DNA from: a bacterium
GTDB taxonomy: Bacteria > Patescibacteriota > Minisyncoccia > Minisyncoccales > Staskawiczbacteraceae
Direction: 5' to 3'
Assembly: GCA_043824525.1 (NCBI GenBank)
Contig: JBDRST010000028.1
Location: 1 to 41,858 of the forward strand
Length of the DNA: 41,858 nt
Part shown: in pieces, positions 1 to 41,858 of the stretch
Layout: the number at the start of each line of letters is the position of its first letter
How positions within the stretch are numbered: the first letter of the stretch is position 1
Notes under the pieces: generated by a model
Seen by the model: only the letters and a program-made list of their open reading frames with translations
What the model was told of the DNA's origin: nothing
Databases searched by the model: none
Made by a program: the position numbers and the translations under genes

Positions 1-225
1 ATTCCGGGCATAGGGCAAAAAAGAGCATCTGCCATTATTTTAGAACTGACCGGGAAAATAAAAACTTTTGGGCAAAAATTAGCTTCAGCTGATGAAGCGG
101 AAAACGCATTGGTGAAGCTTGGGTTCACAAAACAACAGGCAAGACAAGCGCTGGAAAACGTGTCATCTAATATAAAAAACACTGAAGAGCGCATAAAGAT
201 TGCGTTAAAAAGCTTAGGAAGGTAA
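1..225 (+). CDS. ruvA: Holliday junction helicase subunit RuvA, C-terminal fragment (5' end outside window)
   Basis: Frame 1 reads IPGIGQKRASAIILELTGK...AENALVKLGFTKQQARQALENV...SLGR*, which is an HhH motif plus RuvA domain III. Stop codon at 223-225. Confidence 0.7.
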   Translation: MPGIGQKRASAIILELTGKIKTFGQKLASADEAENALVKLGFTKQQARQALENVSSNIKNTEERIKIALKSLGR

Positions 226-239
226 AAAATTATATAGCT

Positions 240-270
240 ACTGAATTAATTCAGTAATTAATTCAGTAAT
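240..270. promoter_or_regulatory. Perfect 16-nt palindrome ACTGAATTAATTCAGT overlapping a direct repeat of AATTCAGTAAT; possible operator of the downstream AbrB-like gene
   Basis: Read directly from the sequence. It ends 6 nt before the ATG at 277. Confidence 0.3.
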
Positions 271-276
271 AAAAAA

Positions 277-456
277 ATGGCAAGAAGAAAATTAGAGGAT
301 AAAAACATAAGGAAACTCACCCGGATGGGTGGAGGAAAAAGCATGGGGTTAACCCTGCCAATCGAGATGGTTAAGGGTTTGAAATGGAGAGAGCGGCAGA
401 AAGTTGTTGTCCGGCAGTCTGGCAAAAAGATTATTATTGAGGATTGGAAAAAATAG
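277..456 (+). CDS. Small AbrB/MazE/SpoVT-fold DNA-binding protein (59 aa, below the ORF-track cutoff)
   Basis: MARRKLEDKNIRKLTRMGGGKSMGLTLPIEMVKGLKWRERQKVVVRQSGKKIIIEDWKK. The G-x-S-x-x-LTLP...KVxV...GKIIIE pattern is typical of swapped-hairpin antitoxin-like regulators. Confidence 0.5.
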   Translation: MARRKLEDKNIRKLTRMGGGKSMGLTLPIEMVKGLKWRERQKVVVRQSGKKIIIEDWKK

Positions 457-458
457 TT

Positions 459-893
459 ATGAAAAAGGGCGAAGATTTTACAGGTGTCTCTATTATATAC
501 TTCTGCCATGATGGAAATGGAAATTTTTTATTTAATAAAAGAAATAATAATTGCAGAGACGAGGCCGGAAATTGGGATTGTGGAGGAGGAGCGTTAGAGT
601 TTAACGATAATATTGAAGAAACTTTAAAAAGAGAAATTAGAGAGGAGTATGGCGCAGACGTTTTGAGTTATGAGTTTGTGGGCTATCGCGATGTCCATCG
701 TGAAAGGGTTGGAATAAAGAATCATTGGATTGCATTAGATTTTAAGGTGCAAGTTGACCCAAAAAAAGTAAAAAATAATGAGCCGCATAAATTTGACGAA
801 ATTGGATGGTTCAAACTAGATAACCTTCCTTCCCCTCTCCACTCTCAAATTCCAAATTGTTTTAAGCTTTACAAAGACCGCTTAGAGGGTTGA
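459..893 (+). CDS. NUDIX hydrolase
   Basis: Nudix box GGGALEFNDNIEETLKREIREEYG. The ATG at 459 is preferred over the track start at 444, which overlaps the upstream ORF. Confidence 0.8.
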   Translation: MKKGEDFTGVSIIYFCHDGNGNFLFNKRNNNCRDEAGNWDCGGGALEFNDNIEETLKREIREEYGADVLSYEFVGYRDVHRERVGIKNHWIALDFKVQVDPKKVKNNEPHKFDEIGWFKLDNLPSPLHSQIPNCFKLYKDRLEG

Positions 894-964
894 CAATCTT
901 TTTTGAAGGAGTATTCTAAAAGTAGAATGAATCAAATTTCCATAAATATTATTAACATCATTCT

Positions 965-1128
965 GAGGTCTGTTGCTTAATAATTTTCGTAGCGAAACGC
1001 AGTAATTTTGTGCGAAAAACCAGAAAATAGAGGAGGTTTATCAGCAACGCGATAAGCCGACGAGATTTTATGGTTTTGCAGCCGAAATTACAAGTTGCAG
1101 TAGAAAGAATTATTAAGCAACAGACCTC
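965..1128. repeat. ~160-nt hairpin element, copy 1 (family S); candidate structured RNA or MITE
   Basis: A perfect 21-bp terminal stem pairs GAGGTCTGTTGCTTAATAATT with AATTATTAAGCAACAGACCTC. The element aligns full-length with the reverse complement of 35338-35497. Confidence 0.7.
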
Positions 1129-1179
1129 CTTACCTCTCTTAGAGAAGGAGCGTTTTTATAAAATCTAAAGTAAAAAACG

Positions 1180-1207
1180 CCTCTTCTCCAGAAGAGGTTT
1201 TATTTTG
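1180..1207 (+). terminator. Rho-independent terminator
   Basis: CCTCTTC-TCCA-GAAGAGG stem followed by TTTTATTTT. Confidence 0.6.
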
Positions 1208-1239
1208 CTTTCATTCTTTTTATAAACAAAAAGCAAAAT

Positions 1240-1383
1240 AACCCCACACCAATTTTATCAAATTATTAGGCAAAGCTGAAAAATACCAATTTATAGTTTT
1301 TGAAAAAGCAGCGCAGAGGGTGAATAGCCCCGAGCGTAGCGAGTGCGCTGCCATGATGGTTTTATAAAATTGGTGTGTGGGTT
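1240..1383. repeat. Inverted-repeat-bounded element with an internal GC-rich hairpin
   Basis: AACCCCACACCAATTTTAT (1240-1258) pairs imperfectly with ATAAAATTGGTGTGTGGGTT (1364-1383). An inner hairpin is formed by GCAGCGCA...TGCGCTGC. Confidence 0.45.
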
Positions 1384-1456
1384 TGTTTTTTTGGAAGCAC
1401 GGAGCTTCCAAAAACCTCTTTTTGGCAGCTCTTTGAAATTAAGGAGCAAGGGTGAT

Positions 1457-1645
1457 ATGGACGTGGCAGGCGGAAATATTGTCAAAAAAAAGCCAAGAAA
1501 AATGTTGTGCTATTATTGCGTGGAAAAATGGGAGGAATCAGGAGCTGGTAAAGAAAATCAGCCGAGGCAATTTTTTCCAAATGATGTAAAAGACGGTATT
1601 TGCCCGGATTGTGGCAATAAATTCCGGAATTACGTCCGTTTTTAG
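1457..1645 (+). CDS. Small zinc-ribbon-like protein (CxxC...CxxC), hypothetical
   Basis: An AAGGAG SD lies 10 nt before the ATG at 1457. The protein is MDVAGGNIVKKKPRKMLCYYCVEKW...GICPDCGNKFRNYVRF. The longer track ORF from 1343 runs through the repeat element. Confidence 0.4.
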   Translation: MDVAGGNIVKKKPRKMLCYYCVEKWEESGAGKENQPRQFFPNDVKDGICPDCGNKFRNYVRF

Positions 1646-1662
1646 GGCCACGTCGGCCAATT

Positions 1663-1689
1663 GGTTAGCAAGCAGCTAACCTTTTTTTT
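1663..1689 (+). terminator. Rho-independent terminator
   Basis: GGTTAGC-AAGCA-GCTAACC stem followed by T8. Confidence 0.7.
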
Positions 1690-1721
1690 ATGCAAGTTTT
1701 GTGCTAATAGTATATATAGGT

Positions 1722-1776
1722 ACTTCGCAATTTAAGCCCCAATGTATAAATTATAAATGGCTTAGAATTGTGAAGT
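1722..1776. repeat. Imperfect 17-bp hairpin upstream of the Mur ligase gene
   Basis: ACTTCGCAATTTAAGCC pairs with GGCTTAGAATTGTGAAGT. Confidence 0.35.
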
Positions 1777-1805
1777 GAATTTATTCGCCTCGCTCATAAA
1801 TTCAA

Positions 1806-3005
1806 ATGACATTAAAAGAAAATATCAAAAAATTTATTCCTCCATTTGTGTTGAGCGTCTATCATTATAAGCTGGCTTTGCTTGGGGCCTTTTTGTATGG
1901 ATTTCCCGGGAAAAATAAAGGGTTAAAAATTATTGGAGTAACAGGAACCAGCGGAAAATCAACTACAGTTAATTTTATAACAAGGATATTAGAAGAAGCT
2001 GACAACAAAGTCGCATTCATATCTTCGATAATATTTAAGGTGGGAGATAAAGAATGGGAAAATAAATACAAAATGACAATGCCAGGCCGCTTTGTTATCC
2101 AAGGATTTTTAAGGCGAGCAAGAAATGCAGGATGCAAATATGTTGTTTTAGAGGTTACTTCTGAGGGCATAAAACAGTTTCGGCATAAGTTTATAAATTT
2201 TGACACAGTTGTTTTTACAAATTTAGGACAAGAGCATATTGAATCTCACGGAGGGTTTGGAAATTACAGGAATGCGAAACTTAAACTTTTTAAAGAAAAT
2301 CAAAATACGCATGTTATAAACGCGGATGATGAAAACGCAAAATATTTTTTAGATGTGCCAGCAAATAAAAAAATTAGTTTTAGTATAAAAAATGAAAAAG
2401 CAAAAAAAATTAAACTTAATTTGATTGGGGCGTTTAATATAATGAATGCCTTAGCCGCAGTGTGTGCTACAGAAAATTATGGAGTTGATTTTGAAACTTG
2501 TAAAAGAGCGCTTTTAAAAGTAAAAGCAATTCCTGGCAGGATGGAAGTCGTGCAGACGGAGCCGTTTATAGTTGTGGTTGATTATGCCCATACCCCAGAA
2601 CAACTTGAAAGCGTTTACCGTTCGTTAACTACAAACCACTCACTACAAACTACAAACTTAGTATGCGTGCTGGGAAGTTGCGGAGGAGGTAGGGATAAAT
2701 GGAAAAGGCCTGTTTTGGGTGAAATCGCTAAAAAATATTGCAAGGAAATTATAATAACAAACGAAGATCCGTACGACGAAGATCCAATAAAAATAATAGA
2801 AGAGGTCGCAGAAGGAGCCGGCAAAAAGGCAAAAAAGATTTTAGATAGAAAGGAAGCAATAAAAAACGCCATTGAATTAGCAGAGCCCGGAGGCGTTGTT
2901 ATAATCACAGGCAAAGGATCAGAGCCATGGATGTGTGTAAAAAACGGAAAAAAAATACCTTGGGATGATAGGCAAACAGCAAAAGAGGCGCTTAAGGGAC
3001 CGTAA
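1806..3005 (+). CDS. murE: Mur ligase family, MurE-like UDP-MurNAc-tripeptide synthetase (short form)
   Basis: P-loop GVTGTSGKSTT, DYAHTPEQL, GGGRDKWKRP and NEDPYDEDP blocks characteristic of MurE-type ligases. Confidence 0.75.
   Translation: MTLKENIKKFIPPFVLSVYHYKLALLGAFLYGFPGKNKGLKIIGVTGTSGKSTTVNFITRILEEADNKVAFISSIIFKVGDKEWENKYKMTMPGRFVIQGFLRRARNAGCKYVVLEVTSEGIKQFRHKFINFDTVVFTNLGQEHIESHGGFGNYRNAKLKLFKENQNTHVINADDENAKYFLDVPANKKISFSIKNEKAKKIKLNLIGAFNIMNALAAVCATENYGVDFETCKRALLKVKAIPGRMEVVQTEPFIVVVDYAHTPEQLESVYRSLTTNHSLQTTNLVCVLGSCGGGRDKWKRPVLGEIAKKYCKEIIITNEDPYDEDPIKIIEEVAEGAGKKAKKILDRKEAIKNAIELAEPGGVVIITGKGSEPWMCVKNGKKIPWDDRQTAKEALKGP
2627..2660. repeat. AT-rich short tandem repeat (ACTACAAAC-like x3) lying in frame in the Mur ligase
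   Basis: AACTACAAACCACTCACTACAAACTACAAACTTA encodes TTNHSLQTTN. It sits just before the conserved GxCGGGRD block. Confidence 0.4.
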
Positions 3006-3080
3006 TTTGCTCTTTTAGCTGTTTTATGGTAAGATATAAACGACTTAAAAATAGGGTCTTTTTTTATATAATATGAGCAT

Positions 3081-3263
3081 ATGAACAAAAAAATGTCCCG
3101 ACAAAATCGCGGATCCTCGATAGCGAAGCTATCGGGACCAAAATCATTGAGAAAATTTATCCGCACGGAAAAAGCGCGTATAAGAAGGCAGGTTTTAGAT
3201 ACAAAAAAGCAGGAAGAGGAGATAAAAAAAATATATGAGAGATTTGGCGATAAAAGAATATAG
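3081..3263 (+). CDS. Small basic hypothetical protein (60 aa); coding status uncertain
   Basis: Track ORF with no clear SD. The N-terminal 20 aa are largely encoded by a family-A palindromic element. Confidence 0.3.
   Translation: MNKKMSRQNRGSSIAKLSGPKSLRKFIRTEKARIRRQVLDTKKQEEEIKKIYERFGDKRI
3095..3138. repeat. Family-A palindromic element, reverse orientation
   Basis: GTCCCGACAAAATCGCGGATCCTCGATAGCGAAGCTATCGGGAC. Its reverse complement aligns with the copies at 11213 and 40675. Confidence 0.7.
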
Positions 3264-3351
3264 AATATAGAATCTGGTATTTTGAATAGAATAAAGAATT
3301 AAGAATAAAGGAAGCGCAAAACCAGATATTCTATTTAATTCCGCAGAATTA

Positions 3352-3387
3352 TGCCGATTTCATCGAGCATTCTCGGTAAAGTCGGAA
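3352..3387. repeat. Family-A half copy, intergenic
   Basis: TGCCGATTTCATCGAGCATTCTCGGTAAAGTCGGAA matches the second half of the ileS and NIF3 copies. Confidence 0.55.
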
Positions 3388-3458
3388 CAGCTATGCAATA
3401 AGCGGTTCCTATTCAAAATTCCATTCTAAATTCTTAATTCAAAATTCTAAATTCTAAT

Positions 3459-4478
3459 ATGAGGATACAAGATATACATAATTTAGCTGTAAAAATGGGC
3501 ATTGATGCTGATTTTAGGGGACGAGAAGGCGTGCAAAAGTTTTTGGATAATAAAAGAAAAAAGTTTGAAAAGATGTCTTCAGAAGAAAAGGAGGAGTTTG
3601 ATAAAGACGCGCTGGATAATCCTTATTTGGATTCTGGGGTTTATAACGTTTCAGAAGACAAGGAAATCAAAAAAGTTTTAGTTGGTATTGATATTACCCC
3701 GTCGGAAATTTTAATGGCAAAACAAATAGGAGATATTGATTTGGTTATAGCCCACCACCCAATAGGAAAAGGTTTAGCTCAGTTAGCTGATGTAATGGAA
3801 TTGCAAGTGGATGTTTGTAATTATTATGGAGTTCCTGTTAATGTTGCAGAAGGTTTGATGAAAGAAAGGATTTCAGAGGTTGCAAGGGGCGTAAACTCTT
3901 CAAACCACCAAAGAACCGTGCATGCTGCAAAATTGATGGGGGTTAACTTAATGAACTCTCATACGCCCTGCGATAATTTAGCAGCTAAATTTTTAAAAAC
4001 TTTTGTTGAAGAAAGGAAGCCGGAAAGAGTTAGCGAGTTAATAAGCATTTTGAAAGAAATTCCCGAGTATAAAGAGGCAATGAAAATTGGGGTGGGACCT
4101 AAGGTTTTTGCGGGGAGCGCTGAAAATAGATGCGGAAAAATTGCTTTGTCTGAAATTACAGGGGGAACAGAGGGTTCGCCAAAGCTTTATGAAAAAATGG
4201 CGCAGGCCGGCGTTGGCACGGTTGTTGGCATGCATATTACAGAAGAGCACAAAAAAGAAGCTGAATTAGCTCATGTTAACATTGTAATTGCGGGACATAT
4301 TTCCTCTGACTCTTTAGGGGTAAATTTATTTTTAGACGAACTTTGCCGACAAAGTCGAGCATCCTCGACCCCGATTTTATCGAGGGTTCACGACAAGGTC
4401 GGAATAGAATCGGGAAAAAATCAGGGAATTGAAATTGTGGCATGCTCTGGGTTTACAAGGTTTTCGAGGGTTAGTTAA
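3459..4478 (+). CDS. NIF3 (NGG1p-interacting factor 3) family dinuclear-metal protein
   Basis: The DLVIAHHP motif and the C-terminal IAGH...GIEIV layout are typical of NIF3/YqfO proteins. It carries the family-A insertion near the C-terminus. Confidence 0.75.
   Translation: MRIQDIHNLAVKMGIDADFRGREGVQKFLDNKRKKFEKMSSEEKEEFDKDALDNPYLDSGVYNVSEDKEIKKVLVGIDITPSEILMAKQIGDIDLVIAHHPIGKGLAQLADVMELQVDVCNYYGVPVNVAEGLMKERISEVARGVNSSNHQRTVHAAKLMGVNLMNSHTPCDNLAAKFLKTFVEERKPERVSELISILKEIPEYKEAMKIGVGPKVFAGSAENRCGKIALSEITGGTEGSPKLYEKMAQAGVGTVVGMHITEEHKKEAELAHVNIVIAGHISSDSLGVNLFLDELCRQSRASSTPILSRVHDKVGIESGKNQGIEIVACSGFTRFSRVS
4346..4415. repeat. Family-A long-form element in frame in NIF3
   Basis: CCGACAAAGTCGAGCATCCTCGACCCCGATTTTATCGAGGGTTCACGACAAGGTCGGAATAGAATCGGGA encodes RQSRASSTPILSRVHDKVGIESG. 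Confidence 0.65.
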
Positions 4479-4594
4479 AAAGATATAAAAAACTGGCTCT
4501 GCTAGTTAAGGATCGCCAGTTTCTGTTAGAGGCATAAGGTTTTGAGGATAAACTGGGGATAATAAGTATCTTCACAGTGGATAAAAGGCTTGAG

Positions 4595-4688
4595 TCTTCA
4601 CCCTAACGGCAATCTTTTAAGCTTTAACAGAAAAAATTCAAGGGGATTGTTCTTTCGCAAAAAAGGCACAATGAGGAGGGTGAAGACT
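4595..4688. repeat. Family-K inverted-repeat element (AGTCTTCACCCT...AGGGTGAAGACT)
   Basis: 12-bp terminal inverted repeat. It has the same termini and about the same length (~95 nt) as the element at 13984-14081. Confidence 0.6.
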
Positions 4689-5037
4689 TGACATTCATTG
4701 ATTTGAGAATAAAATAGCAAATATGAGGGGGTGCGAGGCTAGATCTGCCGTTCAACAATTATTGATCGGCAGGTCTTGAATTCTCAAGGACAGAATAGTT
4801 TTTAGCGAAGGAAGCTAAAGTATGTACTTAAATTCATTGTCCGAATTTAGGCCCGGGAAAAATGCCGAAGTCGTTGGAAATTATATACCCCCTCAACCAA
4901 GAACCATCAGCAAAAGCTGGTGTTTTTTGATTCAGCTTTATTATCGTTGAAATTGGTGTGCGGGTTGATTGATATGAAATCGGTTTTTTGATAGAGTTAA
5001 GGTAGAAAGGTCTTGTTAATTTTCGCTTCGCAAAAAT

Positions 5038-5160
5038 TACGAATTTCCACGAATTGACGGACGGATTTCCACTAATCACGAATTAGCACGAATAACACAA
5101 ATTCGTGATTCGTAATAATTCGTTATAAAGATTAATTCGTGATTCGTGAATATTCGTTAT
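5038..5160. repeat. Cluster of ACGAAT/ATTCGT short repeats forming a large imperfect palindrome
   Basis: CACGAATTAGCACGAATAACAC faces AAATTCGTGATTCGTAATAATTCGT. It also contains an ACGGATTTCCAC motif related to 9935-9990. Confidence 0.6.
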
Positions 5161-5175
5161 TGCGAAGCAATAAAT

Positions 5176-5433
5176 ATGGCAAAAGAAGAAAAGCCAATTG
5201 GGCAAGTTACTCATTATTTTTCCAACATTGGCGTTGCGGTTATTGATTTATCCTCACCCCTAAAACAAGGAGATGTAATTAGGATAACCGGAGGCCAGGA
5301 AACAGATTTTGAGCAAAAAGTTGATTCATTACAGGTTGACCACAAGGAGGTAAAATCGGCTAAAAAAGGAGATTCTGTGGGGATGAAGGTAAAAGAGAAA
5401 GTAAGAGAAGGATATAAAGTTTTTAAGACGTAG
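5176..5433 (+). CDS. Small beta-barrel protein resembling EF-Tu/IF2 domain II
   Basis: MAKEEKPIGQVTHYFSNIGVAVIDL...GDVIRI.G...VDSLQVDHKEV..A.KGDSVGMKV. The start at 5176 avoids the repeat cluster. Confidence 0.45.
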   Translation: MAKEEKPIGQVTHYFSNIGVAVIDLSSPLKQGDVIRITGGQETDFEQKVDSLQVDHKEVKSAKKGDSVGMKVKEKVREGYKVFKT

Positions 5434-5498
5434 ACTTTAGAAACTAAATTTTCAATTTTCAATTATCAATTTTCAAATTGTGAAAATTTTAATTTTAG

Positions 5499-6044
5499 AT
5501 GGCAGATAACGTTCAGGAAAAAGTTGAGAATAGAATTATAGATTACGTTAACTTAAGCGCCGGAGGACGTTTAACAGTTTTTAGGCCTGATAAAAAATTA
5601 AAAGGCGCAAGCCTAGTTGTAAAGAAAAAAGGCGAGTATGATTTTAAACAAGCCGAGGGTTTAACGCAAAATCCAGTAATAAAAGCGCAAGTTTTTGGCT
5701 CCAGGCAAAGCAGAAAAACAAAGGAGATATGGCTTTATGTAAACGGCCAAGTTAAAACGGGCGATAAAAGTCTTTTTAAAAAAGAAATTGATGTTAACGA
5801 TTTTAGCAAAAATAAAAATCTTTATTTAGTATTCGCCTTTTTTAACGCCATAAAACAGGACATAGACGACAATCTTTGCATTTTGTCGCTAAAAGAGTTT
5901 AAAAAAAACGCCGAATCGATAAAAAACGATATTTTTTATTTTGAATCCTTTTTATCTCCGGAGAAAAAGGATAAGTATTCAGAATTTTTAGTCAACAGAA
6001 AAGATTTATCAAGATTTTTACTCAGCATAATGTCATTTGTATGA
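5499..6044 (+). CDS. Hypothetical protein
   Basis: 181-aa ORF. Its stop overlaps the next start (ATGA), which suggests an operon with the EndoQ-like gene. No motif recognised. Confidence 0.5.
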   Translation: MADNVQEKVENRIIDYVNLSAGGRLTVFRPDKKLKGASLVVKKKGEYDFKQAEGLTQNPVIKAQVFGSRQSRKTKEIWLYVNGQVKTGDKSLFKKEIDVNDFSKNKNLYLVFAFFNAIKQDIDDNLCILSLKEFKKNAESIKNDIFYFESFLSPEKKDKYSEFLVNRKDLSRFLLSIMSFV

Positions 6045-7300
6045 AATTTGTAGCGGATTTCCATATACATTCAAAATATTCAAGAGCCACCTCGCCCGCA
6101 ATGGATTTAGAAAACTTGGATAAATGGGCAAGAATAAAGGGGATAAAAGTTCTCGGGACAGGGGACTTTACCCATCCTGGGTGGCTTGAGAGTATAAAAG
6201 AAAAATTAGAGCCGGCTGAACCCGGCCTTTTAAAACTTAAAAAAGAAGAATCTCCAACTAGGTTTATCTTAACCTCAGAAATCAGCTGTATTTATTCAAA
6301 GGGCGGGAAAGTAAGAAAAGTTCATATAATTATTTTTGCGCCGTCTGTAAGCGCTGTAGAAAAAATAAATGAGCAGCTAAACAAAATAGGAAACTTAAAG
6401 GCAGACGGCAGGCCAATTTTAGGATTAGATGCAAAAGAATTATTAAAAATTATTTTAGACGCGGATAAAGATTGTTTAGTTGTGCCGGCGCATTTGATGA
6501 CTCCGTGGTTCGCGGTTTTCGGTTCAAAATCTGGCTTCGATTCCTTAAAGGAATGTTTTGAGGATTACACTAAGTACATTTATGCCGGCGAGACGGGTTT
6601 ATCTGCGGATCCCAATATGCTTTGGCGCATACCGGATGGCAGGCGAATTGCTTTGCTAAGCAATTCTGATTCGCATTCTTTGCCTAAAATAGGCAGGGAG
6701 GCAAATGTTTTTGACACGGATGTAAGTTATCTTGCGATTGCAGACGCTATTAAAACAAAAGATAAAAATAAATTTTTATATACGGTTGAATTTTTTCCAG
6801 AAGAAGGAAGATACCATTATGATGGCCACAGGGATTGCGGCGTAAGATTAAGCCCAAAAGAATCAAAAAAACACAATAATATATGCCCCTCATGCGCCAA
6901 GCCATTAACTATTGGAGTTTTAAATCGCATTGAAGAGTTAGCCGATAGGCCCGAGGGTTTTGTGCCAGAAAACGCCATTCCCTTTAAAAGCTTAATTCCC
7001 TTAAGCGAAGTGATTGCCGAATCAATCGGCGTTTCAACAGCTGGAAAAGAAGTTGCGAAACATTATAATAATTTGATAAAAAATTTAGGTAGCGAATTTA
7101 AAATTTTATTGGAGGCATCAAAACAAGAAATAAAAGAACAATCTTTGCCAGAGATAGCAGAGGGAATTTTAAGGATGCGGGAGGGAAAAGTTTTTATTGA
7201 GCCGGGATATGACGGAGTTTATGGAAAAGTAAAAATTTTCTCTGAAACAGACAGACCAAAAATTACTAAGAATAAAACCAGCCAAAAAACGTTATTATAG
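6041..7300 (+). CDS. PHP-domain endonuclease Q-like protein (TIGR00375 type)
   Basis: N-terminal ADFHIHSKYSRATS PHP motif and a C-terminal CPSC zinc finger followed by LTIGVLNRIEELAD. Confidence 0.65.
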   Translation: MKFVADFHIHSKYSRATSPAMDLENLDKWARIKGIKVLGTGDFTHPGWLESIKEKLEPAEPGLLKLKKEESPTRFILTSEISCIYSKGGKVRKVHIIIFAPSVSAVEKINEQLNKIGNLKADGRPILGLDAKELLKIILDADKDCLVVPAHLMTPWFAVFGSKSGFDSLKECFEDYTKYIYAGETGLSADPNMLWRIPDGRRIALLSNSDSHSLPKIGREANVFDTDVSYLAIADAIKTKDKNKFLYTVEFFPEEGRYHYDGHRDCGVRLSPKESKKHNNICPSCAKPLTIGVLNRIEELADRPEGFVPENAIPFKSLIPLSEVIAESIGVSTAGKEVAKHYNNLIKNLGSEFKILLEASKQEIKEQSLPEIAEGILRMREGKVFIEPGYDGVYGKVKIFSETDRPKITKNKTSQKTLL

Positions 7301-7312
7301 CTTTTAGCCCTA

Positions 7313-7346
7313 AAGCAAACACTATGGCTATTGCGTTTGCTTTTTG
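7313..7346 (+). terminator. Rho-independent terminator
   Basis: AAGCAAAC pairs with GTTTGCTT and is followed by a T run. Confidence 0.55.
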
Positions 7347-7399
7347 GTTATTGTAAAATTATTTAAATTGCGCTTTTTTACGCAACAATCGCGAACGTC

Positions 7400-7707
7400 C
7401 TTGTCCTTTAACAAAGGAGAGACGCTATGGATGGAATTTTTCAACCCGCGAGAAGAATACTCACAGAAAACCAGCTGTTTAAGATGGTTAACAGAATTTG
7501 TTTGAGCTATGTTGAGATGCAAGCCCTTAGGTAGCATTGCGGGCTTCCCTGTGACGAAACAGCCGTTTGTCAGGATTTGATTTCTGACAGAACAGCTGTT
7601 GTTATGGCATTCCAAAAAATAAGGGGTAATCCCTGCCATCATTGATGCCACTCTTCGCAATGTTGCCGTGCGGTCAGTTTGCCACCGGTTAACGGTGGCC
7701 TTTTTTT
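7400..7707 (+). ncRNA. GC-richer cassette: 35-codon ORF (7427-7534) plus a ~125-nt multi-stem region closed by CATTGCG/CGCAATG, ending in a strong terminator; candidate small RNA or peptide locus
   Basis: Nested hairpins AACAGC..TGTCAG-loop-CTGACA..GCTGTT and ATGGCA..TGCCAT. The closing stem pairs 7535-7541 with 7655-7661. The terminator T run is on the + strand only. Confidence 0.3.
7681..7707 (+). terminator. Rho-independent terminator
   Basis: GCCACCG-GTTAA-CGGTGGC stem, then C and T7. Confidence 0.75.
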
Positions 7708-7727
7708 AAAACAATACTTACATACTA

Positions 7728-7756
7728 TTGAAATTATCTATTGGAAAGAGTATAAT
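7728..7756 (+). promoter_or_regulatory. Sigma70-like promoter (TTGAAA-17-TATAAT) about 220 nt upstream of greA
   Basis: Hexamers at 7728-7733 and 7751-7756, with a 17-nt spacer. Confidence 0.5.
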
Positions 7757-7811
7757 GTAAAAATCCTGATAATTTTAAAAAATAATACAGCTTGAAAATT
7801 CGGTTGATAAA

Positions 7812-7855
7812 GTCAAATTTTCACTACCCGGGATGATAGGTAGTGAAAATTTGAC
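7812..7855. repeat. Family-B hairpin (17-bp perfect stem GTCAAATTTTCACTACC / GGTAGTGAAAATTTGAC)
   Basis: Read directly from the sequence. Related half-sites occur at 7955-7971 and 10246-10328. Confidence 0.7.
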
Positions 7856-7857
7856 AG

Positions 7858-7875
7858 CCTCGCCCGCAGGCGAGG
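7858..7875. repeat. GC hairpin CCTCGCC-CGCA-GGCGAGG (family-E-like)
   Basis: Read directly from the sequence. Confidence 0.5.
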
Positions 7876-7954
7876 AAAAGTAAAATTTCGCTCTGGCAAT
7901 ATAAAAAATGTATTTCAAAATAGAAATGTTATCTTTGTAGATTTTGGCTGAAAA

Positions 7955-7971
7955 GTCAAATTTCTACTACC
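7955..7971. repeat. Family-B half-site GTCAAATTTCTACTACC, 4 nt before the greA ATG
   Basis: 15/17 identity to the 7812 arm allowing a 1-nt gap. Confidence 0.55.
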
Positions 7972-7975
7972 TGGT

Positions 7976-8452
7976 ATGGACCAAAGAACTTTTTACGTCA
8001 CAAAAAATAAGCTAAAGGAGCTTAAAAGAGAGTACGAAGAGTTGCTGGGTTTTGAACGCATAAAAACAATGGAACAGGAAGCCCCAAGGATTTTTGAATC
8101 AGAAGACATAAATCCGGAGTTTATCAGCTTCCAGGAAGACATAGACTTTTTGAGGTCTAGGATTGACGAGTTGAAAAATATTTTAGGACATTACGAGCTT
8201 ATTAAAAATCCACCCAAAGAAAAGCAGAATACTATTAACATAGGCGCTAAGGTTAAAATAGATGTGGGCGGACAGAAAGACGAATTTATGATTGTTGGAA
8301 CCCTTGAAGCAAACCCTGCTTTAGGAAAAATAAGTAACGAGTCGCCCGTAGGCAGAGCTCTTTTGGGGCGTAGGGTTGGGGAGCAGGTAATTGTTTCGTC
8401 CCCTATTCATACAACTTATAAAATCAAAAGCATTAAATACGAAATTAGCTAA
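7976..8452 (+). CDS. greA: Transcription elongation factor GreA
   Basis: N-terminal coiled coil and a C-terminal ISNESPVGRALLGRRVGEQV block typical of GreA. Confidence 0.85.
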   Translation: MDQRTFYVTKNKLKELKREYEELLGFERIKTMEQEAPRIFESEDINPEFISFQEDIDFLRSRIDELKNILGHYELIKNPPKEKQNTINIGAKVKIDVGGQKDEFMIVGTLEANPALGKISNESPVGRALLGRRVGEQVIVSSPIHTTYKIKSIKYEIS

Positions 8453-8496
8453 AAATAAAAAAAGCAGAATTGTTTGCTGTTTTTGCGTTAATAGCC

Positions 8497-9135
8497 ATGA
8501 AAAACCTAATTAGATTTTTTAACCGCGTTGGCGACTTAAAGGAAATGCCGAGGCGCGGTTGGGTAATAAACGACATAAAAAACCCTGAAAGCATTTCAGA
8601 CCATATATTTAGGGCCTCTTTAATGGCATGGATTTTAGGCAGCAAAAAGGGCGGACTAAAAATAGAGCGGCTTTTAAAAATGGCTCTTATTCATGATTTG
8701 TGCGAAATATATGCGGGAGACACGACCCCTTACGATTCTGTTTTGCCTAAAAATGCAAAAAAAAGAAAAGAGTTTATGAAAAAATGGCCGCGTTTTTCTA
8801 ACGTACAAAAGATAAAACTGAGCAACCAAAAACATAAGAAAGAAGAGAAGGCATTAGATAAGCTGCTTTTAGATTTGCCTGCTAATTTAAAAAAAGAGAT
8901 AAAAAATTTATGGATGGATTACGAAAAAGGGTTAACGCCAGAGGGGAGGTTTTTTAAACAGACCGACAGGTTAGAAAATTTTTTGCAGGCGACCGAATAC
9001 TGGAAAAAATATAAAAAACCCCCGCAAGGGCCGTGGTGGGAATGGGCTAGAGAATTTTTTGATGATTCTTCTTCGCTTGATTTTATTGAAGAGATGGCAA
9101 AACAATTCCATAAAAAATTTAAACCGAAGAAATAG
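8497..9135 (+). CDS. HD-domain phosphohydrolase (YfbR-like 5'-deoxynucleotidase family)
   Basis: RGW......ESISDH and LIHDLCEIYAGD motifs. The ATG at 8497 is preferred over the alternative start at 8470. Confidence 0.7.
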   Translation: MKNLIRFFNRVGDLKEMPRRGWVINDIKNPESISDHIFRASLMAWILGSKKGGLKIERLLKMALIHDLCEIYAGDTTPYDSVLPKNAKKRKEFMKKWPRFSNVQKIKLSNQKHKKEEKALDKLLLDLPANLKKEIKNLWMDYEKGLTPEGRFFKQTDRLENFLQATEYWKKYKKPPQGPWWEWAREFFDDSSSLDFIEEMAKQFHKKFKPKK

Positions 9136-9137
9136 AA

Positions 9138-9166
9138 ATCCCCGCTTCATTCGGCGGGATTTTTTG
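9138..9166 (+). terminator. Rho-independent terminator
   Basis: ATCCCCGC pairs with GCGGGAT (one bulge) and is followed by T5. Confidence 0.55.
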
Positions 9167-9204
9167 TTATACTTATTGTATAATAAGCGAATAAAATGAG
9201 CTTA

Positions 9205-9266
9205 CCCCGCCCTCTATGCTGTAAGTTTTTTTCTGAGAACACGGACATAGAGCTTAGAGGGCGGGG
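9205..9266. repeat. Family-C inverted-repeat element (CCCCGCCCTCTATGC...GCTTAGAGGGCGGGG)
   Basis: It shares termini, including the GGGGTGCTC flank, with 13693-13789. It ends 15 nt before the ATG at 9282. Confidence 0.65.
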
Positions 9267-9281
9267 TGCTCGCAAACTCGC

Positions 9282-9926
9282 ATGCCAAAAATTGTTAATA
9301 AAATCATAAAATTTATGATAGCCAGCGATTTTGTTTTAAATCTTGGCTGGGGGCTTTTGGGTCCCATATTCGCTATATTCATTGTTCAAAATATTACAAT
9401 TGGCAGTACGTCAGAAGCAGTAAAAGTCGCTGGCTTCTCCTCTCTTTTTTATTGGGTCGCAAAAGCGATATTTCAGATACCGATTGGCCGTTATCTTGAT
9501 AAGAACCACGGAGAAAAAGATGATTTTTGGTTTATGGTGATAGGGACATTTATAGCTGGTTTTATACCCTTAGGATATTTATATGCTTCTGCTCCGTGGC
9601 ACATATATTTGTTGCAAGTAGTTTATGCTTTTGGAATGTCTATGATGGTTCCTTCCTGGCTGGCGATTTTTACAAGGCACATTGATAAAGGAAAAGAAGC
9701 GTTGGAGTGGAGCATGGAAAGTACGTTTCTTGGGCTTGGAGCTGGAATAGCAGGAGGAGTAGGAGGCATTGTTGCGGCCACATTTGGTTTTGCCACAGTT
9801 TTTATTTTTGTGAGCAGTTTTACTTTTTTAGCAACAATTTTGTTGCTGTTTATTAAAGAAGATATATCTCCTAGAACCAAAGAGACAAAAGTTACGCCTG
9901 CGGTGAGGCCAGTTATAGAACCTTGA
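9282..9926 (+). CDS. Six-TM membrane protein, MFS-like half transporter
   Basis: Hydrophobic segment pattern and a GRYLDK loop after TM2, resembling the MFS motif A region. Confidence 0.5.
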   Translation: MPKIVNKIIKFMIASDFVLNLGWGLLGPIFAIFIVQNITIGSTSEAVKVAGFSSLFYWVAKAIFQIPIGRYLDKNHGEKDDFWFMVIGTFIAGFIPLGYLYASAPWHIYLLQVVYAFGMSMMVPSWLAIFTRHIDKGKEALEWSMESTFLGLGAGIAGGVGGIVAATFGFATVFIFVSSFTFLATILLLFIKEDISPRTKETKVTPAVRPVIEP

Positions 9927-10245
9927 TGACGACGGATTTTTACAGATTCCGCCAGCTGGCGGATAACGGATTTTCACAGATCACTCCTACGCTCCTACGC
10001 GTAGGAGCGTAGGAGTGGCGTCGTTGCTATCCAGCAGGCGAAGCAATCTCCGTTCCGTGTCATTCCTGCGCTTTGCCATCCCGCAGCTTTAGCGGAAGAT
10101 GGAAAGCGGGAATTTATAAGACATTAATTCATACTTTTCAATCGATTTTTGATGAAAATAAAAAGCAAGGAAAATTTTTCTGCGTAGATCCGCGTTATGT
10201 TCAGCGTGTTTCCGCTTCTACAAATATGAAAAATCAGGAATTAGC
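9927..10245. repeat. Mosaic of several unrelated short palindromes, including a 34-nt perfect palindrome at 9983-10016
   Basis: Components: ACGGATTTT(T)ACAGAT x2, CCGCCAGCTGGCGG, ACTCCTACGCTCCTACG|CGTAGGAGCGTAGGAGT, and a CCTGCGCTTTGCCATCCCGCAGCTTTAGCGG...GGAAAGCGGGA unit. Confidence 0.6.
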
Positions 10246-10328
10246 CCCCGGTAGTAGAAATTTTACAGCCCGCAAACTTTTTTGCGAAAAAGTTCTCGGT
10301 TTCTAAAAAGTCAAATTTCACTACGGGG
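10246..10328. repeat. Family-B element with imperfect terminal inverted repeats, ending 14 nt before the polX ATG
   Basis: CCCCGGTAGTAGAAATTTTAC faces GTCAAATTTCACTACGGGG. There is an inner hairpin CGCAAA-CTTT-TTTGCG. Confidence 0.6.
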
Positions 10329-10342
10329 CAAGGAAAATTTTT

Positions 10343-12130
10343 ATGAGAAATAGAGAATTGGCAAAGATATTCAACGATATGGCTAGATTTTTAAGAATAG
10401 AGGGGGTGGCTTTTAAACCCTATGCTTATGAAAGGGCTGCTATATCTTTGGAAACCTTAAGTGAGGACGTGGGAGATATGTATAGAAGGGGCGGAGTAAA
10501 AGCTTTGTTAGAAATTCCCGGTATTGGCAAAGCTATGGCTGACCACATAGAAGAATATTTGAAAACAGGAAAAATAAAACATTACGAAAGCTTTAAGAAG
10601 AAATTGCCGATTGATTTTGATGGATTAGTTAGGGTGGAAGGCATGGGAGCCAAAAAAGCAAAAGTTCTTTACCAAAAATTAGGGGTTAAAAATTTAAAGG
10701 ATTTAGAAAAAGTTGCCAAAGCTCACAAAATAGCTCCCCTATTTGGGTTTGGAGAAAAAACAGAAAAAAATATTTTGCAGGGTTTAGAATTTTTAAAACG
10801 GGATAAAGGAAGATTTTTGCTGGGACAAATTTTACCAACAGCAAGAAAAGTTGTAGAAAAATTAAAAACTTTAAAAGAGGTTGAAGAGATTAGTTTGGCA
10901 GGATCAGTAAGAAGAAGAAAAGAAACGATAGGAGATGTGGATATTTTGGTTGTTTCAAAGAAACCGGGGAAAGTTATGGATTTTTTTGTTAAGCTAGACG
11001 GGGTGGAAAAAGTTTGGGGTAAAGGCGGAACAAAGGCATCGATAAGGATGAGGGAAGGTTTTGATGTTGATTTGAGGGTTGTGCCAAATGAGAGCTATGG
11101 TTCTGCTTTGCAATATTTTACGGGAAACAAAGACCATAATGTGGCTACAAGGCGTATTGCTATAGATAAGGGGCTAAAGCTTTCAGAGTACGGAGTATTC
11201 AGAGGCATAAAATCCCGATCGCAAAGCGATCGAGGATCCTCGATAAAATCGGGACAAATTGCAGGCAGAACAGAAGAAGATGTTTATAAGGCAATTGGGC
11301 TTCCATGGATTGCGCCTGAATTGAGAGAAAACGAAGGAGAAATTGAAGTTGCTTTGAATGGGAAACTGCCAAAATTAATTGAACAAAAGGATATTAAGGG
11401 CGACTTGCATTGCCATTCAAATTGGGACGGAGGAAAAAATTCAATTGAGCAAATGGCATCGTCAGCAATAGATATGGGATATGAATATATTGGAATTTCT
11501 GACCACACAAAATTTTTAAGAATTGAGAATGGATTAAACGAAAAACAGTTATTAGACCAACATAAAGAAATAGAAAAATTAAATTCAAAATTCAAAAGAA
11601 CCCTACGGGGAGCAAGCAATCAAAATTCAAAATTCAGGATCCTGCATGGTTGCGAAACAAATATTTTAAATGACGGTTCAGTTGATATTAAAGACGAAGT
11701 TCTAAAGAAATTAGATTATGTGATTGCGGGCGCCCATTCTTCTTTAAAAATGCCAAAAAAAGAAATGACACAAAGGTTGCTAAAAGCAATGAAAAATCCT
11801 AATATTGATATAATTTCCCACCCAACAGGGCGCTTGATTGGCAGAAGAGATGAATACCAATTAGATTTTGACAAAGTTTTAGAAGTTGCGAAACAGACCG
11901 GAACAATTTTAGAAATTAATTCTTCGCCAGAAAGATTAGATTTAAGGGACATATATATAAGAAGGGCAAAAGCGCAGGGCGTAAAAATGATAATAAATAC
12001 AGACAGCCATCAAAAAGAACAATTAAACTTGATGGAGTACGGCGTCTCAATAGCAAGACGAGGTTGGGCTGAGAAAAATGACATTGTTAATACGTTATCT
12101 GTCGAAAATTTGATGAAACACTTTAAATAA
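10343..12130 (+). CDS. polX: Family X DNA polymerase with C-terminal PHP domain (PolX)
   Basis: HhH motifs (IPGIGKAMA), GSVRRRKETIGDVDILV catalytic aspartates and a PHP block DLHCHSNWDGG. Carries two in-frame repeat insertions. Confidence 0.85.
   Translation: MRNRELAKIFNDMARFLRIEGVAFKPYAYERAAISLETLSEDVGDMYRRGGVKALLEIPGIGKAMADHIEEYLKTGKIKHYESFKKKLPIDFDGLVRVEGMGAKKAKVLYQKLGVKNLKDLEKVAKAHKIAPLFGFGEKTEKNILQGLEFLKRDKGRFLLGQILPTARKVVEKLKTLKEVEEISLAGSVRRRKETIGDVDILVVSKKPGKVMDFFVKLDGVEKVWGKGGTKASIRMREGFDVDLRVVPNESYGSALQYFTGNKDHNVATRRIAIDKGLKLSEYGVFRGIKSRSQSDRGSSIKSGQIAGRTEEDVYKAIGLPWIAPELRENEGEIEVALNGKLPKLIEQKDIKGDLHCHSNWDGGKNSIEQMASSAIDMGYEYIGISDHTKFLRIENGLNEKQLLDQHKEIEKLNSKFKRTLRGASNQNSKFRILHGCETNILNDGSVDIKDEVLKKLDYVIAGAHSSLKMPKKEMTQRLLKAMKNPNIDIISHPTGRLIGRRDEYQLDFDKVLEVAKQTGTILEINSSPERLDLRDIYIRRAKAQGVKMIINTDSHQKEQLNLMEYGVSIARRGWAEKNDIVNTLSVENLMKHFK
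11213..11255. repeat. Family-A short-form element in frame in polX
   Basis: TCCCGATCGCAAAGCGATCGAGGATCCTCGATAAAATCGGGAC encodes SRSQSDRGSSIKSG. Confidence 0.7.
11581..11638. repeat. GC core GAACCCTACGGGGAGCAAGC flanked by AAATTCAAAATTCA direct repeats, in frame in the polX PHP domain
   Basis: A 14-nt direct repeat lies on both sides. The region encodes NSKFKRTLRGASNQNSKF. Confidence 0.5.
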
Positions 12131-12131
12131 T

Positions 12132-12653
12132 ATGATTGGTTTAAAAAAGGGGACTGTAAAATTATCTAAAAATAACCCAGCATGGGAAAAAAGTTTTGAA
12201 GTAGAAAAGAAGAAGTTATTTAAAATTTTTGGTTCTGATGCTGTTACTATCCAACATGTTGGCAGTACGGTGCTTACAACTATTTTTGCGAAACCTATAA
12301 TTGATATAGGAGTGATTATTGCGTCATTTGATAAAGCCAAGCAACGCGCCGTCGCGTTAAAAGAAATTGGTTATATTTTTAAGGAAGAAAATCGAACCGA
12401 TAGATTATTTTTTACTAAGGGACCAGAAAACAAACGCACCCATTATCTACATGTTGGTGAGGCAGGTAGCGGTTATATTGAAAATATGGTTATATTTAGA
12501 GATTACCTCAAAAAACATAAAGACATAGCAAAAGAATATGAGATATTGAAGAAAAAATTGGCAGATTTATATAGTGAAGATAGGTATACATATACTTCTA
12601 AAAAAGAAAAATTTATATTAAGCGTGATAAAAAAAGCTAAAAATAATTTTTAA
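12132..12653 (+). CDS. GrpB/UPF0157 family protein
   Basis: IQHVGSTVL...AKPIIDI and R....F.....THHLHV-like blocks (RTHYLHV). Confidence 0.65.
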   Translation: MIGLKKGTVKLSKNNPAWEKSFEVEKKKLFKIFGSDAVTIQHVGSTVLTTIFAKPIIDIGVIIASFDKAKQRAVALKEIGYIFKEENRTDRLFFTKGPENKRTHYLHVGEAGSGYIENMVIFRDYLKKHKDIAKEYEILKKKLADLYSEDRYTYTSKKEKFILSVIKKAKNNF

Positions 12654-12752
12654 TTTTATTTAATTCCGCAGAATTACAGCGAGTGTAATCGAGTGGTTAT
12701 AATTGTCATTTTGCATTTTGCTTTTTCCATTTTGCATTTGACCAAAGGGAAC

Positions 12753-13250
12753 GTGCCAAGAGAAAAATCAGCAGGAGCTATAATTTTTAGAGAAGAGCCA
12801 TTTGATAAGGCTCAAGGCAAAGAAGGTAAAAGATATTACCTTCTTTTGCATTACTCGCCATCTGAGCCGGGAAGGAGAGGGCACTGGGAGTTTTCAAAGG
12901 GGCACGTTGAGCAAGGTGAAAGCGAGGAGCAAACAGTAAAAAGAGAGGTTAAAGAAGAAACCGGAATAAGCAATTTAAAAATAATCTCGGGGTTTGAAGA
13001 ACGTGTGAAATATTTTTTTAGAAAGGTTTACGGGTTGAAAGGAGAGGCGAGAAAAAAAGCGCCGTGGGTTTTTAAATCAGTTGTTTTCTATTTGGCAAAA
13101 ACAAATACAAAAAAAATAAAACTTTCTGAGGAGCATGCTAATTTTGCGTGGCTATCATACGAAGAGGCGTTTAAAAAAATAACATATAAAAACTCTAAAG
13201 AACTGTTAAAAAAAGCAAATAGTTTTTTGTCAGAAATTCAAACTTGCTAA
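12753..13250 (+). CDS. NUDIX hydrolase, Ap4A-hydrolase-like
   Basis: SAGAIIF...GHWEFSKGHVEQGESEEQTVKREVKEETGI Nudix box. The GTG at 12753 is preferred because the track N-terminus (from 12693) is repeat-derived (CATTTTGCATTT units). Confidence 0.7.
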   Translation: MPREKSAGAIIFREEPFDKAQGKEGKRYYLLLHYSPSEPGRRGHWEFSKGHVEQGESEEQTVKREVKEETGISNLKIISGFEERVKYFFRKVYGLKGEARKKAPWVFKSVVFYLAKTNTKKIKLSEEHANFAWLSYEEAFKKITYKNSKELLKKANSFLSEIQTC

Positions 13251-13283
13251 AAAATTATTGCTCCATATATTTCTATTATTATA

Positions 13284-13323
13284 TAAAAAAACCGCCTCCC
13301 TAGAGGAAAGCGGTTCTTTTTTT
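13284..13323. terminator. Bidirectional intrinsic terminator between convergent genes
   Basis: A7 - AACCGCCTC..GAGG..GCGGTT - T8. Confidence 0.6.
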
Positions 13324-13329
13324 GATTTA

Positions 13330-13677
13330 TTATCCTTTTACCTCTTCAACAATTTTTATAAATATTTTTGGGTGTTCTTTTGCTAATTCAGACAATACCT
13401 TTCTGTCTAATTCTATTTTTTTCTTTTTTAGTCCGTTGATTAGTCTGCTGTATGTTATCCCGTTTTCTCTTGCTAATGCGTTTATTTGCAGGTTCCACAG
13501 ATTCCTAAAAGTTCTCTTTTTTACTTTTCTGTCTCGGTATGCATAAGTCCAGGCATGCCTAAGCGCCTCCTTGGCTAATTTAAATTTTGATTTTCTTCCG
13601 TACTTAAAACCCTTGGCATGTTTCATTAAATGCTTTCTATGCTTTCTGGCTTGTACGGCTCTTTTTATTCTGCTCAT
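13330..13677 (-). CDS. rplT: 50S ribosomal protein L20
   Basis: MSRIKRAVQARKHRKHLMKHAKGFKYGR...AYRDRKVKKRTFRNLW is the canonical L20 N-terminus. Confidence 0.9.
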   Translation of the reverse strand: MSRIKRAVQARKHRKHLMKHAKGFKYGRKSKFKLAKEALRHAWTYAYRDRKVKKRTFRNLWNLQINALARENGITYSRLINGLKKKKIELDRKVLSELAKEHPKIFIKIVEEVKG

Positions 13678-13692
13678 ACGAAGTAATGAGCA

Positions 13693-13789
13693 CCCCGCCC
13701 TCTAAGCCGATTGTTTAAAGGTAGGGTGAACAATTTTACCTTATAATTTAATATTTCCCCTGCCCGGATATTTAGCATAGAGGGCGGGG
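13693..13789. repeat. Family-C inverted-repeat element between rpmI and rplT
   Basis: CCCCGCCCTCTAAGC...GCATAGAGGGCGGGG. It is reverse-oriented relative to the 9205 copy, so both face their downstream gene the same way. Confidence 0.65.
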
Positions 13790-13796
13790 TTTTCGC

Positions 13797-13985
13797 TTAA
13801 AAGCTCAAATATTTTTTAAGTCTTTTTGTTTCTCCTTTGGAAAGATGAACCCATTTTCTACCCTTTCTTTTTCTTTCCCCAGTTTTTTTGGCTCTGTAAT
13901 GATTTTGTCCGGACAGCCTTCTCAGTATTTTTCCGTTTCTGGTTATTTTGAACCGTTTTGTTATGGCTTTTTTTGTTTTGTTCAC
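13797..13985 (-). CDS. rpmI: 50S ribosomal protein L35 (GTG start)
   Basis: (M)NKTKKAITKRFKITRNGKILRR matches the L35 signature. An in-frame TGA two codons upstream forces the GTG start at 13985. Confidence 0.85.
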   Translation of the reverse strand: MNKTKKAITKRFKITRNGKILRRLSGQNHYRAKKTGERKRKGRKWVHLSKGETKRLKKYLSF

Positions 13986-14081
13986 TCTTCACCCAAACGA
14001 GTTTATAATTTTATTCTGTATAAATCTTCACTCATCGGGAACAAATTTTATTTACTCCTCACATTCCTTTGGGTGAAGAGT
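13984..14081. repeat. Family-K inverted-repeat element filling the infC-rpmI spacer
   Basis: ACTCTTCACCCAAA (13984-13997) pairs with TTTGGGTGAAGAGT (14068-14081). One arm contains the rpmI start codon. Confidence 0.6.
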
Positions 14082-14089
14082 TCATAATA

Positions 14090-14596
14090 TTAAGCTTTAG
14101 AAACTATCATTGTGAATCCTCTGGGCTCACGCTTTAGCTCTCTTTCTGTTTTGATTGGTATTGTTGAATTTAAGTTATCTAAAAATTTTTGCACCTTTTC
14201 TCTGGCAAAATGTCCCATTGCCTTTTCTCTTCCTCTTAGCGACATGTTTATTTTTACCTTATCGCCCTCTTTCAAAAATTTTTCTGCTTGCTTGGCGCGG
14301 GTTTCCATGTCGTGAGGTGAAATATTAAAAGTTAATCTTATCTCTTTTAATTCTCCTCCTCTGGGCTTAGACGCTTTTTTCTCTTTTTTTTGAAGAGTAT
14401 AAAGGTATTTTCCGTAATTAGCAATTCTGCAAACTGGCGGCTCAACTTTTTCTGTAACTTGAATTAAATCCAGCCCCTTTGATTTTGCTAAGTCAATTGC
14501 ATTAAATACATTCATTATTCCAAGCTGCTCGCCTGTTTCTGAAATTACCCTTACTTCTTTTGCCCGTATAAAATTGTTGATTAGTACCTTATTCAA
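14090..14596 (-). CDS. infC: Translation initiation factor IF-3 (non-ATG start)
   Basis: INNFIRAKEVRVISETGEQLG...ALDLAKSKGLDLIQV...C-terminal domain. The exact start codon is uncertain (TTG at 14596, or an ATC/ATT a few codons in), as is usual for infC. Confidence 0.85.
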   Translation of the reverse strand: MNKVLINNFIRAKEVRVISETGEQLGIMNVFNAIDLAKSKGLDLIQVTEKVEPPVCRIANYGKYLYTLQKKEKKASKPRGGELKEIRLTFNISPHDMETRAKQAEKFLKEGDKVKINMSLRGREKAMGHFAREKVQKFLDNLNSTIPIKTERELKREPRGFTMIVSKA

Positions 14597-14613
14597 AAAA
14601 ATTTAATTAATTA

Positions 14614-15079
14614 TTATATCCAATCGTGTACTCTTTTTCTTTGTGTCGGATTTATGGCGAAAAACCTTTTTGTAAAATTTATTTTTTTATTAAGCATTTC
14701 TTTCGAGTATTTACCATTTCTGGGTGTTAATTTTGCATGTTCTTTAAGTATTAATTTTGTTCTTTCTTTTTTGTAAGTATGAAGATATGGTAATATTTGT
14801 TATTTGTTCTAAAAAAGGCAAAGCTTCCCGGCAAACAATTCTGTAAGTAAAGGTTGGAGTGTGCTTTATATTATATATTTTTTTCGGCAATATCTTTCCC
14901 GCGCCTACTGCTTTTAAAACCCATTCAAGCATTTTTTTGTCAGAATTGTTTATTGAAATATCCACGCGCCTATATTCATATCTGTTTTTACGACATAAAG
15001 TTACAGATCCCTCACCATCGATTAGGGCTGCTATATAGGCCGCATCCACAGGTTTTAATTTTTTAACTTTCTTTTTCAT
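14614..15079 (-). pseudogene. LAGLIDADG homing endonuclease (single-motif, I-CreI-like size) interrupted by one frameshift
   Basis: The track ORF 14744-15079 has YIAALIDGEGS. A second frame continues from about 14795 as LPYLHTYKKERTKLILKEHAKLTPRNGKYSKEMLNKKINF...HDWI* to 14614. Joined, the two give about 155 aa. Confidence 0.6.
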
Positions 15080-15086
15080 TATTTAG

Positions 15087-15430
15087 TGGAGATGGAGGAG
15101 GCGAATCCTCGTCTGAAAAGTTTATTAAAATAATTCTACAAGTTTAGTTAATTTTTGTGTTCGAGCATTAAATAAAAAATTAACAAAATTTTTAATGCCT
15201 TATCTCCTTAATTTCGACAGCTTAGTGGAGAAATAAACTATCTATCCTAATAGTATAACACCTCCATTCATCTATTAGGAATCAATGGTGAAGATGCAGC
15301 ATTAAGCGTATGCTAGTGCTGGTTGCTTATTAAATAAATTAGCAATTATGTTTTTTCTTAGAGATTTATGAGCTTAAGACCGCTCAACTTGCCTTACTTT
15401 AAAGAACTAATCATCGAAACAATCATCCCC
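15087..15430 (-). ncRNA. ssrA: tmRNA (SsrA)
   Basis: 5' end GGGGAUGAUUGUUUCGAUGA. 3' end GACGAGGAUUCGCCUCCUCCAUCUCCA. The acceptor stem GGGGAUG/CAUCUCC includes G3-U70, and the discriminator is A. Tag ORF GCU AAU UUA UUU AAU AAG CAA CCA GCA CUA GCA UAC GCU UAA = ANLFNKQPALAYA*. It lies directly after smpB. Confidence 0.85.
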
Positions 15431-15433
15431 ATG

Positions 15434-15907
15434 CTATTCGGATAATTCTCTGTTTACCTCGCGTTCAGCATCTCTTTTCTTAATTTTCTCTTTTTTGTCG
15501 TACTTCTTTTTTCCTTTGGCTAACCCGAATTCAAGCTTAATCCTACCATGTTTATCATAAATTTTCAAGGGGATTAAGGAAAATCCCTTTTGAGCTGACT
15601 TTCCAACCAAATAATCTATTTCTTTTTTATTTAAAAGAAGCTTTCTTTCCCTACTCTCATTATAGTCAGCTCCTGCATTATTTGGTTGATATGGAGGTAC
15701 CCTTACTCCTGTTAAATACGGCTCCACCTTGCCCGCAGAAGCTTTAGCGGAGGAGGGGGCCTTTAGCGTAACATAAGAACCGCTCAGGTTTATATGTCCT
15801 GTTTTTATTGACTTTACTTCCTGCCCAAACAAAACAATCCCTGCCTCAAATTTTTCCAGGATATTATAGTCAAAATATCCCTTCTTATTTTCCGAATATA
15901 TTTTCAT
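15434..15907 (-). CDS. smpB: SsrA-binding protein SmpB
   Basis: NKKGYFDYNILEKFEAGIVLFGQEVKSIK...PYQ...RERKLLLNKKEI...G.SLIPLKIY. The ATG at 15907 is preferred over 15931. Confidence 0.85.
   Translation of the reverse strand: MKIYSENKKGYFDYNILEKFEAGIVLFGQEVKSIKTGHINLSGSYVTLKAPSSAKASAGKVEPYLTGVRVPPYQPNNAGADYNESRERKLLLNKKEIDYLVGKSAQKGFSLIPLKIYDKHGRIKLEFGLAKGKKKYDKKEKIKKRDAEREVNRELSE
15727..15757. repeat. Family-E element in frame in smpB
   Basis: The minus strand reads CCCTCCTCCGCTAAAGCTTCTGCGGGCAAGG, near-identical to 16474-16505, and encodes PSSAKASAGK. Confidence 0.6.
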
Positions 15908-15943
15908 AGTTTTATGGTACCATACTAACATTTTTATTTAACG

Positions 15944-15972
15944 TTGACAAGATATTTTTAGTATGCTAATAT
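15944..15972 (+). promoter_or_regulatory. Sigma70-like promoter TTGACA-17-TAATAT
   Basis: Hexamers at 15944-15949 and 15967-15972, 45 nt upstream of the ATG at 16017. Confidence 0.55.
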
Positions 15973-16016
15973 TTATATAGTTTTTTTAACCGCACACATC
16001 GTCGGAGGTAAAAGCC

Positions 16017-16394
16017 ATGCCAGTGTTAATCGTCTATGGGGTACCCAGTAATGTGGGGCGAGACAAGCTTGAAAGCCTAATCAATGTGCTACGGCACGAG
16101 GTCGGCTCTATGCCGACATTGTCTCCGGAAGCAGTTTCGGTTTTCTTCCCTGCGGACCTAGTGGAAGTAGGGCTTGGGGAAGAGCTTGTGTGCCTCGTTC
16201 AAGGGCTATTTGAAAATCCCAAGCGGACAACTGAGTTTCGAAGGCATCTTGCAGAAGCCATCCTCGTCTTTCTCAGCTATTTTGCCCGTTGTCATTTGTC
16301 TCAATGTAAGAAAGTCGAAGTGTTTGTGAATCGCTTCAACCAAGACATTGATGGCTTTATGGCATGCAATCCGTACGAGCAGGAACAGGCCTAG
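16017..16394 (+). CDS. GC-richer hypothetical protein; possibly tautomerase-superfamily (Pro-1, DUF1904-like) fold
   Basis: GGAGG SD. The N-terminal MPVLIVYG... suggests two beta-alpha-beta halves. Family assignment is by resemblance only. Confidence 0.35.
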   Translation: MPVLIVYGVPSNVGRDKLESLINVLRHEVGSMPTLSPEAVSVFFPADLVEVGLGEELVCLVQGLFENPKRTTEFRRHLAEAILVFLSYFARCHLSQCKKVEVFVNRFNQDIDGFMACNPYEQEQA

Positions 16395-16415
16395 GCTTCG
16401 GCTTACGGCAACAGG

Positions 16416-16450
16416 GTCCCGACAGATTCAGCTGATCGGGGCTTTTTTTT
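16416..16450 (+). terminator. Rho-independent terminator
   Basis: GTCCCGACAG pairs with CTGATCGGGGC and is followed by T8. Confidence 0.65.
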
Positions 16451-16461
16451 GCTTCATTTTG

Positions 16462-16517
16462 AACACCTCAACCCTCCTTCGCTAAAGCTTCGGCGAGGCA
16501 AGGCGCGTTGAGGTGTT
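16462..16517. repeat. Nested repeat: family-E core CCCTCCTTCGCTAAAGCTTCGGCGAGGCAAGG inside an AACACCTCAAC/GTTGAGGTGTT inverted repeat
   Basis: Read directly from the sequence. Confidence 0.6.
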
Positions 16518-16570
16518 TGTTTTATACTTAAAAGCTTTAATTTTTAGGTAAAACAAGCTAAACTTGATAT

Positions 16571-17344
16571 ATGCCGTATAGAAAGGAACAGTTTGCAAAT
16601 GGCGAAACATACCACGTTATTTTAAGGGCGCTAGATGACAATCTGGTATTCAAAAATACTGATGATTACTATCGTGGTATCTTTTCTATTTACGAGCTTA
16701 ACAACGTCAATTCCGTCACTATTCAGAAAAGACGAGAAGCAAGAAGGCGTTTTAAAAGACTAACAAATGAGTTGGGTAGAGACCCGAGGTCTACTCAGCT
16801 GAGTAGACCTCGGGTCTCTACTGGCTTGCCTGAATTCGCGGATGAGCGGGATAAATTTGTGGAAGTTTTGGTATTTTGTTTTATGCCTAATCATATCCAT
16901 ATATTAGTAAGACAGATTAAAGATGGTGGTATCTCTAAATTTATGCAAAAAGTTGGAGGAGGTTATGGAAGATATTTTAATGATAAATATCTGCGCAAAG
17001 GACATGTTTTTCAAAACACATTTAGCGCGGTTCATATAAAAGACAACAATCAATTTATGATAGTTGTGCCGTATATTTTTACAAACCCTGTTGCCTTGAT
17101 TGAGCCTGGATGGAAAGAGCATGGAATAAGAAATCACTCTGCAAAGGAGGTTATAAAATTTTTGGAAGAGTATAAATGGTCAAGTTATCAAGATTGCATT
17201 AATATAAAGAATTTTCCCTCTGTAACAGAAAGAAATTTTCTATTGGAAGTCATGGGTGGCGAGCAAGGACTCAAGGACGCCATTGAAAATTGGATAAGAT
17301 ATAAAAAAGATTGGGGAGAATATGACAATTTATTTTTAGATTAA
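16571..17344 (+). mobile_element. IS200/IS605-type Y1 (HUH) transposase, RAYT-like (REP-associated tyrosine transposase)
   Basis: YHVILRA..., HUH motif MPNHIHILV, and a C-terminal helix with Y (VVPYIFTNPV). The same long palindrome lies inside and just 3' of the gene. Confidence 0.7.
16776..16821. repeat. REP-like 46-nt perfect palindrome inside the RAYT coding sequence
   Basis: GTAGAGACCCGAGGTCTACTCAG|CTGAGTAGACCTCGGGTCTCTAC. In frame it encodes GRDPRSTQLSRPRVST. Confidence 0.8.
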
Positions 17345-17347
17345 AAA

Positions 17348-17392
17348 GTAGAGACCCGAGGTCTACTTGTTCAGTAGACCTCGGGTCTCTAC
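17348..17392. repeat. REP-like hairpin (19-bp stem, same sequence) 4 nt after the RAYT stop
   Basis: GTAGAGACCCGAGGTCTAC-TTGTTCA-GTAGACCTCGGGTCTCTAC. Confidence 0.8.
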
Positions 17393-17400
17393 CAGCTTTT

Positions 17401-18201
17401 ATGAGGAAGGAGACAATTATAATTTCGTTAGGGGGCTCGCTGGTGGTTCCAAATGAAATTGATTTAGGATTTTTAAGGAATTTTAAACATTCCTTGGAAA
17501 AGTACTTGTCCCCCACTAACTTTGGGATGGGCAGGCAAGCAACAAAGAAAAGCGAAAATTCCCCAAAGTTAGTGGGGGATAAACGATTTTTTATTTTAGT
17601 TGGAGGGGGCAAGGTGGCAAGAAACTATCAAAAAGCACTTTTGGAGTTTGGGGCAAAGTCATCTGACAGGGATTGGATTGGGATAAATGTAACTATATTA
17701 AACGCAGAGGTTGTAAAAAATGTTTTTGGGCAGCGCTCTTATCCTAAAATTATTACAGATCCAAACAAAAAAGTTAAAACAACAAAGGATATTGTGGTGG
17801 GAGCTGGCTGGAAGCCCGGCTGGTCAACAGATTATGTGGCCGTAAAAATTGCCGAAACATACAACAAAAAAATCCCGACCCGCGGGTCGAGGATCCACGA
17901 TGCCCGCGACAGCGGTCGGGGCATCGGGACAATTATAAATCTTACTAACGTTGACTATGTTTATGATAAAAACCCAAATAACTTTCCCGACGCAAAACCA
18001 TTGAAGGAAGTTGACTGGAAAAGCTTTGAGCGCATTGTAGGAGATAAATGGAGCCCGGGCTTATCTATGCCCTTTGACCCGAGAGCTTCAAAGCTGGCAG
18101 CAAGGTTAAAATTAAAAGTAGCAATAATCAACGGAAAAAACCTTGAACGTTTAGAAGATTTTTTGAATAACAAATCGTTTGTAGGAACCATAATTCAGTG
18201 A
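17401..18201 (+). CDS. pyrH: UMP kinase, archaeal-type (amino acid kinase family)
   Basis: IISLGGSLV..., ILVGGGKVARNY and VGAGWKPGWSTDYVA blocks. Carries two in-frame palindromic insertions. Confidence 0.7.
   Translation: MRKETIIISLGGSLVVPNEIDLGFLRNFKHSLEKYLSPTNFGMGRQATKKSENSPKLVGDKRFFILVGGGKVARNYQKALLEFGAKSSDRDWIGINVTILNAEVVKNVFGQRSYPKIITDPNKKVKTTKDIVVGAGWKPGWSTDYVAVKIAETYNKKIPTRGSRIHDARDSGRGIGTIINLTNVDYVYDKNPNNFPDAKPLKEVDWKSFERIVGDKWSPGLSMPFDPRASKLAARLKLKVAIINGKNLERLEDFLNNKSFVGTIIQ
17509..17579. repeat. Family-D palindromic element in frame in pyrH
   Basis: An 18-bp perfect stem pairs TCCCCCACTAACTTTGGG with CCCAAAGTTAGTGGGGGA. It encodes SPTNFGMGRQATKKSENSPKLVGD. Confidence 0.8.
17873..17930. 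repeat. Family-A element in frame in pyrH
   Basis: TCCCGACCCGCGGGTCGAGGATCCACGATGCCCGCGACAGCGGTCGGGGCATCGGGAC encodes PTRGSRIHDARDSGRGIG. Confidence 0.65.
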
Positions 18202-19874
18202 AAGAGGAAATAAAAAAAATAATTGGAAAATCAATAAAAGAGCTTTTCAGCGAAGTTTTGGATTTTTCTGTTGAGATACCTTCAGAAAAAAATCACGGAG
18301 ATTATTCAACAAACGTTGCTTTGGTTTTATCAAAAAAAATCGGAAAAAATCCGAGAGAAGTCGCTAATTTAATAAAGGAAAAAATTGAGAAAAATAATTT
18401 ATTTAAAAAAACAGAAGTTGCGGGCCCAGGATTTATAAATTTCTTTCTTAAAGACGAAATTTTTATTAAAACTATAAGAAAAATTGATAAAAATTTTGGG
18501 AAGGGAAAGGAGTTAAAAAACCAAAAAATTATTTTAGATTACACCGACCCAAATATTTTAAAGGAATTTCATATCGGGCACTTAATGGGTAATGCAATCG
18601 GAGAATCATTATCCCGCATTTTTGAATTTCAGGGAGCTAAAGTAAAAAGAGTTTGCTATCAATCTGATGTCGGTCTTGGCGTAGCAAGGGCAGTTTGGGG
18701 CAAAATGAAAAATAGCAGTTTGAGCTGGGGCGAGGCGTATGCATTTGGGTATAAATCTTTTAAGGAAAACGAGAACGACAAAAAAGAAATAATTGAGCTT
18801 AATAAAAAAATATATGAGAGAAGCGACAACAATATAAATAAACTTTATGATGAAGGAAAAAAATGGAGCCTGGAGTATTTTGACAAAATTTATAAAAAGC
18901 TTGGCACAAAATTTGATTGGCTGATTTTTGAGAGCGAAACAGGAGAGCTTGGCAAAAAAATTGTTGAAAAAGGATTAAGGGATGGAATTTTTGAAAAAGG
19001 CCTGCCTGCGCAGGCAGGCGAAAAGGCACCAATTATTTTTAAGGGCGAAAAATACGGGCTTCATACAAGGGTGTTTATTAATTCTGAAGGACTGCCTACT
19101 TATGAAGCAAAAGACTTGGGGTTGGCTGAAACAAAATATAAAAAGTATAAGTACGACAAGTCTTTTATTGTAACCGGTAACGAAGTAAACGAATATTTTA
19201 AAGTAATGCTGGCTGCCATGAAGCAGGCTTTGCCAGAACTTGCTGAAAAAACAAAACATATCGGGCATGGAATGATGAGGCTGCCTGAAGGCAAGATGTC
19301 TTCAAGAACCGGGAGCGTAATAACAGCAGAATCTTTAATATTAAAAGTTGAAGAATTAGTTAACCAAAAGATTAAAGACAGAGAATTATCTGACGCGGAA
19401 AAACAGGAAATTTCAGAAAAGGTTGCAATCGGAGCCTTGAAATATTCAATTTTAAAGCAATCGATTGGTTCAGATATTGTTTATGATTTTAATAAATCAA
19501 TTTCTTTTGAAGGTGATTCAGGACCCTATTTACAATATTCATACGCCAGAGCTCAGTCGGTTTTAAGAAAAGCAAAAGACGAGGGCGTAAAATCCAGCTT
19601 TAAAAAACCGCCAGACGGGATTAGCCAGCTCGAAAAAATAATGCATTCTTTTCCGGACGCAGTTCTGCAGGCGAATAAAAATTACGAACCGCATATAATA
19701 GTTATGTATCTTACGGAATTGGCAAGCGAGTTTAACAGCTATTATGCAAAGAACAGGATTGTTGATAAAATAGATGAGTTTTCTTCATATAAAGTTGCGA
19801 TGACAAATGCATTTTCAATAATTATAAAAAATGGCCTATGGTTGTTAGGAATTAACACATTAGAAAAAATGTGA
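18198..19874 (+). CDS. argS: Arginine--tRNA ligase
   Basis: HIGH-type FHIGHLMGNAIG, MSSRTG (KMSK equivalent), and a C-terminal DALR-type anticodon-binding domain ending in M. Confidence 0.9.
   Translation: MKEEIKKIIGKSIKELFSEVLDFSVEIPSEKNHGDYSTNVALVLSKKIGKNPREVANLIKEKIEKNNLFKKTEVAGPGFINFFLKDEIFIKTIRKIDKNFGKGKELKNQKIILDYTDPNILKEFHIGHLMGNAIGESLSRIFEFQGAKVKRVCYQSDVGLGVARAVWGKMKNSSLSWGEAYAFGYKSFKENENDKKEIIELNKKIYERSDNNINKLYDEGKKWSLEYFDKIYKKLGTKFDWLIFESETGELGKKIVEKGLRDGIFEKGLPAQAGEKAPIIFKGEKYGLHTRVFINSEGLPTYEAKDLGLAETKYKKYKYDKSFIVTGNEVNEYFKVMLAAMKQALPELAEKTKHIGHGMMRLPEGKMSSRTGSVITAESLILKVEELVNQKIKDRELSDAEKQEISEKVAIGALKYSILKQSIGSDIVYDFNKSISFEGDSGPYLQYSYARAQSVLRKAKDEGVKSSFKKPPDGISQLEKIMHSFPDAVLQANKNYEPHIIVMYLTELASEFNSYYAKNRIVDKIDEFSSYKVAMTNAFSIIIKNGLWLLGINTLEKM
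19000..19019. repeat. 20-nt perfect GC palindrome GCCTGCCTGCGCAGGCAGGC in frame in argS
   Basis: Encodes LPAQAG within GLPAQAGEKAP. The GC-rich island contrasts with the surrounding AT-rich coding sequence. Confidence 0.55.
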
Positions 19875-20458
19875 TGACACTAAAAAATAATTATTTTTTG
19901 TTAAGGCACGGGCAAACAATTTACCAAAAAGAAAACAGAAAAATAAATTATCCTGCGGATGCAGATTACTCTTTGACTATTACAGAGGAGGGAAAAGAAA
20001 TGATAAAAAAAGTCGCAGAACAATTAAAATCAGAAAAGATAGATTTAATTTTTGCTTCACCGTTTTTAAGAACAAAACAATCGGCAGAAATTGTCTCAGA
20101 TATTCTTGGTATTGAAAATATAAATTATGACGAGAGGATTATAGATATTAAAATGGGCGAGTTTGCTAACAGGTCGCATGAAGAATATGCTAATTTTTTT
20201 GCGAACGAAGAGGAAAGATTTACAAAACGGCCTCGAGGTGGGGAAAATTGGAACGATATTATAGCGAGAACCAAGACCTTTTTAAATGATACAGAAAAGC
20301 AACACAAGGATAAAAATATTTTGATAATAAGCCATGGTGACCCTATATGGCTTATGGCAGGGATTCTAAAGGGATTTGAAGAGCCAGAACAGTTTTTAGC
20401 CTCAAAAAAGACAGAAAATAATTTATACCCAAAAGTAGGAGAATTAATTAAAATCTAA
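19871..20458 (+). CDS. Histidine phosphatase (phosphoglycerate mutase-like) family protein
   Basis: LLRHGQT catalytic motif and ISHGDP. The start is GTG 19871 or ATG 19874, overlapping the argS stop. Confidence 0.75.
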   Translation: MMTLKNNYFLLRHGQTIYQKENRKINYPADADYSLTITEEGKEMIKKVAEQLKSEKIDLIFASPFLRTKQSAEIVSDILGIENINYDERIIDIKMGEFANRSHEEYANFFANEEERFTKRPRGGENWNDIIARTKTFLNDTEKQHKDKNILIISHGDPIWLMAGILKGFEEPEQFLASKKTENNLYPKVGELIKI

Positions 20459-20459
20459 C

Positions 20460-23400
20460 ATGGCATATAATTTTCCTGAAGAGGAAAATAAAATTTTAAA
20501 ATTTTGGCAGGACAACAAGATTTTTGAAAAAACGCTTGAGAAAATCCCGAAGACAAAGTCGTCGTGGATCCTCGATGCCGATTTGATCGAGCATTCACGA
20601 CAAAGTCGGAATAAAATCGGGACAAAAGGCAAGCGCGCTTTTGTATTTTATGATGGGCCGCCTTTTGCAACAGGCCTTCCTCACTACGGACACATTTTAA
20701 GTTCTGTGGCAAAAGATGTTTTTCCAAGATATAAAACAATGCAGGGTTTTTTTGTAGCTCGCAGATGGGGCTGGGATTGTCATGGGCTTCCGATTGAAAA
20801 CATTGTTGAAAAAGAACTTGGGGTTTCTGGAAAAAAAGACATTGAAGCAAAAATTGGAGTAGAAAAATTTAACCAGACTTGCCGCTCAAAAGTTTTAACC
20901 TATACAAAAGAATGGGAAAAGATGGTGAATAAAATAGGAAGATTTGTTGATTTTGATAATTCATACAAAACAATGAGCTCTGCTTATATGGAGTCGGTTT
21001 GGTGGGCATTAAAAACATTGTGGGACAAAGGGTTAATTTATCAAGGCAAAAAAGTTTTGATGTATTGCCCAAGGTGCGAAACTCCAGTTTCAAAAGCCGA
21101 GGTTGCTATGGATAATAGTTATCAGGATGTTACAGAAGAGGCGGTTACAGTTAAGTTTAAAATAAAAAATCCTGAAAAAAATAATTTGCCTGAAAACACA
21201 TATATTTTAGCTTGGACTACAACTCCCTGGACATTACCAGGAAACGTTTCTTTAGCAGTTGGTGAAAAAATAAAATACGCCTTAGTTCAATCTAATGATG
21301 AAAATTATATTTTAGCTAAAGAAAAAGTGAAGGATGTTTTAAGGGATAAAGAGCATAGAACCACGAAAGAAATATCGGGGAAAGACTTACTTGGATTAGA
21401 ATATGAGCCACTTTATAAAATTGAAGAAGTGAAAAAAACAGGTAAAAAAGTTTGGTATGTTTTACCAGCTGATTTTGTAAACACAGAAGAGGGAACCGGA
21501 GTAGTTCACACAGCAGTAATTTACGGAGAAGATGATTATAATTTGGGAGTTAAGAACGATTTGCCAATGGTGCCTTTGTTAGACAGCAAAGGAATTTTTA
21601 ATGAAGATGCTCCTGATTTGATAAAAGGAAAGTATTTTAAAGACTCAGAAAAAGACATTAAAAATGATTTAGAAAAGAGAGGGCTTCTTTTTGATAAGCA
21701 TAGCAATACCCATCCTTACCCTTTTTGCTGGAGGTGTGGGACACAATTATTTTATAACGCTATTTCTGCTTGGTTTATAAATATCCAAAAACACAAGAAA
21801 AAAATTATAAAACTGAATGAAAAAATAAATTGGCATCCAGAGCATTTAAAGCACGGAAGATTTTTAAATATTTTAAAAGATGCTCCTGATTGGAATATAT
21901 CAAGGAACAGGTATTGGGCAACGCCATTGCCGTTTTTCAAATGCGAGTGCGGGCATACAGAATGCATCGGTTCTGTAAAAGAATTAAAGGAAAAAGCGGT
22001 TAATTTTAGCCAAGTTTACAGCTCAGATAAAATTGAGGATATGGATTTGCACAAAGACAAAATGGATAAAATTGAATTAAGGTGCGAAAAATGCGGTAAA
22101 AAAGCAAAAAGAATTCCAGAGGTTATTGATTGCTGGGTTGAGTCCTCGTCCATGCCGTATGCTGAGCTTCACTATCCTTTTGAAAACACGAGCGAATTTA
22201 AAAAAAGGCTGCCTGCCCAGTATATTGCAGAATATATTGCCCAAACAAGAACATGGTTTTATTATCTGCACGTTTTATCTGTTTTGCTGTTTGGCAAAAT
22301 TTCCTTTGAAAATGTCGTTTCTACTGGCACCGTTTTGAATGAAAAAGGAGAAAAGCTTTCAAAATCAAAACAAAACTTCACAGATCCCTGGATTATAATA
22401 AACCAATATGGAGCAGATGCTTTAAGGTTTTATTTAATGTCGAGTTCTGTAATGCAGTCAGAGGATTTATTTTTTAGCGACAGGGGTGTGAGAGAGAGTT
22501 ATAATAAAGTTATAAATACGCTATCTAATGTTGCGGAATTTTATACAATGTACGCGTCAGAAAACTCAGGCAGTATAAAAATAAATCCGACAAATATTTT
22601 AGATAAGTGGATATTGAGCAGGTTAAACGGCGCCATCTTTGAACTGACTGTTTCAATGGATAAATACGATACTGTAAAGTCTTGCAGAATTATTAAAAAT
22701 TTTATTGAGGAGCTGTCTTTGTGGTATATTAGAAGGTCAAGAGAAAGATTTAAAGAAGATGGCTCGTCCCCCACTAACTTCAAATTAAAAGCAGAAGAAC
22801 AAGGAATGAACTCGAAGTCGGATTTGAAGTTAGTGGGGGATAAAGATAAAAACCAAGCTGGAGCTGTTTTAAGATTAGTGCTGTTAGAGCTTTCAAAAGC
22901 GATAGCTCCCATTTTGCCTTTTACCGCAGAGTATGTTTTTGAAAAAGTAAGGGGCGCGGATAACGCAGAATCAGTGCATTTAGAAGATTGGCCTAAGCAC
23001 AATAAAAAATTTATTAACAAAGACCTTGACGGAAAAATGGACGAGGTAAGAAAAATTGTTAGTTTGTCTTTAGCAGAAAGAGTTTTAAATGGTTTGAAAA
23101 TAAGACAGCCATTAAATAACTTAAAAATCAAAAACGAAAAATCAAAAATTAAGGACGAAAAAGAATTGCTTGTTTTAGTAAAAGACGAGGTGAATGTTAA
23201 AAATATTGATTTTGATGCAAGCATAGAAAAAGAAGTTGAACTTGATGCTAATCTCACAGAGGAGTTAAAGGAGGAAGGCATAATAAGAGAAATAATTAGG
23301 CAAGTACAGGGTGAAAGAAAAAAACAGGGACTGGTACCCCAAGATAAAATTTCTGTAATTATTGCTGGAGATAAATATGTTGTAGATCTAATAGAAAAAA

Positions 23401-23495
23401 ATAAAGATTTTTTACTGAAAACATTCAGAGCAACAGAGATTATCACAGAAAAAGAGGAGGGTGTAAAATTATCTATAGTTATTAAAAAAGTATAA
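20460..23495 (+). CDS. ileS: Isoleucine--tRNA ligase
   Basis: PPFATGLPHYGHIL (HIGH), WDCHGLP, KLSKSK (KMSKS) and zinc-binding CxxC pairs. Carries two in-frame palindromic insertions. Confidence 0.9.
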   Translation: MAYNFPEEENKILKFWQDNKIFEKTLEKIPKTKSSWILDADLIEHSRQSRNKIGTKGKRAFVFYDGPPFATGLPHYGHILSSVAKDVFPRYKTMQGFFVARRWGWDCHGLPIENIVEKELGVSGKKDIEAKIGVEKFNQTCRSKVLTYTKEWEKMVNKIGRFVDFDNSYKTMSSAYMESVWWALKTLWDKGLIYQGKKVLMYCPRCETPVSKAEVAMDNSYQDVTEEAVTVKFKIKNPEKNNLPENTYILAWTTTPWTLPGNVSLAVGEKIKYALVQSNDENYILAKEKVKDVLRDKEHRTTKEISGKDLLGLEYEPLYKIEEVKKTGKKVWYVLPADFVNTEEGTGVVHTAVIYGEDDYNLGVKNDLPMVPLLDSKGIFNEDAPDLIKGKYFKDSEKDIKNDLEKRGLLFDKHSNTHPYPFCWRCGTQLFYNAISAWFINIQKHKKKIIKLNEKINWHPEHLKHGRFLNILKDAPDWNISRNRYWATPLPFFKCECGHTECIGSVKELKEKAVNFSQVYSSDKIEDMDLHKDKMDKIELRCEKCGKKAKRIPEVIDCWVESSSMPYAELHYPFENTSEFKKRLPAQYIAEYIAQTRTWFYYLHVLSVLLFGKISFENVVSTGTVLNEKGEKLSKSKQNFTDPWIIINQYGADALRFYLMSSSVMQSEDLFFSDRGVRESYNKVINTLSNVAEFYTMYASENSGSIKINPTNILDKWILSRLNGAIFELTVSMDKYDTVKSCRIIKNFIEELSLWYIRRSRERFKEDGSSPTNFKLKAEEQGMNSKSDLKLVGDKDKNQAGAVLRLVLLELSKAIAPILPFTAEYVFEKVRGADNAESVHLEDWPKHNKKFINKDLDGKMDEVRKIVSLSLAERVLNGLKIRQPLNNLKIKNEKSKIKDEKELLVLVKDEVNVKNIDFDASIEKEVELDANLTEELKEEGIIREIIRQVQGERKKQGLVPQDKISVIIAGDKYVVDLIEKNKDFLLKTFRATEIITEKEEGVKLSIVIKKV
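20545..20623. repeat. Family-A long-form element in frame near the ileS N-terminus
   Basis: TCCCGAAGACAAAGTCGTCGTGGATCCTCGATGCCGATTTGATCGAGCATTCACGACAAAGTCGGAATAAAATCGGGAC encodes PKTKSSWILDADLIEHSRQSRNKIG. Confidence 0.7.
22767..22840. repeat. Family-D palindromic element in frame in ileS
   Basis: A 19-bp perfect stem pairs TCCCCCACTAACTTCAAAT with ATTTGAAGTTAGTGGGGGA. It encodes SPTNFKLKAEEQGMNSKSDLKLVGD. Confidence 0.8.
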
Positions 23496-25324
23496 TGAAT
23501 TTTTCTGTTTTTTTGACGCGAGACAACATAATATTCTTTTCAATTTTATGCGCGGTTTTAGCTGTTTTTATTTTAATTTTTTTTATTATCTTAAGAGCGA
23601 TTTTTAGGATAATCAAAGCGTTGATTAAAAGATTTTCAAGAAGAAAAGAAGAAGGGCATCCTATGGAGGGAGCGTTGACTGATAAAGGAGAGGATATTTC
23701 GCTTCAAGTTGAGGAATTGGAAAAAAGCAGGAGAGAAACCGCTATGGCTCAAGACAAGGAGCAACCTATGCAGTCTATAAAAACTCCTCCTTTGCAATAT
23801 CATCAGACTACAAAATCGGAAAATAAAGAATTAAAAACCGACGAAGAAAAAGAAAATGAAAAAGAGGGAAAAGATATTGAAGCTAGCCTTGAAAAACTAA
23901 AAAATCCAGACGACACCCCAGAAAAAAAATCCTTTTTAGAGGAGCAGGCAGAAGCGCGGCACGGAGGTTTTTCTATGCCAAAAATTAAGATACCCGTTTC
24001 AAGAAGACATCGGCACGAAGATGCGCCTTCTGCGCTAGAAGAAGAAAAACAACCAGCATCAAAAACGCAAACTGCAGAAGAAAATAAAAAGGTGGAGAAT
24101 GCGCCTGCGCCGCCTGAAGATAAAAATCAAACAGAAGTTAAAAGTAAAACACCGCCTGCTAAGACACAGGTTGCTCAGAAAGACGAAACGGACAAACAAA
24201 TAAAAAATAATTTAACCGCAACCCTAAAACCAAAAGGTGAAGTTCGCCAACCTGCGGACGAATCGCCAATTAACAGGGCAAAAGCCGAAAAAGAATCTGG
24301 CGGGCTGCCAGAAGAAAAAACGCCTCAAGGACAGGTTAAAAAAAATCGGCCGATTCAGCAAAGCGAGACGCATTCAAAAATCCAACCGGCCCAAGAAAAA
24401 GGAATCAGCAATCAAGTAGAAAGAACAGAAGCAGAAAAAGAAGAAATTTCACCGTACAAAAAACCGGATTTTATGAAAGATGAATTAGAAGTTAATGAAA
24501 TAAAAGACAAAAAAGATATTGAGGAAGAATCCTTTTTAGAGGAGCAGTCAAAAATTAGGCTAGAAAAAATATTTGGCAGTGCTCCCGTTTCTCCAAAAAT
24601 CGAAATATCAGTTGCAAAGAAAGATTCACACGACAAACCCGAGCTGGAAAACAACCAAGCTAAAGGTGGGCAACAGGCCGGGGGCTCGCCGCTTAAAAGA
24701 GCGAGGTCGCAGGAAGAGCCATTAGAGCAAGTTGACAGCCAAAAACCAGGGTTACAACCTGCGGGTTATAAAAAAGAAAAAGAAGCGCAGACAAAAGAAG
24801 AAGGAATTCCTTTGTATGAAAAGCCGGATTTTATGAAAGACGAGTTAGGAGTGGGAGAAAGACAAAAAAACAGGAAGGCGGCAAGGAATGGTTCCTCGCC
24901 AATTAACAGGGCAAAAGCTGAAGAAGGAATTCCTTTGTATGAAAAGCCGGATTTTATGAAAGACGAATTGGGCATTGGCGCGAGGCAAAAAGGGGTAAAA
25001 TTGGGTGGGGAGTCTGCATTGTTCGGAAACAAAGAGGAAATTTCTAGAATAGAATTAAGAAGGAAATTAAGAAGAGACTCTGGTATTTGGAAGGCCCAAA
25101 AAGACGTGCGGCTTAATTTAAAGCCAATGGAAAGAGTAAAACTAGAAAAGGAATTTTTTAGCAAGATATATGGAAGGAATATTTCAAAGAAAGATGTAAA
25201 AGTTAATTTGAGGCGCATGGGCAAGGAATGGGCGTCTACGCCAAATTTAAAAAGAAAAGAAACACTAAGAAAGCAGATAAAATTTTTAAAAAACGTCAGC
25301 GGCATAAAAAATCCGTATAAATAA
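23495..25324 (+). CDS. Membrane-anchored, K/E/P-rich low-complexity repeat protein, hypothetical
   Basis: N-terminal TM segment. Internal repeats: EEGIPLYEKPDFMKDELG x2 plus one diverged copy, SPINRAKAE x2, and SFLEEQ x2. There is a basic C-terminal domain. The start overlaps the ileS stop (TAATG). Confidence 0.6.
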   Translation: MNFSVFLTRDNIIFFSILCAVLAVFILIFFIILRAIFRIIKALIKRFSRRKEEGHPMEGALTDKGEDISLQVEELEKSRRETAMAQDKEQPMQSIKTPPLQYHQTTKSENKELKTDEEKENEKEGKDIEASLEKLKNPDDTPEKKSFLEEQAEARHGGFSMPKIKIPVSRRHRHEDAPSALEEEKQPASKTQTAEENKKVENAPAPPEDKNQTEVKSKTPPAKTQVAQKDETDKQIKNNLTATLKPKGEVRQPADESPINRAKAEKESGGLPEEKTPQGQVKKNRPIQQSETHSKIQPAQEKGISNQVERTEAEKEEISPYKKPDFMKDELEVNEIKDKKDIEEESFLEEQSKIRLEKIFGSAPVSPKIEISVAKKDSHDKPELENNQAKGGQQAGGSPLKRARSQEEPLEQVDSQKPGLQPAGYKKEKEAQTKEEGIPLYEKPDFMKDELGVGERQKNRKAARNGSSPINRAKAEEGIPLYEKPDFMKDELGIGARQKGVKLGGESALFGNKEEISRIELRRKLRRDSGIWKAQKDVRLNLKPMERVKLEKEFFSKIYGRNISKKDVKVNLRRMGKEWASTPNLKRKETLRKQIKFLKNVSGIKNPYK

Positions 25325-25332
25325 AGTAAAAA

Positions 25333-26073
25333 GTGGCTAGTTATTATAGAACCAAAGGGTTTGTTTTTAAAAAAATTGACAAGAACGAGTCAGACAGGAT
25401 ATTTTCAATTTTTACCGAGGATTTTGGCCGGCTTGAAATAACAGGAAAAGCCATAAGAAAAATCACTTCAAAATTAAGGTCCGGCATTGATATGTTTTAT
25501 TTATCGGAAGTTGAATTTATCCAGGGAAAGAATATTAGGACCCTTATTAGCGCCGCAAAAATAAAGAAGTTTAAAAATTTGTGCGAAGATCCAAAAAGGT
25601 TAAAAATTACGCTCCAAATTTCAGATGTTTTAGATAATTTTATAAAAGGCCAGGAAAAAGATGAAAAAACCTTTAAATTATTGGAAGAGATTTTAGATAA
25701 CGTATGCTTTAGCGGGTGCAAAATTAATAATTACCAGCTGGCATTCCACTATTTTTTTTGGAATTTTATATCTTTTCAGGGATATCGGTTGGAGGTTTCA
25801 AATTGCGCTGTTTGCCGATGCAAATTAGACCCGTATAATATTTATTTTTCCGGAAAAGAAGGGGGAATCATTTGTGGAAATTGCGCAACGGTAAAAAGGG
25901 ATTATTCTGATTCCCGTCCAAAGATAAATTCAGATGTTGCTAAAATTTTAAGATTGGTTTTAAATAAAGACTGGCAGACCGTTTCCAGATTAAAAATAGG
26001 GCAGACTTCGCAAAACTTACTTGAGAGCATTTTTGAAAACGCCGTACACACATTTTCTCCTGTTCATTCCTAA
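25333..26073 (+). CDS. recO: DNA repair protein RecO (GTG start)
   Basis: OB-fold N-terminus with the YRTKGFVFKKIDKNESDRIFSIFTEDFGRLE pattern and a CxxC...CxxC zinc finger. Confidence 0.8.
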   Translation: MASYYRTKGFVFKKIDKNESDRIFSIFTEDFGRLEITGKAIRKITSKLRSGIDMFYLSEVEFIQGKNIRTLISAAKIKKFKNLCEDPKRLKITLQISDVLDNFIKGQEKDEKTFKLLEEILDNVCFSGCKINNYQLAFHYFFWNFISFQGYRLEVSNCAVCRCKLDPYNIYFSGKEGGIICGNCATVKRDYSDSRPKINSDVAKILRLVLNKDWQTVSRLKIGQTSQNLLESIFENAVHTFSPVHS

Positions 26074-26100
26074 ATCTAAATTCTAGGTTTTTTGATTGAT

Positions 26101-26129
26101 TTGACATAGGTAAGATATTATGCTATGAT
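26101..26129 (+). promoter_or_regulatory. Near-consensus sigma70-type promoter TTGACA-17-TATGAT for the DGR target gene
   Basis: Hexamers at 26101-26106 and 26124-26129. Confidence 0.6.
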
Positions 26130-26178
26130 TAAATATATAGATCTTTATAAAATTATTCGAGTCCGTCAACTGACGGAG

Positions 26179-26233
26179 GCAGTCACAGCCAGAAGTAACT
26201 AATAATTGGTTGGTGTTTTCTGGCTGTGACTGC
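26179..26233 (+). promoter_or_regulatory. 16-bp perfect hairpin in the ~140-nt 5' leader of the DGR target gene
   Basis: GCAGTCACAGCCAGAA (26179-26194) pairs with TTCTGGCTGTGACTGC (26218-26233). It is preceded by the hairpin TCCGTCAACTGACGGA (26162-26177). Confidence 0.5.
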
Positions 26234-26276
26234 TACTTCGGCGGTCAAGCAAACCTCTTTTATGAAGGAGCTGACC

Positions 26277-26888
26277 ATGAGTCGGCTAGCGCTCTGCGAT
26301 GCAAGTGGACCGCTGACAGACCTCCTGCAAAAAATGTCGGGAGAAGATGGCGGGCAATGGAACCGGGCATTGACCAAGTTTCTCCGTAAGGAGAATCCTT
26401 GGTCTGTCTGGCGAACCGTAGTGCTCGGTGGTTTCAAGTCTGCTCAGGATTTTCTGGTGGCCTTTGAAGGGGAGAGTATTTATGTCAGCGATTGGGCCAA
26501 GAACATTATGTCTAAGCCCGAGTTTGCCCAGTCGCTCGTAAACGTGGATCCCAACGAGGAGTTTGACTTAGAGGATCATTCAGTGGAAGAGCTTGTGAGC
26601 GAATGCCGGAACGCGAGTACTGCGGAGGTGTTTGTCGGCGCTTACAAGCTCGGGCTGGAGGACTGTCCTCCGTGGATCGGTCCCAAACTCCGGCTGGATT
26701 ACAGAAACCAACCGAAGGGAGAATGTCGATTTATCGGCATGAAGCCTCTGTTTGCCTCCCACGGCGATCCGGACGTTTTCTGCGTGGGGCGCTATGGGTC
26801 CGAGCTGTGGCTGAGCTCCAACTATGCCCGTCCCGGCGACTTGTGGGATCCCGTCGTTCGCTGGTTGTTCCGCCGCCCCCGCAAGTAA
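26277..26888 (+). CDS. DGR variable (target) protein, function unknown, GC-rich
   Basis: An AAGGAG SD lies 6 nt before the ATG at 26277. The C-terminal ~44 codons are the VR. No signal peptide or TM segment is evident. Confidence 0.75.
   Translation: MSRLALCDASGPLTDLLQKMSGEDGGQWNRALTKFLRKENPWSVWRTVVLGGFKSAQDFLVAFEGESIYVSDWAKNIMSKPEFAQSLVNVDPNEEFDLEDHSVEELVSECRNASTAEVFVGAYKLGLEDCPPWIGPKLRLDYRNQPKGECRFIGMKPLFASHGDPDVFCVGRYGSELWLSSNYARPGDLWDPVVRWLFRRPRK
26749..26881 (+). other. DGR variable region (VR) with GC-rich IMH-like 3' end
   Basis: 133-nt match to 27278-27410 at a constant offset of 529 nt, with no gaps. There are 17 mismatches, and every one is an A in the other copy. The 3' end is CCGCCGCCCCCG. 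Confidence 0.9.
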
Positions 26889-26965
26889 TCTTCGTTTCTG
26901 CCCTTGGACATTTGGAATTCTGTTCGCTGTCTAGCAAATTGGATTCTTGGTTCTTTGGCGAAGTT

Positions 26966-27010
26966 ATCCCTGTCTTCGCAGTTGCGAAGATAGGGATTTT
27001 ATTTTTTTCT
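26966..27010 (+). terminator. Rho-independent terminator of the target gene
   Basis: ATCCCTGTCTTCGCA-GT-TGCGAAGATAGGGAT stem followed by TTTTATTTTTTT. Confidence 0.7.
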
Positions 27011-27277
27011 AAAAATGTTATTATAAATTTGGATAGTAGGCCAATATGTCCGCGGTTAGTATTTGTTCTGTTAAGAAAGTATGCGGAAACGTAGGCTTTG
27101 GGCGGCCGAATTCTGAATTTCAGGGAAGCGCAGAATTTCGGAGGTTACGACTTCTGGGAGAGTCGCACCTGATTTGCTAAAAAACGAAGATACTTGGTGT
27201 AAAATGTTAAATTAATTGTACAGCTCAAAGAGCATTCAATGGGCAGTGGCGCAGATGACATTTTACGCATTTTTGCT

Positions 27278-27410
27278 TGTTTGACTCCAACGGCGATCCG
27301 AACGTTTTCTACGTGAAGCGCAATGAGTCCAAGCTGTGGCTGAACACCAACTATGCCCATCCCGACAACTTGTGGAATCCCGTCATTCACTGGTTGTTCC
27401 GCCGCCCCCG
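27278..27410 (+). other. DGR template repeat (TR)
   Basis: This copy carries the adenines, with AAC/AAT/AAG codons at the variable positions. It does not lie in a full-length ORF: there is an in-frame TGA 9 codons upstream. Confidence 0.9.
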
Positions 27411-27429
27411 TAACTCTCTTTGTTTTTTT

Positions 27430-27452
27430 CCACCTTTTTTGAGGTGGTTTTT
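27430..27452 (+). terminator. Hairpin plus T run 20 nt after the TR; possible 3' end of the TR RNA
   Basis: CCACCT-TTTTTG-AGGTGG-TTTTT. It overlaps the stop codon of the minus-strand avd-like gene. Confidence 0.5.
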
Positions 27453-27780
27453 AATTCAGCGATTTTATCCATCCGCCCAGCATTTTACCAACTTCATTTA
27501 ATTTTTCAGAAATCCTTATGTATTTTTTATTATCCAATGACTTTATATCCCAAGCAATTTGCAGAAAAAATTTAAGCAGGTCTAATTTCACAGAAGCCCT
27601 TTTCAGAAAAATTTGTTTTTCTATTTTGTCAGAATACCTTGCCTTTATTATGTTTTCTATCGTTTCTAAAAACAAAGAGTCTATTTTAGAGCCCAATGTA
27701 TATCGAGAATTCTTTGGAAAATCGTCCAAAAACCTTTGCCACATTTTATATGCCGCAACCAACTTTTGCGTTATTGCCAA
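27451..27780 (-). CDS. avd: Four-helix-bundle protein (23S rRNA IVS protein / Avd family); DGR accessory variability determinant candidate
   Basis: ...YKMWQRFLDDFPKNSRYTLGSKIDSLFLETIENII.A......K...L..AS.KLDLLKFFLQIAW......KKY..ISEKL.EVGKMLGGWIKS. Only a TTG start is available. It is oriented opposite to the TR. Confidence 0.7.
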   Translation of the reverse strand: MAITQKLVAAYKMWQRFLDDFPKNSRYTLGSKIDSLFLETIENIIKARYSDKIEKQIFLKRASVKLDLLKFFLQIAWDIKSLDNKKYIRISEKLNEVGKMLGGWIKSLN

Positions 27781-27781
27781 A

Positions 27782-27976
27782 TTAAACTGGCTGGGGGGGG
27801 GAATTAGTTGGGTAAACTTTTTTGACTACAGAGTTTTAAGGACCAAAACCAGAAACAGAATGCTAAAGAGGGTAGAGAAAAATCCAAATTCAGAAACAAT
27901 AAACTCTTATATTGGATTATTAAAACATGGAAGTTGCCAAAAACTGAAGCAAAAGATTTTACGGGCTTTTTGTTGA
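27782..27976 (+). pseudogene. C-terminal remnant resembling the thumb / C-terminus of a DGR-type reverse transcriptase
   Basis: WVNFFDYRVLRTKTRNRMLKRVEK...INSYIGLLKHGSCQKLKQKIL resembles the (F/L)LG(Y/C)RV...R.R..R and SY.GH.KHA....L motif pair at RT C-termini. There are no finger or palm motifs, and the upstream part of the track ORF is antisense to avd. Confidence 0.35.
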
Positions 27977-28008
27977 ATAAATAAGAAAATTTGATATACT
28001 AAAATCAT

Positions 28009-28416
28009 ATGGAAAAAATAGATTTAACAACGATAACTCCTATATTGGAAAAAATCTTTCGGAAAAAGAAAGCGGTTTTATTTTGTTATGTTTTCGGCTC
28101 ATTTGCCTATCAGAACTTCAATTCAGAGAGCGATGTTGATATAGCTGTTTATATGGATAAAGCAAGAGTAAGCGATTTTTTTGATGAACGACTGGAATTG
28201 ATTTCAGAAATTTCCCAGGCGTTGGGAAAAGAAGCGGATATTTTGGTTTTGAATAGCACTCCTCCTTTTTTAAAGTATGTTGTTTTGAAAGAGGGAAAGT
28301 TAATTTTTAGCAGAGATGAAAGCAAGAGAATTGATTTTGAGCTAAAAACAACGAATGAGTATTTTGATTTTAGATTTGTTTTAGAAAAATATAACAAACG
28401 TATGATGAAGCTATGA
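28009..28416 (+). CDS. mntA: MntA-type minimal nucleotidyltransferase (antitoxin of HepT/MntA type VII TA)
   Basis: GSFAYQNFNSESDVDIAVY (GS...DxD) motif. The 4-nt overlap with the next gene suggests an operon. Confidence 0.75.
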   Translation: MEKIDLTTITPILEKIFRKKKAVLFCYVFGSFAYQNFNSESDVDIAVYMDKARVSDFFDERLELISEISQALGKEADILVLNSTPPFLKYVVLKEGKLIFSRDESKRIDFELKTTNEYFDFRFVLEKYNKRMMKL

Positions 28417-28844
28417 CTTCATTAACCCGACAAAAAATTTTAGAGAAACTGGAAAATTTTCAGGAATATCTGAACTATATTTCTCAGCTAAAAAAAGAGG
28501 CGAAAAGCGAAAAGGTTTTTTTGTCTGATTTTCATTTGTTTGGCAATACCGAGAGGTATTTGCAGTTATCGATACAAATAATAGTTGATGTTTCTCATTT
28601 GCTTATAATTGATTTAGGGTTGGAAAGACCCAAAGATAATTATGAGGCAATTTCAATTATTTACGCGCATAAAATAATTTCAGAGAAAATGGTGAATAAA
28701 CTGATAAAAATGGTCGGATTGAGGAATCTATTGGTTCACGAATACGGGAAAATAGACAGAAAGAAAATATACAAAATTTTAAAAGAGCAAACGGAAGACC
28801 TTAAAAATTTTAAAAAACAAGTTATTAAATTTATTGGAAAATGA
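28413..28844 (+). CDS. hepT: HepT (DUF86) HEPN-domain RNase toxin
   Basis: The RNLLVHEYGKID motif matches the R-x4-H-x-Y HEPN motif. Confidence 0.75.
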   Translation: MTSLTRQKILEKLENFQEYLNYISQLKKEAKSEKVFLSDFHLFGNTERYLQLSIQIIVDVSHLLIIDLGLERPKDNYEAISIIYAHKIISEKMVNKLIKMVGLRNLLVHEYGKIDRKKIYKILKEQTEDLKNFKKQVIKFIGK

Positions 28845-30496
28845 ATAAAAAACTGCTTTTTATTATCCTGCTGGGCGTTGTAATCATTGGAGTGGTCGCC
28901 TTTTGGCTTTACAGGGAAAGCATGTTTTCAAAAGAAATTTTGCGTTTGGATATTTTAGGTCAAGATAATGCAAAGGCGGGAGAGGAAATAGAATACACCG
29001 TAAAATATAAAAATAACGGAAATTTTGTTTTAGAAAACCCAATCCTTATTTTTGATATGCCCGAAAACTCTTTAACCGAGGACAGCAGAACAAGGATAAC
29101 CCAGGACTTAGACGACATATACCCCGGCGGAGAAGAGGTAGTAAAAATTAAAACGCGACTTTTGGGGAAAGAGGGGGACCTAAAGACAGCTAAAGCATCA
29201 ATTTCCTATACGCCCAAAAATTTGACTGTAAGATACGAATCAACTACCAGTTTTACCACAAAAATTGAGACGGTTGCCGTTACTCTGGATTTTGACCTGC
29301 CTTCAAAAACTGAAAAAGGAAAGGCCCTGCAATACGCAATTAACTATTTTTCCAACATTGATTATCCGCTGGAAGACCTTGGCTTAAAAATTACTCCATT
29401 GGACGGTTTTGACATCGAGTCATCAGACCCCGCATCCTTGGACGGCTCTGAATGGAGGTTGCAATCTTTAAATAAAGCTGAAGGAGGCAGGGTTAATATT
29501 AAGGGTCTGGTTTTGGCAGATGCCGGGCAATCCTTAAATTTTTTTGCCCAGCTTGGAATATGGCAAAATGGAAATTTTATTGCCATAAAAGAAGCGCAAA
29601 AAAACGTGGAGGTTATCCAGCCGTTGCTGTTTATATCCCAGCAGGTCAATGGTTCTGCGTCCTATATTGCTTCACCCGGCGAAACTTTGCGCTACCAGAT
29701 TTTTTTCAGAAACATAGGAACCACGCCTTTTGATGATTTATTTATGGTTGTAAAATTGGACGGACAGGCCTTAGACATGTCCACAATACAGGTGCAGGGC
29801 GGGCAAGTAAGCGATAATATGATTGTTTTAGACCACAGGCAGGTTCCTCAATTAAGGCACTTGGATGAGCAAGAAGAGGGCGAGGTTGTTTTTTATGTAA
29901 AAGTAAAAAACGACTGGAACCCCTCTGGTTCAGAGGAAAGCAATACCGTAATAACAGACGAAGTTAATATATCCCAAATTACTCAAAAGTTTGAAATAAA
30001 AGTAAATTACGGCCTAGTGATTTCCCAAAAAGGGTATTACAAAAGTCCGGATATTGAAAACTTGGGTCCTATTCCGCCAAAAACAGGGGAAGCCACCACA
30101 TATACAATAACCTGGGATATAAAAAACTTTTTTAACGACGCCAAAAATGTCAAAGTAAAAGCAATGTTGCCTGAAAACGTAAATCTAACAGGTAAAATTG
30201 TTCCCTCTAACGAGTCATCAAGCTTTTCGTTTGATTCTGCCAGCCGTGAAATTGTTTGGTCAGCTGGAGATATTTTGGCTGGCGAAGGCTTGAGAGGAAA
30301 CCCGCATTCAATTTCTTTTCAGGTGTCTTTGACGCCTTCGGGCTCGCAAAGAGGCTCTGCAGCGCCCTTAATAGGCAGGGCGCAGATTTCAGGGGAAAAT
30401 CAATTTACAAGCACAATAATTTCAGCTCAAGATTCAGGCATTAACACAAGCTTGCCAGATGACTTTATTAATTCCGGGGGAGGGATAGTGCAATAA
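28841..30496 (+). CDS. Membrane-anchored surface protein with DUF11/CARDB-like beta-sandwich repeats
   Basis: N-terminal TM segment. Repeated A/PGE.(I/L).Y...(Y/F).N.G blocks (GEEIEYTVKYKNNGN, GETLRYQIFFRNIGT, GEATTYTITWDIKN). Confidence 0.6.
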   Translation: MNKKLLFIILLGVVIIGVVAFWLYRESMFSKEILRLDILGQDNAKAGEEIEYTVKYKNNGNFVLENPILIFDMPENSLTEDSRTRITQDLDDIYPGGEEVVKIKTRLLGKEGDLKTAKASISYTPKNLTVRYESTTSFTTKIETVAVTLDFDLPSKTEKGKALQYAINYFSNIDYPLEDLGLKITPLDGFDIESSDPASLDGSEWRLQSLNKAEGGRVNIKGLVLADAGQSLNFFAQLGIWQNGNFIAIKEAQKNVEVIQPLLFISQQVNGSASYIASPGETLRYQIFFRNIGTTPFDDLFMVVKLDGQALDMSTIQVQGGQVSDNMIVLDHRQVPQLRHLDEQEEGEVVFYVKVKNDWNPSGSEESNTVITDEVNISQITQKFEIKVNYGLVISQKGYYKSPDIENLGPIPPKTGEATTYTITWDIKNFFNDAKNVKVKAMLPENVNLTGKIVPSNESSSFSFDSASREIVWSAGDILAGEGLRGNPHSISFQVSLTPSGSQRGSAAPLIGRAQISGENQFTSTIISAQDSGINTSLPDDFINSGGGIVQ

Positions 30497-30505
30497 TAAT
30501 TTACT

Positions 30506-31078
30506 ATGGTTCCATCAAAAATGTTTTTTACCAAAGGCGTTGGTATTGCCAGGCAGCAATTAATGTCTTTTGAGATGGCGTTGAGAGACGCGGGCATTGA
30601 AAAATTTAATTTAGTTTCAGTTTCCAGTATTTTGCCACCGGGCTGCAAAAGAATTCCAAAGGAAAAAGGGCTGGAAGCTCTAAAGCCGGGTGAGGTTGTA
30701 TATTGTGTTATGGCAAGGAATTCAACAAACGAGCCAAATCGGTTGATAGCAGCTTCCATAGGATGCGCTGTTCCAGCCGGCAATCAAGAGCAGTACGGCT
30801 ATTTATCAGAACATCATCCGTACGGTGAAACAGACGAAAAAGCAGCAGACTGCGCCGAGGACTTAGCGGCCACGATGCTGGCAACAACTCTGGGAATTGA
30901 ATTTGATCCTGACACGGCTTGGGACGAAAGAGAAAACGTTTATAAGCTCTCAGGAAAGATTGTAACAACAACAAATATAACTCAATCTGCGCAGGGAAAT
31001 AAAGATGGCTTATGGACAACAGTTGTCGCGGCTGCCGTATTTGTGTCCGCAGAAAATTTAAATGACAAAGAAAACTAA
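30506..31078 (+). CDS. pdaD: Pyruvoyl-dependent arginine decarboxylase
   Basis: FFTKGVG......SFE.AL.DAGI..FNLV.VSSILPP with the self-cleavage Ser-Ser site. Confidence 0.8.
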
Positions 31079-32087
31079 AAAAAATCTTCTTAAAACTCCG
31101 ATTAAGCACATTGATATAAAATCGTTTGACTCAAGGCGCATTATTGAATCTATGGCAGGCATGTCTTTTACAGCTCGCGATTTAGCGCGGGCTTCAGAAA
31201 TTTATGACATGATGATAAAGGATAAAGGGTGCGCTATTTTTTTAGCTATTGCGGGTTCAACAAGTAGCGCGGGGTGTATGCAGATATACGTTGATTTGGT
31301 AAAAAACAATATGGTTGACGCCATAATAGCCACAGGAGCCAGCATTGTTGATATGGATTTTTTTGAGGCATTGGGCTTTAGGCATTATAAGGGCAGCCCG
31401 AACATTGATGATAATCTTTTAAGAAAATTATATATAGACAGGATTTACGACACCTTTATAGATGAAGAGGAGCTTCAGGCATGCGACCAGACAGTAAAGA
31501 GAATTGCTGATTCCCTTGAACCAAGACCGTATTCTTCAAGAGAATTTATTTCAAAAATGGGGGAATATCTTATAACGCATTCTAAAAAAAAGGACTCCTT
31601 GGTTGAAGTCGCCTTTAAAAACAATGTTCCTATTTTTTGCCCTGCCTTTTCTGATTCAAGCGCTGGATTTGGTTTGGTGCGCCATCAATGGGAAAATCCC
31701 GGCAAACATGTTTCCATTGACTCTGTAAAGGATTTTTTGGAGCTGACAAAGATTAAAATTAAAGCAAAGGCATCCGGCGTTCTAATTATTGGTGGAGGCG
31801 TGCCCAAAAATTTTATACAGGACACAGTTGTTGCAGCTGAAATTTTAGGGTTTGATGTTCCAATGCACAAATACGCGGTTCAGATTACAGTGGCTGACGC
31901 AAGAGATGGCGCCTGCTCTTCTTCAACATTAAAAGAAGCAAGCTCTTGGGGAAAAGTAAAACAAGGTTATGATCAGATGGTTTATGCTGAAGCAACATCA
32001 GTTTTGCCGTTATTGTCAAGCTACGCATACCATAAGGGGAATTGGAAAAAACGCAAACGTAAAAATTTCAGTAAGATTTTTTTATGA
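31062..32087 (+). CDS. Deoxyhypusine synthase family protein (DHS-like)
   Basis: [24 protein letters not shown] and the catalytic-lysine block EASSWGKV. Confidence 0.75.
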
Positions 32088-32965
32088 AAAATTTCGGGAA
32101 TTTTTTAAATATCGCCCCCCAATATTCTCAGTTTAAAAAATCAAAAGCAGTGATTACGCCCTTTTCATATGAGGCATCCACGAGTTATAAAACAGGCGCC
32201 AAATACGGGCCTAAAGCCATAATTTCCGCCTCCTCTCAGGTAGAATTGTTTGACGAGGAGCTGAAAAAAGAAGTTTACAAAAGAGTAGGCGTTTGCACCA
32301 TTACAGAACCAAAACCTAAAAGGGGCGATAATTTTTATCTGCCCTTATCAAAAAAAATTAATGAAATAATTTCTTTAAATAAATTTCCTGTTATTTTAGG
32401 GGGAGAGCATACAATTGCCTTCGGCGCTTTAATGGGGGTCAAGGAGGTTTATAAAAATTTTTCGGTTTTGCATTTTGACGCCCACGCAGATTTAAGGGAC
32501 AGCTTTGAGGGTAATAAGTTTTCCCATTCTTGCGTGATGAGGCGCGCTCAAGAATTAAAGGAAGTTAAAAATATAGTGCAGGTTGGCATAAGAAACATCA
32601 GTAACGAGAAAAAAGAGGGGAGCGAATTTGATTTTTTTAAAAAAAATCCGCAGCAAATAAAAATTTTTTGGGCAAAGGATAAGAACAATTGGAAAATTAA
32701 CGATATTTTAAATAATCTGGCAAAGGATGTTTATTTGACTTTTGACGTTGATGTTTTTGATCCCTCAATAATGCCGTCGACCGGAACGCCTGAACCCGGC
32801 GGTTTATACTGGCAAGAAGTTTTAGATATTTTAAAACAGGTTTTTTTAAAGAAAAATATTATTGCCGCAGATGTGGTTGAGCTTTGCCCTATAAAAAACT
32901 TTCCTGCGCCGGATTTTATGACAGCTAAACTCATATATAAGATGATAGGGTATAAGTTTTTATAA
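32084..32965 (+). CDS. speB: Agmatinase (ureohydrolase family)
   Basis: GGEHTI, HFDAHADLRD, LTFDVDVFDPS and GTPEPGGL manganese-ligand motifs. Confidence 0.8.
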   Translation: MKNFGNFLNIAPQYSQFKKSKAVITPFSYEASTSYKTGAKYGPKAIISASSQVELFDEELKKEVYKRVGVCTITEPKPKRGDNFYLPLSKKINEIISLNKFPVILGGEHTIAFGALMGVKEVYKNFSVLHFDAHADLRDSFEGNKFSHSCVMRRAQELKEVKNIVQVGIRNISNEKKEGSEFDFFKKNPQQIKIFWAKDKNNWKINDILNNLAKDVYLTFDVDVFDPSIMPSTGTPEPGGLYWQEVLDILKQVFLKKNIIAADVVELCPIKNFPAPDFMTAKLIYKMIGYKFL

Positions 32966-32986
32966 AGCAAAAGGAAGTTAGTAGTA

Positions 32987-33010
32987 AACCCCCCTTTTTA
33001 GGGGTTTTTG
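32987..33010 (+). terminator. Rho-independent terminator
   Basis: AACCCC pairs with GGGGTT and is followed by TTT. Confidence 0.5.
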
Positions 33011-33059
33011 AGTTGAAATTCTTTTTTTTTCAGAGTAAGATAAACTAATTTAACATAAT

Positions 33060-34436
33060 ATGGCAAAAGAACAAAAAAATAATTCTATGGAGAAAATTGT
33101 GTCTTTGTGCAAAAGAAGAGGTTTTGTGTTTCCGGGGTCTGAAATATATGGAGGGTTGGCGAACAGTTATGATTATGGACCTTTGGGAGTTGAATTAAAA
33201 AATAATATAAAAAATCTTTGGTGGAAAAGGTTTGTACACGATAGAAATGATATTGTGGGTATTGATGCCGCTTTAATAATGAATCCAAAAGTTTGGGAAG
33301 CAAGCGGTCATTTAGATACTTTTAACGACCCTTTAGTTGAATGCAAAAAATGCCATCATAGGTTTCGCGCCGATCAGATTAAAGCCAACCCTCCTTCGTC
33401 CGCGACTTCTGTCGGGACTACGGCGGGGCAAGGAAAATGTCCGGACTGTGGCGGAGAAATTACGAAACCAAAACAATTTAATTTAATGCTTAAAACTTTT
33501 TTAGGGCCTGTTGAAGATGCTGAAAACACAGTATATTTTAGACCGGAAACCGCCCAGGCAATGTTTGTTGATTTTAAAAATGTTTTAACAACTTCAAGAA
33601 AAAAAATTCCTTTTGGCATAGCGCAAATTGGAAAGGCATTCAGAAACGAAATAACCCCCGGAAATTTTATATTTCGTACCCGCGAGTTTGAGCAAATGGA
33701 AATAGAATATTTTACCAAAGAGAAGGATTGGGAAAAAACTTTTGAAATGTGGCAAAAAGAAATGTGGAAATGGATGACAGATGAACTTGGGTTAGATAAA
33801 AAAAATATTCATGAGTTGGACGTGCCAGAAAACGAGAGGGCTCATTATTCTAAAAAAACAATTGATTTTGAATACGATTTTCCATTTGGCAGAGAGGAGC
33901 TTTATGGCTTAGCTTACAGAACTGATTTTGATTTAAAAAATCATTTTAAGGAGCCGCCATATGAAGACGCTGAAGCCGGTGAAAAATTTTACCCGCACGT
34001 TATAGAGCCAACATGGGGAGTGGATAGATCTGTTTTAGCTGTGCTATGTGAGGCATACACAGAAGAACCCGCCTCCGCCGAAAACGGCTCCGGCGAGGCA
34101 AGGAAAGACAGGGTTGTTTTAAAGCTTCCAGCAAAACTGGCTCCTTATAAAGTTGCGGTATTTCCTCTTTTAAAAAATAAGCCGGAGTTGGTGAAGAAAG
34201 CTCAAGACATATATCACGACCTAAAAAAAGAATTTACGGTTGCTTTTGACGACAGGGGAAATATCGGAAAGAGATATTACAGCCAGGACGAAATTGGCAC
34301 ATTCAAAGCAGTTACTGTGGATTTCCAAACCTTAGATGATAACACCGTAACTGTCCGCGACCGCGATACAATGAAGCAAGAAAGAATAAAAATTTCTGAA
34401 CTCTCAAACCTTTTAAAAGACAGGCTAAATGGCTGA
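33060..34436 (+). CDS. glyQS: Glycine--tRNA ligase (homodimeric class II type)
   Basis: GSEIYGGLANSYDYGPLG, FRPETAQ, FRNEITPGNFIFRTREFEQME and GVDR motifs. Confidence 0.9.
   Translation: MAKEQKNNSMEKIVSLCKRRGFVFPGSEIYGGLANSYDYGPLGVELKNNIKNLWWKRFVHDRNDIVGIDAALIMNPKVWEASGHLDTFNDPLVECKKCHHRFRADQIKANPPSSATSVGTTAGQGKCPDCGGEITKPKQFNLMLKTFLGPVEDAENTVYFRPETAQAMFVDFKNVLTTSRKKIPFGIAQIGKAFRNEITPGNFIFRTREFEQMEIEYFTKEKDWEKTFEMWQKEMWKWMTDELGLDKKNIHELDVPENERAHYSKKTIDFEYDFPFGREELYGLAYRTDFDLKNHFKEPPYEDAEAGEKFYPHVIEPTWGVDRSVLAVLCEAYTEEPASAENGSGEARKDRVVLKLPAKLAPYKVAVFPLLKNKPELVKKAQDIYHDLKKEFTVAFDDRGNIGKRYYSQDEIGTFKAVTVDFQTLDDNTVTVRDRDTMKQERIKISELSNLLKDRLNG
33388..33432. repeat. Family-E element in frame in glyQS
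   Basis: ACCCTCCTTCGTCCGCGACTTCTGTCGGGACTACGGCGGGGCAAGG encodes PPSSATSVGTTAGQG, between RADQI and CPDCG. Confidence 0.55.
34068..34103. repeat. Family-E element in frame in glyQS
   Basis: CCCGCCTCCGCCGAAAACGGCTCCGGCGAGGCAAGG encodes PASAENGSGEAR. Confidence 0.55.
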
Positions 34437-35310
34437 CCTTTTATTAAACCTCGCTCGGCTTACGCGGCCTTTAAGCAGTGTCAAAAATATTGCTGTAGTT
34501 TCTCTGGCGCTTTATCTGTCTTCAAGCCAATTAAATTTGGGTCTGTTTATTTTGGGTGTTTTTTCGCTTTCGTTAACATTCTCGGCAACTTACGCCTATA
34601 ATTCTGTATGCGATATGGCCGCTGACGAGGAAAATGAAAATAAAAAACGTTATTTTTATTCCGTACAATACTTTGGAAAAAACAAGGCGCTGGCCATAGC
34701 GGTTGTTTTAGCCATTATTGCTTTGGTTGTTGGTTTTTTGATTAATATTTATTTTTTTGCCTCTTTAATAGTTTTACTGATAATAAGTTTTCTATATTCT
34801 TCGCCTTACACTCGTTTTAAGGAAAAGATTATAGTGGATGTTGTTTTTGGCGCTTCTTTGACATTTCTATTTAGATTTGTGGCAGCTTGGCTTATTTTTG
34901 AAAATTCATTTCCGCCTCTTTTGCCTATGTTCGCATTGGTTTTTGTCAAAAATGGAGGATACATGCTGTATAAAGGATATGATAAGCCGTTTTTGATAAA
35001 ACGCGGAGTTAAAAATACCACAACCCTTTTATCTCAAAAAACAACACTTATAATTTCCGCTGTTTTTTTTATTCTATCAATTCTCTTTTTTCTCCTGCTA
35101 TGCTTGAACTCGATTTATTCAAACATTGATATTCTTGGCTCGCTGCCCATTAGTTTTTTGTGGCTTCTGCCGTTTTTTATACCGCCGATTATTGTCAGTT
35201 ATCTTTTATTCCTTAAGAAAATAAAAATTAGCTCCAGAAGATTAAGGGTAGCCGGGTTTATTTTGTTGCTTTTATTGACAGCCGCTGTTTTATTGACAAC
35301 GAGACAGTAA
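34429..35310 (+). CDS. UbiA-family prenyltransferase
   Basis: About 8 TM segments and an N..xD...D motif (YNSVCDMAAD). Confidence 0.65.
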   Translation: MADLLLNLARLTRPLSSVKNIAVVSLALYLSSSQLNLGLFILGVFSLSLTFSATYAYNSVCDMAADEENENKKRYFYSVQYFGKNKALAIAVVLAIIALVVGFLINIYFFASLIVLLIISFLYSSPYTRFKEKIIVDVVFGASLTFLFRFVAAWLIFENSFPPLLPMFALVFVKNGGYMLYKGYDKPFLIKRGVKNTTTLLSQKTTLIISAVFFILSILFFLLLCLNSIYSNIDILGSLPISFLWLLPFFIPPIIVSYLLFLKKIKISSRRLRVAGFILLLLLTAAVLLTTRQ

Positions 35311-35337
35311 TGATTTTTGGATATTTTTAATGTATAA

Positions 35338-35497
35338 TAGACCTGTTGCTTAATAAGGATTTATGCTGCAATTTGAAATTTTGGCTGTAAAATCATAAAA
35401 ATTCGTCAGCTTGCCGAAGGGCAAACCTTTGAATTTTTCTGATTTTTCGCTCAAAATTTCTTCATTTCGCTTATAATCTTATTAAGCAACAGGTCTA
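35338..35497. repeat. ~160-nt hairpin element, copy 2 (family S), inverted relative to copy 1
   Basis: The terminal stem pairs TAGACCTGTTGCTTAATAAG with CTTATTAAGCAACAGGTCTA. A TATAAT at 35333-35338 abuts it. Confidence 0.7.
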
Positions 35498-35513
35498 ATA
35501 AACAAAATATCTT

Positions 35514-36785
35514 ATGTTTAAAAGAACAACCTTAAAAAACGGGTTAAGGGTCCTTGCAGTCCCGGTAAAAAACGCAAACAGCGTTACGGTTTTAATTTTA
35601 GTGGGCACGGGCTCAAAATATGAAACAAAAGACATAAATGGCATTTCCCATTTTTTAGAGCATATGTTTTTTAAGGGCACAAAAAAAAAGCCTGATACTT
35701 TAAGGATTTCTGAAACCTTAGACAGGATCGGAGGAGAGTACAACGCTTTTACCTCAAAAGAGGTTACCGGGTTTTGGGCAAAAGTTGATAAAAAACATAT
35801 TGATATTGCTTTAGACTGGATTTCTGATATGTTTTTGAACTCTAAATTTGAAGAGGAAGAAATCCAAAGGGAAAAAGGAGTGATAGTTGAAGAGCTAAAT
35901 ATGTATCTTGATACGCCCACAGCTTATGTTTCAGAACTTTTTGAAGATTTGCTTTACAAAGACCAGCCAGCCGGATGGAGAATTGTTGGGGAAAAGGAGA
36001 ATATTTTGAGTTTTAACAGGGATAAAATTTTAGATTATTTTAATTCCCATTATTCAAGCAAAAATACGGTTGTTTGTATCGCTGGAGATATTAAGCCAAG
36101 CCAAATTCAGCAAAAATTAGGAGAATATTTCGGAAAATTAGAAAAAAAGGATTCTCTTGGCAAGGTTGCTGTGAAAGAAGAGCAATCAGAGCCGGAAGTT
36201 TTAATTTATAATAAAAAAACAGACCAGACGCATTTTTGCCTGGGAGTCAGAGCATATAATATGTTTGACAGAAGAAGATATGCTTTAAGCTTGATGTCCG
36301 TGATTTTAGGGGGAAATATGAGTTCCAGATTATTTATTTCAGTGAGAGAAAGAAACGGTTTAGCTTATTATGTGCACACATCTTATGACGCCACAACAGA
36401 CGCGGGATATCTGGTAACTCAGGCAGGAATTAAAAATGATTCCCTGGAAAAAGCAGTTGGTTTAATTTTAAAAGAATATGAAAGTTTAAAAAATAAAGGC
36501 ATAACCGAAAAAGAGCTTAAAAAGGCAAAAGATTATATAAGGGGGAAAATGGCTTTGTCTTTGGATGCCACCGATGCTAAAGCTTCTTTCTATGCTATAC
36601 AAGAGGTTATGGGTCAGGAAATTTTTACGCCAGAGCAAAAGCTGGAAATGATTGATAAAGTTTCTGTAAATGATATAAAGAAAGTAGCCAAAGATATTTT
36701 TTTGCCAGAAAAGCTCAACCTTGCTGTTATCGGACCGATTGAGGAAAATAAAAAAGAAGAATTAAAAAAGATTTTAATAATTTAA
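35514..36785 (+). CDS. M16 family zinc peptidase (insulinase-like)
   Basis: HFLEHMFFKGT (HxxEH) motif. Confidence 0.8.
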   Translation: MFKRTTLKNGLRVLAVPVKNANSVTVLILVGTGSKYETKDINGISHFLEHMFFKGTKKKPDTLRISETLDRIGGEYNAFTSKEVTGFWAKVDKKHIDIALDWISDMFLNSKFEEEEIQREKGVIVEELNMYLDTPTAYVSELFEDLLYKDQPAGWRIVGEKENILSFNRDKILDYFNSHYSSKNTVVCIAGDIKPSQIQQKLGEYFGKLEKKDSLGKVAVKEEQSEPEVLIYNKKTDQTHFCLGVRAYNMFDRRRYALSLMSVILGGNMSSRLFISVRERNGLAYYVHTSYDATTDAGYLVTQAGIKNDSLEKAVGLILKEYESLKNKGITEKELKKAKDYIRGKMALSLDATDAKASFYAIQEVMGQEIFTPEQKLEMIDKVSVNDIKKVAKDIFLPEKLNLAVIGPIEENKKEELKKILII

Positions 36786-36857
36786 CCCTCTGACCAATCA
36801 TAAATTTGTTCGTGAAGTGTTATTTGCAACAAATAGAGATAAAATCAGAGACGGATA

Positions 36858-37886
36858 ATGTCTGAGCACACGTTGGGCATTTCTTGGGGAGCTATAGTTA
36901 AAGTATTTATAGCGATTCTAATTTTTTACGTTATCTATTTAGCCAGAGAGATAGCTATTTGGTTTTTTTTCGCTTTGGCGATTTCTATTTTATTTGATCC
37001 GGGTATAAACTTTTTGAGAAAGCTTCATATACCAAAGATTTTAGCTATACTTATAGTTTATTTGTCAATTTTTGGGATTTTAGGAACGCTAATTTATATC
37101 GCAGTCCCAATTTTTATCTCCGAGGTGCGCCAATTTTCCCAATATTTGCCGGAATATTTTGAACAAATTAGCCCAATTTTAAAACAATTGGGAGCTGATA
37201 TGGCGCATGACTTTGATGGTTTCTCAAGCAGCCTTGCTAAAAACTTTCAGCAAAATTCTCAAAGCATTATAAGGGCAATCACGGTTTTCTTTGGCGGTCT
37301 GGCGGCCACAGTGTCCATTTTGGCAATGGCTTTTTTCTTATCTCTAGAAGAAAGAGGAATAGAAAAAGTTTTGTTGTTGCTTTTTCATCAAAAATATGAA
37401 GATCAAATCAAGACGATTTTTGAGAGAGTCAAGAGGAAGGTCGCCGGTTGGTTTGCGGCAAGGATATTGGCTTGCTTGTTTGTGGGAGTAGCTTCTTATA
37501 TTATTTTTTATATTTTTGGAGTAAAATATGCTTTTATTTTAGCCCTAATTTCAGGATTTTTAAACTTTGTACCCTACATAGGCCCGTGGATAACCGGTAT
37601 CTTTTTAGCTATTTTTGTGACCATATCTTCTTCCCCGCTTGCAGCGTTATATGTTTTAATAGCTTTTACTGTGATTCAGACAATTGAAAACACTATTTTA
37701 ACCCCGTTATTAATGAAAAAAATGACCGACATCCCGCCAGTTTTAGTTTTGGTTTCTTTATTTTTAGGAGCTAAGTTGTTTGGATTTTTGGGAATGATTT
37801 TTGCGGTGCCGATTTTTGGTATAATCTATGAGTTTGCAAAAGAATTTTTAGAAAAAAGAAGAGCAGAAGTCATACAATCAGATTAG
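36858..37886 (+). CDS. AI-2E family transporter (PerM/UPF0118)
   Basis: About 8 TM segments, with the FVPYIGPW and ILTPLLM blocks typical of the family. Confidence 0.75.
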   Translation: MSEHTLGISWGAIVKVFIAILIFYVIYLAREIAIWFFFALAISILFDPGINFLRKLHIPKILAILIVYLSIFGILGTLIYIAVPIFISEVRQFSQYLPEYFEQISPILKQLGADMAHDFDGFSSSLAKNFQQNSQSIIRAITVFFGGLAATVSILAMAFFLSLEERGIEKVLLLLFHQKYEDQIKTIFERVKRKVAGWFAARILACLFVGVASYIIFYIFGVKYAFILALISGFLNFVPYIGPWITGIFLAIFVTISSSPLAALYVLIAFTVIQTIENTILTPLLMKKMTDIPPVLVLVSLFLGAKLFGFLGMIFAVPIFGIIYEFAKEFLEKRRAEVIQSD

Positions 37887-37936
37887 GTTTTTAATAAGGC
37901 GAAAGAAATAATAACAACTATCCCCTGGGCTGCGAC

Positions 37937-37960
37937 TCTCCAAAAATTGGAGATTTTTTT
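37937..37960 (+). terminator. Rho-independent terminator
   Basis: TCTCCAA-AAA-TTGGAGA stem followed by T7. Confidence 0.65.
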
Positions 37961-38134
37961 AATAGAATACTTTGCGGGCGGGATAAAACCCAAAAATAAC
38001 GGCTTTAAAAAGCCAGCGCAATAGCTAAAATTGGATTTTTGATATATGAGCCAATGACGGCCCCAAACAATAGGTGTGCTAACAATATCATTTATTTTTT
38101 ATGGAAATGTGATAATATACATAAATTATACATT

Positions 38135-39547
38135 ATGGCAAAAAAATTTTACATAACGACAACACTGCCTTATGTTAACGCAGACCCGCATATCGGGTTT
38201 GCGCTGGAAATTATACAGGCAGACGTAATTGCCCGATATTATAGAAGCACCGGACACGACATTTTTTTTAATACGGGAACAGACGAGCATGGGTTGAAGA
38301 TATTTCAGGGTGCTAAAAAAGAAAACCTTGATCCTCAAAAATATTGCGACTCCTATGCTGAAAAAAACAGAAAATTAAAATCAGCTTTAAACTTAAGCTA
38401 TAACAATTTTGTTAGGACCACAGACGAGCATCATATACAGGCAGCACAGGAATTTTGGCTTAGGTGTTATAAAAATGGAGATATTTATAAAAAAAATTAT
38501 AAAGCTAAATACTGTGTCGGATGCGAAATGGAAAAAACTGATTCAGAATTGCTTGATAAAAAATGCCTTATACACCCCAATTTGGAAATAGAAATAATTG
38601 AAGAGGAAAACTATTTTTTTAGGTATTCAAAATACCAACAAGCCCTTCTGGATTTTTATCATAAAAATCCAGATTTTGTGGTTCCAGAGTCCAGATTTAA
38701 TGAAATAAAAAAATTTACCAAGAGAGGTTTGCAGGATTTTAGCATTTCAAGGTTGAAAGAAAAAATGCCTTGGGGCGTTCCTGTCCCAGATGACGAAAAA
38801 CAGACAATATTTGTCTGGTTCGATGCGCTCGTGAACTATATATCAGCATTAGGATGGCCAGAAGACTTAAAGAAATTTAAAGATTTTTGGCCGGGTTTGC
38901 AAGTTGCCGGAAAAGATAATCTACGCCACCAGTCATCTATGTGGCAGGCAATGTTGCTTTCTGCTGGACTGCTAAATTCAAAACAAATTTTTATACACGG
39001 GTTTATAACGGTAAACGGCCAGAAGATGTCAAAATCATTGGGAAACGTTATTGACCCATTTGAACTGGTTAATAAATACGGCGTAGATGCCGTAAGATAT
39101 TATCTTTTAAGGGAGATTCCTTCAGCAGAGGACGGTGATTTTACTTATGAAAAGTTTGAGCAAAGATTTAATGCGGATTTAGCAGGAGGAATTGGAAATT
39201 TGGTGGCAAGGATTTTAGGCATTGCCGGAGGTTTAAACAGCGCGCCAAAAGCAACAAAAAAAACAAAAGAAAAAGTTGCAAAAATAAAAGATAATTATAG
39301 GATAGCAATAGAAAATTTTAAATTCAACGAGGCATTGGCGTTGGTTTGGGATTTAATAAGTTATTGCGACAAATACATAAACGACGAAAAGCTCTGGGAA
39401 ACAAAAAAACCTGAAGTAATCAACGATTTGTTTTTTGCGCTCAATGAAATAGCCGTTTTATTAGAGCCGTTTTTACCAGAAACTTCAGAAAAAATTAAAA
39501 AGGCTGTCAAAATCAGGAAAAAAGAAACTCTTTTTCCAAGGATTTAA
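38135..39547 (+). CDS. metG: Methionine--tRNA ligase
   Basis: YITTTLPYVNADPHIGFA (HIGH region) and KMSKSLGN. The ATG at 38135 is preferred because the track extension from 38039 has no homology pattern. Confidence 0.9.
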   Translation: MAKKFYITTTLPYVNADPHIGFALEIIQADVIARYYRSTGHDIFFNTGTDEHGLKIFQGAKKENLDPQKYCDSYAEKNRKLKSALNLSYNNFVRTTDEHHIQAAQEFWLRCYKNGDIYKKNYKAKYCVGCEMEKTDSELLDKKCLIHPNLEIEIIEEENYFFRYSKYQQALLDFYHKNPDFVVPESRFNEIKKFTKRGLQDFSISRLKEKMPWGVPVPDDEKQTIFVWFDALVNYISALGWPEDLKKFKDFWPGLQVAGKDNLRHQSSMWQAMLLSAGLLNSKQIFIHGFITVNGQKMSKSLGNVIDPFELVNKYGVDAVRYYLLREIPSAEDGDFTYEKFEQRFNADLAGGIGNLVARILGIAGGLNSAPKATKKTKEKVAKIKDNYRIAIENFKFNEALALVWDLISYCDKYINDEKLWETKKPEVINDLFFALNEIAVLLEPFLPETSEKIKKAVKIRKKETLFPRI

Positions 39548-39559
39548 TTTATTATTTAG

Positions 39560-39591
39560 CAACCCCCTTTCTTCAGACGGGTTGTTTTTTT
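39560..39591 (+). terminator. Rho-independent terminator
   Basis: CAACCC pairs with GGGTTG and is followed by T7. Confidence 0.65.
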
Positions 39592-39601
39592 ATTGCGTCT
39601 A

Positions 39602-39630
39602 TTGACAATGAGTTGTTTTTGTTATAAAAT
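39602..39630 (+). promoter_or_regulatory. Sigma70-like promoter TTGACA-17-TAAAAT
   Basis: Hexamers at 39602-39607 and 39625-39630. Confidence 0.5.
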
Positions 39631-39671
39631 TATTTTAGGCTTTAGACTGAAACTGAAAGGAGAAAATCACA

Positions 39672-39824
39672 ATGGCGTATATGCTTCTAAAGCTGGTGTT
39701 ATCTGTAATCTGCGGGATACTCCTTGTCTGGTTCGTTTTATGGAATCTGCACCCTCGGCCTAAATTCTTCAAAAGAATTGGTGGCAAAACGGTAGAGGTT
39801 CTAGACGAAGAACAGCAAGGATAA
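39672..39824 (+). CDS. Small single-TM protein (50 aa), hypothetical
   Basis: AAGGAG SD. MAYMLLKLVLSVICGILLVWFVLWNLHPRPKFFKRIGGKTVEVLDEEQQG. It lies below the ORF-track cutoff. Confidence 0.45.
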   Translation: MAYMLLKLVLSVICGILLVWFVLWNLHPRPKFFKRIGGKTVEVLDEEQQG

Positions 39825-39842
39825 ATTCGCGCGGTCGCTCTA

Positions 39843-39877
39843 GGGGGCCCGAGACATCTCTCAGCCCCTTTTATTTG
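39843..39877 (+). terminator. Rho-independent terminator
   Basis: GGGGC pairs with GCCCC and is followed by TTTTATTT. Confidence 0.5.
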
Positions 39878-39880
39878 CCC

Positions 39881-39908
39881 TTGACTTTTAACCGTAATTT
39901 ACTATAAT
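39881..39908 (+). promoter_or_regulatory. Near-consensus promoter TTGACT-16-TATAAT for csrA
   Basis: Hexamers at 39881-39886 and 39903-39908. Confidence 0.6.
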
Positions 39909-39977
39909 ATAAGTGGCTCATTGATTCGGGTTATGGATAGCTCGATGGCCACCCCCCCATTTTTGAGGAGAATTCAG

Positions 39978-40205
39978 ATGTTGGTATTATCGCGTAAGAA
40001 GAACGAGAGTATTGTCATCAACGATGACATTACCATCGTGGTGGTGGAGATTCGCGGAGACAAGGTTCGTCTTGGGATAGAGGCGCCAAAAGAGGTACCG
40101 GTCCATAGGCGAGAGGTCTTTGACGCGATCCACCGAAATGAAGCTGCTACCGGCAAAGGCAAAGAGCCGGATAAGGCTTCACCTCAGGGGACCTCCCCTG
40201 ATTGA
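39978..40205 (+). CDS. csrA: Carbon storage regulator CsrA
   Basis: MLVLSRKKNESIVINDDITIVVVEIRGDKVRLGIEAPKEVPVHRREV is the canonical CsrA sequence. A GAGGAG SD precedes the ATG at 39978, so the track start at 39921 is too long. Confidence 0.85.
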   Translation: MLVLSRKKNESIVINDDITIVVVEIRGDKVRLGIEAPKEVPVHRREVFDAIHRNEAATGKGKEPDKASPQGTSPD

Positions 40206-40234
40206 AAACAGTTCCCGACCTTCGGGAAACCAAT

Positions 40235-40273
40235 GGCAGGCAATGCACACGCGCATTTGCCTGCCTGTTTTAT
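40235..40273 (+). terminator. Rho-independent terminator of csrA
   Basis: GGCAGGCAA pairs with TTGCCTGCC and is followed by TGTTTTATT. It lies inside the track-predicted N-terminus of the next ORF. Confidence 0.7.
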
Positions 40274-40319
40274 TATATTTATGTTAAAATGCATTTATGA
40301 TTATATCGCTACGCTATCC

Positions 40320-41276
40320 ATGGTTATAGATACTCACAGCCATTTAAGCTTTAAAGCATACGATAAAGACAGAGACGAAGTTATAAAGCGAACCCAAAAA
40401 CAGGGCATTATTTGTATTGATGTTGGCACCAAATACGAGACCAGTGAAAGAGTGGTTGAGTTGGCTAAAAAATATGAAGGAATATATGCTGCCATAGGAA
40501 TGCATCCATTCCACATAAAAACAGATTTAATAAAATTAAAATTAGACCCAGAGGAGGGCGCATTTGCTCCGCTTGGAGAAGAGTTTGACAAGGAAAAATA
40601 CAAAAAACTGGCTGAATCAAAAAAAGTGGTTGCAATTGGTGAAATTGGTTTGGACTACTATTACAAGCCAAAAATCCCGATGGCAGAGCCATCGAGGACC
40701 CTCGATAAAATCGGGGCCAAAATAAAATTAGAACAATTTAAGGAAAAACAAAAGCAGGTTTTTTTACAGCAGTTGGATTTAGCAAGAGAATTAAATTTAC
40801 CCGTTATTTTACACTGTCGAATGGCGCAACAAAATCTCATTGAGATTTTGAAATCAAAAATCAAAAATCAAAAATCAAAAATTAACGGCGTGGTGCACTG
40901 CTTCACGGGAACGCTGGAAGATGAAAAAAATTATTTAGATTTGGGTTTATATTTGGGTTTTAATGGAATAATTTTTAAAATTGACCCCCACGCCAAACCA
41001 GGACAAGATTCTCGGGTTGGGGGTGGATTAAAAACTGCTGGTTCTGGTGTGGGGGTGAATTTAGATGAGGTAATAAAAAAATGTCCCATAGAGAGCATGT
41101 TGGTTGAAACCGACTGTCCATATCTTACACCCCCTCAAGAGGATAAAAACACAAGGAACGAGCCGATTTTTGTAAAACATGTTATCCAAAGAATCGCGGA
41201 ATTGAAAGAGGTTAGTTTTGAACAAGTCGCCAACCAAACCACCCAAAACGCCAAAGTCCTTTTTAAATTGCCTTAA
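40320..41276 (+). CDS. tatD: TatD-family metal-dependent hydrolase
   Basis: MVIDTHSHL, AIGEIGLDYY, LPVILHCR, VVHCFTG and ETDCPYL motifs. The start is moved to 40320, downstream of the csrA terminator. Carries three in-frame repeat insertions. Confidence 0.8.
   Translation: MVIDTHSHLSFKAYDKDRDEVIKRTQKQGIICIDVGTKYETSERVVELAKKYEGIYAAIGMHPFHIKTDLIKLKLDPEEGAFAPLGEEFDKEKYKKLAESKKVVAIGEIGLDYYYKPKIPMAEPSRTLDKIGAKIKLEQFKEKQKQVFLQQLDLARELNLPVILHCRMAQQNLIEILKSKIKNQKSKINGVVHCFTGTLEDEKNYLDLGLYLGFNGIIFKIDPHAKPGQDSRVGGGLKTAGSGVGVNLDEVIKKCPIESMLVETDCPYLTPPQEDKNTRNEPIFVKHVIQRIAELKEVSFEQVANQTTQNAKVLFKLP
40675..40716. repeat. Family-A short-form element in frame in tatD
   Basis: TCCCGATGGCAGAGCCATCGAGGACCCTCGATAAAATCGGGG encodes IPMAEPSRTLDKIG. 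Confidence 0.7.
40852..40879 (+). repeat. Heptanucleotide tandem repeat (AATCAAA)x4 inside tatD
   Basis: Period-7 TC dinucleotides at 40854, 40861, 40868 and 40875. The repeat encodes KSKIKNQKSKI. Confidence 0.75.
40984..41056. repeat. Imperfect inverted-repeat element in frame in tatD
   Basis: ACCCCCACGCCAAACCAG faces CTGGTTCTGGTGTGGGGGT. It encodes PHAKPGQDSRVGGGLKTAGSGVG. Confidence 0.5.
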
Positions 41277-41352
41277 GGGCAAAGGCGTCTAGTATCGTGG
41301 TTTATAGCAAGACTTTTGCGTTAAGATTCGTTTATTCTTATCTATGCTTATC

Positions 41353-41392
41353 TATTCTTTCATTCACTCTTGTATTCTTTCATTCACTCTTG
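41353..41392 (+). repeat. 20-nt direct tandem repeat x2 (TATTCTTTCATTCACTCTTG)
   Basis: Two exact adjacent copies. Confidence 0.8.
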
Positions 41393-41408
41393 TTTACTCC
41401 TTCAGATG

Positions 41409-41454
41409 TCTAAATACGTTAAATTCTGCTATAGCAGAATTTAACGTATTTAGA
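41409..41454. promoter_or_regulatory. 46-nt perfect palindrome (23+23) upstream of the PaaX-like gene; operator or bidirectional terminator candidate
   Basis: TCTAAATACGTTAAATTCTGCTA|TAGCAGAATTTAACGTATTTAGA. Confidence 0.5.
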
Positions 41455-41511
41455 GAGTTGTGATAATATGAAGTAATAATAGAACAGTAATAAAAATAAT
41501 AGATAAAAAAG

Positions 41512-41858
41512 ATGAGTAAATATAATAAGCGCTATAATTTTAGCGGCCCTGCCTCCGAGATAACCAGATTAATTTTAGGATATTTAATTTTAGGAGGCTT
41601 GATAACTATTGCCGCCACATCTCCATTTTTTATTCAGAATCTATTACGCAGTTTTAGAAAACTAAAGAAATACGAAAATAAAAAAGTTTATGACACTTTT
41701 TATCGGCTTAAAAAGCAGGGATTTATTAATTTTTATGAAAAGAATAATCAAATCTATTTTTCGCTTACCGCAAAGGGCAGAAAAAAAGCCGGGTGGATGC
41801 AAGTAGATGATTTAAAGATAAAAAAACCAGAAAAATGGGATGGTAAATGGAGAATATT
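41512..41858 (+). CDS. PaaX-like / Cas2-fold-containing regulator family protein, N-terminal part (3' end outside window)
   Basis: Two TM-like segments are followed by a wHTH-like region (YRLKKQGFI...SLTAKGRKKA). The KWDGKWRI motif begins the PaaX-C/Cas2-like domain common in CPR genomes. Confidence 0.5.
   Translation, partial: MSKYNKRYNFSGPASEITRLILGYLILGGLITIAATSPFFIQNLLRSFRKLKKYENKKVYDTFYRLKKQGFINFYEKNNQIYFSLTAKGRKKAGWMQVDDLKIKKPEKWDGKWRI

Follow-up and report, generated by a model that had tools for sequence, protein, structure and literature searches.

The Rickettsia palindromic elements RPE-1 to RPE-10 (Ogata et al. 2000/2002) are repeats of ~100-150 bp found in Rickettsia, which encode a conserved peptide of ~30-50 aa, according to the summary of them given in PMC10969869. 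The repeat considered here, named family A, was found in a window of 41,858 nt (the whole stretch of DNA analysed) and resembles these elements in being a dispersed palindromic repeat without a gene of its own, placed in frame in housekeeping genes that have nothing in common with one another, within a genome that is small and AT-rich, and compatible with the fold of the host protein. Unlike the RPEs, family A measures 36-78 nt and encodes 12-26 aa, a size outside the RPE range; moreover, it consists of two short bulged hairpins varying in six-nt steps, and it occurs in many Patescibacteria classes as well as in Bacteroidota, all of which sets it apart by description. By its size, family A is not itself a member of the RPE families, the comparison being one of descriptions.

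The REP/BIME repeats are mobilised by RAYT, for which the bulged-base hairpin is a recognition feature, and the ends of IS200/IS605 elements are asymmetric. In REP/BIME a palindrome of 20-40 nt bears a conserved GTAG or CGTC tetranucleotide on one side, as outlined in PMC3733652. Family A is similar to REP/BIME and to the palindrome-associated elements (PATE) of IS200/IS605 in its short hairpin repeats, high copy number, clustering and nesting, and lack of target duplication. It differs from REP/BIME in having no GTAG/CGTC tag (its ends are TCCCGA/TCGGGA) and in being largely intragenic, REP/BIME being extragenic. With the PATE of IS200/IS605 it shares, in addition to the lack of target duplication, the presence of hairpins at both ends, and it is distinguished from them, as elements inserting 3' of a fixed target of 4-5 nt on one side, by its two-fold symmetry and by the absence of a conserved one-sided target tetranucleotide.

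A further group of comparable elements is found in fungal mitochondria, where GC-rich hairpins (GC clusters, double-hairpin elements and byp elements) have invaded the genes of an AT-rich compact genome. The byps, which reside in organelles, are skipped by the ribosome and do not need to keep the frame. Family A has in common with the fungal mitochondrial double-hairpin elements the short GC-rich hairpins within genes and the double-hairpin architecture but, unlike the byp elements, it keeps the frame.

Finally, the classical bacterial MITEs (Correia, ERIC, cyanobacterial) possess terminal inverted repeats and sometimes give rise to intragenic in-frame fusions; they are usually 50-500 bp long, duplicate their target site and can be traced to a parent IS (PMC10969869, PMC3184786). 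Family A is also non-autonomous and has terminal inverted repeats (TCCCGA/TCGGGA), but shows no target site duplication in the resolvable cases. It is an ultra-short, three-quantised, six-frame-open double-hairpin element present across a superphylum, of which a literature search retrieved no earlier description.

Occurrence of family A in the window

The 16-nt core ATCGAGGATCCTCGAT, with up to 3 mismatches allowed, has 7 matches in the window, where dinucleotide shuffling predicts 0.06, and 0/100 shuffles of the window reach 7, while the structured pattern TCCCGA-N8-11-TCGNGGAYCCNCGA-N5-35-TCGGG is matched 4 times against 0.00 expected. A covariance model (R1), made from 27 distinct copies and run with the filters off, identified a dispersed family of 7 loci, corresponding to 9 units (Table 1), with no significant match in the rest of the window and a density of ~1 per 6 kb. 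Six of the seven loci are located inside genes and the remaining one is intergenic; Pfam assigned host genes to NIF3, PolX (thumb plus PHP), AA_kinase/PyrH, IleRS and TatD.

An earlier note, made from the letters of this DNA, had placed a repeat at these same seven positions and proposed a comparison with shuffled sequence, which leaves the repeat far above the shuffles. It had described a single element of 42-80 nt: the repeat is indeed present, its sizes are 36-78 nt and the NIF3 and IleRS copies are composite. Furthermore, what it took for an intergenic half copy turned out to be a complete 36-nt subfamily unit, matched by R1 at full length, and the paired substitutions it had noticed in the inner hairpin were found again among the copies. 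As a separate observation, several families of GC-rich palindromic in-frame inserts exist in this genome, family A being one among them.

Table 1. Family A copies in the window, with the results of the covariance model (CM).
Host or context	Length (nt)	Position	Strand	Encoded peptide	CM result
Small ORF	42	3096..3137	-	SRQNRGSSIAKLSG	57.8 bits, minus strand
Intergenic unit	36	3352..3387	+		28.8 bits over full model
NIF3, composite	72	4344..4415	+		matches 4344-4368 and 4369-4404
PolX, double hairpin	42	11213..11254	+	SRSQSDRGSSIKSG	68.6 bits
PyrH (AA_kinase)	57	17873..17929	+		32.6 bits
IleRS, composite	78	20545..20622	+		matches 20545-20575 and 20576-20611
TatD	42	40675..40716	+	(I)PMAEPSRTLDKIG(A)	66.4 bits

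The three 42-nt copies differ in their surroundings. The PolX copy lies between thumb beta-strands, ahead of the PHP domain, in the peptide context GIK-SRSQSDRGSSIK-SGQIAGR, and the TatD copy is flanked by two matched blocks of PDB 1j6o. The third is close to the N-terminus of the small ORF 3081-3263 (60 aa), in the orientation opposite to that of the other copies; this ORF is a genuine gene for a small conserved protein, and the relatives L006 and L003 both possess an orthologue of it.

The remaining copies depart from this length. In PyrH a short first hairpin is followed by one lengthened to 23 nt. The IleRS composite comprises a 42-nt outer unit and a 36-nt unit (20576-20611) directly 3' of CCTCGA, and the NIF3 composite, near the C-terminus of its host, comprises a 36-nt outer and a 36-nt inner unit (4369-4404), the latter in the same relative place as in IleRS; both composites are 85% identical over 67 nt. 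The intergenic unit belongs to a subfamily with TGC/GCA and TTC/GAA stems that is carried by 36 metagenome contigs, and it is the central part of a dispersed repeat of 86 nt (3328-3413), four further copies of which are found in JGI Ga0180009 with 95-96% identity.

Fold and modular anatomy

Covariation shows that family A is a dimer of bulged hairpins arranged in tandem, the first of the form TCC-CGA..stem-loop..TCG-(A)-GGA and the second of the form TCC-(T)-CGA..stem-loop..TCG-GGA. The hairpin tip comprises either 5 or 11 nt (4+3+4), which results in units of 36, 42 and 48 nt, and composites exceed the single unit, with 57-78 nt. When this tandem-hairpin structure was applied to 27 distinct 42-nt copies, 99.8% of cells were paired and six pairs covaried; either end pairs with the centre and not with the opposite end. 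Among the covarying positions, column 25 changes together with column 42, a pair which the search pattern had left free. In the 36-nt subfamily, TCC/GGA is changed to TGC/GCA and TTC/GAA, so that the tandem hairpins stay intact and the outer stem of a cloverleaf is broken. A cloverleaf (four-way junction) was therefore rejected as the fold, in view of that broken stem, of the covariation of 25 with 42, and of the supposed central-hairpin pair 21-28, which deviates on one side 44 times and is compensated once; on the 27 copies it leaves a broken pair without compensation.

The stability of the hairpins corresponds to z = -3.4 to -5.0 for the three 42-nt copies and to -2.5 to -4.3 for the others; as regards structure formation in RNA or in DNA, the asymmetry of G:U versus A:C can be read from 6 informative pairs. 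The element is two-fold symmetric, with ends TCCCGA/TCGGGA, often extended to GTCCCGA/TCGGGAC, and a core centred on GGATCC, and the conserved core is free of stop codons in all six frames.

The composite unit was also found in at least 5 further metagenome contexts, and one composite recurs over 63 nt with 98% identity at an unrelated locus of the same metagenome. This match, together with the several contexts, shows that the composite itself propagates and that its copying is recent.

Insertion in the host genes

The names of PolX homologues place the organism in Candidatus Staskawiczbacteria. The window can be compared with a contig from a related species (L006) that is syntenic with it, shows ~72-82% DNA identity over most of the aligned blocks and is devoid of every copy whose site it covers. 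With respect to this contig, PolX and the small ORF each contain a clean extra segment of 42 nt, and the extra segments of PyrH, NIF3 and IleRS measure 57 nt (19 aa), 72 nt (24 aa) and 78 nt, respectively. Moreover, R1 detected no family A copy in ~82 kb from two related species, and the sole copy in 11.5 kb of a near-identical strain (L120) is the TatD one, common to the window.

Homologous proteins give the same picture of lineage-specific insertions. PolX has 595 aa here and 574 aa in most relatives, and its 14-aa segment SRSQSDRGSSIKSG is found in no other of 120 homologues; the 26-aa segment of IleRS is unique to this protein among 44 homologues. The TatD segment is missing in 7 of 8 aligned homologues, including typical ones of 272-273 aa, and an identical copy is present in the near-identical strain (L120/P0122; 89% identical, locally ~95-99% at the nucleotide level). 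Thus, the orthologue alignments which the earlier note had recommended were run for PolX, IleRS and TatD homologues and for the syntenic contig, and the segments are lineage-specific indels and not conserved parts of the proteins.

The position of the PolX copy in a surface loop, also anticipated there, is seen in the alignment with the Thermus PolX (PDB 3au2), in which the insert corresponds exactly to a gap between FRGEK and RIAGE. In the AlphaFold model (mean pLDDT 84.7), residues 290-303 form the main low-confidence stretch, with pLDDT <50, and the insert is accordingly modelled as the enlarged tip of a beta-hairpin between strands 284-287 and 305-307.

Insertion site and mobilisation

At the PolX and small-ORF sites, where the syntenic contig provides an unambiguous empty allele, exactly 42 nt were gained and no target was duplicated. 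Repeats of 7-8 nt flank 11 of the 111 copies listed. A 7-bp target duplication was considered and discarded, since 7-nt tandem arrays account for these repeats and none occurs at the resolvable sites. These 11 copies, and several 36-nt copies as well, lie in the middle of such an array.

As for sequence preferences, among the matches listed a C occupies +1 at 60% of ends, which lengthens the stem to GTCCCGA/TCGGGAC, and the flank preference for CAA is weak (18%). When the flanks in the window were read, TG^ was found on one side in 7/7 copies (five TTG, two ATG); CA/TG is at neither end in 55 of the 111 copies listed, and the counts fit independent ends. A one-sided TTG/CAA target rule of the IS200/IS605 kind was therefore abandoned, as the wider sample fits independence of both ends.

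No transposase or other partner gene is present within the window, nor was a parent IS with matching ends found in the window or in ~1 Mb of loci; an approximate IS200 TnpA probe, used to look for a Y1 (HUH) transposase, gave no match in the same ~1 Mb, and no ORF-bearing form of the element was seen in the loci examined. One locus (L084) contains three copies, all of which are parts of a single intergenic composite repeat. Family A is clearly non-autonomous, and its copies are presumably mobilised in trans by an enzyme encoded elsewhere. An enzyme recognising hairpins or single-stranded DNA is put forward as a tentative candidate for this role, the odds being against it.

Range and hosts beyond the window

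A pattern scan with one genome per species yielded more than 111 stretches, compared with ~1 expected by chance according to the author's uniform-composition estimate. Among the matches listed, family A occurs in many Patescibacteria classes and in Bacteroidota, and is thus not confined to the CPR-like genomes with which the earlier note was concerned. About 1/3 of the Patescibacteria copies listed are within long ORFs, and the Bacteroidota copies listed are essentially intergenic. The hosts confirmed by Pfam include UvrA, UvrC, UvrD, RecG (two copies), RpoC, LeuRS, AlaRS and enolase, as well as trigger factor, Mur ligase, Pol III delta', DEAD-box helicase, PrmC and glycosyltransferases. In Mur ligase, three independent insertions have struck one loop, in differing orientations and phases.

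Reading frame of the copies

The six genic copies of the window all leave the frame of their host open, as the earlier note had stated, and the length of each is a multiple of three. The note had added that one of the three frames of the element is never the host frame, which applies to the window, where two phases are used, and fails elsewhere, since copies of the wider sample occur in every one of the three phases and in either orientation. The likeness to RPEs that it had drawn (palindromic, dispersed, in frame, in surface loops) holds for the window and for 22/22 of the long-ORF copies listed from other Patescibacteria.

The wider sample allows a comparison of both host groups. Among the matches listed, 78% of the 68 Patescibacteria copies are divisible by three, with 22/22 of those having ORFs >=60 aa on both sides and 66% of the clearly non-spanning ones, whereas the proportion is 34% for the 35 Bacteroidota copies, of which 2 have ORFs >=60 aa on both sides and 11/30 (37%) of the clearly non-spanning ones are divisible by three. 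As the spanning-ORF criterion is partly circular, the independent parts of this evidence are the in-silico excision test, described below, and the divisible-by-three excess in non-spanning copies. Furthermore, stop codons are missing from all six frames in 37% of the copies listed for Patescibacteria, as compared with 3% of shuffles. These frame statistics suggest that the inserts are translated rather than removed.

Proposed explanation and alternatives

Family A is probably a non-autonomous, mobile and selfish palindromic DNA element, which is translated through when it lies in a gene. Copies would enter at the DNA level without detectable target duplication and, owing to the stop-free core and the modules that are multiples of three, an insert in a tolerant surface loop would simply be translated, giving a hydrophilic loop of 12-26 residues. 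The host gene would survive such an insertion because the core is stop-free and the Patescibacteria modules are multiples of three, and copies inserted outside tolerant sites would be purged. Several facts weigh against this explanation: a transposase or other partner gene is absent from the window, and an IS200 TnpA match from ~1 Mb of loci; there is no target duplication, and the flank preference is weak; the window copies differ by perfectly compensated changes, which also fits selection on structure; and the sequence is better conserved between phyla than is usual for junk DNA.

Such conservation is what would be expected if family A were a selected cis-acting signal, insertion being merely its way of spreading, which is judged unlikely. 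The signal might be bound or recognised by a conserved host factor, and would then serve DNA uptake or recombination in these competence-dependent bacteria or act as a nucleoid, methylation or segregation site centred on GGATCC; it might also be an mRNA hairpin pacing translation. The core is kept across very distant Patescibacteria classes and Bacteroidota, the copies are dense in the window, and compensatory change maintains the hairpins even within coding sequence, where 167/178 stem pairs of the genic copies are Watson-Crick; palindrome arms can, however, remain complementary without selection. Likewise, the absence of any family A match in 2.9 million viral contigs, and of any match to the 111-nt IleRS composite region in plasmid records, would suit a cellular signal. 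Close relatives manage without copies in the ~82 kb mentioned above, which implies that no host function depends on the element, and positions differ between species, Mur ligase having been hit three times independently, while the placement of the copies follows no positional logic relative to genes.

A more far-reaching and distinctly improbable version takes family A as a six-frame-open, 'coding-proof' module spread across the superphylum, the GGATCC-centred core of which would be recognised by a conserved cellular machine, for which the DNA-uptake/recombination apparatus and a recombinase or nuclease specific for structure are candidates. Essential proteins would acquire new surface loops through the active work of this machine, and tRNA genes would be among its targets too, in their D-loop and anticodon regions. 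The quantisation of lengths in threes, on which the coding-proof character turns, is observed in Patescibacteria only.

The inserts might also be absent from the proteins, being removed as mini-introns at the RNA level or skipped by the ribosome, with T4 gene 60 and the mitochondrial byps as precedents for bypass. Strong hairpins (z to -5.0) and copies in the D-loop of tRNA-like sequences would suit such a mechanism, which is nevertheless considered very improbable, because keeping the frame would be needless if the inserts were removed, and the 6/6 genic copies here, as well as 22/22 elsewhere among the matches listed, are divisible by three and stop-free. Moreover, in-silico excision of every non-spanning copy restored no broken gene convincingly: of five weak cases, the single strong one (L090) is a translated C-terminal tail. 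Rfam contains no RNA family, ribozyme or intron matching family A. Intron, BHB intron and bypass were all set aside, on the combined weight of frame statistics and excision. As for the tRNA-like sequences hosting the element, they are 5' fragments, truncated and adjoining an intact tRNA, and functional tRNAs carrying the element were likewise rejected, ARAGORN finding none after excision. Read-through translation is thus favoured over splicing or bypass on account of the frame statistics, the excision test, the depletion of stops and the host range.

Concerning these tRNA fragments, several copies sit in the D-loop, and one in the anticodon, of the truncated 5' pieces, which are situated just upstream of an intact tRNA of matching kind.

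Finally, assembly chimeras or look-alike ancestral loop residues have a negligible chance of explaining the copies, even though the source is a MAG, given that four independent assemblies (NCBI, Logan, ENA, JGI) carry the same copies (with the PolX copy identical in Logan assembly L001 and the IleRS copy lying in a region 99.9% identical to the independent JGI contig L143), that orthologue alignments show insertions, and that the copies are alike at the DNA level in differing reading frames.

Significance

The genomes of Patescibacteria are tiny and gene-dense, with almost no intergenic room, and a repeat family that would owe its survival to being translatable in whichever frame it lands illustrates the persistence of selfish DNA in them. 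At the same time, the element readily supplies essential enzymes with new surface loops, RNA polymerase, aminoacyl-tRNA synthetases and repair proteins being examples. From a practical standpoint, the inserts inflate the apparent divergence of proteins and can upset the orthologue alignments, HMM coverage and structure predictions of CPR proteins; furthermore, the copies can cause assembly breaks and are usable as strain-level markers. Patescibacteria, with genic copies divisible by three, and Bacteroidota, with intergenic copies that mostly are not, together constitute a natural experiment in which the architecture of the host genome shapes a mobile element.

Other palindromic inserts in the window genes

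Besides the Family-A copies, several genes of the window carry GC-rich palindromic inserts of other families, likewise in frame (Table): those in PolX, NUDIX, SmpB, PyrH and ArgRS are all missing from L006, the syntenic contig of a related species. Many more short inserts, at other sites, are found in the PolX homologues of other Staskawiczbacteria. Adjoining smpB, a tmRNA gene on the reverse strand is matched by Rfam (93 bits), although ARAGORN reported no tmRNA.

TatD has a second insertion of 25 aa, DPHAKPGQDSRVGGGLKTAGSGVGV, which is also present in P0122, the TatD of the near-identical strain (L120), and a similar one occurs in the more distant homologue P0126. Moreover, in P0175, a TatD of another lineage, the site of the Family-A insert is occupied by a different repeat.

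The window and L120 differ at the start of MetRS, which is 502 aa long in the window: in L120, an ORF of 331 aa, weakly matched by LAGLIDADG_3, lies directly before the MetRS gene or inside its start. This difference may represent a homing-endonuclease or intein polymorphism.

Features of the window and of the compared loci
Feature	Location
PolX, second insert (TLRGASN)	11597-11617
NUDIX insert	12794-12817
SmpB insert	15725-15754
PyrH, 76-nt element, inverted repeat TCCCCCACTAACTTTGGG	17508-17583
ArgRS insert GCCTGCCTGCGCAGGCAGGC	18998-19015
TatD, second insertion	40955-41030 (residues ~235-260 of P0121)
tmRNA gene	15084-15430 (-)
MetRS regions compared	38053-38985; L120:6578-8533
7-nt tandem arrays, window	2618-2650; 23118-23165; 40850-40890
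7-nt tandem arrays, other loci	L009, L032, L034, L051, L072, L085, L092, L127, L137
86-nt dispersed repeat	3328-3413
86-nt repeat, left arm found again	12643-12676
86-nt repeat, loci listed	L126, L144, L146, L148
~110-nt unit, loci listed	L010, L012, L019, L033, L046, L102, L108
tRNA fragments	L040:5133-5220; L048:1-300; L095:2080-2200; L079:1-220; L067:7780-7960
Large inverted repeat	35331-35504
Sequence related to the inverted repeat	961-1123
Direct repeat	26749-26884; 27278-27413
MNT-HEPN toxin-antitoxin pair	28009-28844

Other repeats of the window include a large inverted repeat with 85-nt arms, lying immediately upstream of a peptidase M16 gene and extending into its start, and a 136-nt direct repeat whose copies are 87% identical and 529 nt apart. 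A nucleotidyltransferase/HepT toxin-antitoxin pair is also encoded.

Sequence contexts of the element

Tandem arrays of 7-nt units occur within genes, where three units (21 nt) correspond to 7 aa, as in the KIKNQKS of TatD. Among the matches listed in the one-genome-per-species pattern scan, 11 of the 111 Family-A copies lie in the middle of such an array, as do several copies of the 36-nt subfamily unit, the typical layout being two 7-nt units on either side of the copy. The element may be drawn to such arrays, or the arrays may form together with it.

Truncated 5' tRNA fragments with the element in their D-loop are found in MAGs of Rikenellaceae, Bacteroidales and Saccharibacteria. Each fragment is closely followed by an intact tRNA of its own kind, and some of the fragments are repeated in tandem. 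The element is placed between G18 and G19 in two of these loci (L040 and L048), the latter having a second copy in the anticodon, and one truncated fragment, in L067, is devoid of it.

Furthermore, the element forms part of larger units. An 86-nt dispersed repeat has the intergenic 36-nt unit of the window as its core. Four further copies of this repeat (95-96% identity) are located on different contigs of the JGI metagenome Ga0180009, and the left arm of the repeat, TTTAATTCCGCAGAA, is found again elsewhere in the window. Finally, several Bacteroidales/Rikenellaceae MAGs share a conserved, intergenic unit of ~110 nt with the element at its centre (..GCGAGCTCGCGAG-element-GGACAGTGATTGTGGCTGGTGGGAGCGAGCAAT); this unit may correspond to a structured RNA, or else to a MITE of larger size.

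Follow-up and report, generated by a model that had tools for sequence, protein, structure and literature searches.

A clade of Patescibacteria carries, within about 1 kb of DNA, a RAYT-like HUH/Y1 nuclease gene and up to three hairpins cognate to it, one of which is locked in phase within the open reading frame. RAYTs are widespread domesticated HUH nucleases. The locus described here lies in a stretch of 41,858 nt (denoted here as the window), and the best explanation for it is that of a REPtron-like unit belonging to a Patescibacteria-specific clade of these enzymes. We consider it fairly probable that the hairpin is the cognate ssDNA recognition element of the enzyme, that the copies at the locus are kept matched by selection and by copying between neighbors, and that the internal copy is tolerated. 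The gene and the relevant parts of its product are as follows.

16571 to 17344, forward strand: intact RAYT-like gene (class 2 TnpAY1, HUH/Y1) of 257 aa, recognized from the ORF, the Pfam Y1_Tnp match, 1544 homologs and the AlphaFold2 (AF2) model.
16772 to 16858, forward strand: linker between alphaB and beta2 (aa 68-96), predicted to be disordered from pLDDT and, by alignment, hypervariable, with a length of 5-38 aa across the family.
16892 to 16900, forward strand: HuH motif H108-I-H110, within MPNHIHILV on strand beta3, invariant in alignment A1 and falling on the modeled strand 108-115.
17072 to 17089, forward strand: catalytic Tyr motif Y168-I-F-T-N-P on helix alphaD (modeled at 159-176), with Y168, N172 and P173 invariant and matching the class signature from Quentin 2018.

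The ORF runs from an ATG to a TAA stop codon at 17342-17344. Its product matches the Pfam Y1_Tnp family (PF01797) over aa 94-169 only, with an E-value of 2.3e-9 and 37.9 bits (cut-off 23), and falls short of the NCBIfam REP_Tyr_transpos equivalog, for which it scores 37 bits where 80 are required and matches over aa 93-174 only. Across 36 aligned homologs, residues H108, H110, Y168, N172 and P173 are invariant, as is the W203-S204 motif of the tail. Two classes of TnpAY1 proteins have been distinguished, class 2 with a Y---NP motif and class 1 with Y---Q (Quentin 2018, PMC6006769), so that the sequence Y168-I-F-T-N172-P173 places the protein in class 2 (TnpAREP-like) and not with IS200, which has Y---Q. 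A protein sequence search of the PDB yielded no match at E up to 1, and the best structural match of the AF2 model, found by Foldseek, was 4ER8, the E. coli TnpAREP with a bound REP hairpin (E 2.4e-6), followed by the IS608 and ISDra2 TnpA proteins (2VJV, 2XMA). Assignment to the HUH/Y1 superfamily is borne out by the Pfam score above the cut-off, the HuH motif on a beta strand, the Tyr on a helix and these Foldseek matches. An earlier reading of the locus, made from the DNA sequence only, had identified a RAYT-like Y1/HUH enzyme with a C-terminal tyrosine helix, and both points stand: the first is supported by the Pfam match, the invariant motifs and the structural match to 4ER8, and the second by the position of Y168 on the modeled helix 159-176. 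In E. coli TnpAREP, the GTAG tetranucleotide is read by W94-Q95...E100-H101...R104 (Quentin 2018, PMC6006769). These residues are not kept in the present protein, where F147-Q148 are present but both a corresponding acidic/His pair and the E/H/R pattern are lacking.

The AF2 model of the 257-aa protein has a mean pLDDT of 75.6 and shows, in order, beta1 (13-20), alphaA (30-43), alphaB (51-67), an unstructured segment (68-96), beta2 (97-104), beta3 with the HuH motif (108-115), alphaC, beta4, alphaD with the Tyr (159-176) and a helical tail of about 85 aa. The pLDDT falls below 50 over aa 71-89, a region spanning the peptide encoded by the first of the palindromes described below. In the model, this peptide is thus placed in a predicted disordered surface loop that leads from alphaB to beta2, just ahead of the HuH strand. 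The hairpin elements of the locus are the following.

16776 to 16821, no strand assigned: 46-nt perfect palindrome with 23-nt arms, read in frame as aa 69-84 (GRDPRSTQLSRPRVST), a REPIN-like inverted doublet.
17348 to 17392, no strand assigned: cognate hairpin with 20-nt perfect arms and a 5-nt loop, 3 nt past the stop codon, terminator-like in both directions.
16414 to 16450, forward strand: tentative and weakly supported by its sequence and a weak fold, a terminator-like hairpin GGGTCCCGACAGATTCAGCTGATCGGGGC followed by T8 after the upstream ORF.

The first two elements are inverted doublets of the unit GTAGAGA-CCCGA-GGTCTAC. The 19-mer GTAGAGACCCGAGGTCTAC occurs four times, once in each of the two arms of the two hairpins (expected 0.00 from 100 shuffles), and nowhere else in the 41.8-kb window even when three mismatches are allowed; likewise, when further hairpins looped on CCCGA or TCGGG were sought throughout the window, none proved to be related. 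As ssDNA, the internal and the 3' elements fold with -24.9 and -23.7 kcal/mol (z = -9.1 and -10.7 against shuffles). The earlier description of a 46-nt perfect in-frame palindrome at 16776-16821 is confirmed, with 23-nt arms and a position just before the HuH strand, as is the identity of the 3' hairpin with it, the arms being the same and the downstream copy starting 3 nt after the TAA. The element begins with GTAG and ends with CTAC, and these bases belong to the stem. Since independent assemblies (L001, L002, L086 and L087) show this arrangement too, it is not an assembly artifact. On the 5' side, the segment 16414-16450 shares, by eye, CCCGA...TCAGCTGA...TCGGG with the internal palindrome, and its fold is weak (-7.2 kcal/mol, z -2.4) and its MAFFT alignment to the palindrome unconvincing; it may be a decayed upstream copy. 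The locus in the window has a clean flank copy at its 3' side only and no clean upstream copy.

How the hairpin came to lie within the gene can be judged from its distribution. At E up to 1e-3, 1544 homologs were found, and all the named ones belong to Patescibacteria; a scan of GTDB species representatives provided 203 relatives, and 79 loci were examined together with those recovered by exact protein look-up. The counts given here over 85 refer to homologous genes from Patescibacteria MAGs. In 68 of these, the gene's strongest hairpin has its center in the linker (K62-D91), which accounts for 8.8% of the gene length (binomial P ~1e-55). A strict filter (GC-rich, at most one mismatch) finds internal hairpins in 48-49 of the 85 and undercounts them, the gene-wide analysis and the search for relics being fuller. 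Of the genes with a flank hairpin, 27 have no intact hairpin inside, and in 19 of these the linker contains a sequence that resembles the gene's own flank hairpin (with 0-7 mismatches) more closely than do control windows taken from that gene. Altogether, about 80% of the 85 genes have an internal hairpin, or a recognizable relic of it, at this linker. The second base of a codon forms the center of the hairpin in 37 of 43 cases, and the encoded peptides include RDPVS, GDRVS, GGPSS and REQFS. Linkers with a hairpin have a median length of 16 aa and those without one of 14 aa, and the shortest linkers, of 7-8 aa, are entirely hairpin-coded. The hairpin-in-linker architecture persists down to 38-42% protein identity (L040_194 and L024_2690). 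Most homologs have singlet hairpins of 17-33 nt, and inverted doublets occur in the window and in L002, L003, L006 and L065. What is conserved in the linker segment is the hairpin and not the peptide. In some lineages, the internal copy has decayed while the flank hairpins are intact, which indicates that the internal copy is not indispensable.

These figures bear directly on the origin that the sequence-only reading had proposed, in which a flanking REP was recently captured into the frame in this genome, or the transposase gene was invaded by its own element. Such an event would explain the identical arms of the internal and downstream hairpins and the fact that the window doublet is longer than the singlets of most homologs; moreover, the segment behaves as an insertion when compared with RAYT/IS200 profiles, the Pfam and NCBIfam matches starting only at aa 93-94. 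However, the site and the phase are kept in about 80% of the 85 genes and down to 38-42% identity, an ortholog about 76% identical in protein has the same arms at both positions, and the minimal linkers consist of the hairpin alone. A recent capture is therefore largely refuted, and we regard it as very unlikely indeed. The proposal had itself allowed that a segment of this kind in homologs would count against it, and a conserved hairpin segment is what most of them have at that position. The same site, the same codon phase and the wide occurrence in the family argue, instead, for an ancestral feature of the clade and not for an event in this genome. It follows that the locus does not offer the direct view of how in-frame elements arise in this genome that the sequence-only reading had seen in it, the internal copy being neither a local capture nor a self-insertion.

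The internal hairpin is, at most loci, one of three copies of the same hairpin, the others lying upstream of the ATG and after the stop codon. Between the end of the upstream copy and the ATG there are 5-40 nt at most loci, and downstream copies begin 0-50 nt after the stop. In 48 genes the internal hairpin is clean and GC-rich, and it has a 9-mer in common with the upstream hairpin in 33 of them, with the downstream one in 36 and with both in 27, compared to 5.5% in a cross-genome control for a shared 9-mer. At the 36 loci with matching hairpins on both sides, the upstream and downstream copies are inverted in 23 cases and direct in 10. Cognate flanking palindromes in a typically inverted arrangement, the mark of a REPtron, are thus present at the level of the family, and in the window cleanly at the 3' side only. 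The internal hairpin itself is found in either orientation on the sense strand (CCCG or CGGG); relative to the upstream copy it is in the same orientation in 14 cases and inverted in 18, and relative to the downstream copy the figures are 19 and 14. A defined excision unit, in which the internal hairpin would be fixed relative to one flank, was considered and rejected on the basis of these mixed orientations (14/18 and 19/14). When the hairpins are aligned by their centers, a family-wide inner core emerges, GAG-R-N-C-N-G-N-Y-CTC, and the outer stem positions are lineage-specific, varying yet remaining Watson-Crick paired (that is, covarying). The foot sequence is GTAG in the window and GCGG, ACAG, GATAG or TGTG in other members of the family.

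The placement of the copies raises the question of a role at the RNA level, in which three stem-loops in the transcript (5' leader, coding region and 3' end) would throttle or stabilize the mRNA through a block of translation, an RNase III site or termination, in a manner comparable to the mRNA hairpins that repress the IS200 transposase. The likeness of the hairpins would then reflect a single RNA-binding partner, possibly the protein itself. The closeness of the upstream copies to the ATG (5-40 nt) and of the downstream copies to the stop (0-20 nt) is what such a role would lead one to anticipate, the 3' hairpin (17348-17392) has the score of an intrinsic terminator in either direction, and the internal palindrome forms a 23-bp perfect stem, a length that suffices for RNase III; REPs are, furthermore, known as 3'UTR elements. 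Against this, the internal hairpin occurs in either orientation, the flanks are mostly inverted, dispersed copies occur in other genes on both strands, and the conserved core is palindromic and hence identical on both DNA strands. There are also no Rfam family matches, a scan of 15900-17900 at a permissive E-value giving sub-threshold miRNA/sRNA noise on the hairpins only. An RNA-level role is, on balance, quite improbable.

Mismatches over the central 15 nt of the hairpins number 2-3 at 70-90% protein identity and about 7 at 30-50%, so that the hairpins diverge in step with the protein; paralogs inside one genome, 44-77% identical, carry different hairpins. Between the window and its ortholog (L002/L086/L087), the proteins are about 76-77% identical and the four-fold sites 58% identical, and in the comparison with L002 the 19-20-nt arms are identical in all four cases, none of the four loops being the same. 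Arms are kept likewise in the pairs L011/L016 and L053/L075. In contrast, the stems have been switched in the equally or more closely related pairs L018/L019 and L002/L003, and they are quite different too in the equally related pair of the window and L006. The pattern is punctuated: the stem either stays unchanged across saturating synonymous divergence or is switched as a set. From the frozen arms on the one hand and the switched pairs on the other, the stem sequence is either maintained by selection or exchanged for another in all copies together, and this is the behavior that would be expected from a sequence read by a protein.

Perfect stems and loop flips could also arise by template-switching during replication without any protein. 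Loop-only inversions are the product of template switching (quasipalindrome mutagenesis). A more general account in these terms would have palindromes follow their own dynamics in a permissive loop, through template-switching and short-range gene conversion, with a functionless internal copy and no need for the enzyme to act. The loop-only inversions fit this account, as do the disordered and hypervariable nature of the peptide and the decay of the internal copy in several lineages with intact flanks. It has difficulty, however, with the internal and 3' arms that are unchanged at 58% four-fold-site identity, which call for selection, or for very frequent correction against a selected copy, and also with the family-wide conservation of the inner core and with hairpins that co-diverge with the protein and differ between paralogs of one genome. 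We consider protein-independent dynamics decidedly unlikely.

The hairpins are barely dispersed. The exact 19-mer was sought in 241 million JGI metagenome records and found on two contigs only, both of which correspond to the orthologous RAYT locus and carry two palindromes 575 nt apart. In homologs' genomes, at distances above 300 nt from every RAYT-like gene, 12 cognate hairpins were counted in 1.34 Mb, that is, 0.9 per 100 kb, versus 0.03 per 100 kb for the same motifs in other genomes, which indicates that they are real but very sparse repeats, far below the abundance of classical REPs. Several of these copies are in frame in other genes, such as the Wzy_C gene of L006 and the radical-SAM gene of L003, and they occur on either strand. 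The high-copy dispersed repeats associated with RAYTs were not seen in the 41.8-kb window, in the JGI records or in the homologs' contigs. The remaining GC-rich palindromes of the window belong to unrelated families, and its other in-frame palindromes (the SPTNF...KLVGD elements and the GCCTGCCTGC palindrome) share no sequence with the RAYT hairpin. The sequence-only reading had nominated the protein as a candidate mobilizer, while accepting that confinement of the hairpin to this locus would speak against it; there is indeed no other copy in the window, and the JGI hits are orthologous loci only. The nomination is lost as regards the other palindromes of the window and keeps some force through the sparse cognate copies elsewhere in homologs' genomes, so that the idea of a mobilizer of its own hairpin family survives at the family level only. 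In plasmids and phages, no close relative of the protein was found, the partial matches reaching at most 33% identity. An IS-like mobile element was also considered and rejected, the paralogs being divergent and close plasmid or phage relatives lacking. The locus differs equally from IS200/IS605 elements in its Y---NP motif, in paralogs that are only 44-77% identical and in flanks that are mostly inverted.

The anatomy of the locus, its conservation, the co-variation of the copies and their place in the structure are shown by these observations. In the explanation that we favor, the enzyme would recognize the hairpin on ssDNA, by analogy with the recognition of REPs by E. coli TnpAREP, and we infer that the protein binds or cleaves it. 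Selection on the match between protein and hairpin would keep the copies at the locus alike, and copying between nearby copies, either by enzyme-mediated replacement or by local conversion, would contribute. The peptide that results from the internal copy would be merely tolerated, because the loop that it forms is predicted to be disordered and at the surface. Counted against this explanation are the NCBIfam score below the equivalog cut-off, the non-conservation of the GTAG-reading residues, the lack of a clean upstream copy, the lack of dispersal and the decayed internal copies. A bolder version, which we hold to be rather unlikely, is that the in-frame hairpin is a working cis element, the enzyme acting on its own coding DNA or mRNA, either by nicking or binding it for self-regulation or by excising hairpins with precision and replacing them in place. 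If this were true, replacement in place would explain that three copies switch together and that the frame is never broken, and the clade would provide a natural, compact reporter of RAYT activity.

If the enzyme truly acts on the hairpins, as the favored explanation holds, the clade offers a small system in which to follow both the switching of RAYT-REP specificity and the precise exchange of hairpins in frame. The palindromes also yield hypervariable "linkers" that are set by DNA structure and not by protein function. For annotation, the GC-rich palindromes of this clade break assemblies and gene calls. On a 941-bp contig, a truncated product of 153 aa was called from M105.

The general phenomenon has already been published, in work on TnpAY1 proteins (Quentin 2018), on intragenic REPs (Di Nocera 2013) and on the palindromic elements of Rickettsia. 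A literature search on RAYTs or in-frame palindromes in Patescibacteria/CPR returned nothing relevant. The closest precedent is TnpAY1 subclass 2.4, of which in-frame REPs within the tnpAREP genes are described as a "unique feature", with insertions in a peripheral loop between HuH and Tyr and REPs of a "double-foot" type, GT[AG]G...C[TC]AC (Quentin 2018, PMC6006769). As in that subclass, the RAYT gene harbors a cognate REP that leaves the frame intact and falls in a variable loop at the periphery, and the GTAG...CTAC element of the window resembles the "double-foot" palindromes. However, the insertions of subclass 2.4 are found between beta3 and alphaC and vary in length and sequence, whereas here they lie between alphaB and beta2, before the HuH, at a fixed site and phase; its hosts are Cyanobacteria, Bacteroidetes and other phyla, and here a clade of Patescibacteria; and its proteins, of about 194 aa, have WQ, YIxNNP and no C-terminal tail, in contrast to the FQ, the YIFTNP, the 257 aa and the helical tail found here. 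Loop position, both motifs, length and tail thus place the protein outside subclass 2.4.

The resemblance to the REPtrons of TnpAREP/RAYT proteins (E. coli YafM, 4ER8; Nunvar 2010, Ton-Hoang 2012, Messing 2012) includes the HUH/Y1 fold, the Y---NP motif, a W-S-S-type motif in the proximal tail, GC-rich cognate hairpins that flank the gene and are mostly inverted, divergent paralogs each with its own hairpin, and the co-divergence of hairpin and protein. Unlike REPtrons, the protein is longer (257 aa, with its tail of about 85 aa), does not conserve the GTAG-reading residues, scores under the NCBIfam cut-off and is accompanied by hairpins with a variable foot that are barely dispersed and include a third, intragenic copy. 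With the TnpA proteins of IS200/IS605 (IS608, ISDra2, IS200), the catalytic fold is held in common, as are hairpins at both gene ends; in those elements the hairpins are recognized on ssDNA, and IS200 also has hairpins beside the start of its ORF. In contrast to the Y---Q motif, the proteins of about 150 aa, the near-identical multicopy elements, often located on plasmids, and the same-strand LE/RE hairpins of that family, Y---NP, divergent paralogs and inverted flanks are found here.

As in REPINs (Bertels and Rainey 2011), a REP-like unit is doubled in inverted orientation in the elements of the window, and the doublet forms one long hairpin, but REPINs number tens to hundreds per genome, compared to two copies here, both at the RAYT locus. 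Finally, intragenic REPs are listed in Di Nocera 2013, together with the Rickettsia palindromic elements (Ogata 2000, as cited there), and in these, as in the present case, palindromes contribute in frame to the surface loops of proteins that remain functional; those elements are scattered in unrelated genes, whereas here the palindrome occupies a conserved site in the gene of its presumed cognate enzyme. What sets the present locus apart from the published cases is, therefore, the clade, the loop, the fixed site and phase, the co-variation of three copies and the near absence of dispersal.

Besides the hairpins of the RAYT-like gene, the window carries a MITE-like element that is read in frame in two genes:

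17506-17582, copy 1, within the AA_kinase-like ORF 17401-18201
22767-22840, copy 2, within the 1011-aa ORF 20460-23495

Both copies are built from GTCCCCCACTAACTT, followed by 35-36 nt and then AAGTTAGTGGGGGAT, and each is translated in frame as SPTNF...KLVGD, one per gene. The RAYT hairpin showed no sequence relation to either copy of this element. Further repeats and palindromes were found in the window:

9204-9267 and 13692-13790, a pair of inverted repeats in intergenic DNA, the arms being ACCCCGCCCTCTA[AT]GC / GC[AT]TAGAGGGCGGGGT
9982-10017, 36-nt perfect palindrome, CACTCCTACGCTCCTACG|CGTAGGAGCGTAGGAGTG
16462-16517, inverted repeat with 18-nt arms, directly 5' of the RAYT-like gene
19000-19019, GC-rich perfect palindrome of 20 nt, GCCTGCCTGCGCAGGCAGGC, within ORF 18198-19874 (arginyl-tRNA synthetase-like)
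41409-41454, 46-nt perfect palindrome, AT-rich

The two intergenic inverted repeats, the spacers of which differ, are a separate repeat family. The 20-nt palindrome lies in frame within its ORF, where it reads as GLPAQAGEK, and a near-identical palindrome, GCCTGCCTGCCGGCAGGCAGGC, is found in another genome, upstream of the RAYT-like gene of locus L028.

Two gene calls concern the RAYT locus itself. The first, the homologue record P0067, is a 153-aa product encoded on a 941-bp contig, with 100% identity to residues 105-257 of the window protein and a gene call starting at M105; the independent assembly behind this record seems to break at or near the internal palindrome. The second is an antisense ORF:

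17271-17612, minus strand, 113 aa, crossing the 3' hairpin and extending into the next gene

This ORF is very probably spurious, because it translates the 3' palindrome as GRDPRSTEQVDLGS.

Among the homologues, a single Patescibacteria MAG can contain four to five divergent paralogues of the RAYT-like gene, as found in JBBTVU01 (L008, L010, L012 and L028) and in CAYIJU01 (L024, L032, L045, L068 and L069). Wherever they could be compared, the hairpins differed between paralogues, which suggests that one small genome has several enzyme-hairpin specificities. Of the loci examined, the densest set of dispersed cognate hairpins, that is, those away from their RAYT-like gene, belongs to L031: three, of the form G[AT]CAGAGACCCGGTCTCTGTT, lie inside 200 nt (7633-7832), some 2.2 kb upstream of the gene, and one more is located about 2.4 kb downstream of it.

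Follow-up and report, generated by a model that had tools for sequence, protein, structure and literature searches.

An ~80-base DNA hairpin apparently read through as ~25 extra amino acids in two essential genes of an ultra-small Patescibacteria/CPR bacterium

Rickettsia is the best-known case of palindromic insertions lying in frame within essential genes, and to our knowledge the enzyme behind these insertions has never been identified. The Rickettsia palindromic elements (RPEs) were reportedly described by Ogata et al. in 2000 under the title "Selfish DNA in protein-coding genes of Rickettsia". RPEs are treated also in PMC3733652 and PMC10969869. Pairs of REP repeats with RAYT enzymes, together with the REP superfamilies tagged by GTAG or CGTC, are described by Di Nocera et al. 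(2013; PMC3733652), and miniature inverted-repeat elements (MITEs) lying within bacterial open reading frames are exemplified by the enterobacterial RU/ERIC elements (PMC2759123; reviewed in PMC10969869). Ssn proteins are single-domain GIY-YIG nucleases that cut single-stranded DNA beside their own flanking hairpin repeats, NTS/SRM (Chenal et al. 2025; PMC11893778). The Ssn clade corresponds to cd10448 (GIY-YIG_unchar_3) in CDD, and 2% of the NTS repeats are intragenic (PMC11893778).

The window, that is, the whole stretch of 41,858 nucleotides analyzed here, comes from an ultra-small bacterium of the Patescibacteria/CPR, in which, judging from the sequence, a hairpin of ~80 bases appears to be read through as ~25 extra amino acids in two essential genes. 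The two hairpins of the window are copies of a dispersed family of DNA palindromes of Patescibacteria, here termed family D. In the literature searched, which covered the motif sequences, in-frame palindromes in CPR and GIY-YIG hairpins in Patescibacteria, no published description of this family was found. In our opinion, the D family makes the problem posed by RPEs tractable. It belongs to a different, very large and poorly understood bacterial radiation; its anatomy, with fixed arms and a free centre, is simple and diagnostic; and a small GIY-YIG nuclease, a candidate for the cognate enzyme, is encoded between the same arms. With these features, the idea that such elements are driven by single-strand nucleases specific for hairpins becomes directly testable.

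Two hairpins within pyrH and ileS

The window contains exactly four matches to the arm sequence TCCCCCACTAACTT or its reverse complement (17509-17522, 17566-17579, 22767-22780 and 22827-22840), while shuffled sequences average 0.31 matches and none of 100 shuffles reaches four. The first hairpin lies in pyrH (17509..17579, forward strand) and is composed of a left arm at 17509-17526, an unpaired centre at 17527-17561 and a right arm at 17562-17579, forming a perfect stem of 18 bp with a loop of 35 nt. The second lies in ileS (22767..22840, forward strand), with the left arm at 22767-22785, the centre at 22786-22821 and the right arm at 22822-22840; here the perfect stem has 19 bp and the loop 36 nt. 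Predicted folding energies are -41.4 kcal/mol (z = -6.5) for the pyrH hairpin and -33.9 kcal/mol (z = -5.5) for the ileS hairpin. A first-pass annotation of this DNA had reported two perfect stems that differ at their inner ends and enclose unrelated loops, and the sequence is as it claimed: the inner ends are TTTGGG/CCCAAA in the pyrH copy vs TTCAAAT/ATTTGAA in the ileS copy, and the loop sequences are unrelated. The same annotation placed both copies in one reading frame with a shared peptide, SPTNF...KLVGDK, which was confirmed in both host ORFs; the pyrH copy encodes SPTNFGMGRQATKKSENSPKLVG(D) and the ileS copy SPTNFKLKAEEQGMNSKSDLKLVG(D).

Outside the stems, further positions are constrained to purine or pyrimidine, following the family pattern YTYR-YC...GR-YRAR. 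Thus, the extended pyrH copy (17505..17583, forward strand) adds the outer positions CTTG...TAAA, and the extended ileS copy (22763..22850, forward strand) has CTCG...TAAA together with a tandem GATAAA GATAAA at the right junction. An Rfam search of the window detected no family at either hairpin, the tmRNA being the sole match. The window also holds a separate GTAG-type family, GTAGAGACCCGAGGTCTAC, which flanks a RAYT-like ORF.

The first host gene (17401..18201, forward strand) encodes UMP kinase, an archaeal-type PyrH of 266 aa, which matches AA_kinase of Pfam and uridylate kinases of the PDB. The second (20460..23495, forward strand) encodes isoleucyl-tRNA synthetase (IleRS) of 1011 aa. 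The insert occupies approximately residues 37-60 of PyrH, between helix 22-33 and strand 61-67, and in the AlphaFold model of PyrH it is a coil of low confidence (pLDDT < 50) forming a surface loop. In IleRS, the insert corresponds approximately to residues 770-795 and lies between two helices of the anticodon-binding domain, where, according to the structure alignment, 26 insert residues replace 2 residues of the solved IleRS 8c9d. It should be noted that the placement of D inserts in loops or between helices was checked for these two window genes only.

Both hairpins are insertions relative to orthologues. Most of the 120 PyrH orthologues listed have 225-228 aa, and the aligned ones of such length lack the D segment. 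A syntenic relative (L176) has empty sites in both genes, reading TAT TTG AAA GAT AAA CGA in pyrH and AGT CAA GAT AAA GCA in ileS. The GATAAA at the right junction is host-like in pyrH and a tandem duplicate in ileS, where the second GATAAA matches the host DK codons of the empty orthologues. Filled and empty sites were also paired for a DHH protein (L141 vs L160 and L159) and for PGK (L160 vs L159); the pairs compared for the ends of the insertion are 57-83% identical, and the net insert measures +22 to +26 aa. The orthologues without the segment and the empty sites of the syntenic relative bear out the earlier proposal that a palindromic element is tolerated here as an in-frame insertion.

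Census and reading frame of the family

A scan of metagenomes returned 35 loci with both exact arm cores, each of which has its own centre. This sample was chosen by exact 12-mer arm cores, and arm conservation, including that of the orthologous KsgA and SpoU copies, is not measurable from such a sample. The family is characterized by inverted-repeat arms of ~20 nt with the consensus YTYR-YCCCCCACTAACTTTG (19-25 bp when measured as terminal inverted repeats), followed by 3-5 paired variable bp and by an unpaired, A-rich centre of ~25-30 nt. The hosts identified by Pfam are about 20 different genes with mutually unrelated housekeeping functions, including S1, RecR, KsgA (three copies), an HtrA-like protein, SpoU (two copies), PGK, a DHH/RecJ-like protein, DeoR-HTH, TGT, an ADK-like protein, ArsA (two copies), DnaE, DegT, Metallophos, UvrC and DUF4015, along with PyrH and IleRS of the window. 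A protein search with a profile of the tandem motif added a UPF0102 protein and a ferredoxin, both genuine; with E-values scaled to 5.8 billion sequences, the search gave no other match at E <= 10. The scan of genome contigs with the bare 14-mer gave single chance matches only, with both arms present in 0 of the 120 loci listed, and no copy of the D hairpin was found in the viral contigs scanned. A 74-nt match in a GC-rich soil contig (L131) was dropped as a probable assembly artefact: both strands encode the same mirrored ORF, and the match is therefore the centre of a fold-back.

The centres of D copies are unrelated, A-rich and hydrophilic, and even at orthologous sites their identity is only about 45-50%. 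No common centre was found between non-orthologous copies among the sampled loci; thus, no recent copy-and-paste event has been caught.

D hairpins are compatible with translation, in that each confirmed genic copy uses the one frame that the arms leave open. All 21 genic copies confirmed by Pfam are in frame 0 and space their arms by a multiple of 3 (matched lengths of 64, 67, 70 or 73), so the motif census, here run on metagenomes, agrees with the single tolerated frame deduced from the two window copies. The arm spacing is off a multiple of 3 in four copies without a gene, with matched lengths of 60, 62, 72 and 77; by chance, the four out-of-frame lengths would all belong to the 7 copies that are non-genic or uncertain with a probability of 35/20475 = 0.0017. 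Moreover, 22 of 22 copies have no stop in the sense frame, compared with 7.3 expected when the centres are shuffled. Copies without any ORF are found at L125, where the hairpin is nested inside another hairpin, and at L135.

The earlier statement that only one frame in three is usable stands, since the arms themselves close both alternative frames, but its assignment of the stops needs correction. CAC TAA in the left arm and GGA TAA at the right junction, which had been assigned to two frames, share one frame, and the third frame ends at AGT TAG within the right arm, not at GGA TAA. The expectation that both orientations of insertion yield the same arm peptides holds as well. Taken as a whole, the D hairpin looks like a selfish DNA element that survives where the host protein stays unbroken.

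A candidate GIY-YIG nuclease and competing explanations

The window has no GIY-YIG gene. In another D-bearing contig (L141, 4257-4556), a GIY-YIG remnant that matches Pfam PF01541 with E = 1.9e-17 lies between D-like arms. Its intact homologues (P0123-P0133) are stand-alone, single-domain proteins of ~88 aa (range 86-89). In related Patescibacteria, D-type arms exactly bracket an intact 88-aa GIY-YIG nuclease gene, which is lodged in rnpB, the gene for RNase P RNA, within its P3 stem-loop. In the 12 contigs examined for three of the homologues (L159-L170; for P0123, P0124 and P0133), the nuclease ORF is bounded by CCCCCCACTAATTTTG(C/T)CC...GG(G/A)CAAAATTAGTGGGGGG, and the stop codon sits within the right arm. 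These arms have 15 of 16 bases in common with the D arms, with a compensated change; in the rnpB unit, the D-type arm is read in another frame than in protein genes and supplies the stop codon. A homologue, 55% identical, occupies the same place in rnpB between covaried arms, and other GIY-YIG ORFs are bracketed by other arm families.

Co-occurrence of the D hairpin and the nuclease is seen in two related lineages only (L141 and L160-L162). In L160-L162, the nuclease unit is found together with a canonical D copy in pgk; in one such genome, the mini-hairpin lies 2.6 kb from the unit. The PDB structures closest to the nuclease are the UPF0213 proteins 1ywl (E = 7e-8) and 1zg2 (E = 6e-6), and its sole NCBIfam match, below threshold, is to a group I intron endonuclease. 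The nuclease-bearing unit is seen at one conserved locus only, rnpB P3, and therefore does not demonstrate its own mobility; the arms of this unit could be partly the native P3 helix. The centres of the mini-hairpins were also considered as relics of GIY-YIG ORF ends, and inspection gave no convincing similarity.

The explanation that we favor, with a probability of roughly 0.6, is that D hairpins would be ORF-less relatives or cognate recognition hairpins of the GIY-YIG element, with selection keeping in-frame copies in permissive loops. The nuclease would recognize extruded or single-stranded D hairpin DNA, as Ssn does with NTS/SRM and RAYT with REP, and, after cleavage or repair, the hairpin would be copied to new sites, possibly with the help of short homology at the ends. 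Copies that break the frame would be purged by selection, leaving those that are in frame, have a hydrophilic centre and lie in a surface loop. The arms would stay intact as the target of the enzyme or of a palindrome-correcting process, while the centre would drift.

We consider it possible, on distinctly longer odds, that Patescibacteria harbor an active system of hairpin and nuclease, in which a stand-alone, Ssn-like GIY-YIG single-strand nuclease, its gene residing in the P3 loop of RNase P RNA, recognizes a DNA hairpin of 20-25 bp and is responsible both for its spread and for its intact arms, through cleavage and subsequent repair or gene conversion. If this is true, essential proteins across the phylum would have been seeded with translated "protein-coding palindromes" whose centres evolve freely. 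These would then be the first palindromic elements in reading frames for which a cognate enzyme is identified, and RPE-like elements in general might be explained in the same way.

It is unlikely, in our estimate, that the D hairpin is of the miniature inverted-repeat or REP type and is mobilized by a transposase, for example by the IS200-like/RAYT-like Y1 enzyme encoded upstream of pyrH (16571-17344). This ORF, which resembles Y1_Tnp/REP-associated tyrosine transposases, abuts pyrH; Y1-type enzymes use single-stranded DNA hairpins; and the D element has terminal inverted repeats and copies both within and outside genes. However, the Y1-like ORF goes with the other palindrome, GTAGAGACCCGAGGTCTAC, copies of which lie inside the ORF and just downstream, and the GTAG head of that palindrome, typical of REPs, is absent from D arms. 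Furthermore, D copies, unlike those of MITEs, share no common internal sequence, and the sole protein gene found between D-type arms is that of the GIY-YIG nuclease.

Improbable, too, is an explanation at the protein level, according to which a modular peptide (SPTNF, a hydrophilic loop, KLVGD) serves as a useful surface hairpin or linker and the DNA palindrome is its by-product. The peptides encoded by the arms do not vary, K, E, S and N are overrepresented in the centres, and filtering does take place at the protein level, as shown by asymmetries that follow the coding direction (on the left, Ser over Leu; on the right, Lys over Glu). Nevertheless, the third-codon positions in and beside the arms keep nucleotide identity or purine/pyrimidine class, neither of which is needed by amino-acid selection, and copies exist outside genes, one nested in another hairpin (L125) and one in an RNA gene. 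The modelled insert, moreover, is a low-confidence coil, and it is unlikely that one and the same module would be required by about 20 unrelated enzymes.

The stem itself indicates the level at which its symmetry is kept. Across the copies, 96% of cells are paired, both partners have changed in 6 pairs, and the observed covariation score is reached in 0 of 500 shuffles. At stem pair 7-66, 12 copies have CG and 9 have UA, and arm variants with compensated changes include ACCAAC/GTTGGT and CCTCCTAAC/GTTAGGAGG. The outer six stem positions contain Watson-Crick or transition-type pairs only, with 0 transversions. Mismatches read on the sense strand are G·U in 10 cases vs A·C in 8 within the inner stem; at the outer positions, A·C is found 34 times vs 24 for G·U. 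Since G·U is not preferred among the mismatches, the symmetry is kept in DNA, not in mRNA: compensated changes keep the stem symmetric, and the constraint acts on DNA.

These data bear directly on a regulatory role in mRNA, the hairpin being an RNase III site, a translational pause or a stabilizer of host transcripts, which we regard as similarly improbable. RNA folding predicts very stable stems (-34 to -41 kcal/mol, z below -5), and the stem covaries; yet A·C is about as frequent as G·U on the sense strand, as fits a DNA palindrome and not an RNA helix, the hosts are functionally unrelated, and the D hairpin is present in non-coding DNA as well. The suggestion of the first-pass annotation that the stem would be an obstacle in mRNA or a substrate of RNase III accordingly found no support.

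Finally, it is highly implausible that the segment goes untranslated, being removed from RNA or skipped by the ribosome as an intervening sequence or bypass element: CPR rRNA genes are known to carry insertions, and some processed intervening sequences likewise have conserved helix ends around a free interior, but neither removal nor bypass needs a stop-free interior or a spacing in multiples of 3, the frame is kept by all confirmed genic copies and not by non-genic ones, and no Rfam family matches the hairpins. An integron attC site, considered for the CTAAC/GTTAG core, was dismissed in view of the perfect stems and the intragenic copies, and no integrase was seen.

Comparison with known systems

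Alignments of CPR marker proteins, IleRS, PyrH, KsgA, DnaE and UvrC among them, are inflated and disrupted by D inserts, which may also cause errors in gene models or domain calls. The same inserts are natural maps of insertion-tolerant loops.

The D family behaves as a functional class resembling RPEs: its insertions preserve the frame, copies occur in many unrelated genes as well as in non-coding DNA and rnpB, and in the window genes the insert lies in a permissive loop. As with RPEs, a palindromic repeat is found in frame in many unrelated, often essential genes of a reduced-genome bacterium and is translated as an extra surface segment, with further copies in non-coding DNA and RNA genes. 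Unlike RPEs, which measure ~100-150 nt, the D element has ~80 nt and belongs to the phylum Patescibacteria. Only its arms are conserved, each copy having its own centre; the arm sequence closes two of the three frames on both strands; and the arms also bracket a GIY-YIG gene. Membership in any of the Rickettsia families RPE-1 to RPE-8 is disfavored by taxon, length and the variable centre.

D hairpins resemble MITEs: both are small, non-autonomous, bounded by terminal inverted repeats and able to sit in frame inside a gene. In contrast, MITE copies share internal sequence and usually have a related, transposase-bearing IS, neither of which was seen for the D family. Target-site duplications are also usual for MITEs; of the two D copies in the window, the one in ileS has a tandem GATAAA at its junction and the one in pyrH does not. 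As in REP/RAYT pairs, the palindromes of the D family are short and dispersed and go with a single resident enzyme whose gene has its own repeats on either side, and the presumed substrate in both cases is a hairpin of single-stranded DNA. However, D arms begin with YTYR-YCCCCC and have no GTAG head, just 4 of 44 arm ends have CGTC, the enzyme that goes with the D arms is a GIY-YIG nuclease and not a Y1 transposase, and REPs are extragenic by definition.

The resemblance to Ssn lies in a single-domain GIY-YIG protein of ~90 aa, the gene for which is bordered by a hairpin-forming repeat with further copies scattered over the genome. Membership of the D arms in SRM is excluded: a regex scan with the GTC-tagged SRM consensus HGTCWYN(0-2)YYVSBRHN(0-5)WNVSBRGN(0-2)RNCYNB gave 0 matches in the window and in L141, L142, L159, L160, L165 and L171. 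Cleavage of single-stranded DNA beside its own hairpin has been shown for Ssn. The arrangement differs too, the D-type nuclease gene being situated inside one hairpin (arm-ORF-arm) and the Ssn gene between two complete hairpins. D stems are longer (19-25 bp) and enclose a centre of 25-30 nt, and most sampled D copies are intragenic, as opposed to 2% of the NTS repeats.

Two in-frame hairpins in pyrH and ileS

Counting its reverse complement, the 14-mer TCCCCCACTAACTT has exactly four instances in the whole window, arranged as two hairpins (17509-17579 and 22767-22840); shuffled sequence contains 0.31 matches on average, with a count of four in 0 of 100 shuffles. The first hairpin lies within the ORF of an archaeal-type UMP kinase (pyrH, 17401-18201) and the second within that of isoleucyl-tRNA synthetase (ileS, 20460-23495). 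The first-pass annotation, made by a model from the sequence alone, had described perfect stems with differing inner ends, unrelated loops and a common reading frame, all of which is confirmed. The stems of 18 bp (loop of 35 nt) and 19 bp (loop of 36 nt) contain no mismatch, their inner ends differ between the copies with pairing kept, and both copies are read as SPTNF...KLVGDK. Predicted RNA folding energies are -41.4 and -33.9 kcal/mol (z = -6.5 and -5.5). The claim that only one frame in three is open also holds, the arms themselves closing the other two; GGA TAA, however, does not close a separate frame as had been stated, being in the same frame as CAC TAA of the left arm, while AGT TAG of the right arm closes the other. 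The finding is real, and its original interpretation is essentially right.

Both hairpins are insertions, situated in tolerant places of their host proteins. PyrH residues ~36-58 have no counterpart in the aligned Pyrococcus UMP kinase, and the 120 closest PyrH proteins, from Staskawiczbacteria-like Parcubacteria, are mostly 225-228 aa long and read ...LQKYL-KDK/GAR/GKT-RFF... at this site. The relative L176, which is syntenic with the window (gene order smpB-pyrH-argS-His_Phos-ileS), is without a hairpin at either site (TAT TTG AAA GAT AAA CGA in pyrH, AGT CAA GAT AAA GCA in ileS). Filled and empty sites differ by a net +22 to +26 aa. In IleRS, 26 residues stand in place of 2 in the solved IleRS 8c9d, between two helices of the anticodon-binding domain. 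The structural model of PyrH that the first-pass annotation had called for (AlphaFold, pTM 0.74) renders the insert as low-confidence coil (pLDDT < 50) between helix 22-33 and strand 61-67.

Junction sequences give hints of short homology or of a preferred target at new sites. The empty pyrH site of L176, the nearest relative, already contains TTTG AAA GATAAA, resembling the element's two outer ends joined; at the ileS junction GATAAA is tandemly duplicated (22841-22852; pyrH counterpart at 17580-17585), and KLVGDKDKN recurs in an unrelated ferredoxin (P0122). The pattern may reflect target preference, microhomology, target duplication or an excision footprint.

Several different short inserts occupy the same pyrH loop in orthologues, and the loop is therefore an insertion hot spot. 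Two orthologues (L174, ~675-700; L175, ~10110-10135) carry the 26-nt segment CCCCACTTCGCCAAGGCTTCGCGGGG (peptide PTSPRLRG), identical in both despite differing flanking synonymous sites; its start and end resemble the arms of the window hairpins, and it may be a collapsed copy or another element. Yet other short inserts (GDSPAKFADAHRGV and others) are found in more orthologues. The window pyrH also has a second in-frame insertion (KIPTRGSRIHDARDSGRGIGT, 17873-17925, residues ~157-176), GC-rich in a genome of 36% GC, with two hairpins (-37.8 kcal/mol, z = -5.4) and a modelled pLDDT < 50. It is absent in the 17 other aligned orthologues; P0002, the closest relative, carries a shorter one at this site.

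Reading frame and DNA symmetry in the dispersed family

The window hairpins belong to a dispersed palindrome family, D, with fixed inverted arms and a free centre. Public metagenome contigs were scanned for the two 12-nt arm cores at a spacing of 25-55 nt, which recovered 35 loci from groundwater and sediment samples; the centre is different in every non-redundant copy. Pfam assigns the hosts to ribosomal protein S1, RecR, KsgA (three orthologues, one site), HtrA-like protease, SpoU methylase (two orthologues, one site), phosphoglycerate kinase, DHH/RecJ-like, DeoR-type regulator, tRNA-guanine transglycosylase, adenylate-kinase-like, ArsA, DnaE, DegT, metallophosphoesterase, UvrC and DUF4015 proteins; two further hosts, a UPF0102 protein and a ferredoxin, came from a motif search.

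D copies are strictly filtered by reading frame. All confirmed genic copies share one frame, (L/S)(S/P)PTNF - 13-16 residues - KLVG(D/G)(K/E), and their matched lengths are 64, 67, 70 or 73 nt without exception, as against 60, 62, 72 and 77 nt for copies without a surrounding gene; the probability that the seven non-genic or uncertain copies would include all four of the out-of-frame lengths is 35/20475 = 0.0017. In 22 of 22 copies the sense frame has no stop, compared with 7.3 expected from shuffled centres. The centres, 50% A, encode mostly K, E, S and N. Genic copies in stop-bearing frames, which the first-pass annotation had proposed to seek in a census as evidence against its reading, were not found in these metagenomes.

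Copies at the orthologous KsgA and SpoU sites have identical arms, centres of ~45-65% identity and different codons for 45% of conserved residues, a pattern that fits an insertion that is old and has its arms protected. In a sample picked on exact arms, the pattern may also arise from recurrent insertion into one site.

The essential dnaE gene of L150 (364-4806, minus strand) has been invaded by selfish insertions of two kinds: besides a D insert near the HhH region it carries an intein (Pfam Intein_splicing). In L125 (408-481), the D-like palindrome CCTCCACTAAAATTTAGTGGGGG is nested in the centre of a D copy, suggesting that insertion can also target the loops of hairpins; comparable nesting surrounds another GIY-YIG gene in L142 (4098-4484). 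A GC-rich soil contig matching the arm cores (L131, 1694-2632), with the same N-terminal peptide on both strands of a large fold-back, is unrelated to the family and probably an assembly artefact.

The constraint on the stems acts on DNA symmetry and not at the level of the mRNA. In an alignment of the copies built inwards from either end, pairing across the 19 stem positions is 96% and six pairs have changed on both sides, a covariation score matched by none of 500 shuffles; at the outermost covarying pair, 12 copies have C-G and nine have T-A, and diverged copies have compensated arm changes (ACCAAC/GTTGGT, CCTCCTAAC/GTTAGGAGG). Sense-strand mismatches comprise 10 G·U and 8 A·C in the inner stem and 24 G·U and 34 A·C at the six outer positions, and thus no wobble preference of the RNA-helix type is seen. 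The outer positions (YTYR-YC / GR-YRAR) vary by transitions only, with no transversions even at third-codon positions, for which amino-acid selection is no explanation.

A GIY-YIG nuclease gene within D-type arms

D mini-hairpins and a GIY-YIG nuclease gene have a common arm family. When the fetched loci were searched with relaxed criteria, L141 yielded the arms CCCCCCACTAATTTTGTCC...GGACAAAATTAGTGGGGGG, each of 28 nt (4257-4284 and 4529-4556) and separated by 244 nt, which share 15 of 16 bases with the D arm, the single change being compensated, and enclose a GIY-YIG ORF with one in-frame stop. Its intact homologues (P0123-P0133, 86-89 aa) bear the NCBI name [quoted passage not shown]. In the 12 contigs fetched for three of them, the ORF starts a few bases past the left arm, its TAG stop lies within the right arm, and inner arm positions covary (TTTTGCCC/GGGCAAAA versus TTTTGTCC/GGACAAAA).

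The unit is flanked by ...GGTGAGTGATT and AGGAAAGTCCGAAC..., and in its Rfam alignment to bacterial RNase P RNA (E = 5.7e-24) the right arm falls on the 3' strand of helix P3; the nuclease gene therefore lies in the P3 loop of rnpB. P1/P2 are upstream of the left arm, GAGGAAAGUCC directly follows the right arm, and the start and stop regions of the ORF are base-paired in the stem. In several Patescibacteria, intact ORFs of 86-88 aa occupy this stem-loop (L159, 9981-10603; L160, 4790-5344; L165, 4187-4804; L171, 1827-2115), and the layout persists even for a homologue with only 55% protein identity, whose arms are CCCCCCACCACTTTTT/AAAAAGTGGTGGGGGG. No earlier report of a protein-coding gene within rnpB is known to us.

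In the genome of L160-L162, pgk contains a canonical D mini-hairpin at a distance of 2.6 kb from the nuclease unit, and L141 carries the degraded nuclease and a D copy in its DHH gene. Two other GIY-YIG ORFs in the fetched loci are bracketed by other arm families, likewise with a C-run at the start. No GIY-YIG gene was found in the 41.8 kb of the window.

By analogy, the GIY-YIG protein is a plausible candidate for the cognate nuclease of D hairpins. The mini-hairpins would be ORF-less relatives or cognate sites of the GIY-YIG element, and the enzyme, by the precedent of Ssn, would handle them as single-stranded or extruded DNA. Ssn are single-domain GIY-YIG proteins of ~94 aa, encoded by genes flanked by their own hairpin repeats, that cleave single-stranded DNA beside the hairpin and leave duplex DNA and RNA uncut; their authors liken NTS-ssnA-NTS to insertion sequences and RAYT/REP (PMC11893778).

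Neighbouring palindromes and known systems

Palindromic elements are unusually abundant in the window. An IS200-like/REP-associated tyrosine transposase-like ORF (16571-17344) immediately upstream of pyrH contains, in its own reading frame, a perfect 46-nt palindrome (GTAGAGACCCGAGGTCTACTCAG plus complement, 16776-16821); the same GTAG-headed hairpin recurs just downstream (17348-17392), a second in-frame hairpin family, here within what is presumed to be its own transposase. At least five more inverted-repeat families are mostly intergenic (965-1128 and 35338-35497; 1245-1377; 4593-4688 and 13984-14081; 9204-9267 and 13692-13790; 9982-10017; 7812-7855; 26179-26233; 41409-41454). Arms of several start with a C-run (ACCCCGCCCTCTA, CTTCACCC, CCCCACACCAATTTT), as do GIY-YIG-bracketing arms of related loci. 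The smpB/tmRNA-pyrH interval (smpB, 15434-15931, adjoining a minus-strand tmRNA gene at 15084-15430; Rfam RF00023, 93 bits) appears to be a recurrent landing site for mobile-element genes: in the window it is occupied by the RAYT-like transposase, in L175 (8989-9993) by a reverse transcriptase (RVT_1) and in L176 by a 157-aa ORF without a recorded Pfam match.

No description of the D family was found in open-access literature. In behaviour it comes closest to the Rickettsia palindromic element (RPE), with in-frame, surface-exposed insertion into essential genes of a reduced genome; Ssn/SRM and RAYT/REP come closest where association with an enzyme is concerned. D arms carry neither the GTAG head of REP nor an SRM head (0 SRM matches), and D copies are mostly genic in this arm-core-selected sample, whereas 2% of NTS are reported to be genic. 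Further differences from these systems lie in size, in the fixed arms and free centre, in the arm-ORF-arm layout and in host phylum, and the D element is best filed as a new variant within a known class, the protein-coding palindromic elements.

What the first reader, a model, noticed from the sequence alone, without database searches (positions are those of the whole stretch)
26749..27410. Diversity-generating retroelement: 133-nt VR/TR pair in which 17 of 17 mismatches are TR adenines
Seen in the sequence: 26749-26881, the last ~44 codons of the GC-rich gene 26277-26888, aligns without gaps to 27278-27410 at a constant offset of 529 nt. I counted 17 mismatches. At every one the downstream copy has A and the gene copy has C, G or T (for example TR AAC/AAC/AAG/AAT/GAG/AAG/AAC-ACC/CAT/GAC-AAC/AAT/ATT-CAC against VR CAC/GAC/GGG/TAT/GGG/GAG/AGC-TCC/CGT/GGC-GAC/GAT/GTT-CGC). 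There is no non-A difference. Homology stops sharply after a G/C-only run, CCGCCGCCCCCG, shared by both copies. Established knowledge: adenine-specific TR-to-VR mutagenic homing, AAY codons in the TR and a GC-rich IMH at the VR 3' end define DGRs (the Bordetella phage BPP-1 paradigm). Inference: the element has been active recently, because no random drift is visible. The variable protein has no obvious signal peptide. I also could not see the usual C-type-lectin-fold ending expected of DGR targets, so the VR scaffold may be an unusual one.
Basis: partly seen in the sequence, partly recalled or inferred. Interest (0 to 1): 0.85.

Follow-up and report, generated by a model that had tools for sequence, protein, structure and literature searches.

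The report
Diversity-generating retroelement missing its reverse transcriptase
The repeat pair is a genuine diversity-generating retroelement (a protein hypermutation cassette) in a Patescibacteria genome, but about 270 codons of its reverse transcriptase gene are deleted, so it is probably a recently disabled copy of an already known kind of element.

Summary
Window 26749-26881 and 27278-27410 align without gaps, with 17 mismatches. All 17 are A in the downstream copy, and all fall at codon positions 1 or 2 of gene 26277-26888 (p about 2e-14). An Avd accessory gene lies on the minus strand (27451-27780). A covarying structured RNA flanks the template repeat, and a conserved hairpin follows the variable repeat. 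It is therefore a DGR.

Only its last ~58 codons remain (27803-27976), and no RT motif occurs anywhere in the 41.8 kb. Intact relatives in other Patescibacteria share the known order target, TR, (avd), RT. Alignment to one relative shows about 865 nt of RT deleted, just after a conserved poly-G tract. A second assembly has the same junction and the same VR. Close relatives have decayed in other ways.

The cassette is most likely a recently disabled DGR with a frozen variable region. Rescue by an RT elsewhere in the genome is not excluded.

The target belongs to a large family with no Pfam model. Its confident predicted fold has only weak matches, mostly C-type lectin domains.

Verdict: new member of a known kind, modest interest.

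The parts
26101..26129 (+). Promoter-like site upstream of the target gene (TTGACA, 17 nt spacer, TATGAT)
   Evidence: 11 of 12 consensus matches. This is a consensus match only; no function was tested.
26179..26243 (+). Long perfect hairpin in the 5' leader of the target gene
   Evidence: 18-bp stem, z-score -6.8; both arms are conserved in L011, L012, L002 (second target) and L013. Its role is unknown.
26277..26888 (+). DGR target gene (variable protein, 203 aa). It is GC-rich (0.56) in a 0.37 GC genome and has a Shine-Dalgarno GAAGGAG at 26264-26270
   Evidence: the family has at least 6768 50%-identity cluster representatives at E<=1e-3; no Pfam model. AlphaFold pLDDT 94.4 and 97.5. GC content.
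26749..26881 (+). Variable repeat (VR), codons 158-202. It ends in the GC-only run CCGCCGCCCCCG (26870-26881), the presumed core of the IMH (initiation of mutagenic homing site)
26895..26963 (+). Conserved long imperfect hairpin 3' of the VR, with TTGG repeats at 26904, 26912, 26939, 26947 and 26955. It is a candidate target-recognition stem-loop
   Evidence: the element is present downstream of the stop codon in 10 of 13 family loci, including targets that have no adjacent cassette.
26966..26997 (+). Intrinsic terminator of the target gene
   Evidence: 14-bp stem followed by a T-run.
27031..27277 (+). Structured 5' leader of the TR RNA. An extended -10-like TGTTATTAT lies at 27016-27024 (my reading)
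   Evidence: in 6 loci, 94.8% of cells are paired against about 45% in the slid controls. 34 pairs changed on both sides against 5-10 in the controls, and 0 of 500 shuffles reached the observed values; no Rfam family matches.
27179..27190 (+). 5' strand (AAAAAACGAAGA) of the long-range duplex that closes the TR. It pairs with 27417-27428
   Evidence: (helix 6): C-G changes to U-A, and G-U changes to G-C or A-U, in relatives. This is the analogue of the 'cPRT Stop duplex' in Handa et al., bioRxiv 10.1101/2023.10.23.563531.
27278..27410 (+). Template repeat (TR), with 28 adenines
27417..27428 (+). 3' strand (TCTTTGTTTTTT) of the TR-closing duplex
27430..27447 (+). Stem-loop plus T-run just 3' of the TR. 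It is the terminator of the TR RNA and a candidate Avd-binding stem-loop
   Evidence: a hairpin with different sequences sits at this position in all 6 loci. Handa et al. report such stem-loops just downstream of the TR.
27451..27780 (-). avd (accessory variability determinant), 109 aa from a TTG start, or 97 aa from the ATG at residue 13
   Evidence: above the curated cut-offs of both Pfam bAvd and NCBIfam DivGenRetAVD; 65-69% identical to the Avd of intact cassettes.
27793..27808 (.). Remains of the avd-RT intergenic region (G9 then AATTAG) and the deletion junction
   Evidence: the window is colinear with L012 up to 27797 and resumes at 27809 opposite L012 position 3344. A poly-G run is present in all four intact relatives, and AATTAG or a close variant follows it in three.
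27803..27976 (+). Remnant of the DGR reverse transcriptase: the last ~58 codons plus the stop codon. The fingers and palm, including YADD, are absent
   Evidence: tblastn with intact RTs from L002 and L004 aligns only their residues 269-326 and 273-328, E 2e-11 and 1e-12; no Y-x-D-D motif in six frames of the window.

Best explanation
This is a chromosomal diversity-generating retroelement of the Patescibacteria type, with the order target(VR), TR, (avd, reverse strand), RT. In its working form, a roughly 400-nt RNA is transcribed. It consists of a structured leader, the TR closed by a long-range duplex, and a terminal stem-loop. The RT-Avd complex copies the TR into cDNA and misincorporates opposite adenines. 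The cDNA then replaces the last 45 codons of the target gene, guided by the shared GC-rich end and probably by the conserved hairpin 3' of the VR. The 17 A-to-N differences are the product of that process (inferred from the pattern and from the BPP-1 paradigm, not shown here). In this genome a deletion of about 865 nt, starting just after the conserved poly-G/AATTAG of the avd-RT intergenic region, removed RT codons 1 to about 270 and most of that intergenic region. The cassette therefore can no longer make cDNA on its own. The VR is most likely frozen in its last diversified state. The other parts still look intact, which suggests that the loss is recent.
For: TR/VR statistics and codon positions. 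Avd. RT remnant only. No RVT_1 appears among the genes called on the independent contig L001.

Architecture of relatives with a full-length RT: L002, L004, L006, L007, L016 and L017 all have Avd on the minus strand, and its start lies 46-58 nt from the RT start in L002, L004, L006 and L007. Breakpoints come from the colinear alignment with L012.

An independent Logan assembly of SRR26275509 (L001, 8936 nt) is 99.989% identical and has the same junction and the same VR.

Other family loci are decayed or incomplete in different ways. L011 lost the TR, avd and RT codons 1-104, and its RT remnant has a stop codon and lacks YADD. L012 has a frameshifted avd, a stop at RT codon 9 and 2 non-A TR/VR differences. 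L013 and L014 have the target alone.

The RNA elements are conserved with covariation. No protein in the 5.8-billion-sequence collection shares enough words with the remnant to suggest a near-identical intact RT.
Against: There is no sign of decay after the deletion. There are zero non-A TR/VR differences. The avd reading frame is full length. The 58-codon RT remnant is still open, and its DNA identity to L012 (71%) equals that of the flanks (72.6%). This fits a very recent loss, but it fits continued use with an RT supplied in trans equally well.

Genomes of this clade often carry several cassettes. One 222-kb contig has three RTs and one 46-kb contig has two. Only about 42 kb of this genome was available, and no reads were available to test VR heterogeneity.
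Confidence: 0.68

Rival explanations
1. The cassette is still active as a non-autonomous DGR. Its TR RNA and Avd are served in trans by the RT of another DGR cassette elsewhere in the same genome.
For: Multi-cassette genomes are common in this clade. Two RTs lie on the 46-kb contig (P0166, P0248) and three on the 222-kb contig (P0167, P0214, P0225). Co-resident RTs are 70-75% identical, about as close as orthologues from different genomes (77%). The TR, leader RNA, avd and VR-flanking hairpin show no decay.
Against: Co-resident cassettes are of different types. Their Avds are about 46% identical, their targets are unrelated or 30% identical, and each has its own RT, so cross-service has no support. 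No RT occurs in 41.8 kb. The deletion also removed most of the avd-RT intergenic region, which may hold the avd promoter (inference). The VR is identical in the two assemblies. No RT with the MAG's locus-tag prefix ABIJ84 appeared among the 120 listed RT homologues, but that list is far from complete.
Confidence: 0.2
2. The RT deletion is an assembly artefact or a minority or strain-specific allele, and the real dominant genome has a complete DGR.
For: The junction lies at a G9 homopolymer, a sequence that is error-prone in sequencing and assembly. Metagenome assemblies collapse strain variation.
Against: Two assemblies made by different pipelines (the GenBank MAG contig and the Logan contig L001) agree base for base across the junction. 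The poly-G/AATTAG motif is a native feature of intact relatives, not an artefact. The Logan contig runs 8.9 kb through the site without a break. The two assemblies may, however, derive from the same reads.
Confidence: 0.08
3. The repeat is an ordinary duplication or a chance similarity, not a DGR product.
For: None beyond the absence of an RT.
Against: The chance that all 17 differences fall on TR adenines is 1.7e-14, and all are at codon positions 1 or 2. Avd is adjacent. The same arrangement with intact RTs occurs in relatives, where 10/10, 19/19, 18/19 and 26/27 TR/VR differences are at TR adenines.
Confidence: 0.01

Closest known systems
Bordetella phage BPP-1 DGR (mtd-avd-TR-brt), the mechanistic paradigm
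   Same: Adenine-specific TR-to-VR differences at codon positions 1 and 2. The VR is at the 3' end of the target ORF. Both repeats share a GC-rich end. An Avd is present. A duplex between sequences upstream and downstream of the TR, and a stem-loop just 3' of the TR, match those described by Handa et al. (bioRxiv 10.1101/2023.10.23.563531). A hairpin lies 3' of the VR (Guo et al. 2011, PMC3240598; role cited from my own knowledge, since only the abstract was seen).
   Different: The element is chromosomal, not on a phage. avd is on the opposite strand, between the TR and the RT. The TR RNA ends at its own terminator about 40 nt after the TR, so most of the conserved structured RNA lies 5' of the TR, rather than in a 140-nt 3' spacer that continues into the RT gene. 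The VR-flanking hairpin is about 65 nt long with TTGG repeats, not a short GC stem. In this window the RT is deleted.
CPR/Patescibacteria DGRs: Architecture B3 'TR-(avd)-RT' of Wu et al. 2018 (PMC5758913) and DGR clade 2 of Roux et al. 2021 (PMC8144416)
   Same: The gene order and avd orientation of the intact relatives match. All genome hits are Patescibacteria. The target has no recognisable domain or transmembrane segment, as both papers report for CPR targets. Several cassettes per genome are common.
   Different: The window copy lacks the RT, so it would not be counted by RT-anchored surveys. I could not check whether its VR belongs to one of Wu et al.'s 'UVR1-6' classes, because no supplement is held.
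C-type-lectin-fold DGR variable proteins (Mtd, TvpA, AvpA, TaqVP) and the Bd2740 C-terminal domain
   Same: The VR occupies the C-terminal beta-strands and loop of a compact alpha/beta domain of about 160 aa. Most of the top 20 Foldseek PDB hits are C-type lectin domains. The best is Bd2740, a Ca-free C-type lectin variant whose trimer resembles Mtd.
   Different: All matches are below significance (best E 0.07, TM 0.33-0.53). None of the solved DGR variable proteins appears in the top 50. There is no Pfam FGE-sulfatase, DUF1566 or other match in 124 members. An extra N-terminal two-helix module (residues 1-42) is shared with proteins that have other C-termini.

Membership tests
Diversity-generating retroelement (DGR) | TR/VR near-repeat whose differences are at TR adenines | tested here: met
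   17 of 17 differences at TR adenines, p = 1.7e-14.
Diversity-generating retroelement (DGR) | VR lies inside the 3' end of an ORF, with substitutions at codon positions 1 and 2 (AAY-type codons in the TR) | tested here: met
   All 17 substitutions are at position 1 or 2. The TR encodes 7 Asn codons (AAC or AAT).
Diversity-generating retroelement (DGR) | A DGR-clade reverse transcriptase encoded in the cassette | tested here: not met
   Only the last ~58 codons remain (27803-27976). No YxDD motif and no other tblastn hit occur in 41.8 kb. Relatives have a 327-337 aa RT with YADD at this position.
Diversity-generating retroelement (DGR) | Avd accessory protein (present in about 74% of DGRs; Wu et al. 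2018) | tested here: met
   NCBIfam NF033474: 86 bits against a cut-off of 80. Pfam PF22296: 66.9 bits against a cut-off of 40.
Diversity-generating retroelement (DGR) | GC-rich IMH at the VR 3' end, with a diverged counterpart (IMH*) at the TR 3' end | tested here: met
   CCGCCGCCCCCG is shared, and the sequences diverge immediately after it: CAAGTAATC in the VR against TAACTCTCT in the TR. Function was not tested.
Diversity-generating retroelement (DGR) | Stem-loop or cruciform 3' of the VR | tested here: met
   A conserved ~65-nt hairpin at 26895-26963 is found in 10 of 13 family loci. It starts 14 nt after the repeat, and it is longer than the BPP-1 hairpin.
Diversity-generating retroelement (DGR) | TR-flanking RNA elements: an upstream/downstream duplex and a stem-loop just 3' of the TR (Handa et al. 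preprint) | tested here: met
   An 11-12 bp duplex (27179-27190 with 27417-27428) shows compensatory changes. A hairpin lies at 27430-27447. The leader helices covary.
Diversity-generating retroelement (DGR) | Ongoing VR diversification within the population | not testable with these tools
   No reads were available. The VR is identical in the MAG contig and the Logan contig, but these may come from the same sample.
C-type lectin fold DGR variable protein | The VR is carried by a CLec-fold domain | tested here: inconclusive
   The models are confident (pLDDT 94.4 and 97.5). Foldseek finds no hit at E<=1e-3, but the weak hits are mostly CLec domains, led by Bd2740 with probability 0.66-0.77.
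Architecture B3, TR-(avd)-RT (Wu et al. 2018) | Order TR, reverse-strand avd, RT | tested here: met
   The order and strands are as in L002, L004, L007, L012, L016 and L017. In the window the RT member is only a remnant.

The most novel reading that the evidence does not exclude
The RT-less module (target-VR, structured TR RNA, Avd) is maintained and still diversifies, because an RT from a different DGR cassette in the same small genome serves it in trans. This would make it a non-autonomous 'satellite' DGR. RT-anchored surveys would then systematically miss such modules. It would also mean the conserved leader RNA, rather than linkage to the RT gene, determines which template an RT uses.
Probability: 0.18. 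Interest if true: 0.6.

Novelty: new member of a known kind. Interest (0 to 1): 0.3.

Why it matters
As a DGR this is expected. Patescibacteria are the bacterial group most enriched in DGRs, and both the TR-(avd)-RT order and the unannotated targets are already described.

Three things are of some use.

(1) It is a natural RT knock-out with every other part intact, sitting among relatives that decayed in other ways. This shows that these cassettes are gained and lost quickly. It also shows that searching for TR/VR pairs finds elements that RT-anchored searches miss.

(2) The comparison defines the non-coding parts of this cassette type: a covarying leader of about 250 nt 5' of the TR, the TR-closing duplex, and a long TTGG-repeat hairpin 3' of the VR. 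None of these is in Rfam.

(3) The target family is very large (thousands of 50%-identity clusters), has no Pfam model, and gives a confident model with no significant PDB neighbour. That makes it a good candidate for structure determination.

Tried and rejected
- An exact look-up of the Avd protein in public contigs found nothing on record for the 109-aa TTG-start form.
- A search with the 60-aa RT remnant for a near-identical intact RT found no candidate sharing enough words.
- The first genome-contig scan with the 15-sequence alignment failed for lack of conserved stretches. It was repeated with 7 sequences. The source MAG is not among the GTDB representatives.
- Rfam at a permissive threshold over 25900-28100 gave only a spurious snoRNA hit below its cut-off.
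- A profile search against PDB sequences gave nothing below E 0.17.
- Pfam on all 124 family members gave only scattered single chance hits.
- Foldseek against viral structures gave nothing meaningful.
- Re-modelling the core domain alone (residues 44-203) did not sharpen the fold assignment.
- I looked for an RT from the same MAG (locus-tag prefix ABIJ84) among RT homologues. None appeared in the 120 listed of at least 8000, so this is uninformative.
- I tried to place the VR in Wu et al.'s UVR classes, but no supplements are held.
- I compared the L011 VR with the window TR to look for adenine-only differences between genomes. The lineages are too diverged (77% nucleotide identity, 11 of 23 differences at non-A positions) to be informative.
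- I considered and rejected the idea that the 152-aa ORF at 27518-27976 encodes anything. Its first two thirds are merely antisense to avd and have no RT similarity.

Full report
**1. The observation**

Reading the sequence, a pairwise alignment, the repeat finder and a direct count all agree. Window 26749-26881 and 27278-27410 are a 133-nt ungapped direct repeat at an offset of 529 nt, with 17 differences. At each difference the downstream copy has A, and the upstream copy has G (13), C (2) or T (2). The downstream copy has 28 A in 133 nt, so the hypergeometric chance that all 17 differences land on A is 1.7e-14. All 17 lie at codon position 1 or 2 of ORF 26277-26888, and the repeat covers codons 158-202 of 203. 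Both copies end with CCGCCGCCCCCG, after which they diverge. It is the only such pair in the window.

**2. What surrounds it**

On the minus strand, 40 nt after the template repeat, ORF 27451-27780 is an Avd. It scores 86 bits on NCBIfam DivGenRetAVD (cut-off 80) and 66.9 bits on Pfam bAvd (cut-off 40).

Immediately beyond it, the plus-strand frame 27803-27976 reads like the tail of a DGR reverse transcriptase. I tested this with intact RTs taken from related loci. tblastn aligns only their residues 269-326 and 273-328 to the window (E 2e-11 and 1e-12), and nothing else in the 41.8 kb. A six-frame scan finds no Y-x-D-D motif anywhere. The genes after the remnant are a MntA/HepT toxin-antitoxin pair and housekeeping genes. 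The window therefore holds a target with VR, a TR, an avd and the 3' stump of an RT.

**3. Relatives show what the complete element looks like**

The target protein has 18 word-index homologues. A profile search found at least 6768 50%-identity cluster representatives at E<=1e-3. All six genome hits are Patescibacteria: Saccharibacteria, Magasanikbacteria, Vogelbacteria and unclassified members.

Loci with a full-length RT (L002, L004, L006, L007, L016, L017) share one design. Where the TR lies within the fetched locus, a leader of about 270 nt precedes it. A short spacer with a hairpin follows the TR, then avd on the reverse strand. A 327-337 aa RT with YADD lies on the forward strand, and in L002, L004, L006 and L007 its start is 46-58 nt from the avd start. 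The target sits before or after this unit, or on both sides in L002. This is 'Architecture B3, TR-(avd)-RT' of Wu et al. 2018 (PMC5758913). Patescibacteria-restricted cellular DGRs form clade 2 of Roux et al. 2021 (PMC8144416). TR/VR differences in the relatives are also at TR adenines: 10/10, 19/19, 18/19 and 26/27.

**4. The lesion**

The window is colinear with L012 (target 60% identical, Avd 84%) from 26216 to 27797. It resumes at 27809 opposite L012 position 3344. About 865 nt are therefore missing, comprising RT codons 1 to about 277 in L012 numbering plus most of the avd-RT intergenic region.

The left breakpoint follows a poly-G run and AATTAG (27793-27807). The poly-G run, 8-11 G long, is present in all four intact relatives examined, and AATTAG or a close variant follows it in three of them.

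A Logan assembly of run SRR26275509 (L001, 8936 nt) is 99.989% identical to window 24937-33872. It differs only at 30821, so it has the same junction and the same VR. The window itself is a 41,858-nt GenBank MAG contig (protein MFH1967998.1, locus tag ABIJ84_01270). A pure assembly artefact is thus unlikely, although both assemblies may derive from the same reads.

**5. Decay is recurrent in this lineage**

- L011, the closest relative (target 74% identical), goes from the target terminator straight into RT residue 105. Its RT remnant has an internal stop and lacks the YADD region. The TR and avd are gone.
- L012 has a frameshifted avd, a stop at RT codon 9 and two non-A TR/VR differences.
- L013 and L014 have the target only; L005 and L008 also lack an RT or Avd hit within the fetched flanks.

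The window's lesion is not nested in L011's, so these are independent events.

**6. The non-coding parts are intact and conserved**

I aligned the leader, TR and spacer of six loci. RNAalifold predicts 96 pairs, 33 of them with compensatory changes. On that structure 94.8% of cells pair, against 43-49% when partners are slid by 1-3 columns. 34 pairs show changes on both sides against 5-10 in the slid controls, and 0 of 500 shuffles reach any observed measure. A caveat applies: the structure was derived from this same alignment, and there are only six sequences.

A long-range helix joins AAAAAACGAAGA (27179-27190) to TCTTTGTTTTTT (27417-27428), enclosing the TR. Relatives show C-G changed to U-A, and G-U changed to G-C or A-U. 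The window's own minimum-free-energy fold contains the same helix. This matches the 'cPRT Stop duplex' (pairing of sequences upstream and downstream of the TR, 13 bp on average). The hairpin at 27430-27447 matches the 'Avd-binding stem-loop just downstream of TR'. Handa et al. report both for 207 of 278 Avd-containing DGRs, drawn from taxa that include CPR (bioRxiv 10.1101/2023.10.23.563531).

Unlike BPP-1, the RNA ends at its own terminator about 40 nt after the TR. Most of the conserved structure lies 5' of the TR. No Rfam family matches.

Downstream of the VR, after the stop codon, a ~65-nt imperfect hairpin rich in TTGG repeats (26895-26963) is conserved in 10 of 13 loci, including targets with no adjacent cassette. 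It is followed by the target gene's terminator at 26966-26997. It is the obvious candidate for the target-recognition stem-loop known from BPP-1 (PMC3240598).

**7. The variable protein**

There is no Pfam or NCBIfam hit for it, no Pfam family for any of 124 relatives, and no PDB sequence match.

AlphaFold with a 124-sequence alignment gives pLDDT 94.4 (pTM 0.83) for the whole protein and 97.5 (pTM 0.91) for residues 44-203. The model has a two-helix N-terminal module and an alpha/beta domain. The last three strands and the loop between them carry the VR.

Foldseek finds nothing at E<=1e-3 in PDB or BFVD. However, most of the top 20 PDB hits are C-type lectin domains. The best is the Bdellovibrio Bd2740 tip domain (probability 0.66-0.77, TM 0.53 on the target). 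Its authors describe it as a Ca-free C-type lectin variant whose trimer resembles Mtd (PMC10769870). I therefore rate the CLec assignment as probable but unproven. This agrees with Roux et al., who expected the unannotated CPR targets to be new C-Lec variants.

Family-wide, the columns at the window's TR-adenine codons are far more variable than the others (2.94 against 1.62 bits, p = 4.6e-6). The same positions are hypervariable throughout the family, as expected if they are diversified by DGRs.

**8. How it most likely works, and its present state**

Shown here: the adenine-specific repeat pair, the Avd, the RNA architecture, the RT deletion, and the intact design in relatives.

Inferred from the BPP-1 paradigm: RT-Avd copies the TR RNA with misincorporation at A, and the cDNA replaces the VR.

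The cassette has no RT, so it cannot do this by itself. The lack of any decay is compatible with a very recent loss. There are zero non-A differences, which bounds neutral divergence since the last homing to less than about 1.4%. avd is full length. The RT stump is still open and is no more diverged from L012 than its flanks.

The lack of decay is equally compatible with trans service by another cassette's RT. Such co-resident cassettes are common in this clade (two or three RTs per contig). However, they are of different types, with about 46% Avd identity and unrelated targets, and each has its own RT.

My weights are 0.68 for a recently disabled relic, 0.20 for a trans-served module, 0.08 for an assembly or strain artefact, and about 0.01 for chance.

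**9. Novelty and verdict**

The element is a DGR of a described architecture, in the phylum where DGRs are most common, with a described class of unannotated target. The specific copy is new and is degenerate.

The points of interest are the natural RT deletion with all else intact, the recurrent decay in relatives, the defined non-coding elements, and a very large target family absent from Pfam that lacks a significant structural neighbour.

A specialist would not be surprised. Interest 0.3; new member of a known kind.

Noticed in passing
window 4354-4420, 11209-11258, 20541-20627, 40671-40720 (partial copy at 3351-3387): A palindromic repeat of about 50-90 nt (core ...AAAATCCCGA...TCGAGGATCCTCGA...ATCGGGA...) occurs at least four times. 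Each copy lies in frame inside a housekeeping ORF: a NIF3-like protein, a PolX-type DNA polymerase, isoleucyl-tRNA synthetase (aa 28-56, just before the catalytic domain) and a TatD DNase. They look like in-frame palindromic-element insertions of the kind known from Rickettsia (my comparison, not tested).
   Followed up: partly
window 26179-26243: A perfect 18-bp hairpin (z-score -6.8) lies in the ~140-nt leader of the target gene, between a strong promoter-like site (26101-26129) and the Shine-Dalgarno sequence. Both arms are conserved upstream of targets in L011, L012, L002 (second target) and L013. It is absent upstream of L004, L015 and the first target of L002, which instead have a different, AT-rich upstream sequence. 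It may regulate target expression.
   Followed up: partly
window 27793-27801; L002, L004, L006 and L007 avd-RT intergenic regions: A poly-G tract lies between the divergent avd and RT starts in every relative examined. Its length varies (8, 9, 10, 11 and 9 G). A homopolymer of that length in a 37% GC genome could act as a slipped-strand on/off switch for the cassette.
   Followed up: no
window 26277-26888; targets in L002, L004, L005, L012 and L013: The whole target gene, not only the VR, has 53-61% GC in genomes of 36-43% GC. The avd and RT genes have host-like GC or lower (29-36%). This is a family trait with no explanation so far.
   Followed up: partly
window 26277-26402 (residues 1-42); P0016, P0017, P0018; L010 1217-1342: The N-terminal two-helix module (MSRLALCDxSGPLTDLLQKLSGEDGEQW...LRKENPW) is 71-78% identical to the N-termini of proteins whose C-terminal parts are unrelated to this family and also have no Pfam hit. 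Many family members lack the module. It looks like a shared docking or localisation module.
   Followed up: partly
window 28009-28844: A type VII toxin-antitoxin pair, MntA (adenylyltransferase antitoxin) and HepT (RNase toxin), lies directly after the RT remnant. It is absent from the syntenic locus L004.
   Followed up: no
window 23495-25324: A 609-aa Lys/Glu-rich low-complexity protein has an N-terminal hydrophobic segment and internal 72-nt repeats (24437-24508, 24797-24868, 24920-24991). It has no confident Pfam match. A 307-aa gene with no recorded Pfam hit occupies the same position between ileS and recO in L004.
   Followed up: no
L002 8001-8615 and 10725-11360: One intact relative has two paralogous targets flanking a single TR-(avd)-RT unit. 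Both match the one TR, with differences mostly at TR adenines (19/19 and 16/20).
   Followed up: partly
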